Sequence record: DRR378314_135
Reading direction: 5' to 3' (one strand)
DNA: 20,000 bases
Shown: piece by piece, positions 1 through 20,000 of the stretch
Position numbering within the stretch: position 1 is the stretch's first letter
How the letters are laid out: the number at the start of each line of letters is the position of its first letter
Position numbers and translations under genes: made by a program
The notes under the pieces: generated by a model
The model's input: only the letters and a program-made list of their open reading frames with translations
The model's database searches: none
What the model was told of the DNA's origin: nothing

Positions 1-825
1 GAGACCTCAATCTCGAACCTTTTCCTAGCGGCGATCCTGCCCGGCCTGTTCATGGGCGCAATGATGCTACTGACATTGCCGCTGGCAAAACCATCCAGCG
101 GCCCCGCCGAAGCTCCCACTGTCGTAGCTCTCAGCCCGATGCCCCACGCAGCACAACCCTATGCGACCCGCCTCTGGCTGTCGTTTTGCGAGAGCTTCTG
201 GGGCCTTATGACTCCAGTGGTGATCCTGGGCGGCATTTACTCCGGCATTTTCACGCCGACCGAAGCCGCATTGGTCGCAACCGTCTACGCATTGCTCGTC
301 GGCGGTCTGGTCTATCGCACCCTTACCCTGCGGGGGCTATATCAGTCTCTTTCGGATGCAGCCGCCTCTTCGGCCACGGTGATGCTAGTGGTCGCATACG
401 CCAGCCTCTTTGGCTGGGTGGTCACGGTCGAAGATCTGGTTGGGCAATATTCCGATGCGCTTCTGGGTCTCAGTGGCAACGAATGGGTGATCCTGCTGGT
501 CATCATGGTGATCCTGCTCATCGCCGGAATGTTCATGGATGCGGTGACAGTGATGTTCATCTGCCTGCCGATCCTGATGCCCGTCGTACGTGAACTCGGC
601 TGGGATCCGATCTGGTTTGGTGTGCTGGTCATGGTCAATCTCGCCATTGGCCTCATCACACCACCCGTTGGCATCAACCTATATGTCGCAGCCAATGTAA
701 CGCGCCTTCCGATCGAAAAAGTCGCCCGTGGCGCAATGCCCTTTCTCTTCGTATGCCTGATCGGCCTTGCGGTGATCGGCTTCGTTCCACAACTGTCTCT
801 GGGCCTGCTAGGCCCCTCCAACTGA
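1..825 (+). CDS. dctM: TRAP transporter large permease (DctM family), 5' end outside the window
   Basis: Frame +1 is open from base 1 (ETSISNLFLAAILPG...). DctM motifs GGIYSGIFTPTEAA, GMFMD, DPIWFG and GLITPPVGINLYV are present. TGA at 823-825. Confidence 0.95.
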   Translation, partial: ETSISNLFLAAILPGLFMGAMMLLTLPLAKPSSGPAEAPTVVALSPMPHAAQPYATRLWLSFCESFWGLMTPVVILGGIYSGIFTPTEAALVATVYALLVGGLVYRTLTLRGLYQSLSDAAASSATVMLVVAYASLFGWVVTVEDLVGQYSDALLGLSGNEWVILLVIMVILLIAGMFMDAVTVMFICLPILMPVVRELGWDPIWFGVLVMVNLAIGLITPPVGINLYVAANVTRLPIEKVARGAMPFLFVCLIGLAVIGFVPQLSLGLLGPSN

Positions 826-838
826 GGACCCGAGATAT

Positions 839-1591
839 ATGTCAGAAAAAACCGCCATCGTTACCGGCGCCGCACGCGGCATTGGCCTTGCCACGACAAA
901 GCAACTCCTTGCCGAAGGCCGCCAAGTCGCGATGATCGACCGTGATGCAGACGTACTGATGCAGGAAGCTGGCGCGCTCGAAGGGGTGCTGCCCGTCGTC
1001 TGTGACGTGTCGGATCCGGATGCTGTCGCTGAAATGATGTCGACCTGCTACAGCGCGTTTGGCCGCATCGACGCCGTGGTCAACAACGCAGGCGTGGCGG
1101 ATTTCGGCCCCATCGAAGACACAAGTTTTGCCCGCTGGCGTCGAGTGATGGAAACCAACCTCGACGGCGTGTTCCTCTGCTCACAGGCCGCAATCCCGCA
1201 TCTGAGAGAAAGCAAGGGCGCCATCGTCAACATCGCGTCGATTTCAGGCCTGCGGGCTTCCACCCTGCGTGTGGCCTACGGAACATCCAAAGCAGCGGTG
1301 ATTCAACTGACCATGCAGCAGGCCGCAGAGCTGGGCGAATATGGCATCCGCGCCAACTGTGTCGCACCGGGCCCGGTGCGCACCAAATTGGCAATGGCTG
1401 TTCATAGCCAGGAAATCATCGATGCCTACCACGATGCCATTCCCCTCAACCGGTATGGGTCGGAGGACGAGATTGCATCTGTCATCGTATTCCTGTGCTC
1501 GGACAAGGCCAGCTATGTCACCGGACAGACTATCGCATCCGACGGCGGCTTTCAGTCCACCGGAGTCGGTCTCCCTGCCCTGCGCGTCTGA
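839..1591 (+). CDS. Classical SDR family NAD(P)-dependent oxidoreductase (FabG-like), 250 aa
   Basis: TGAARGIG nucleotide-binding motif, NNAG, catalytic YGTSK and C-terminal ASYVTGQ..DGG. GAGG upstream, 13 nt after the dctM stop. Confidence 0.95.
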   Translation: MSEKTAIVTGAARGIGLATTKQLLAEGRQVAMIDRDADVLMQEAGALEGVLPVVCDVSDPDAVAEMMSTCYSAFGRIDAVVNNAGVADFGPIEDTSFARWRRVMETNLDGVFLCSQAAIPHLRESKGAIVNIASISGLRASTLRVAYGTSKAAVIQLTMQQAAELGEYGIRANCVAPGPVRTKLAMAVHSQEIIDAYHDAIPLNRYGSEDEIASVIVFLCSDKASYVTGQTIASDGGFQSTGVGLPALRV

Positions 1592-1608
1592 TTTTCCACT
1601 GTAATTTG

Positions 1609-1637
1609 AACCAGCCGGGCCCGATGCCCGGCTGGTT
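1609..1637 (+). terminator. Stem-loop after the SDR gene, probable terminator
   Basis: AACCAGCCGGGC-ccgat-GCCCGGCTGGTT is a perfect 12-bp inverted repeat 17 nt after the stop. The U-tract is weak. Confidence 0.6.
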
Positions 1638-1866
1638 GCTGTGCCTGATAGGGTTCGATTGCAGCGGTTGAAGATCTGATCCACGGGATCACGCCGATTT
1701 TCACGACCGCGCAGCCCAATGCTTTTCTCGTACCCGAATCCTTGTTAGGGTTCGCGTGATTTTAAAGCTTAGGATTTATCCATTGGAAACGGTATCTTGC
1801 CCACCGCCGTGGAACCGCTTTTGTTCGCTCAATCAGGTTTCGCCAGAACCGGAAGCAGAGCATCAG

Positions 1867-2799
1867 TTGCTCAATCCGAATTTTTCACCGATCTCAAACG
1901 CCTCGGACTTTGATGCTAAACTGCTTGATGAGCTCGTTCCTCAAGCATCGTCCGACACCCCCCTGAAGCTGTTTGCGCTGCTCGGTGCCCGCCGCAGCAG
2001 TTTTTTGAAAGACTTGCTGGATATCTCGGGGCTGCCTCATGCCTGTCTCTATGATCTGGACCAAGATAATGATGACGATGGTGCTGGGGCCCCCTGGCTT
2101 GTAGAGCTGGATCCGGGATCGCCCTTCACTGCCAGCACGTTCACCCTCGACCCCGAAGCGAAGGATCCACGCAGGATGTTCGGTGACGGGATCTGGATCT
2201 GGAGCCCACTTTCATTGCAGGCGTTGCGGGCGCATCTGCGCCGCTACACACGGTTCGAAGACGAGCGGTCGGTCTGGATGCTGTTCAGACTGCAGGAACC
2301 TGGCATGTTGGATGCCCTGCTCCAGACCGCGCCCTGCGAGGCCCGAAGGCGTTTCTTTTCCGGCATTCACCGTATCATCTACCCTTGGCCCGCGCTCACA
2401 GAGGGGGAATGGGACCTTTTCGCAATGGAGCCTCCAACCTCCTCAACGCAAAACACCTCGTCTGATGCTGGTGGCCGCATGCTGCTGGAGCAGCGCGCAC
2501 GCAAGGCTCTCGCCTGTTTCGTCAACGACCGCACTGCGCGAAAGCTTGCGGCCGGCGAAATTCAAGTGCCCGAAGAACGCCCTGCCGCCTGTGACGTGTT
2601 CTTTCGCCTCCTGAACGCAGGCTACGATCACCCTCCCCGCCTGGTGGAAACATTCCGGCTGCTACAGCGCTGCCCGCCCGATGCGGCGCCACAGTTCTGG
2701 CATGAAGTTGAAAGCGGCGAACATTCTTTGCGGCGAATACTGCTGGTCTTTGCGGATCACTACAAAATCAAAGATGTCCTAGAGGAGCATGTCTGGTGA
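1867..2799 (+). CDS. DUF4123 domain protein (T6SS effector chaperone/adaptor, TEC/Tap-1 type)
   Basis: Motif order LFALLGARR...CLYD...APWLVEL...GIWIWSPLSLQALRAHLRRY...LFRLQEPGML follows the DUF4123 pattern. The start is uncertain: TTG 1867 is preferred, the ORF track starts at GTG 1756. Confidence 0.85.
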   Translation: MLNPNFSPISNASDFDAKLLDELVPQASSDTPLKLFALLGARRSSFLKDLLDISGLPHACLYDLDQDNDDDGAGAPWLVELDPGSPFTASTFTLDPEAKDPRRMFGDGIWIWSPLSLQALRAHLRRYTRFEDERSVWMLFRLQEPGMLDALLQTAPCEARRRFFSGIHRIIYPWPALTEGEWDLFAMEPPTSSTQNTSSDAGGRMLLEQRARKALACFVNDRTARKLAAGEIQVPEERPAACDVFFRLLNAGYDHPPRLVETFRLLQRCPPDAAPQFWHEVESGEHSLRRILLVFADHYKIKDVLEEHVW

Positions 2800-4643
2800 G
2801 CATCTGTGTAGAATGTGGCGAACTCGAACTCTACTACGTGCCAGCCTGCGGTGACCCGGCTGTCGGTGAGAGCAAGATCCTGCTCTACTCCGGCGAGGAG
2901 CTTCAGGCCTTGCATGCGGAAATCCGAGAGATGGATGCGGCCTTTGGGGCATTGGAAGAGGCCAAGGTCGACGGTGAGCCTCAGGCCATTGTCGACGCGC
3001 AGGATCACCTGACAATCCTGCTCAAGGGTTATATCAAGCCAACTGAAAACCTGCCGTCAAAACACCTGGTGCAGGCCTACTCGATCACGGGCAAGAAATG
3101 GACCCGCATTCGCAGTGACAAGATGCGCAATCACTGGCGCAGCTACAATGTCGACAAGTCGTTGCTGCGCGCACAACAGGGCACGGATGGACGGTCCGCG
3201 CTGGCACGCACGCAATTGCGTGACGCGTTCAAGGCAAGCGCCAAGAAGATCTCGGACGATCTGCAAAGAGGGATTTCCTACAATGGACAGATTGCGAAAG
3301 GGGTCGTCAGCGGATCAATTACCGAGTTGTGGGACGCCAATTGGCTGAAATGGGTCGATGCCGTCAATGAAAGCCTGACATATTCAACCGAAAATGCACA
3401 TTTCGACCTTTCCGCCGGAGCGCAGCTACTGCGCGGGTATGCAGGCTATGGCGTGCAATTGGGATATGACCCCAAGAAAGGCAGCTACGCGCTGAAAGGC
3501 AACGCGGAAGCCAAGGCAATCCTTGGCGAAGCGAAGGTAAGGTTCAGCGGCTACTTCGTCGACCGCGAGGGCTGGCACGCATTGGTTGATTTTACGGATG
3601 AAAAGGCCTCGGAAGCAGGACACCAGCAGCAGATCGATTTTGGCTATTTCCGCTTCCAGCTCCGGGTTGATGCAACCGCCATGCTCGGTGCCAGTATCTA
3701 CGGCACCGCAGGCATCGAATTTGCCACCGAACCAAGCGGCAGCGTCCGCGTCAAACCGACCGCTGCAGGCAGCAAGGGCGAAATTTCCGCCGGAGCCTTC
3801 GCCGGTGTCGAGGCCGGCGGAACCGCAACCGGCATGTTCGAATGGCGCAATCCTGGCTTCACAGAAGGCGAAGACGGTCGATTGCAAGAAGCCGGTTGGA
3901 AGGCCATGGTCTCGATCGGGACGTCGGTTCTGGGAGCGGCTGGCGCAGGCGCCGAGGCGACGCTCAAGATCCAGTTTGAGAATGGCAAGTTCATGTTTCG
4001 CTGCGAGGCCCGTGTGGTGCTCGGGATCGGCGCCAAGGGTGGACTGAATGGGCTGATCGATTTCCGTCGCATCGTTGAATTCATCCAGTACATCTACCAT
4101 CAGCTCAAGGATAACAATTTCGCGTTCCTACGATTTGTAGAGGAAGCCGCGTTCAACGCGATGGTTCAGGTCACACTGCTGCTCGTCGAAGGCATTGTGG
4201 ATGTTGCCGATGCCGCAGTTGAAGTGATCGAGGCCGCGTTGACGCGAGCGTTTGAACCCATCGCAGATGCCAACGCGGCAGAGGCCTTTGCACGGAAGGT
4301 GCAAGCCCGTCCAACGGCATTGATTTTTGCCGCACCGGAAGCAAAGGGCGCCATTCTTTATAAACTCTCCGAGAGATTTGTATGGTCTTGGGAGGAGCGC
4401 CAGGAGGCCGCGATTCTAACGGTGATTGGCACCCTGCAGTCCCGCCGAGAGTGGGAGCAGGTCGTTGAACGCATTACAATAGACGGTACGAAATCCAGCG
4501 CTGCAACAGGTCTTGCGCGGCTTCGCGCCGTTCTGGATGGCGGATCTGAGCGGAAGTTTGAATCGATGATCCGCGCAATCAACACTCTGCCGCCCGCCAC
4601 ACTGTATGCAGGGACACCTGTTGTCGTAAGGAACCTCGCGTGA
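2796..4643 (+). CDS. Putative T6SS effector of unknown activity, 615 aa
   Basis: GTG start overlaps the DUF4123 stop (GTGA) with GAGGAG at 2782-2787. Long Gly/Ala-rich central region and no recognised catalytic motif. The CDS is secure; the effector role is inferred from its position between DUF4123 and an FGE-like gene. Confidence 0.75.
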   Translation: MSICVECGELELYYVPACGDPAVGESKILLYSGEELQALHAEIREMDAAFGALEEAKVDGEPQAIVDAQDHLTILLKGYIKPTENLPSKHLVQAYSITGKKWTRIRSDKMRNHWRSYNVDKSLLRAQQGTDGRSALARTQLRDAFKASAKKISDDLQRGISYNGQIAKGVVSGSITELWDANWLKWVDAVNESLTYSTENAHFDLSAGAQLLRGYAGYGVQLGYDPKKGSYALKGNAEAKAILGEAKVRFSGYFVDREGWHALVDFTDEKASEAGHQQQIDFGYFRFQLRVDATAMLGASIYGTAGIEFATEPSGSVRVKPTAAGSKGEISAGAFAGVEAGGTATGMFEWRNPGFTEGEDGRLQEAGWKAMVSIGTSVLGAAGAGAEATLKIQFENGKFMFRCEARVVLGIGAKGGLNGLIDFRRIVEFIQYIYHQLKDNNFAFLRFVEEAAFNAMVQVTLLLVEGIVDVADAAVEVIEAALTRAFEPIADANAAEAFARKVQARPTALIFAAPEAKGAILYKLSERFVWSWEERQEAAILTVIGTLQSRREWEQVVERITIDGTKSSAATGLARLRAVLDGGSERKFESMIRAINTLPPATLYAGTPVVVRNLA

Positions 4644-5659
4644 TGAAAATCGGAACTGCTGCGCTATGTCTGGCCGTCTTAGCTGTGACTGCTGCCAGTG
4701 CCTATTGGGGCTATGGGAAATATGAGCAAAAACAACTCCATTCCGCGCTTGTAGAGAAGATCCGCAGCGATCTGGTCTACATCGAAGGCGGGGACTTCGA
4801 GACAGGGAATTACAAGATTGATTTCCAGTTCCCCAGTGGCGCGCGACGCTTGGTTTCGATCGTGGAAGACATGCCGCTGCCATCGCGCCGCGTGACGCTG
4901 GAGAACTACTATCTCTCGGCCTATGAAACGAGCTACTCCGACTTCAACGTTTATCTGCGCGCGCAAGGCTATCCGGTTCTCGAACCTCAGGAGTACCGCC
5001 GCTACCTTCCGGATCACGCCGCCGCCCTATCGCTGGAGGAGGCATCCGCGTATTGCGCATGGCTGGGAGAACAGGTCGGGACAATCATGCGCCTGCCGAC
5101 AGAAGCCGAGTGGGAATTTGCCGCACGCAGTCGAGGGCAAAATCCGGCTTGGGCCACGGATGACGGGAATTTTCGGCCTGGCGAAAACCTTGCCTATCTG
5201 GTGACCGATGATCTGACCGCAGCAGACCGGGACCCGCCGATCGGAAGCTATCCTCCGAACCCACTGGGTTTGTACAATCTTGCCGACGGTCTCTACGAGT
5301 GGGTGTCGGACCGCGCCCCTTCGGATCCAGATGGTTCCGCAATAGGCAAAGGTGCGAGCAACTTCACATCCCGGTTCACCGAGGTCATTCCACGCCGCAT
5401 CGTTGTGGAGCGTCTGACTGACAAAGCTCGGGACGACCTGCTTCAGGTGCTTGCGCCGGAAGATCGGCAACGCCTGATGCGCCAGAAAGATCCGCTAAGC
5501 CCGTATCGCAGCCGGGTAACCGCCCGATGCGCCGCGTCGGAAACACGCGAACCTGCTCAGTCCGGTTTTGGAACGACACCAGGCCCGGTCCAATTCAACC
5601 CGCCGTTCTATGCCGAGGGCGAGCACCCTCCCTTGGTCACCGCGCCCGCCGGAGAATGA
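4643..5659 (+). CDS. FGE/SUMF1-fold protein with N-terminal signal or membrane anchor; putative T6SS immunity protein
   Basis: IEGGDF, RLPTEAEWEFAAR and PIGSYPPNPLGLYNLADGLYEWVSD are FGE-sulfatase domain motifs. Hydrophobic N-terminus (KIGTAALCLAVLAVTAASA). TGATG overlap with the upstream stop (alternative GTG at 4640). The catalytic RGGS..C....C segment is absent. Confidence 0.85.
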   Translation: MKIGTAALCLAVLAVTAASAYWGYGKYEQKQLHSALVEKIRSDLVYIEGGDFETGNYKIDFQFPSGARRLVSIVEDMPLPSRRVTLENYYLSAYETSYSDFNVYLRAQGYPVLEPQEYRRYLPDHAAALSLEEASAYCAWLGEQVGTIMRLPTEAEWEFAARSRGQNPAWATDDGNFRPGENLAYLVTDDLTAADRDPPIGSYPPNPLGLYNLADGLYEWVSDRAPSDPDGSAIGKGASNFTSRFTEVIPRRIVVERLTDKARDDLLQVLAPEDRQRLMRQKDPLSPYRSRVTARCAASETREPAQSGFGTTPGPVQFNPPFYAEGEHPPLVTAPAGE

Positions 5660-5758
5660 AAGTAGCTTTGCAGCAACTGCAAGAACCGGGTTAGCGCGAT
5701 GCCTGTTGCGCCGGAACCAGAAAAGCTGAGCGGGCAGCAATATTCGCAGCTGAAACGT

Positions 5759-5789
5759 AAAGGCGGCACGGGTTGCCCCGCGCCGCTTT
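5759..5789. terminator. Probable bidirectional intrinsic terminator between convergent genes
   Basis: Minus strand reads AAAGCGGCGCGGG-GCAA-CCCGTGCCGCCTTT: a GC stem with one G-U pair, a GNRA loop and short T runs on both strands. Confidence 0.75.
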
Positions 5790-5811
5790 CATTCTTCGAG
5801 TGCGCGTGAGC

Positions 5812-6900
5812 TTACTCTGCGCAGGCCCGAATTTTCTCAATGTCGGGGCCATTCGGGTTGCGGCCGAGGTTGAATGGTGCGGAGGCCGCGCGCCAGTTGG
5901 AGTAATCCGCAAGATATTCGAGCTGGCTCAGGTAGACTTTTGCCGAGGATGGGTTTTCACAAGCCACATTCTCGATCACCGCGTTGGCGGTTTCCTGAAT
6001 TTTTGCCAGCGCTTCGTCGTCCATACGCGTGATCTCGTTAACTTCGAGGAACTGCTTATAGGCATCATTCGCCCGGCGCTCGGTGAAGGCCAGCGACCAC
6101 AGCATCGTCGCGTCGGCGGCAATCTCCAGCTTTTCCTGAGCTTCCGGGCTCAGCGCATCCCAGGACGCCTTGTTGATCATCACGCCAAAAACAGATGCAG
6201 ACTGATGCCAACCAGGCGTTGCCCAGTAACCGGTCACCTGCTGGAACCCACCAGACCAGTCCACGTTTGGCGTGGAGAATTCCGCTCCGTCGATCACGCC
6301 GCGCTCCAGAGATTGGTAAATTTCACCACCAGCCATGGAGACCTGGCTGCCGCCAAGCTCGTTGAGAAGCCGGCCCTGCTCGAGACCCGACACCCGAAGA
6401 CGCTTGCCCTGCAGATCGTCGATCGAACGGATCGGTTCCTTGGTGTGAAAACCAGACTCGTTGTTGGTCACCGCGTAGGGAAGATAGACCATGCCGAACT
6501 TGCCATAGGTCTCGTTATAAATTTCCTTGCCACCCCACTGCTGAATCCAGTTCACGTAGTCGACTGCGTTGAACAAACTGGAGGTGGTGGCGAGCGGCGA
6601 AAAGGCCGGGTCACGGCCCGCCCAGTAGCCAGGCCAGTCTGCGCCAGCTTGCACGATCCCGCTCTCGACGGCACCGAAAACTTCGCCTGACGGCACCAGG
6701 CTGCCCCCTTCAAAGAACTCAATGCTGACTTCGTCGCCCGCGAGCTTGTTCGCAAGCTCGACGAAATGCTTGTCGAATTCGATCAGTTCGAGCGACGAAG
6801 GCCAGGTTGTGGTCATCTGCCAGCTTTGCTGCGCAGATGCCGCACCAGCGGCCATGGTCACGGCGAAGGTGGCCGAAGCCAGCGTCTTTCCAAGTGTCAT
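5812..6900 (-). CDS. dctP: TRAP substrate-binding protein (DctP, TakP/FcbT1-like), 362 aa
   Basis: Signal peptide MTLGKTLASATFAVTMAAGAASA, then WQMTTTWP, EVFGAVESG, GYWAG, DLQGKRLR, GEIYQSLERGVIDGAEF and PGWHQ. Start set at ATG 6900 behind AGGAGG, not at 7152. Confidence 0.93.
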   Translation of the reverse strand: MTLGKTLASATFAVTMAAGAASAQQSWQMTTTWPSSLELIEFDKHFVELANKLAGDEVSIEFFEGGSLVPSGEVFGAVESGIVQAGADWPGYWAGRDPAFSPLATTSSLFNAVDYVNWIQQWGGKEIYNETYGKFGMVYLPYAVTNNESGFHTKEPIRSIDDLQGKRLRVSGLEQGRLLNELGGSQVSMAGGEIYQSLERGVIDGAEFSTPNVDWSGGFQQVTGYWATPGWHQSASVFGVMINKASWDALSPEAQEKLEIAADATMLWSLAFTERRANDAYKQFLEVNEITRMDDEALAKIQETANAVIENVACENPSSAKVYLSQLEYLADYSNWRAASAPFNLGRNPNGPDIEKIRACAE

Positions 6901-6923
6901 AGAGATCTCCTCCTGTCTCATTT

Positions 6924-8249
6924 TCAGTTTGGTTTGTAGAGCGCTTCCGGCAACCAGGTGACGAGCTGCGGAAACAGCGCGATTGCAATAGCCATCATCA
7001 GGATCAGACCGATGAAGGGCAGAACGCCAATAATGATGTCGGAGGTGCGTACCTCCTTTGGTGCCAATGCACGCAGATAGAACAGCGCATACCCGAAGGG
7101 AGGCGAAAGGAAGGAGGTCTGCAACACGACAGCGGTCAGAACCACGAACCACAATTCGCTGACGCCCATTTCCCGCACGATAGGCAGGAAAATCGGGAAG
7201 GACAGCAGCACGATGCCAGTCCAGTCAAGGAACATGCCGAGGATGAAGATGATGAACATCATCACAGCAATCAGCATCCATGGCTCCATTTCGAGCGACC
7301 GCATCAACTCCTGTGCGGCACGCAGACCGCCCGTGATATTGAACACCCCCGTAAACGCGGTTGCCCCCACAACGATGAACAGGATCATCGCTGACGTGCG
7401 TGCGGTTTCATGCAGGGCGGAGCGGAAGGTGCCCCACTCAAAACGCCCCCGGAAAATCACAATCCCAAGCGCCAGCGCTGCGCCGATCGCCGATGCCTCT
7501 GTTGCGGTGGCAATCCCAGCAAGCATAGTGCCCAGGATTCCAAAAATCAGCACCAGCGGAGGCAATGCTTCGAGCACCAGCATCCGCAGCAATGTTCCGC
7601 GTGAGACCTTCTCATCAAGCGCCACAGAGGGAGCCAGATCGGGCCGGAACATCGCGACCAGTGCGACATAGCCCGCGTAGAGCAAACCAAGGATAATGCC
7701 CGGCCCCATCGAACCGGCGAATAGTTCGCCAACAGACAGCGATGAGTTCGACGCCATGAGGATCAGCATGATCGAGGGGGGGATCAGGATCCCCAGACAC
7801 CCGGACGCTGCGATCACCCCGGTGGTAAGGCGCTTGGAGTACCCGTATTGCAGCATCGGCTTGAGCGCCATTACCCCCATAACGGTGATCGAGGCACCGA
7901 TGATGCCAGTGGTTGCCGCCAGCAGGATCGAGATAAACACCACCGCGAGCCCCAACCCACCGGTAACACGCGACATCAGAAGGCGCAGTGTCTCAAACAT
8001 TCGATCCGTCACGCCTGAATCGGACAGGAACCGCGCCATCAGCACAAACAACGGAATCGCGATAAGGATGTAGTTATCGAGAACCTCGCCGTAGATACGG
8101 TTGATGACGATGCCCAGCACCATAGGCTTGCCCGCGATGATCGCACCAAGCACAGCAGTGCCGCCAAGAACAAAGGCTAGAGGGTGGCCCATGAAGAGGC
8201 CGGTCAGCAACAAGCCCGCCATAATTAGACCGATGATCTCACCCGACAT
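6924..8249 (-). CDS. dctM: TRAP transporter large permease (DctM, FcbT3-like), 441 aa
   Basis: LIAIPLFVLM, LAATTGIIGAS, GCLGILIPPS and LQTSFLSPPFGYALFYLR; polytopic membrane protein. Confidence 0.95.
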   Translation of the reverse strand: MSGEIIGLIMAGLLLTGLFMGHPLAFVLGGTAVLGAIIAGKPMVLGIVINRIYGEVLDNYILIAIPLFVLMARFLSDSGVTDRMFETLRLLMSRVTGGLGLAVVFISILLAATTGIIGASITVMGVMALKPMLQYGYSKRLTTGVIAASGCLGILIPPSIMLILMASNSSLSVGELFAGSMGPGIILGLLYAGYVALVAMFRPDLAPSVALDEKVSRGTLLRMLVLEALPPLVLIFGILGTMLAGIATATEASAIGAALALGIVIFRGRFEWGTFRSALHETARTSAMILFIVVGATAFTGVFNITGGLRAAQELMRSLEMEPWMLIAVMMFIIFILGMFLDWTGIVLLSFPIFLPIVREMGVSELWFVVLTAVVLQTSFLSPPFGYALFYLRALAPKEVRTSDIIIGVLPFIGLILMMAIAIALFPQLVTWLPEALYKPN

Positions 8250-8742
8250 GGTGCTGCTCCGATTTCTTGAGGATGAGCTTCAGGACCTCTGAAATGCCCT
8301 GAATGGCCAGAAGCACTGCAGCGATCGCCATGGCGATCTTGACCGGATAGACCGGGATTTGAATGGCACCATAAGTGGTCTCGTTCTGCGCATAGGAGCG
8401 CAGTGCGAACTCCCAACTTTTGCTTACAAAAATCCAGCAGAAGGGAAAAAAGAAAATCAGATAGCCAAGCACGTCAACAGCCCGACGCAACGGCGGAACC
8501 AGGTTTTCGGTGAGCAAATCGACACGGACATGCGCCTGATGACGCAACGCGTAGCCCCCAAGCATCACGAAGTAAAACCCGTAGAGCATCTTGGTAAGAT
8601 CGAACGCCCAAAGCGTCGGAGCATTGAAGCCGTACCGCATGATCACGTCGTAGATAATCATGCCTGCAAATATGATGGCAATAAAGGAGACCGCCTTGCC
8701 GACGACCTCGTTCAGCCCGTCAACGAGACGGATCAGAACCAT
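8239..8742 (-). CDS. dctQ: TRAP transporter small permease (DctQ, FcbT2-like), 167 aa
   Basis: YDVIMRYGFNAPTLWAFD and HVRVD motifs, four hydrophobic segments, GGGAGG RBS, overlaps the dctM start. Confidence 0.93.
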   Translation of the reverse strand: MVLIRLVDGLNEVVGKAVSFIAIIFAGMIIYDVIMRYGFNAPTLWAFDLTKMLYGFYFVMLGGYALRHQAHVRVDLLTENLVPPLRRAVDVLGYLIFFFPFCWIFVSKSWEFALRSYAQNETTYGAIQIPVYPVKIAMAIAAVLLAIQGISEVLKLILKKSEQHHVG

Positions 8743-8831
8743 TGTGATTTCCTCCCTGCAAAGGCACCTGCAAACCTGTCGCGAACCTTTTGGCGTAGAC
8801 TAGGCAGCGCACTCGCGTTTGACATGGAGAA

Positions 8832-8860
8832 ATCTGCAGACCATTACTGCAGATATGCAG
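8832..8860. promoter_or_regulatory. Candidate LysR operator in the divergent dctQ/lysR promoter region
   Basis: ATCTGCAG-N7-CTGCAGAT (8832-8854) interlocks with CTGCA-N4-TGCAG (8847-8860), which overlaps the lysR start codon. Confidence 0.5.
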
Positions 8861-9784
8861 AACAGCTTCGACTGGAATGACCTCAAGGTTTTTCTCACGC
8901 TACATCGCATGAAACGCATGACAGACGCAGGCAAGGTGCTTGGCGTCGATCAGACGACGATTGCCCGCCGTATCAAGGCACTGGAGGCATCGATCGGAAC
9001 ACATCTTTTTGTGCGCAGGGCGGACGGGTTTGAGCTGACGCAAGCCGGACACCGGATCCTGCCCTTCGCCCTTGACATCGAACAATCGGGGGAACAGCTG
9101 CACGAAGAGGTTTCAGGCCAAAATAAGCGCCTGTCGGGCCGGGTCCGCGTCGGTGCGCCTGACGGCCTGGGTACCTTTTTTGTGCCCTCGATTCTCACTC
9201 ATTTCCAACAGGATCACCCGGATGTCGACATCGAGGTCGTCGCCAGTTCGCGCGAGTTTCGCATTGCCGAACAGGAGGTGCATCTCGCGCTCTGCCTGTC
9301 ATTGCCCGAAAGTGGCCGCCTGTTGGCCCGCAAGCTTGCTGACTATCACCTGTATTTCTTCGGGTCGGCAGAATACATTGAGAAGCACGGCACACCTCAG
9401 GAACTGAGTGAGCTGCAGGGACACCGTCTCGTTGGCTATATCTCCGATATGCTATTCTCACCGGAGGTTCGTTTTCTGGAAGAACTCGGTTTGCGCGAAA
9501 TGGTGCGCTTTGCCTCAAGCTCCATGGCAGCACAGCGCGAAGCCATTCGCTCCGGGGCGGGTCTCGGAATCCTGCCCCGGTTCATGTCCCTGAACGATCC
9601 GAGCCTCGTGCCCGTCCTAACCGAGCGCTATCTTCTCAAACGTACAGTTTGGATTGTGAGCCATCAAAGCACCGAAGATCTGGCCCGCGTCCGCTCGGTC
9701 TCCGAATACCTCCAGCGCTCCGCCAGATCTCGACGCGGCGATCTGTTGCTGCCGGACGATCTTGGGCAACCCGGGCCGAGGTGA
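8855..9784 (+). CDS. LysR family transcriptional regulator, about 309 aa
   Basis: N-terminal HTH (WNDLKVFL...AGKVLGVDQTTIARRIKALEASIGTHLF..R), LSGRVRVGAP and a C-terminal substrate-binding domain. Divergent from dctQMP. Start taken at ATG 8855. Confidence 0.95.
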   Translation: MQNSFDWNDLKVFLTLHRMKRMTDAGKVLGVDQTTIARRIKALEASIGTHLFVRRADGFELTQAGHRILPFALDIEQSGEQLHEEVSGQNKRLSGRVRVGAPDGLGTFFVPSILTHFQQDHPDVDIEVVASSREFRIAEQEVHLALCLSLPESGRLLARKLADYHLYFFGSAEYIEKHGTPQELSELQGHRLVGYISDMLFSPEVRFLEELGLREMVRFASSSMAAQREAIRSGAGLGILPRFMSLNDPSLVPVLTERYLLKRTVWIVSHQSTEDLARVRSVSEYLQRSARSRRGDLLLPDDLGQPGPR

Positions 9785-9832
9785 CCAGCTGCTGCAGCGT
9801 GTTGGCCGACTACAAGCCACGCTGATTGAAGC

Positions 9833-9937
9833 TTTGGTGGCGTCAAATCCAGCGGCTATGGGCGCGAAGGCGGCACCGATGGATTGAAGAGCGACCTCAC
9901 GACGCACAACGTTTGATCCAGCGCCGAAATCGCCTGA
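9833..9937 (+). pseudogene. Aldehyde dehydrogenase C-terminal remnant
   Basis: Hand translation gives FGGVKSSGYGREGGTDGLKSDLTTHNV*SSAEIA*, colinear with the end of the intact ALDH at 11667-13097 (FGGVKASGQGREGGAEGLDSYLSVKNVWHSRSIT*). No start codon, one internal stop. Confidence 0.85.
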
Positions 9938-10014
9938 ATGGCCTTTCCACACAGATGTCGATCTTGGATTTATCATGCAGTACAATATGATAGATGGAAA
10001 CATACGGGCAGTTT

Positions 10015-10376
10015 GAAGGAGACTATCGCCGACAGCGGCAACGCACGACCCGCCTGGCCCGCCTGGCCATCGGGTTGCCGTCGAGGGTGGTCATCACTGC
10101 ACCTGCGTCCCCGGGTACGTTGAGCAGGATCGACGAGATCCTCCCACCATATTCCGCACCGTAGTATATACCGGCCAGCAGGATCAGCGCCGCCTCGGGC
10201 TGGAAACCCAAACCGTAGGCGATGGGCAGCAGGATCGCCACACCGTTGATGGGAGCAAGGCCCGGAAGTGAACCGATCAGCGTGCCCACAAAGCAGCCGA
10301 CCAGCACCAGCATGAGGTTGACCGGATCGAGGGCGACGGCAAAGCCTGTCGCGAGACCGGAAAACACCGCGTCCAT
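10015..10376 (-). pseudogene. tctA: TctA (TTT large permease) N-terminal remnant, frameshifted and truncated
   Basis: GTLIGSLPGLAPINGVAILLP...GAEYGGRISSILLNVPGDAGAVMTTLDGNPMAR, then a frame change near 10062 to GQAGRALPLSAIVSF, after which similarity ends. About 120 codons against about 500 for a full TctA. Confidence 0.9.
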
Positions 10377-10798
10377 CAGTTGGCCTCCGTTTCAAAGCGT
10401 TCGAGCAGGGCTTCGATCAACGCGCCCTCCGGCGGGTTAAGATCCATCAGGCTCACGCACAGCAGCCAGCCGAGAATACCGGCCGCAATGCCAAATGCCA
10501 GCGCACGCCAGCGCGGCGCACCCAGCATCCGCGCGAGGATGGTGTCGAAAATGGCGGTTGAGACAATGAAACCCAGTGGTTCGTAGAGGCGCCCGTAGGC
10601 GAGCAGCATGACAATTACGGCAGCTAGGTGGAACCATACCTTTTGGGTCAGCTCCAGGCTGTCGATGTCCGGCTTCCAAAGCACGCGCGCCAGACACAGG
10701 GTGGCGACAATGGACAGGATTTGGGGCCAGCTTTCGGGCCCGAGCGAGTCGTATTGGAACGGTGCCTGGATAACGGTGAACGCGATGATCGCGTATGC
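10376..10798 (-). pseudogene. tctB: TctB (TTT small permease), 5'-truncated
   Basis: The frame continues upstream of the called GTG as AYAIIAFTVIQAPFQYDSLGPESWPQILS...LYEPLGFIVST. No start codon precedes it. TGATG overlap with tctA. Confidence 0.8.
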
Positions 10799-10935
10799 GC
10801 AGCAATGCGGAATGGGGCATTGGATGCACCGTATCCCTTGTAGCCACCGTTCCTCTGCACGATTTCTAAGAACATGTCGCCCGCGTAGAGCCGGGAATAA
10901 ACTGGAAGAAAGTGCTCGCCTTGATCGACGCCGTA
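10798..10935 (-). pseudogene. C-terminal remnant of a QuiC1-type dehydroshikimate dehydratase / HPPD-like fusion protein
   Basis: YGVDQGEHFLPVYSRLYAGDMFLEIVQRNGGYKGYGASNAPFRIAA resembles the conserved C-terminus (FFEIVxRxGGYxGYGAxNAPxRxAA) of the sugar-phosphate-isomerase/HPPD fusion family. The rest of the gene is missing. Confidence 0.75.
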
Positions 10936-11002
10936 CCCTGGCGTCACACCAGCGAAATCCGCGGCCCTACCAACCCGCCCGCCCTCGCATGTGTACAGCA
11001 CA

Positions 11003-11036
11003 ACAAAACAGCACGCCCCGGTGCGGGACACGCTGT
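11003..11036 (-). terminator. Intrinsic terminator after nbaC
   Basis: Minus strand ACAGCGTGTCCCG-CAC-CGGGGCGTGCTGT-TTTGTTG: a stem with G-U pairs followed by a T-rich tail, about 20 nt after the nbaC stop. Confidence 0.65.
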
Positions 11037-11054
11037 CTGCCTTTTGAAGTCAAT

Positions 11055-11621
11055 TCAGAGCTGCACCCAGTCCTCTGGCGGCTTGCCCTTGCCGGGGTGA
11101 ACCTCGCCGCATGACTGGCAGGTGCGTGCCTCGATGTTGGCGTGGAATGCCTCGTAGATCTTGGGCAGCGCCGAGACGATGCCATCGGTACCTTCCAACG
11201 TGACCTCCTCACGGTGGACGAGCGCCTCGCAGTTGAAGCAGAACCATTCGAAGCCCTCGGTCATGCCAGGCTGGCGCGGCGCCTCGACGACGATACCGAT
11301 GGACCCCTCCTGCGGACGCTGCGGCGCGTGGCGCACATGCGGCGGCAGCATGAACACCTCGCCCTCACGCACCGGCACATCATAGATTTTGCCGCCGTCG
11401 GCGATCTTGATCATCATGTCGCCCTTCTGCTGAAAGAACCATTCCTCCACCGGGTCGTCATGGAAATCGCAGCGGGTGTTGGGGCCGCCGACCACCATGA
11501 CGATCATGCCGTCGCCGTCCTTGTGCAGCAGCTGGTTGCCAACCGGCGGCTTTAGCTTGTCGGCGTTCTCTGCCAGCCATTTCTGAAAGTTGAAGGGCTT
11601 CAGCTTGGGGTGATTGGACAT
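11055..11621 (-). CDS. nbaC: 3-hydroxyanthranilate 3,4-dioxygenase, 188 aa
   Basis: LKPPVGN, VVGGPNxRxDFH..PVEEWFFQQKG, HAPQRP and VVE motifs, plus the rubredoxin-like CFNC and CQSC pairs. GGAGG RBS. Confidence 0.96.
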   Translation of the reverse strand: MSNHPKLKPFNFQKWLAENADKLKPPVGNQLLHKDGDGMIVMVVGGPNTRCDFHDDPVEEWFFQQKGDMMIKIADGGKIYDVPVREGEVFMLPPHVRHAPQRPQEGSIGIVVEAPRQPGMTEGFEWFCFNCEALVHREEVTLEGTDGIVSALPKIYEAFHANIEARTCQSCGEVHPGKGKPPEDWVQL

Positions 11622-11666
11622 TTGTGACCTCCTTGGGACTGTAACTGTTGCCTTGCGTGCGGTGAG

Positions 11667-13097
11667 TCAGGTGATGGACCGGGAATGCCAGACATTCTTG
11701 ACTGACAGATAGCTGTCCAGGCCCTCGGCGCCGCCTTCGCGGCCCTGGCCGCTGGCCTTGACCCCACCAAAAGGGGTTTCCGGCAGCGAGGCCTCCAGCG
11801 TGTTGATCGACAGGTTGCCGACCTCGATCTCGTCAATCATCCGGTCGATGTAATCGGCGCGGTTGGTCATGCCATAGCCTGCCAGCCCATAAGGCACCGC
11901 GTTGGCGGCAGCGATGGCCGCATCCAGGTCCACCACCGGGTTCAGCACCGCAATCGGGCCAAAGGGTTCTTCCTGCATGATCTGTGCCTCAGGCGGCACG
12001 TTGGCCAGCACCGTCGGCTGGAAGAAATAGCCGCGGTCCCCCAGCCGCGCGCCGCCGGTCAGCAACTCAGCACCCTTGGCGACAGCATCCTCCACCAGCG
12101 CCGTCAGCACCGGGATACGGCGTTCGTTGGCAGTCGGCCCCATCTCGACGCCCGGTTCCATACCGTTGCCCACAACGGTGGCGGCGGCGCGTTTGGTGAA
12201 GCGGGTCTTGAATTCCTCAAAGATACTGTGATGCACAAAGAACCGTGTTGGCGAGGTGCAAACTTGGCCGGTGTTGCGCATCTTGCGGATAGCACCACTG
12301 AGCGCAGCCTTTTCCACATCCGCGTCCTCGCAGACGATGACCGGTGCGTGGCCGCCCAACTCCATCAGCGCGCGGGTGTCATGGCGCGCCGCCAGCGCCG
12401 TCAACTGGCGCCCTACTGCGGTGGAGCCAGTCAGCGCGACCAGCTTTACCGCCGGTTGCGGGATCAGGAATTCGGAGATCTCTGAGGGCACCCCGAACAC
12501 CAGGTTCAGCACCCCGGCTGGCAGACCCGCATCCTCGAATGCGCGCACGATATGCACCGCGCCACCGGGCGTTTCCTCGGCCGCCTTCAGGATGATCGAA
12601 CAGCCCGATGCTAGCGCCCCCGCGACCTTGCGCGCGGGTTGGCTCATCGGGAAGTTCCAGGGCGAGAACGCAGCCACCACCCCGATGGGATGATGATGAA
12701 CCGATAGCTTGGAGCCCGCTGCCGCCGGGATGACTCGGCCATAGGCGCGCATCGCCTCGCCCGCGTCCCATTCAAAGAACTCGGCACCACGGATCACTTC
12801 CAACCGGGCCTGCGCCAACGGCTTGCCATGCTCGGCAGTGATGGTCAGGGCGATCTCCTCTTGCCGATCGCGCATCAGCGCGGCGGCGCGCAGGATGATA
12901 TCGGCACGTTCCCGCGGCGCAGTCCGGCTCCAGATCGCCAGCCCTTTTTCGGCCGCCGCCAGTGCATCCCGCAGATCCGCGCGCCCGGCGCAGGGCAGTT
13001 GCCCCAATTCTTCTTCGGTCGCCGGGTTGACGACAGCGATGCTGCGCTCCGCCTTGCGCCAATGGCCATCGATAAAGAGGTTGAGATCGGGATACAT
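11667..13097 (-). CDS. NAD(P)-dependent aldehyde dehydrogenase, GabD/alpha-ketoglutaric semialdehyde dehydrogenase-like, 476 aa
   Basis: PWNFP, LTGSTAVG, MELGGHAP, RNTGQVCTSPTR (catalytic Cys), EEPFGP and PFGGVKASG. Start at ATG 13097 behind AGGAGG. Confidence 0.93.
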   Translation of the reverse strand: MYPDLNLFIDGHWRKAERSIAVVNPATEEELGQLPCAGRADLRDALAAAEKGLAIWSRTAPRERADIILRAAALMRDRQEEIALTITAEHGKPLAQARLEVIRGAEFFEWDAGEAMRAYGRVIPAAAGSKLSVHHHPIGVVAAFSPWNFPMSQPARKVAGALASGCSIILKAAEETPGGAVHIVRAFEDAGLPAGVLNLVFGVPSEISEFLIPQPAVKLVALTGSTAVGRQLTALAARHDTRALMELGGHAPVIVCEDADVEKAALSGAIRKMRNTGQVCTSPTRFFVHHSIFEEFKTRFTKRAAATVVGNGMEPGVEMGPTANERRIPVLTALVEDAVAKGAELLTGGARLGDRGYFFQPTVLANVPPEAQIMQEEPFGPIAVLNPVVDLDAAIAAANAVPYGLAGYGMTNRADYIDRMIDEIEVGNLSINTLEASLPETPFGGVKASGQGREGGAEGLDSYLSVKNVWHSRSIT

Positions 13098-13224
13098 ATG
13101 CCTGCGCCTCCTGCATTGAACGGCCCGATTAGGCGCAGGCCCGGCACACGCGTTCAACTGATATCCGGGAAAGCTGATATGCCGTTTGCTGATAGCAAGG
13201 CTGCAGACTCGCCGAAGAGATCCG

Positions 13225-13935
13225 CTAGGCCTGATCTTCTACCCGGTCAAAGAAGCGACGTGTAAAGCCCGCGTGTTCTTCCAGCAGACGCACCGCTTGC
13301 TCCTCGTCGCGTGCCAGAACCGCCTCCATCAGCTTGGTGTGGTGGGCAATGCCAAGGGCGGCGCGGCTATGGGCGATCAACTCCGGGCTGCCCAGAAACT
13401 TGTCGCGGTTGTCCCCCGTGAACATGCTGAAAAAATGCCGGTCCAGATGGTTGGAAATCTGCGCGTAGAACAGGTTCAGCCACTGCGAGCGCGACGCCGC
13501 CAGCAGCGCCCTGTGAAAGCCCCGGTGACGGTCCGACCACACCCACAGCTCATCCAGATCACTGGTCTCCGCCGGTTCGGTCGCTTTGGCCAGCAGGTGG
13601 TGGCTGGACAGGATCGCCGCCTCCCAGGCGTCATCGCCATGCGCAATCGCCTCGCGCAGCAGCGCGGTTTCGATCACCAGGCGACAGCCTTCCAGGTCCA
13701 TGAGTTCTGCCTGGGTCACCGCCGCGGCGCGGAAGCCGCGGTTGTTCTCCATCACCACGAATCGCTCGCTCTCCAACCGCCGCAGCGCCTCGCGCATCGG
13801 CGTCACGCCCAGGCCGCTTTCCTTGCCCAGCGCCGGGATCCGCAGCGGCGCCTCGGGTGGAATTTTCGCCTCAATCAACTGCTTGAGCAGGAATTGATAG
13901 GCCATTTCTGACTTTGACGACGCGGGTAAATCCAT
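13225..13935 (-). CDS. GntR family regulator with FCD domain, 236 aa
   Basis: Winged HTH (LRIPAL...GVTPMREALRRLESE...NRGF) and FCD motif HRGFHRALLAASRS...HHTKLMEAVLARD. Divergent from kynU. Confidence 0.93.
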   Translation of the reverse strand: MDLPASSKSEMAYQFLLKQLIEAKIPPEAPLRIPALGKESGLGVTPMREALRRLESERFVVMENNRGFRAAAVTQAELMDLEGCRLVIETALLREAIAHGDDAWEAAILSSHHLLAKATEPAETSDLDELWVWSDRHRGFHRALLAASRSQWLNLFYAQISNHLDRHFFSMFTGDNRDKFLGSPELIAHSRAALGIAHHTKLMEAVLARDEEQAVRLLEEHAGFTRRFFDRVEDQA

Positions 13936-13956
13936 TGATTGACCTTCAGAAATATA

Positions 13957-13987
13957 ATCGTATACGATAAGTCAAATCATATACGAT
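13957..13987. promoter_or_regulatory. Tandem GntR-type operators between gntR and kynU
   Basis: Perfect palindrome ATCGTATACGAT (13957-13968) and a one-mismatch copy ATCATATACGAT (13976-13987) in an AT-rich divergent spacer. Confidence 0.7.
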
Positions 13988-14042
13988 TGAAGTGTGCATA
14001 TTGGTTTTATCAGTTGCACACCCAGCCCGAGAAGGAAAGCCA

Positions 14043-15293
14043 ATGGCCCTTATCCCCACCCGCAGCACCGCCGAGGCTCTGGACAGCCAGGATCCGCTGG
14101 CGCACAAGCGTGACGAGTTTTTCGTCGAGGAAGGCACCATCTATCTGGACGGCAACTCGCTCGGCCCGGCACCCAAAGCGGTATTCGACAGCATCGACCG
14201 CACCATGCGCGAAGAATGGGCCAAGGGGCTGATCCGCAGCCACAACACCGCCGGCTGGTTCATGCTGACCGACACGCTGGGCAATCGCCTCGCCCGGCTG
14301 CTGGGTGCCAGCGAGGGCGAGATCGTGGTCTGCGACACCACCTCGCTCAATATCTACAAGACCCTGCACGCAGCACTTTCGATGCAGCCCGTCCGTCGCA
14401 AGATCGTGGCAGAGGGCAGCTCATTTCCGACCAATCTCTACATGGCGGAAGGTGTGCAATCGACGCTGGAGGGCGCCACCCTGGCCCTGGAAGGCCGCGA
14501 CGGCGACCGGATCGAGGATATGATCGACGCCGACACCGCGGTGGTGATGCTGAACCACGTGGACTACCGCTCCGGCGTGATCCGCGATGTGAAGGCGCTG
14601 ACCAAGCTGGCGCATGAACGCGGCGCGCTGGTAATGGTGGACATGTGCCATTCTGCCGGGGTGATCCCGGTCGACCTGCACGACCTGAACGTCGATTTCG
14701 CCGTCGGCTGCACCTACAAATACCTCAACGGCGGGCCGGGTTCGCCCGCCTATGCCTATGTAGCCAAGCGCCACCACGGCAAGTTCACCCAGCCGCTCTC
14801 CGGCTGGCACGGCCATGCTGCCCCCTTCAAGTTCGAGCAGAGCTACCGCAAGGGCGAGGGCGCCCGAGCGCTGCTGTGCGGCACCCAGCACACCCTGTCG
14901 ATGCGCGCGCTGCAGTCGGGGCTGGCGGTCTTTGATGATGTCGAGGTGGTCGACCTCTATGCCAAGGGCCGGGCGCTGTCAGACCTGTTCATCCAGCTGG
15001 TCGAGAGCTTTGCCGAAGACTTTGGCATTGGCTTTTACAGCCCCAAGGACGGCACGCTGCGCAACGGCCAGGTCTCGCTGACCCATACCGAGGGCGGCTA
15101 TGCCATCGTGCAGGCGCTGATTGCGCGTGGCGTGATCGGCGATTTCCGCCAGCCCAACGTGATGCGCTTTGGCTTCACGCCACTGTATCTGCGGTTTGCC
15201 GATGTCTGGGACGCGGCCAACCACCTCTACGAGGTGATGAAGACCGAGGAGTGGAAAGAGGACCGCTTCAACGTCGTCAACACGGTGACCTGA
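14043..15293 (+). CDS. kynU: Kynureninase (PLP-dependent, bacterial type, divergent active site), 416 aa
   Basis: IYLDGNSLG, DFAVGCTYKYLNGGPG (PLP lysine), QPLSGWxGH and GDFRxPxxxRFGFTPLY. Start at ATG 14043 behind GAAGGA. Confidence 0.93.
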   Translation: MALIPTRSTAEALDSQDPLAHKRDEFFVEEGTIYLDGNSLGPAPKAVFDSIDRTMREEWAKGLIRSHNTAGWFMLTDTLGNRLARLLGASEGEIVVCDTTSLNIYKTLHAALSMQPVRRKIVAEGSSFPTNLYMAEGVQSTLEGATLALEGRDGDRIEDMIDADTAVVMLNHVDYRSGVIRDVKALTKLAHERGALVMVDMCHSAGVIPVDLHDLNVDFAVGCTYKYLNGGPGSPAYAYVAKRHHGKFTQPLSGWHGHAAPFKFEQSYRKGEGARALLCGTQHTLSMRALQSGLAVFDDVEVVDLYAKGRALSDLFIQLVESFAEDFGIGFYSPKDGTLRNGQVSLTHTEGGYAIVQALIARGVIGDFRQPNVMRFGFTPLYLRFADVWDAANHLYEVMKTEEWKEDRFNVVNTVT

Positions 15294-15481
15294 CCGGTTG
15301 CCGCGCCCAGCGCGCGGCATTTGCCCCCATACCCTGATATCACGGGACCGCCTTGGCGGCGCCTCCCGTGATGCCCCCTGCCCTGCGCCTGAAGCTGCAC
15401 CCCAAGAATGCAGAAGGGTGCCCCTTAGCCACCCCGAGCTAGCAGAGGCCAATAATTTTTCAAACCCAACGGGAGGACCAC

Positions 15482-16429
15482 ATGAAACTCAACACCCTAC
15501 TGAAGACCGCTGTCTTTGCGGCTGCCGCCGCGCTCAGCCTGCCGCAGACGGCTGCCGCCTGGACGCCGGAAGAGCCCATCCTGCTGCGCATCGGTTTTGG
15601 AGCCGGCGGCGAGACGGACACCATGGGCCGCGTGCTGGCCGCCACCATTGAACGCCAGACCGGCTGGGACGTGGTGGTGGAAAACCGCCCCGGCGGCGGC
15701 GGCGTTGCGATGCTCAGCGCCCTGGTTGCAGAAGATCCCGACGGGCTGGTCCTGGGCATGGCGGTCAACATCCCACCGCTGATGGCGCTCAGCCAGCGCC
15801 CCGACTCGGTTCCTTTTACGCTGGACAGCTTTGACTACATCGGCACCGTCACCGTGGCAGAAACGGCCCTGATCGCCGGCGGTGAGGCGGCGTTCTCCTC
15901 GATCGGGGAACTGGTGGACTTTGCCCGTACGGAAGGCTCTGCCAAAATCGCTTGGGACGCGCCGGACGCAAAGGCAATCCTGCAGAAGATCGGCCAGCAG
16001 GAAGGCGTTAGCTTCCGCATGGTCAAGGCCGAGAGTGGCGCGGAAATGAACAAGCTGCTGCTGGGCGGCCAGGTCGATGCCGCCTTTGGCACCGGCGCCC
16101 ATCTGCCCTTCGTCGAAGAGGGCCAGATGAAGACCATCGCCAGCCTGTCGGACAAGCGGCTCAGCTCTGCACCCGACGTGCCGACGCTGATCGAGTCCGG
16201 CCATGAGTTCTTCATCGCGCCCTATTTCTATATCGCGGCCCCCGGTGGCCTGCCCGCCGAGGTGAAAACCGCGCTGGCTGATGCCATGGACAAGGCCGTG
16301 GCAGATGAAGCGGTGCAGACGGTTGTGCGGAACGCGGTCAGCGCCCCTGCGCTTAACCTCGGAGCCGAGGGCACCCGACAAATGATGCACGACTCGCTGG
16401 CACCCGTCGGTGCCCTGTTTGACCAGTAA
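15482..16429 (+). CDS. tctC: TTT substrate-binding protein (TctC/Bug family), 315 aa
   Basis: Signal peptide, IGFGAGGETDTMGR, VVENRPGGGG, LLGGQVD and PDVPTLIESG. GGAGG RBS. Confidence 0.93.
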   Translation: MKLNTLLKTAVFAAAAALSLPQTAAAWTPEEPILLRIGFGAGGETDTMGRVLAATIERQTGWDVVVENRPGGGGVAMLSALVAEDPDGLVLGMAVNIPPLMALSQRPDSVPFTLDSFDYIGTVTVAETALIAGGEAAFSSIGELVDFARTEGSAKIAWDAPDAKAILQKIGQQEGVSFRMVKAESGAEMNKLLLGGQVDAAFGTGAHLPFVEEGQMKTIASLSDKRLSSAPDVPTLIESGHEFFIAPYFYIAAPGGLPAEVKTALADAMDKAVADEAVQTVVRNAVSAPALNLGAEGTRQMMHDSLAPVGALFDQ

Positions 16430-16442
16430 ATGCCAGACCCGT

Positions 16443-16474
16443 CCTCGCGGCTGCAGCTTGCGCCGCGAGGTTTT
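16443..16474 (+). terminator. Intercistronic stem-loop between tctC and tctB
   Basis: CCTCGCGGC-N10-GCCGCGAGG followed by TTTT. May stabilise tctC mRNA or act as a partial terminator. Confidence 0.55.
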
Positions 16475-16490
16475 GCGACAGGAGAAAACC

Positions 16491-16913
16491 ATGACGCTGC
16501 ACCGCCTAACGGGTGTCTTTTTTGTCATTTTTGCCGTGGCGATGATCTGGGGCGTCATCCCGGCGCAGACTGAATCCGTCTACCCCGATGGCTCGATCCC
16601 ACCCGAGGTTCTACCCATGTTCTATACCGCGATGATTGGCCTGTTCGGCGCTGCGCTGGCCTGCCAGCGCGCGGAAGCAACCGCGCTGGACCTGCGCCAG
16701 GGGGCAAAGACCGCCGGTTTTTTCCTGCTCGCACTGGTCGGGGTGCTGGCGATGCAGCACTTCGGTTTTCTGCTGGCCGCTCCGGCGCTGGCATTGGTTC
16801 TCTTGTGGCTGGTCGGCGAGCGCCGGCCGCTATGGCTGGCCCTGGGCGGTCTTGGCGGGCCATTGCTGATCTGGACCGTTTTCGAAGTCCTGCTGGGACG
16901 TCTCTTGCCCTGA
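16491..16913 (+). CDS. tctB: TTT small permease (TctB family), 140 aa
   Basis: Four hydrophobic segments, FGFL motif and C-terminal FEVLLGRLLP. AGGAG RBS before ATG 16491. Lies between tctC and tctA. Confidence 0.88.
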   Translation: MTLHRLTGVFFVIFAVAMIWGVIPAQTESVYPDGSIPPEVLPMFYTAMIGLFGAALACQRAEATALDLRQGAKTAGFFLLALVGVLAMQHFGFLLAAPALALVLLWLVGERRPLWLALGGLGGPLLIWTVFEVLLGRLLP

Positions 16914-16925
16914 GGAGGGGGTGCG

Positions 16926-18431
16926 ATGGTGCCGTTTGATGTAATTCTGGCAGGCTTGGCGGGGACATTCACCCCGGTGGTGCTGCTTTATGTGCTGGCC
17001 GGAGTGGTGATCGGCCAGTTTGTCGGGGCGGTTCCCGGCATTGGGCCGGTCATGGCGATTGCGATTGCCATTCCTTTCACCTTTGTCATGGACCCGCTCG
17101 TGGGGATTTCCTTCCTGGTCGGCATCGGCAAGGGCGGGCTTGTTGGCGGCGCGGTGCCTGCGGTGCTGATCAACACCCCCGGCACGCCCGATGCTGCGGC
17201 AACCGCATTCGACGGCTTTCCGCTGGCACGGCAGGGCAAGCCGATGAAGGCGATGCGCATGGCGCTCTATTCCTCCGTCACTGGCGACACCGCCAGCGAT
17301 ATCATCCTGATTACCGTCTCCGCGCCGCTGGCCATCGTGGCGCTGAAACTGGGACCGGTGGAGATCCTGTTCCTGCTGCTCTTTGCCTTTACCGTGATCG
17401 TCTGCCTCGTCGGCGGCACCATCGCCCGCGGCGGTGTTGCGCTGTTCCTCGGGCTGCTGCTTGCCACCATCGGGCTGGATCCCGAATACGCCACGCCACG
17501 ACTGATATTTGGCCAGACCGAGCTTTATGACGGCATTCCGCTGGAAGCCATCGCCCTTGGTATCCTCGTGCTGCCGGAAGTGCTGCGCCGCCTGGCACAG
17601 GGCAGCGGTCTGTCGCGCCCCGCGATCGAGATCCCGGCAGACCAACCTGCCGCCGACCGCCGCATCAGCTGGCGCGAGTACTGGTCCTGCCGCTTTGCGA
17701 TGCTGCGCGGTGCTTCGATCGGCACCGTGCTGGGGGCACTGCCCGGCATCGGCTCCACCGCGGCGGCCTTCATCGCCTATGCCGCCACTCGCGCAAGCGC
17801 CAAGGATCCCGAAAGCTTCGGCAAGGGCAACATTCAGGGCATTGCGGCGGCGGAATCGGCGAATTCCGCCGTGGTCGGCGCCAATCTGATCCCGCTGCTA
17901 ACGCTGGGCATTCCCGGAAGCGTCGGCGCCGCCCTGCTGATCGGCGCCTTCAAGATCCATGGCATCCAGCCGGGGCCACTGCTGTTCGACCAGCAGGCAG
18001 AGCTGATTTACGGGCTGTTCGGGGCGATGATCGCGGCCAACTTCATGAACTTCTGGGTCGGTCAGGCTGGCATGCGGCTGTGGGCCACGGTGGTCAAAGC
18101 GCCGGAACTGGTAATCTTTACCCTCGCATTGCTGCTGTGCATCACCGGGGTCTACTTGGGCGCGGGCGGCATGTTCGGTCTTTATACCATGCTGGCCTGT
18201 ACGTTGTTGGGACTGTTGCTGAGCGCGCTGGGAATCTCGGTGATCGTGTTCATCATCGCTTTCTTTCTGGGCAGCCGGTTCGAGACCACCTTGTCGCAAA
18301 GCTACAGCCTCACCGGCGGATCGCTGCAGGAGCTGGCGAACTACCCCGTGGCGCTGGCCCTTCTGGTGGTGAACCTGGCCTTCATCGCGCTTTTCACCCG
18401 CAATCGGCATCGCCGCGCGCTGCCCGACTGA
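16926..18431 (+). CDS. tctA: TTT large permease (TctA family), 501 aa
   Basis: VGAVPGIG, INTPGTP..AATAFDGFPLARQG, GALPGIG, AAAESANSA, IPLLTLGIPGS and GIQPGP motifs. Confidence 0.96.
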   Translation: MVPFDVILAGLAGTFTPVVLLYVLAGVVIGQFVGAVPGIGPVMAIAIAIPFTFVMDPLVGISFLVGIGKGGLVGGAVPAVLINTPGTPDAAATAFDGFPLARQGKPMKAMRMALYSSVTGDTASDIILITVSAPLAIVALKLGPVEILFLLLFAFTVIVCLVGGTIARGGVALFLGLLLATIGLDPEYATPRLIFGQTELYDGIPLEAIALGILVLPEVLRRLAQGSGLSRPAIEIPADQPAADRRISWREYWSCRFAMLRGASIGTVLGALPGIGSTAAAFIAYAATRASAKDPESFGKGNIQGIAAAESANSAVVGANLIPLLTLGIPGSVGAALLIGAFKIHGIQPGPLLFDQQAELIYGLFGAMIAANFMNFWVGQAGMRLWATVVKAPELVIFTLALLLCITGVYLGAGGMFGLYTMLACTLLGLLLSALGISVIVFIIAFFLGSRFETTLSQSYSLTGGSLQELANYPVALALLVVNLAFIALFTRNRHRRALPD

Positions 18432-18444
18432 GCGCCGCCCCGAC

Positions 18445-18476
18445 GGGGCGCTGGCATACCGCCCAGCGCCCCTCTT
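18445..18476 (+). terminator. Probable terminator after tctA
   Basis: GGGGCGCTGG-N8-CCAGCGCCCC followed by TCTT. Confidence 0.55.
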
Positions 18477-18493
18477 GGTATATCATTAATTAA

Positions 18494-19555
<1,062 letters not shown>

Positions 19556-19577
19556 CCGTGCACCGCCCCGCCGTTAC

Positions 19578-19614
19578 GGCAGGGGCGGATGCCCCGTGCG
19601 CCTCCGCCCCTGCC
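19578..19614 (+). other. Intercistronic stem-loop between dctP and dctQ
   Basis: GGCAGGGGCGGA...TCCGCCCCTGCC forms a 12-bp stem with no U-tract. Confidence 0.5.
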
Positions 19615-19661
19615 CCTGCCCCTGCCCTGATATTCCTCACCCAACCCATGGTTTCACCCTG

Positions 19662-20000
19662 ATGCTTCAGACTTTTTCCCGGCGGTGGGCGCGGGCGGAA
19701 CTGGCCTGTGCCGCCGCCCTCGCCGCTGCGATCACCGCGCTGATCCTGCTGAACGTACTCACCCGCAGCATTGGCTTTGCGCTCTACTGGGTCGATGAGC
19801 TTGCGGTCTATGCCATGATCTGGATGACGCTGCTGGCGGCCTCGGCGACGGTCCACCACAAGGACGCGGTTGCCGTCACCATCACCACCGACGCCCTGCC
19901 GCAGGATGCCGCGCGGGTCCTGTCACGCCTCGTCGACGCGGTGATTTTTGCGCTGGCGCTGCTGACAGCCTGGTTCTGCTGGCGCTGGTTCCTGCCGCTG
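19662..20000 (+). CDS. dctQ: TRAP small permease (DctQ), runs off the right edge
   Basis: Not in the ORF track because it has no stop in the window. Hand translation MLQTFSRRWARAELACAAALAAAITALILLNVLTRSIGFALYWVDELAVYAMIWMTLLAAS... contains the DctQ motif W.DEL..Y..IW. Confidence 0.9.
   Translation, partial: MLQTFSRRWARAELACAAALAAAITALILLNVLTRSIGFALYWVDELAVYAMIWMTLLAASATVHHKDAVAVTITTDALPQDAARVLSRLVDAVIFALALLTAWFCWRWFLPL

Follow-up and report, generated by a model that had tools for sequence, protein, structure and literature searches.

A three-gene DUF4123 locus is very probably a T6SS adaptor-effector-immunity cassette, orphan within its window

Introduction

The question raised by this locus is whether three overlapping genes that lie among uptake operons could form a T6SS adaptor-effector-immunity module. 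The locus is part of a stretch of 20,000 nucleotides from sequence record DRR378314_135, referred to here as the window. DUF4123 adaptor (Tap-1/Tec)-dependent effectors are known from Vibrio cholerae (Tap-1/TseL, VasW/VasX) and Agrobacterium (Tap-1/Tde1). As in those systems, whose modules may be encoded apart from the T6SS core, the DUF4123 gene of the window is directly 5' of the putative effector gene, which is followed by the putative immunity gene. A sequence-only reading of the window had proposed such a module, and its claims were followed up computationally.

Results

The locus and its immediate surroundings contain the following features.

1-825: partial DctM gene, flank of the cassette
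839-1591: SDR gene, flank of the cassette
1609-1637, + strand: left-boundary hairpin, terminator-like, 3' of the SDR gene; 12-bp stem, shuffle test
1756 or 1867 to 2799, + strand: gene 1, DUF4123 adaptor/chaperone; 347 aa (GTG 1756) or 310 aa (TTG 1867)
2796-4643, + strand: gene 2, 615-aa cargo effector (putative toxin) of an unnamed family
4640-5659, + strand: gene 3, FGE-fold putative immunity protein; start GTG 4640 or ATG 4643
5762-5787, both strands: right-boundary hairpin, bidirectional terminator-like; 10-bp GC-rich stem, T-runs on each strand
5812-8742, - strand: DctP/DctM/DctQ TRAP-transporter genes, flank of the cassette
8819-9784: LysR gene, flank of the cassette

Coupling of the three genes by GTGA and TGATG overlaps had been claimed, and both overlaps are there. 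In the GTGA at 2796-2799 the GTG start of gene 2 overlaps the TGA stop of gene 1 by 4 nt, and in the GTGATG at 4640-4645 the TGA of gene 2 overlaps both GTG 4640 and ATG 4643 (1 or 4 nt, depending on the start). SD-like sequences precede gene 2 (GAGGAG, 2783-2788) and gene 3 (AAGGAA, 4628-4633), and the three genes are probably translated as one coupled unit. Since the triad is kept in other genomes at 43-73% protein identity (gene 2), the three ORFs are real genes. The stem-loops said to bound the cassette were also located. The left hairpin has an MFE of -29.9 kcal/mol over 71 nt (z-score -3.7), and none of 200 shuffles was as stable, though no strong T-run was found 3' of its stem. The right hairpin separates gene 3 from the convergent DctP gene. 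Either strand can fold into it, with a terminator-like score for the - strand.

The flanks are uptake genes unrelated to the cassette (TRAP-transporter, SDR and LysR genes), as described before, and every window ORF outside the cassette that was scanned against Pfam was non-T6SS. A search for VgrG-like ORFs and a Pfam scan of window ORFs, which covered small ORFs such as might encode PAAR proteins non-exhaustively, found no vgrG, hcp or PAAR in the window, in line with the earlier claim. Flanking repeats and mobility genes were looked for around the cassette and none were found, nor was any relative found with both flanks adjacent and the cassette missing. The nearest genome (G001) lacks not just the cassette but the entire stretch 1-10984 of the window. 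The cassette may have been inserted among uptake operons.

Gene 1 had been called a DUF4123 protein, and it matches PF13503 over residues 72-197 well above the Pfam cut-off (E 4.5e-13, 49.9 bits vs 25.8). GTG 1756 and the in-frame TTG 1867 are equally possible starts, and the choice stays open because the N-termini of the homologues (315-342 aa) do not align.

Triad conservation was followed in related alpha- and gammaproteobacterial loci. In all 18 the triad is on one strand, with a gene 1 homologue directly 5' of the effector (17 by phmmer and one, the Oceanospirillales MAG locus L027, by Pfam) and a gene 3 homologue directly 3' of it. A vgrG gene is within the fetched flanks (<=10 kb per side) in 9/18 of these loci, and L027 has the canonical order vgrG-DUF4123-effector-FGE. 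A second set held 17 more distant loci at 24-28% identity, 16 labelled betaproteobacterial and 1 labelled Chitinophagaceae. A VgrG-like ORF is directly 5' in 17/17 and an FGE gene directly 3' in 15/17, on the opposite strand in 14 of those 15. According to Lopez et al. (2021, bioRxiv 10.1101/2021.05.21.445229 / J Bacteriol 203:e00281-21), vgrG on the 5' side and an FGE gene on the 3' side on the opposite strand is the typical tse3-tsi3 layout. Public annotation is independent support for a T6SS context of gene 2 relatives. On Aliivibrio salmonicida pVSAL840 the annotated order is hcp-vgrG-DUF4123-LysM effector homologue, the textbook order of Tap-1/Tec systems, then an opposite-strand SUMF1/EgtB/PvdO gene. 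A Cronobacter dublinensis plasmid carries tssH, then vgrG, the homologue, two SUMF1/EgtB/PvdO genes and PAAR, and further on an ImcF-related gene. In a Klebsiella pneumoniae record, vgrG is accompanied by pieces of the effector and a tandem of 4-5 FGE genes.

Gene 2 itself matched no Pfam or NCBIfam model (NCBIfam 0 families at E<=1) and no PDB sequence. Full-length relatives number 45 (42-73% identity); each is about 615 aa long and none has a name. A profile search gave 673 clusters of relatives. Many of these relatives are directly 3' of vgrG with FGE genes adjoining, and some are fused to spike components: VgrG is contained in 5 of 147 family representatives among those listed, and by Pfam, Phage_GPD was present in 4 of the 8 longest relatives tested, 2 of which also have PAAR. 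This bears out the proposal that the middle gene encodes an effector, and homologues near vgrG/PAAR were found both as neighbours and as fusions. LysM was detected in 14/55 and OmpA in 1/55 of the relatives sampled, and one distant relative had a sub-threshold VasX_N match (25.9 bits vs a cut-off of 27).

The FGE fold claimed for gene 3 holds up, with a PF03781 (FGE-sulfatase) match above the Pfam cut-off (E 8.3e-23, 81.8 bits vs 23.3). The match spans profile positions 4-192 of 255, the C-terminal quarter being missing, and the match to solved FGE/PvdO/PorK chains is limited to residues 74-229. The protein has three cysteines only, at 10, 139 and 297. Because the match ends at position 192/255 and there are only three cysteines, gene 3 is not expected to be an enzyme. 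Its N-terminus (aa 1-24) resembles a signal peptide or signal anchor. An N-terminal hydrophobic segment is present in the 12 homologues with a clear start whose N-termini were examined, and beta- and gammaproteobacterial homologues have a lipobox-like leader. The precedent that had been invoked, an FGE-fold T6SS immunity protein in Acinetobacter (Tsi3), is published; there, immunity is by binding and the FGE catalytic cysteines are absent from Tsi3 (Lopez et al. 2021). Given its leader, gene 3 would be a periplasmic immunity protein and, by analogy, would act by binding and not by catalysis.

An altogether different explanation is that there is no T6SS module here, and that gene 3 encodes an exported oxidative enzyme of the FGE fold (PvdO/FGE/EgtB-like) that modifies a small molecule or the 615-aa product of gene 2, with the DUF4123 protein as a generic chaperone. 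In NCBIfam the top rows of gene 3 are indeed PvdO, GldK, SenA and EgtB, but all score far below their cut-offs (e.g. 47.7 bits vs 500). This explanation is highly improbable given the ties of the family to vgrG, hcp, PAAR and T6SS cores in alpha-, beta- and gammaproteobacteria, the VgrG fusions among gene 2 relatives, the truncated FGE match with its few cysteines, and the Tsi3 experiments, which favour binding over catalysis (Lopez et al. 2021).

A T6SS is common in the genomes concerned, the evidence coming from relatives of the window's strain. VgrG was found at E<=0.001 in 24/24 genomes scanned, of which 23 carry an effector homologue and one, G001, has none; in 23/24 the match was above the cut-off. 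TssC was found in 15/17 carrier genomes, with no match in a MAG (G007), where the VgrG match is weak too, and a draft genome (G009). It was also found in 16/20 genomes of the window's genus, G001 among them.

The cassette could instead be a stranded or decaying remnant with no cognate VgrG or no T6SS, in which the effector is undelivered and the immunity gene guards against the toxin of neighbours. The window without vgrG, hcp or PAAR is consistent with this, as are the 4/20 genomes of the genus without TssC and the scarcity of the cassette, which is missing from the nearest genome and was found in 1/61 relatives by DNA search. In another 4.4-Mb assembly, a near-identical copy has a frameshift past codon 340 yet retains the first 340 residues; the module may therefore be decaying in the lineage, or the frameshift may be a sequencing error. 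However, the window's own copy has all three frames unbroken, with translational coupling and SD-like sites, and eight other loci without vgrG in the fetched flanks keep the whole triad. Loading of orphan DUF4123-effector modules onto distant VgrGs is reportedly well known (work ascribed to Liang and to Unterweger, both 2015), which also counts against a remnant. A remnant is thus judged improbable, and a T6SS adaptor-effector-immunity module is preferred because the triad is conserved, relatives are fused to VgrG/PAAR or adjacent to vgrG, and FGE genes adjoin them.

Three parts were distinguished in the effector.

2796-3050 (aa 1-85), + strand: N-terminal module; invariant C4, C7, C18 and D20, then two helices
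3384-4061 (aa 197-422), + strand: central domain, Gly/Ala-rich, predicted long amphipathic beta-hairpins; candidate toxic/membrane-active part
4062-4595 (aa 423-600), + strand: C-terminal helical domain (AF2 model), conserved motifs

The four N-terminal residues are invariant in the alignment of the 615-aa subfamily. In distant relatives the alignment begins only at about residue 90-100, with other N-termini ahead of it (LysM, VgrG, PAAR), and the Cys-motif module is specific to the subfamily and presumed to be the loading or adaptor-binding part. In the AF2 model (67 sequences) the central domain (G 16%, A 14.5%) has a mean pLDDT of 74.3 and strands of 20-35 residues, the four longest of which alternate hydrophobic and polar residues. 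Residues 480-600 reach pLDDT 85-96, and the C-terminal domain has conserved PPE.KG and E.QE.AI motifs and matched generic helical repeats only (Z up to 6.5).

An envelope target is suggested by the putatively periplasmic location of the immunity protein, by the fusion of relatives to cell-wall-binding domains and by the predicted domain of long amphipathic beta-hairpins. It is tentatively proposed that the toxin acts on the envelope from the periplasm, perhaps foremost as an inner-membrane pore or permeabiliser formed by the modelled beta-hairpins. The superfamily-invariant columns, which apart from R213 and F335 are mostly Gly, were counted for an envelope target. Against a pore, Foldseek gave no match to the effector model at E<=0.001. 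The top fold rows for the central domain were pore forms of RCD-1, MACPF and gasdermins, at noise level (VIA Z 5.3-7.3 with rmsd 8-22 A, the usual range for unmatched models). Amphipathic strands are equally normal in soluble sheets, and the effector has no hydrophobic helix (top 19-residue Kyte-Doolittle mean 1.23).

The LysM fusions fit a cell-wall enzyme equally well. Within the same T6SS module, the effector could be an enzyme on the cell wall or another periplasmic target, with the catalytic site either in a conserved stretch near residues 88-120 (TRIRSDK...H.R.Y) or in the helical domain at the C-terminus, and with the beta-rich centre as a scaffold or binding domain. Peptidoglycan-binding LysM and OmpA in relatives, the predicted periplasmic leader of the immunity protein and the invariance of H90, S107, D108, K109 and H113 inside the 615-aa subfamily agree with this, and LysM-bearing T6SS effectors of A. 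baumannii are listed as predicted peptidoglycan hydrolases (Table 1, PMC6833914). However, no His, Ser or Asp candidate stays invariant across the superfamily, and no hydrolase family or fold was matched in Pfam, NCBIfam, PDB sequences or fold searches, leaving an enzyme rather doubtful.

Discussion

Under the preferred reading as a T6SS module, the DUF4123 protein would hold the 615-aa effector, probably via its subfamily-specific N-terminal Cys-motif module, and dock it onto a VgrG spike whose gene is at another locus of the genome. Firing of the T6SS would then deliver the effector to adjacent Gram-negative bacteria. The gene 3 product would be exported to the periplasm of the producer, stay anchored or free there, and bind the effector, which would protect the producing cell as well as its kin. 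What is inferred here is the loading in trans on a distant spike, the binding step and where the toxin acts.

The closest known system is Tse3-Tsi3 of Acinetobacter baumannii ATCC 17978, with the 'FGE-like T6SS immunity protein' family (Lopez et al. 2021). Both systems have an FGE-fold immunity protein encoded beside a large antibacterial (here putatively so) effector without recognised domains, both families occur with vgrG, hcp, PAAR and DUF4123 genes, and tandem FGE genes occur in some relatives of the cassette as well. This link runs via relatives that share the published layout and not via direct sequence comparison with abTse3/abTsi3. Immunity by binding is demonstrated for Tsi3, whereas it is inferred for gene 3. 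Additionally, gene 3 shares the strand of gene 2 and is translationally coupled to it, while the published layout stresses the opposite strand; the effector has 615 aa, not the 1001 aa of Tse3, and its own N-terminal Cys-motif module; a DUF4123 adaptor replaces direct vgrG linkage; and the gene 3 leader resembles a signal peptide or anchor, not a lipobox.

In contrast to Tap-1/Tec cargo, gene 2 has no MIX, VasX_N, lipase or nuclease domain by Pfam. VasX, Ssp6 and Tme are membrane-depolarising or pore-forming T6SS effectors. Tke5 of Pseudomonas putida, of the BTH_I2691 family, is reportedly another (cited in PMC13340143). The cassette would share with these four an envelope site, periplasmic or membrane immunity, a Gly-rich toxic part of non-enzymatic look and adaptor-dependent delivery. 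However, gene 2 has no sequence match to those families in NCBIfam at E<=1, and its predicted long beta-hairpins are not helical glycine zippers.

The cassette is a fairly ordinary example of a known weapon module, and it is the putative toxin family itself that is unstudied. Judged from its sequence relatives, that family is large, widespread in Proteobacteria and paired with putative FGE-fold immunity proteins.

Gene organization of the cassette

The cassette consists of three genes arranged head to tail on the + strand:

1756-2799, + strand: gene 1, the DUF4123 adaptor, 347 aa from a GTG start (310 aa from the in-frame TTG at 1867)
2796-4643, + strand: gene 2, the effector, 615 aa
4640-5659, + strand: gene 3, the FGE-fold immunity protein, 339 aa

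At both junctions the stop codon overlaps the next start (GTGA at 2796-2799 and GTGATG at 4640-4645), and genes 2 and 3 are preceded at Shine-Dalgarno distance by GAGGAG (2783-2788) and AAGGAA (4628-4633), respectively. As read from the nucleotide sequence, these overlaps and Shine-Dalgarno-like sites are the signature of translational coupling. A hairpin with a 12-bp stem lies at 1609-1637, 3' of an SDR gene (z-score -3.7; none of 200 shuffled sequences was equally stable), and a GC-rich hairpin with T-runs on both strands is found at 5762-5787, between gene 3 and a convergent DctP gene. The neighbors are a partial DctM gene and the SDR gene on the left and DctP/M/Q genes on the opposite strand and a LysR gene on the right, with kynurenine-pathway genes, GntR, TctCBA and another DctP gene farther right. 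The sequence-only reading had described three genes coupled by GTGA and TGATG overlaps, bounded by stem-loops and unrelated to the uptake genes around them, and the junctions, the hairpins and the TRAP, SDR and LysR neighbors show that this description was right in every particular. The genes for 3-hydroxyanthranilate dioxygenase, an aldehyde dehydrogenase, a GntR/FCD regulator and kynureninase at 11055-15293 make up a tryptophan/kynurenine catabolic cluster adjoining the TctCBA transporter.

The N-termini of the homologues are too divergent in alignment to choose between the GTG at 1756 and the TTG at 1867 as the start of gene 1. The downstream TTG is mildly favored on sequence grounds because an 8-bp hairpin with a T-rich tail (1735-1754), which ends two bases before the GTG, would cover that codon's ribosome-binding region. 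A scan for sigma-70 promoters upstream of gene 1 returned none (1 site in the region versus 1.7 expected), a result that is uninformative for this organism.

The adaptor and immunity proteins

Gene 1 matched the DUF4123 family (PF13503) with 49.9 bits against a cut-off of 25.8 (E 4.5e-13) across profile positions 1-117 of 119, and gene 3 matched the FGE-sulfatase family (PF03781) with 81.8 bits against a cut-off of 23.3, though only over profile positions 4-192 of 255. Both domain calls had been made before any database search, and both scores are above the gathering threshold of the family. Solved chains of FGE, PvdO and PorK align with gene 3 residues 74-229 only, and the NCBIfam rows for PvdO, GldK, SenA and EgtB were all far under their cut-offs. 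The catalytic cysteine pair of FGE sits in the C-terminal part of that enzyme. The part of FGE past gene 3 residue 229 is unaligned and a close cysteine pair is absent from the gene 3 protein, which has just three cysteines: C10 in its leader, C139 in a conserved AYC.W motif, and C297. The FGE active site is described as having two copper-binding cysteines, and homologues of the Acinetobacter baumannii immunity protein Tsi3, K. pneumoniae among their sources, as being without these catalytic residues (Lopez et al. 2021, bioRxiv 10.1101/2021.05.21.445229).

The gene 3 protein begins with a hydrophobic leader, MKIGTAALCLAVLAVTAASA, and export signals are found on the immunity proteins of the whole family, as a signal peptide or anchor in Rhodobacterales and as lipobox-like leaders in beta- and gamma-proteobacteria. 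This suggests that the neutralizing encounter between effector and immunity protein takes place in the periplasm. A prediction of the effector-immunity complex, run without controls, scored 0.00, which speaks neither for nor against binding. An FGE gene adjoins the effector in all 18 loci of the close family (relatives of about 615 aa) and in 15 of 17 distant loci, and gene 3 protein is 29-36% identical to FGE lipoproteins encoded beside homologous effectors in T6SS loci of Klebsiella, Cronobacter and Aliivibrio.

The effector and its close family

Gene 2 matched no Pfam family, no NCBIfam family at E<=1 and no PDB sequence; its lone Pfam row, Nsp1_C at E 0.086, is at chance level. The pore-forming families MIX, VasX and BTH_I2691 were considered as candidates and set aside, as the Pfam and NCBIfam models of these families gave no match. 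A large protein collection contained 45 relatives of gene 2, all unnamed and without Pfam domains, of which 44 are 603-629 aa long and 42-73% identical and one is a frameshifted copy of 394 aa. The taxa given by those sources that name one are Thioclava, Paracoccus, Yoonia, Ascidiaceihabitans, Litoreibacter and the like. In the ESM Atlas the nearest clusters all bear the label 'hypothetical protein'; the closest with a name, at 0.78, is a LysM cluster and serves as a lead only.

The frameshifted copy (P0025), from another public assembly of 4.4 Mb, is identical to effector residues 1-340, then switches reading frame and terminates at 394 aa, which places the frameshift at about codon 340 of gene 2 (nt ~3813-3820). 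It is a copy in a near-identical strain or assembly, and either a pseudogene or a sequencing error.

In the close-family alignment an N-terminal module is marked by invariant C4, C7, C18 and D20, and there are also a conserved stretch at residues ~88-115 (H90, Q93, R106-S-D-K109, H113), a Gly/Ala-rich center and conserved motifs at the C-terminal end. The C-x2-C-x10-C motif and D20 (residues 4-20, window 2805-2858) head the 615-aa subfamily only, and the motif may be a small metal-binding knuckle that serves as a handle for the adaptor.

Conservation of the triad and linkage to T6SS genes

Relatives' loci were scanned with one genome per species, which gave 35 loci (18 alpha/gamma-proteobacterial and 17 distant). 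In all 18 of the former the triad is kept on one strand with the FGE gene downstream, and a DUF4123 gene is directly upstream of the effector, as in the window (17 by phmmer; L027, one of these loci, by Pfam). No vgrG was found in the window, and one is present within the fetched flanks (<=10 kb on each side) in 9 of the 18 loci. The order vgrG-DUF4123-effector occurs in L027, where the FGE gene follows to complete the canonical order, and on the Aliivibrio salmonicida plasmid pVSAL840. In the other loci the cassette stands among unrelated genes as it does in the window, for instance beside LodA oxidase, P450 and GST genes in L020, so an 'orphan' placement is common for this cassette. Two of the 18 loci, L018 and L019, are on two contigs of a single Celeribacter ethanolicus assembly and have identical 21.8-kb gene maps, the result of either a duplication on a large scale or redundancy in the assembly.

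Several relatives carry the cassette within a cluster of two or three DUF4123-effector units near a vgrG, an arrangement that can be described as an effector island. The regions concerned are as follows, by relative's locus:

L017, 7646-8767 (- strand) and 13101-16662: effector-island units
L025, 15143-16111 (- strand): effector-island unit
L026, 7752-8783 (- strand): effector-island unit
L022, 13069-18237: DUF4123 gene paired with a gene for a 958-aa protein
L023, 5707-8785: DUF4123 gene paired with a gene for a Reprolysin-like metallopeptidase
L027, 14301-18556: DUF4123 gene paired with a gene for a 977-aa protein

The distant relatives are ~690 aa long and align to effector residues ~100-615 at 24-28% identity. 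Their 17 loci are betaproteobacterial by record title in 16 cases, with one short contig titled Chitinophagaceae. A VgrG-like ORF is directly upstream in all 17 and an FGE-fold gene is directly downstream in 15, on the opposite strand in 14; in the remaining two loci the contig breaks off too early for an FGE gene to be seen. When a profile of the close family was run against 1.84 billion cluster representatives (clustered at 50% identity), 673 proteins were found at E<=0.001, 509 at 1e-10 and 241 at 1e-30. Most of the 673 are 680-890 aa long, and the homologous region is their C-terminal end. VgrG was present in 5 of the 147 listed family representatives beyond the close family. Pfam analysis of eight of the longest relatives found Phage_GPD/Phage_base_V in four, two of which also had PAAR, LysM in one and a sub-threshold VasX_N in one. 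In P0064, P0089, P0138 and P0152, Phage_GPD precedes the homologous region on its N-terminal side, alone or together with PAAR or DUF2345. Of 55 relatives in a spread-out sample, 14 carried LysM, 2 Phage_GPD, 1 PAAR and 1 OmpA. The toxin region common to the scanned family members was covered by no Pfam or NCBIfam model.

Public records of individual loci confirm this association independently. On pVSAL840 the order is Hcp, VgrG, DUF4123 and a 'LysM domain-containing protein', followed by an opposite-strand 'SUMF1/EgtB/PvdO family' gene, and the LysM protein is an effector homologue (E 6e-26 in the search, 8e-38 by pairwise blastp). A Cronobacter dublinensis plasmid carries TssH, then VgrG, the homologue, two SUMF1/EgtB/PvdO genes and PAAR in succession, and an ImcF-related gene beyond. 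A search seeded with the Cronobacter protein found the family in records of E. coli, Enterobacter, Citrobacter, Salmonella, Klebsiella michiganensis and Pseudomonas, labeled 'hypothetical protein' or 'ATPase'. The latter name is carried by many enterobacterial and Pseudomonas members (P0184, P0267-P0320). No ATPase domain was found in any toxin-family member scanned, and the label is probably a propagated misannotation. In Klebsiella pneumoniae NZ_CP079635.1, labeled as a 1-Mb plasmid with 5 annotated features in all, the region 3804-14625 of the locus L098 contains vgrG, an effector homologue split over several ORFs and a tandem series of FGE-lipoprotein genes, four of them intact and one split.

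The sequence-only reading had proposed an adaptor-effector-immunity module, to be checked by synteny in close relatives and by homologues of the middle gene near vgrG/PAAR. The organization recurs in the same-strand triad of all 18 alpha/gamma-proteobacterial loci, and spike linkage is seen in the vgrG directly upstream in the 17 distant loci and in the VgrG/PAAR fusions. The overall proposal is thus supported by the domains, the triad and the T6SS linkage of relatives, and sequence comparison supports the cassette being a cargo effector with a DUF4123 adaptor and FGE-fold immunity of the Tsi3 type.

Relationship to Tse3-Tsi3

The closest precedent is the Tse3-Tsi3 pair of A. baumannii, as described by Lopez et al. 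(2021, bioRxiv 10.1101/2021.05.21.445229), in which Tse3, an antibacterial effector of unknown function, is bound and neutralized by the FGE-domain protein Tsi3. Tsi3 is, like gene 3, encoded beside a T6SS effector. According to the same preprint, Tsi3 homologues (RPS-BLAST E<1e-50) are widespread, alphaproteobacteria included, with a T6SS in ~98% of the carrier strains; they are often grouped in tandem, commonly face a tse3 homologue from the other strand, and have vgrG, hcp, PAAR and DUF4123 genes enriched nearby (Lopez et al. 2021, bioRxiv 10.1101/2021.05.21.445229). A. baumannii Tse3 itself is listed as 1001 aa with 'no conserved domain' (PMC6833914). In contrast to that layout, the cassette of the window has its immunity gene on the same strand and is without vgrG. 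However, the published layout of vgrG, effector and opposite-strand FGE gene is what was found in the distant homologues (vgrG in 17/17, opposite-strand FGE in 14/17) and also in Aliivibrio. Because the beta- and gamma-proteobacterial relatives have the published layouts, the cassette is most simply regarded, through these shared relatives and their layout, as a DUF4123-dependent, same-strand, short-form member of the Tse3-Tsi3 effector-immunity system.

Acinetobacter proteins were absent from the 45 close relatives and the 20 cluster representatives of the effector (two look-ups), from the matches of the search that gave the Aliivibrio homologue and from the 118 proteins of the Cronobacter-seeded search, and a profile search with A2 for Tse3 returned the same 45 close relatives only. 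The homologue lists of Lopez et al. may already include these Rhodobacterales proteins. PMC9765294 and PMC12949010 cite Lopez et al. and give nothing more, and a Pantoea preprint merely names a SUMF1 gene as a neighbor. The Tsi3 of an Aeromonas study (PMC12396204) was considered as a relative and is a case of unrelated naming.

Probable host T6SS and distribution of the cassette

The nearest genome, G001, matches the window at 96% nucleotide identity over 10985-20000 only, and is without 1-10984 and without the effector. It encodes TssC, several VgrGs and two other DUF4123 proteins. TssC was found in 16 of 20 genomes of the window's genus. Among 17 carrier genomes it was found in 15, and the two that gave no match are G007, a MAG, and G009, which is a draft genome. 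A VgrG match was present in all 24 genomes scanned (23 effector carriers and G001), above the family cut-off in 23. A T6SS is therefore likely to be present in the window's strain, judging from the genomes of its relatives.

The left 11 kb missing from G001 comprise the TRAP operons, the SDR and LysR genes and the cassette. The G+C content of 1-10984 is 53-60% and that of the part common to G001 mostly 60-68%. Near the synteny break, at 10376-10684 on the - strand, is a 102-aa fragment of a TctB gene that covers profile positions 63-134 of 137 and suggests that a rearrangement took place long ago. The sequence-only reading had the cassette inserted among transporter operons. A cassette-free site with both flanks adjacent was found in none of the 61 relatives searched; G042 has the right-hand TRAP/LysR block (78% nucleotide identity) with other neighbors, and G025 and others have the SDR gene only. 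No direct or inverted repeats beyond chance-size matches flank the cassette, and no integrase or transposase is at its ends. By DNA search the cassette was present in 1 of the 61 relatives (G027, on the same contig as the locus L016), and it is thus variable among relatives.

Predicted mode of action of the effector

A first structure model built from 18 close sequences (pLDDT 60) left the center unresolved and was superseded by an AlphaFold2 model from a 67-sequence alignment (mean pLDDT 74.3, pTM 0.56). The parts of this model are:

N-terminal part: small beta-hairpin and two helices
Residues 90-195: mixed region
Residues 197-422: central domain with beta-strands 20-35 residues long
C-terminal domain: helical, confident

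The center is 16% Gly and 14.5% Ala, and its four longest strands alternate cleanly between hydrophobic and polar faces; no hydrophobic helix was found in the effector. The top VIA rows for residues 197-432 were the RCD-1 pore (Z 7.3), C5b8 (7.0) and the PlyB pore (6.5), followed by gasdermin B (6.5), perforin (5.8) and gasdermin D (5.3), with an rmsd of 8.6-22.5 A overall and Z values (5.3-7.3) that are usual for unmatched models. Foldseek against the PDB gave no match at E<=0.001 for this model and nothing for the earlier one. In addition to the export signals, the peptidoglycan-binding LysM/OmpA modules on 15 of the 55 sampled relatives point to a periplasmic site of action. The leading hypothesis is that the effector is a periplasm-acting membrane permeabilizer, and it is held tentatively because the Z and rmsd values are at the level of unmatched models and Foldseek gave no significant match. 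The main alternative, rated slightly lower, is a cell-wall or other periplasmic enzyme; the columns invariant in the superfamily are R213, F335 and glycines, which are not a catalytic set.

A wider form of the permeabilizer hypothesis, more doubtful still, is that the effector and the 673 clusters, probably including Acinetobacter Tse3, would constitute a new class of beta-hairpin pore-forming T6SS toxin with an FGE inhibitor and an N-terminus of three cysteines read by DUF4123. In such a mechanism the four long amphipathic hairpins would insert from the periplasmic side into the inner membrane, as gasdermin or MACPF pores do, and the FGE enzyme fold would have been recruited as a dedicated periplasmic inhibitor. 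In the roseobacter-type members a LysM or VgrG-linked N-terminus would have been swapped for the small three-cysteine module read by the DUF4123 adaptor, and this module and adaptor would allow the cassette to travel as a free-standing unit.

Significance

DUF4123-adaptor cargo effectors with FGE immunity are a kind already known; the short-form, coupled Rhodobacterales member is new, and adds a roseobacter-group branch to the effectors paired with FGE-fold immunity. The family is very widespread, with 673 clusters and records from E. coli, Enterobacter, Salmonella, Klebsiella, Vibrio and Pseudomonas, and despite this spread its toxin part is without a Pfam or NCBIfam model and is labeled in databases as 'hypothetical' or, probably wrongly, 'ATPase'. 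Since the 615-aa form is a nearly bare toxin, has its adaptor and immunity genes coupled to it and occurs in a non-pathogenic marine host, the cassette is a convenient system for the study of toxin activity and its neutralization by the FGE protein. The activity of this effector bears on the whole toxin family, and hence on Tse3-type effectors in general. Finally, the data suggest that marine Rhodobacterales antagonize one another on contact and that strains vary in this respect, as the nearest genome has no cassette and a second assembly has a frameshifted one.

Follow-up and report, generated by a model that had tools for sequence, protein, structure and literature searches.

The window, the whole stretch of 20,000 nucleotides from sequence record DRR378314_135, carries two divergent gene sets that share one 107-bp control region, gntR-ALDH-nbaC on one side and kynU*-tctCBA on the other. 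An arrangement of nbaC-ALDH-gntR divergent from kynU-tctC-tctB-tctA had been proposed in the original prediction, and Pfam and NCBIfam profiles placed all seven genes as described there. Features are listed by position, strand and identity.

11055-11621, minus strand: nbaC, 3-hydroxyanthranilate 3,4-dioxygenase, 188 aa (PF06052, 154 bits)
11667-13157, minus strand: ALDH, NAD(P)-dependent, KGSADH/SSADH type (PF00171, 497 bits)
13225-13935, minus strand: gntR, FCD-type (FadR-like) regulator, 236 aa (PF00392 and PF07729)
13939-13968, plus strand: sigma-70-like promoter TTGACC-18-TACGAT, towards kynU (promoter scan)
13957-13987, no strand: tandem palindromic operators, ATCGTATACGAT at 13957-13968 and ATCATATACGAT at 13976-13987 (motif search)
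14043-15293, plus strand: kynU* (product KynU*), kynureninase paralog, 416 aa (TIGR01814, 301.5 bits)
15299-15319 and 15339-15372, plus strand: two GC-rich hairpins in the kynU-tctC spacer (fold, z = -1.85)
15482-16429, plus strand: tctC, TTT periplasmic binding protein, 315 aa (PF03401, 87.9 bits)
16410-16913, plus strand: tctB, small membrane subunit (PF07331, 46.8 bits)
16926-18431, plus strand: tctA, large membrane subunit, 501 aa (PF01970, 420.9 bits)
18575-19555, plus strand: dctP, TRAP binding protein, SPO1773 ortholog (PF03480, 192 bits)
19464-20000, plus strand: dctQ, TRAP small membrane subunit, truncated by the window end (PF04290)

Gene order and control region

The nbaC product scores above its NCBIfam cut-offs (NF009763, 247 bits against 220; TIGR03037, 218 against 146), as does KynU* (cut-off 246.4 for TIGR01814). 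The predicted absence of kynA, kynB and kmo from the cluster was borne out, with no such family among the window ORFs scanned. The predicted end at 18431 proved too narrow: dctP and dctQ continue the unit past the window end, and the nearest genome (G001, which shares 96% identity across the cluster) and a plasmid record continue downstream of dctQ with dctM, a LysR regulator and aspartate-dehydrogenase-like, DHDPS-like and DMT transporter genes. We count the TRAP transporter as part of the unit because it is conserved beside nbaC in relatives. At the other end, similarity to a T. scottomollicae plasmid and to G001 begins at window position 10996, just beyond the nbaC stop, and IS elements and gene remnants flank the island. 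A near-identical plasmid record annotates the starts of tctB and ALDH at about 16491 and 13097, respectively. For kynU*, a GTG start at 13992 was rejected in favour of the ATG at 14043, which is preceded by a conserved GAGAAGGAAAG.

The tandem operators expected between the divergent operons are indeed present as two palindromes 19 bp apart. Allowing up to two mismatches, the window has these two matches and no others (chance expectation 0.23); two or more matches arose in 5 of 200 window shuffles and in 0 of 200 shuffles of the G001 locus. Both operators and the TTGAC box of the kynU promoter are kept in four lineages, namely the window, G001, a second genome (G089) and a metagenome locus (L176) whose KynU is 82% identical. 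The operators overlap the promoter oriented towards kynU, the sole promoter-like site between 9500 and 19000. GntR resembles CsiR (115 bits, under the NCBIfam cut-off), and gntR is divergent from kynU in all three metagenome matches to the non-Trp motif described below; a Gln-type metagenome locus (L178) has the order nbaC-gntR<>kynU. Bound to the tandem operators, GntR would keep both gntR-ALDH-nbaC and kynU*-tctCBA repressed until released by binding of a pathway compound.

The 188-bp spacer between kynU* and tctC holds two stable hairpins that lack a U-tract and are conserved in G001 and G089. The scan of 9500-19000 found no promoter-like site in it, and in the window and the G001 locus neither tctC nor dctP is preceded by a copy of the operator. 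The spacer with its hairpins could separate kynU* and tctC into different operons; we infer that transcription continues across it.

Specificity and origin of KynU*

In an alignment to the P. fluorescens structure 1qz9 and the human enzyme, His67 of KynU* falls opposite P. fluorescens Trp64 and human His102 (LIRSHNTAGW against LIRSW64NSAGW), and the P. fluorescens Gly-Thr 281-282 (positions 332-333 in the human enzyme) is retained. Asn333 of human KYNU hydrogen-bonds the 3-hydroxyl of the substrate; at the equivalent position KynU* has Thr, as in kynurenine-preferring enzymes, so that half of the motif is changed. According to an excerpt of PMC11329768, Trp102/Thr333 is strictly conserved in bacterial kynurenine-preferring kynureninases and His102/Asn333 is the mark of hydroxykynurenine-preferring ones. 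The same excerpt describes an engineered enzyme that retains His102/Asn333 and has high kynurenine activity, which means that His102 alone does not exclude kynurenine.

The change is rare. Across 110 kynureninase loci (L014-L123) the specificity position is Trp in 107, His in two and Met in one, the two His loci being the G001 and G089 copies of the present cluster. Among the best 120 database clusters it is Trp in 91, His in 15, Gln in 13 and Met in one. A quick tree puts KynU* in a separate clade that is mostly His or Gln at this position (35 rows in all: 16 His, 14 Gln, 4 Trp and 1 Met). SH-aLRT support for this His/Gln clade is 100%, its stem measures 0.34, and it lies far from the resident roseobacter kynureninases. 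On sequence grounds, kynU* is a horizontally acquired, divergent second kynureninase copy. The view of kynU as lacking a kynA partner holds at the cluster and fails for the nearest genome, where another contig of G001 carries a canonical kynA-kynU pair of the Trp type (LIKAWNTADW).

The added module might instead handle L-kynurenine, or kynurenines broadly, with TctCBA importing kynurenine, KynU* making anthranilate and NbaC using only 3-hydroxyanthranilate imported by the TRAP system. The retained Thr, the similarity of KynU* to the kynurenine-preferring P. fluorescens enzyme and the activity of the engineered His102 enzyme (PMC11329768, same excerpt) all fit this scheme. Three other genera (L160, L161, L166) also have a Trp-Thr kynureninase gene adjoining nbaC, so the link to nbaC needs no His change, and in one genome (G084) a related TctCBA (44% and 61% identity) adjoins kynA, an alpha/beta hydrolase and a Trp-type kynU. 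We nevertheless consider the scheme unlikely, as the nearest genome already holds a Trp-type kynA-kynU for kynurenine, and the loss across the whole KynU* clade of a Trp that is otherwise near-invariant suggests that a different aromatic ring is bound. Moreover, nbaC lies in an operon that shares the GntR operators, and anthranilate is not known to be a substrate of NbaC.

Transporters and probable catabolic partners

TctC has an N-terminal signal-like segment and the conserved GFGAGGxTD loop; the solved structures closest to it are 25hk (88 bits) and BugD (2f5x, 81 bits). A search of 5.8 billion proteins returned only five clusters of at least 70% identity, among them Phaeobacter gallaeciensis, P. 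italicus and Falsihalocynthiibacter, the next relatives being at most 51% identical. These close relatives occur only in lineages carrying a His-type kynU. Conservation of the cluster in other genomes was confirmed: the order kynU*-tctC-tctB-tctA recurs in G001, in G089, in 24 of the 38 plasmid records with any match (1 Tritonibacter and 23 Phaeobacter) and in L176, where TctC is 74% identical and a universal-stress-like gene lies between kynU and tctC. In a set of 401 genomes with a single representative for each genus of the family, His-type KynU and close TctC were found in G001 and G089 only, and neither was found in G379, a second genome of the same genus. Falsihalocynthiibacter is a chromosomal case (longest contig listed for TctC and KynU, 3,145,865 bases). 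These observations support co-inheritance of TctCBA with kynU* at every readable locus; gene order and operators agreed throughout the readable loci of these lineages.

They also bear on whether TctCBA is simply a neighbour for an unrelated carboxylate that travels with kynU* through a shared mobile segment. The hairpin-bearing spacer without an operator before tctC, the extra gene in L176, the flanking IS elements and remnants, and the more distant TctC relatives (39-51% identity), the nearest of which sit with sulfatases, would all suit such a neighbour. Strand and order are, however, the same in all His-type loci read, close TctC occurs only where His-type KynU exists, the chromosomal case included, the spacer has no promoter-like site of its own, and L176 keeps the link despite divergence to 74-82% protein identity. 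An independent passenger is somewhat more doubtful still than import of kynurenine itself.

On the nbaC side, the ALDH falls under every NCBIfam equivalog cut-off (TIGR03216, 2-hydroxymuconic semialdehyde dehydrogenase, 279 where 693 is needed), and among solved structures it comes closest to 9zh8 (482 bits) and the A. brasilense alpha-ketoglutaric semialdehyde dehydrogenase 5x5t (478 bits). Of 19 relatives' loci, 8 have an ALDH ortholog (63-82% identity) close to nbaC and 12 a dctP ortholog (66-75%) directly beside it. In various roseobacter genera nbaC is accompanied by the TRAP, LysR, aspartate-dehydrogenase-like and DHDPS-like genes; the last two, together with the ALDH, point to catabolism. 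DctP matches 4paf, 4pai and 4pbh with 473.7 bits, and its model superposes on 4paf with Z 42.0 and an rmsd of 1.5 Å over 301 aligned residues at 70% identity. We take the ligands bound in these SPO1773 entries to be hydroxybenzoates or benzoate. Human ASPDH was recently reported, in an excerpt of bioRxiv 10.64898/2026.06.05.730449, as a 2-aminomuconate reductase.

Genome searches were run on G001 and G089. In G001 they returned kynA, no KMO among the six of 19 FAD_binding_3 matches that span most of that domain, and no ACMSD; a nadA-nadB-nadC set is chromosomal in both genomes. NAD supply, which the original prediction allowed for, is therefore unlikely as the main purpose. Salvage by way of 3-hydroxykynurenine or 3-hydroxyanthranilate, ACMS, spontaneous quinolinate and NadC is the least probable reading, for although nadC is present, no ACMSD was found in G001 to divert ACMS, an aspartate-dehydrogenase-like gene is nearby and TTT proteins such as Bug27 and Bug69 can serve NAD metabolism (PMC11452294, in excerpt), G001 and G089 have the genes to make NAD de novo from aspartate, a pair of high-capacity transporters plus an ALDH and a DHDPS-like gene that are conserved alongside nbaC are better suited to catabolism, and the trait is accessory, not having been found in G379.

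The reading that we favour, with confidence evenly divided between it and all else, is a mobile, mostly plasmid-borne, two-layer catabolic island in which TctCBA would import 3-hydroxykynurenine and the TRAP system 3-hydroxyanthranilate. The original prediction is supported in part: import of a kynurenine derivative gains support from the His-type second kynU, the shared operators and TctCBA co-inheritance, while NAD supply is an unlikely main role. The older layer would be a roseobacter 3-hydroxyanthranilate set (nbaC, the KGSADH-like ALDH, dctPQM, and the LysR, aspartate-dehydrogenase-like, DHDPS-like and DMT transporter genes), into which gntR, the horizontally acquired KynU* and tctCBA were presumably inserted in the Tritonibacter/Phaeobacter lineage. 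Periplasmic TctC would bind a kynurenine-type amino acid, most likely 3-hydroxy-L-kynurenine, for TctBA to carry inward; with no KMO found in G001, imported hydroxykynurenine is the simplest substrate. KynU*, its specificity residue changed from Trp to His, would split it to 3-hydroxyanthranilate and alanine, and NbaC would open the ring to 2-amino-3-carboxymuconate semialdehyde (ACMS). The ALDH, probably with the aspartate-dehydrogenase-like and DHDPS-like enzymes, would pass the ACMS carbon onward without ACMSD, and part of the ACMS may cyclise spontaneously to quinolinate for NadC. Free 3-hydroxyanthranilate or a close hydroxybenzoate may enter directly through the TRAP system. Judged from its genes, the plasmid cluster of these marine Tritonibacter and Phaeobacter bacteria probably equips them to import and degrade 3-hydroxykynurenine, a product of tryptophan.

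Comparison with known systems

KynU* matches P. fluorescens KynU (1qz9) over its full length (422 bits, about 57% identity) and keeps the PLP-lysine motif CTYKYLNGG and Gly-Thr 281-282, but has His for Trp64. Its gene has nbaC, gntR and tctCBA for neighbours rather than kynA/kynB, and is a second copy alongside that of a resident Trp-type enzyme. With human KYNU (3e9k/2hzp) it shares His at His102, the residue that the excerpt of PMC11329768 describes as facing the aromatic ring of hydroxykynurenine; similarity is 135 bits only, however, and with Thr at Asn333 half of the His/Asn signature is absent.

TctC belongs to the same TctC/Bug fold family as Bordetella Bug27 (2qpq, 61 bits), Bug69 and BugD, an aspartate binder. 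Its similarity to Bug27 and Bug69 is low, and its gene neighbours are a kynureninase and nbaC, not nadC/NadQ; the TctC ligand proposed here is a presumed one. The Bordetella proteins bind small carboxylates, one a kynurenine-pathway end product, and the earlier statement that no characterised TTT ligand of such a kind was known gives way to quinolinate binding by Bug27 and Bug69 (PMC11452294, in excerpt).

DctP is 70% identical to R. pomeroyi SPO1773, which is next to SPO1774 (nbaC), and this adjacency recurs in the 12 relatives' loci noted above, whereas dctP and nbaC of the window are separated by the gntR-kynU*-tctCBA module. SPO1774 is listed as a 3-hydroxyanthranilate dioxygenase in PMC3390766. 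Classical meta-cleavage of 3-hydroxyanthranilate or 2-nitrobenzoate employs NbaC, the ACMSD NbaD, the 2-aminomuconate semialdehyde dehydrogenase NbaE and a deaminase. The NAD route by which bacteria turn Trp into quinolinate employs TDO, KFA, KMO, KYN and HAD. The cluster shares NbaC and kynureninase with these routes, and an ALDH follows nbaC. It differs in having no ACMSD (nor was one found in G001), an ALDH that is KGSADH/SSADH-like rather than of the hydroxymuconic-semialdehyde type, and no KMO among the six FAD_binding_3 proteins of G001 that were examined; aspartate-dehydrogenase-like and DHDPS-like genes occupy the place of the missing enzymes.

Gene order and control region of the cluster

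Seven genes at 11055-18431, with kynU-tctCBA divergent from gntR-ALDH-nbaC, had been proposed as a 3-hydroxykynurenine uptake cluster. Pfam and NCBIfam agree on all seven genes and their layout. PGAP names for each gene already exist and are generic.

Features of the cluster (coordinates, strand, assignment)
11055-11621, minus, nbaC, 3-hydroxyanthranilate 3,4-dioxygenase (NF009763 247.2 bits, cut-off 220; TIGR03037 217.8 bits, cut-off 145.95)
11667-13157, minus, ALDH (Pfam/NCBIfam)
13225-13935, minus, gntR, FCD-type (PF00392 36.2 bits, PF07729 60.7 bits)
14043-15293, plus, kynU, kynureninase (TIGR01814 301.5 bits, cut-off 246.4)
15482-16429, plus, tctC (PF03401 87.9 bits)
16410-16913, plus, tctB (PF07331 46.8 bits)
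16926-18431, plus, tctA (PF01970 420.9 bits)
18575-19555, dctP, directly after tctA and followed by dctQ, which is clipped by the window end

NbaC passes both equivalog models for NbaC/HAAO. TctC, TctB and TctA, all above their Pfam cut-offs and encoded by adjacent open frames in the order C-B-A, constitute a complete TctCBA (TTT) transporter. GntR combines an N-terminal winged helix with a C-terminal FCD domain, the architecture of the FadR/FCD subfamily. The consecutive genes gntR, ALDH and nbaC, separated by gaps of 67 and 45 bp, probably form one operon facing kynU across the operators. None of the scanned window ORFs belongs to the kynA, kynB or kmo families, as the original prediction had said of the cluster.

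The gntR-kynU spacer contains two palindromic 12-mers, ATCGTATACGAT and ATCATATACGAT, spaced 19 bp. The operator consensus of the GntR family is GT-Nx-AC, and these candidate GntR operators, with a GT..AC core, read TCGTATACGA. The pattern has just two window matches at ≤2 mismatches (chance expectation 0.23; at least two in 5 of 200 shuffles), and both overlap the sole sigma-70-like promoter detected in 9500-19000. When the spacer was aligned among the window, the nearest genome (G001), a second genome with the cluster (G089) and a metagenome locus (L176), both operators, a TTGAC box and the RBS before the ATG at 14043 were all conserved. These elements are kept even in L176, whose KynU is only 82% identical to that of the window, and the observation of a cluster with tandem operators between divergent units is confirmed.

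The most economical reading of these genes and their neighbours has six steps, and we give it about an even chance of being right. The TTT transporter would import an amino acid of the kynurenine type, with 3-hydroxykynurenine as the likeliest candidate; KynU would release 3-hydroxyanthranilate (3-HAA) and alanine; NbaC would open the ring; the ALDH, then an aspartate-dehydrogenase-like and a DHDPS-like enzyme, would process the product onward without ACMS decarboxylase (ACMSD); a TRAP system would bring in free 3-HAA; and GntR would control both divergent operons. This reading yields a testable, fairly specific prediction.

The kynureninase and its link to the transporter

The window KynU is a full-length kynureninase (TIGR01814 match over model positions 1-400; 106.8 bits to KYNU_C in a PF22580 family test), and its PLP-lysine motif GCTYKYLNGGPGS is identical to that of the P. 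fluorescens enzyme 1qz9 (Lys227, CTYKYLNGG). Alignment with 1qz9 and the human enzyme places a His at the position of P. fluorescens Trp64 and human His102, with Gly-Thr kept at P. fluorescens 281-282 (human Ser332-Asn333). According to one study (PMC11329768), Trp102 and Thr333 are strictly conserved in bacterial kynurenine-preferring kynureninases and His102/Asn333 is the hallmark of hydroxykynurenine-preferring enzymes; the same study shows that neither preference strictly requires its residue pair, nor does the pair suffice to confer it. Unlike the bacterial kynurenine-preferring enzymes, the window KynU has His for Trp but keeps Thr, whereas it differs from the eukaryote-type hydroxykynurenine-preferring enzymes in having Thr for Asn alongside a shared His. 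Kynurenine itself is a possible, though unlikely, substrate: the Thr at the Asn333 position weakens the six-step reading, which is also weakened by Trp-type kynureninases adjoining nbaC in three other genera, and against kynurenine stands the His at the first position.

This His is rare. Among the matches listed, Trp occupies the specificity position in 107 of 110 kynureninase loci (30 from a one-genome-per-genus family sample and 80 from a scan across all species of the genome collection), with Met in one and His in two, namely this cluster's kynU in G001 and in G089. A scan of genome contigs with an alignment of His- and Gln-bearing enzymes yielded, among the matches listed, only Trp-type sequences (≤57% identity), which served as a control set. 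The best 120 database clusters comprise 91 with Trp, 15 with His, 13 with Gln and 1 with Met. G001 has a canonical kynA-kynU pair on a different contig, and this resident enzyme has Trp. In a quick maximum-likelihood tree, the His-bearing sequences join a second group, most of which have Gln, in one clade (35 rows, SH-aLRT 100, stem 0.34). Trp-type enzymes from other Alphaproteobacteria surround this clade, and the resident roseobacter enzymes branch far away from it. Judged by this placement, the window KynU was acquired from outside and does not stem from local duplication. Enzyme engineers switch kynureninase specificity through this residue pair, and the His/Gln clade offers a natural experiment on it.

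The sister clade with Gln at this position (P0015-P0032, L177 and L178; replaced by His, Met or Trp in a few sequences) derives from marine metagenome-assembled genomes, of Paracoccaceae and Porticoccaceae according to their source names. Its gntR-kynU spacers in L177 and L178 are without ATCGTATACGAT operators.

Searching metagenomes with a degenerate nucleotide pattern of the non-Trp motif gave three loci, two of them short, and in all three a gntR ortholog is divergent from kynU. The Gln-type locus L178 has the order nbaC-gntR<>kynU; in the His-type L176, ALDH-gntR<>kynU is followed by a universal-stress-like gene and then tctC-tctB-tctA. This intervening ORF (L176:1617-2617, ∼280 aa) has an N-terminus that is Usp-like by eye and lies in the most distant His-type locus. 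The order kynU-tctC-tctB-tctA is common to the window, G001, G089, 24 plasmids and L176. Across a 401-genome family sample, TctC at 92% identity or more occurs only in G001 and G089 (next best, 46%). A collection of 5.8 billion proteins holds just five TctC clusters at 70% or more (93, 89, 77, 74 and 70-71%; the rest ≤51%), and their sources (Phaeobacter gallaeciensis, P. italicus, Falsihalocynthiibacter sp. and two more) mirror those of the His-type KynU clusters. TctC relatives at 39-46% (ten loci) belong to other TctCBA systems, and both annotated ones adjoin sulfatases. Genome G084 contains a second, independent neighbourhood of a TTT transporter and kynurenine-pathway genes (L191:2270-9800), in which TctCBA (TctC 44%, TctA 61%) immediately precedes, in the same orientation, kynA, an alpha/beta hydrolase gene and a Trp-type kynU; its other flank holds a sulfatase.

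Two features count against a tight link between kynU and tctC. Their 188-bp spacer has two conserved GC-rich hairpins with no U-tract, and a pattern search of the window and the G001 locus found no operator copy before tctC. A promoter search of 9500-19000 found no promoter-like site in this spacer. Co-transcription across it is putative and a weak point of the six-step reading; among four sequence runs aligned to the locus, the two metatranscriptomes covered only ∼40 bases, in a conserved kynureninase stretch, and one run (X1) is probably DNA. That the TTT ligand is unrelated to the kynurenine pathway would sit easily with such a spacer, but with the shared gene order and matching sources on the other side we think it rather improbable.

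The wider nbaC gene set and its mobility

The cluster had been taken to end at 18431. This boundary falls, as dctP and dctQ follow tctA and the unit runs past the window end in G001, G089 and a plasmid of Tritonibacter scottomollicae. After dctQ, all three carry dctM and genes for a LysR regulator, an aspartate-dehydrogenase-like protein, a DHDPS-like protein and a DMT transporter. In G001 the LysR, aspartate-dehydrogenase-like, DHDPS-family and DMT transporter genes occupy L125:13593-17556, ∼3.5-7.5 kb past the window end. The aspartate-dehydrogenase-like gene matches NF009828 at 340 bits, and the DHDPS-family gene falls below all equivalog cut-offs. This four-gene set travels with nbaC across roseobacter genera (L125, L157-L174) without ACMSD.

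nbaC is present in 47 of the 401 sampled genomes, and 19 nbaC loci (20 fetched minus one of 1.9 kb) were compared. Identities refer to window proteins, or to G001 proteins for LysR and the aspartate-dehydrogenase-like and DHDPS-like genes; counts are lower bounds because several loci end at contig ends.

Genes near nbaC in relatives (lower-bound count of loci, identity)
dctP ortholog, directly beside nbaC: 12/19, 66-75%
DHDPS-like gene: 12/19, 62-82%
LysR regulator: 12/19, 43-71%
ALDH: 8/19, 63-82%
aspartate-dehydrogenase-like gene: 7/19, 55-64%
kynureninase (3 Trp type, 1 Met type): 4/19, 43-45%

TctC, TctA or a window-type GntR was found near nbaC in none of the 19 relatives' loci. As read from these neighbour counts, the nbaC gene set is the older one, into which gntR-kynU-tctCBA has been inserted.

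The cluster occurs in G001 at 96% identity and is common on plasmids: 38 records in a plasmid collection match, 24 of which span 80% or more of an 8.5-kb query. These include the 241-kb conjugative T. scottomollicae plasmid, from a kelp gametophyte (96.2% identity), and 23 Phaeobacter plasmids (inhibens, gallaeciensis, piscinae, porticola and one further species; 85-86%). Similarity of the window to the T. scottomollicae plasmid and G001 extends from 10996 through the window end. Left of 10996 the replicons diverge, with IS3, IS30 and IS110 transposases in the plasmid and G001 and gene remnants in the window.

Remnants left of the island edge (coordinates, strand, assignment)
∼9830-9913, plus, ALDH remnant, last 28 codons
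10023-10376, minus, tctA N-terminal piece, 34% identical to intact TctA
10376-10684, minus, tctB piece

A reading of 9785-11055 as a duplicate of the intact tctBA was rejected because of the low identity of the tctA piece to the window TctA. In G379, the sample's other genome from this genus, nbaC and TctC were unmatched at the thresholds used, and the kynureninase match is distant and of canonical type (E = 1.6e-102). From the lack of nbaC and TctC matches there and the differing left flanks, the cluster is judged to be accessory, mobile DNA. Carriers come from aquaculture and from animal and algal surfaces (clam and fish larvae, barnacle and kelp, in plasmid records), and eukaryotes produce 3-hydroxykynurenine and 3-HAA as redox-active derivatives of tryptophan; on these grounds the cluster may serve host association and spread on conjugative plasmids.

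Genes for carboxylate uptake are plentiful along the window's replicon stretch. One further TRAP system lies at 1-1591 (a dctM end plus a short-chain dehydrogenase; TRAP part 1-825), and a second, dctQ-dctM-dctP, at 5812-8742 on the minus strand, divergent from a LysR regulator at 8819-9784. Between them, genes for a DUF4123 protein, a 615-aa protein without a Pfam match and an FGE-sulfatase-domain protein stand in a row at 1756-5659 (plus strand). DUF4123 proteins act as chaperones for effectors of the type VI secretion system.

Remaining pathway genes and comparison with known systems

Absence calls for the rest of the pathway are drawn from G001, a neighbour (96% over the cluster) rather than the window's own genome, and this is a weak point of the six-step reading. 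A genome search for kynA, kynB and kmo, proposed originally, gave a mixed result in G001: kynA is present (with kynU), no kmo turned up among the FAD_binding_3 proteins examined, and the model of the bacterial-type formamidase kynB, TIGR03035, reached only 21 bits. Six of the 19 FAD_binding_3 family matches in G001 cover most of the domain, and none is a kynurenine 3-monooxygenase (KMO): two belong to UbiH/F, one is PobA, and the others are an oxidoreductase of the PRK08132 type and proteins resembling 3-hydroxybenzoate-6-hydroxylase and PhzS. The match of KMO entries to these proteins is confined to a 100-residue piece (69 bits). An Abhydrolase_3/BD-FAE hydrolase adjoins kynU in two genera (L161:3020-3931 and L191:3510-4358, the latter also with kynA), and this alpha/beta hydrolase beside kynA/kynU in G084 and G109 may, from its position, be the kynurenine formamidase of the family.

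The same search was proposed for nadA, nadB and nadC, and all three were found side by side on the chromosome of G001 and G089, nadB scoring 446 and 451 bits, just below its cut-off of 452.75, and sitting between nadA and nadC. With nadABC on the chromosome, NAD salvage as the main purpose of the cluster is quite improbable. NbaC and a kynureninase are also parts of the bacterial tryptophan-to-quinolinate NAD pathway (TDO, KFA, KMO, KYN, HAD), but its KMO was not found among the six substantial FAD_binding_3 proteins of G001.

Ligands are known for few TTT transporters. One of the kynurenine type would open a new class, an idea that can be tested directly thanks to the genetic context. In the literature searched, with subscription journals and supplements outside its scope, neither the cluster nor the His/Gln clade of kynureninases is described, and no TTT ligand of the kynurenine type is reported. 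The original statement that no such TTT ligand was known holds for kynurenine-type ligands in that literature, but needs qualification for the wider pathway, in which quinolinate binding by Bug27 and Bug69 (PMC11452294) is the nearest precedent. It is conceivable, though we consider it doubtful, that the cluster is the first dedicated bacterial system scavenging eukaryote-released 3-hydroxykynurenine, jointly combining three new elements: a TTT binding protein with a kynurenine-type amino acid ligand; a previously unrecognised hydroxykynurenine-specialised bacterial kynureninase subfamily, with His/Gln for Trp; and an ACMSD-free route from ACMS, the NbaC product, via an aspartate-dehydrogenase-like reductase, a DHDPS-like enzyme and a KGSADH-like ALDH.

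In contrast to the classical nba/haa pathway of 3-HAA degradation, the scanned window ORFs and the G001 island contain no Amidohydro_2 (ACMSD) gene, and the sole strong PF04909 protein of G001 resembles 4dlf and is unmatched by ACMSD entries. Nor is the window ALDH of the 2-aminomuconate/2-hydroxymuconate semialdehyde dehydrogenase type (TIGR03216 279 bits, cut-off 693); its closest solved relatives are alpha-ketoglutaric (KGSADH) and succinic (SSADH) semialdehyde dehydrogenases. A 2026 preprint (10.64898/2026.06.05.730449) reports that human ASPDH is a 2-aminomuconate reductase of the kynurenine pathway, so that there is a precedent for a homolog of aspartate dehydrogenase working downstream of ring opening. 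By analogy with that report, nbaC with the aspartate-dehydrogenase-like and DHDPS-like genes, without ACMSD, looks like an undescribed 3-HAA breakdown route. With the ALDH, this set may hide a new way of degrading 3-HAA; if true, it would parallel, in bacteria, the recently described ASPDH step of animals.

The window DctP scores 473.7 bits to PDB 4paf/4pai/4pbh, and its model (mean pLDDT 77.6) superposes on 4paf with Z 42.0 and an rmsd of 1.5 Å over 301 residues at 70% identity. The title of 4paf names R. pomeroyi SPO1773. Its neighbour SPO1774 is listed as a 3-hydroxyanthranilate 3,4-dioxygenase in PMC3390766. The ligands in the SPO1773 structures are presumably 3,4-dihydroxybenzoate, 3-hydroxybenzoate and benzoate. 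DctP is thus a close ortholog of an SPO1773-type TRAP binding protein, with the adjacency to nbaC repeated in relatives, and by this analogy the TRAP ligand is likely a substituted benzoate such as 3-HAA.
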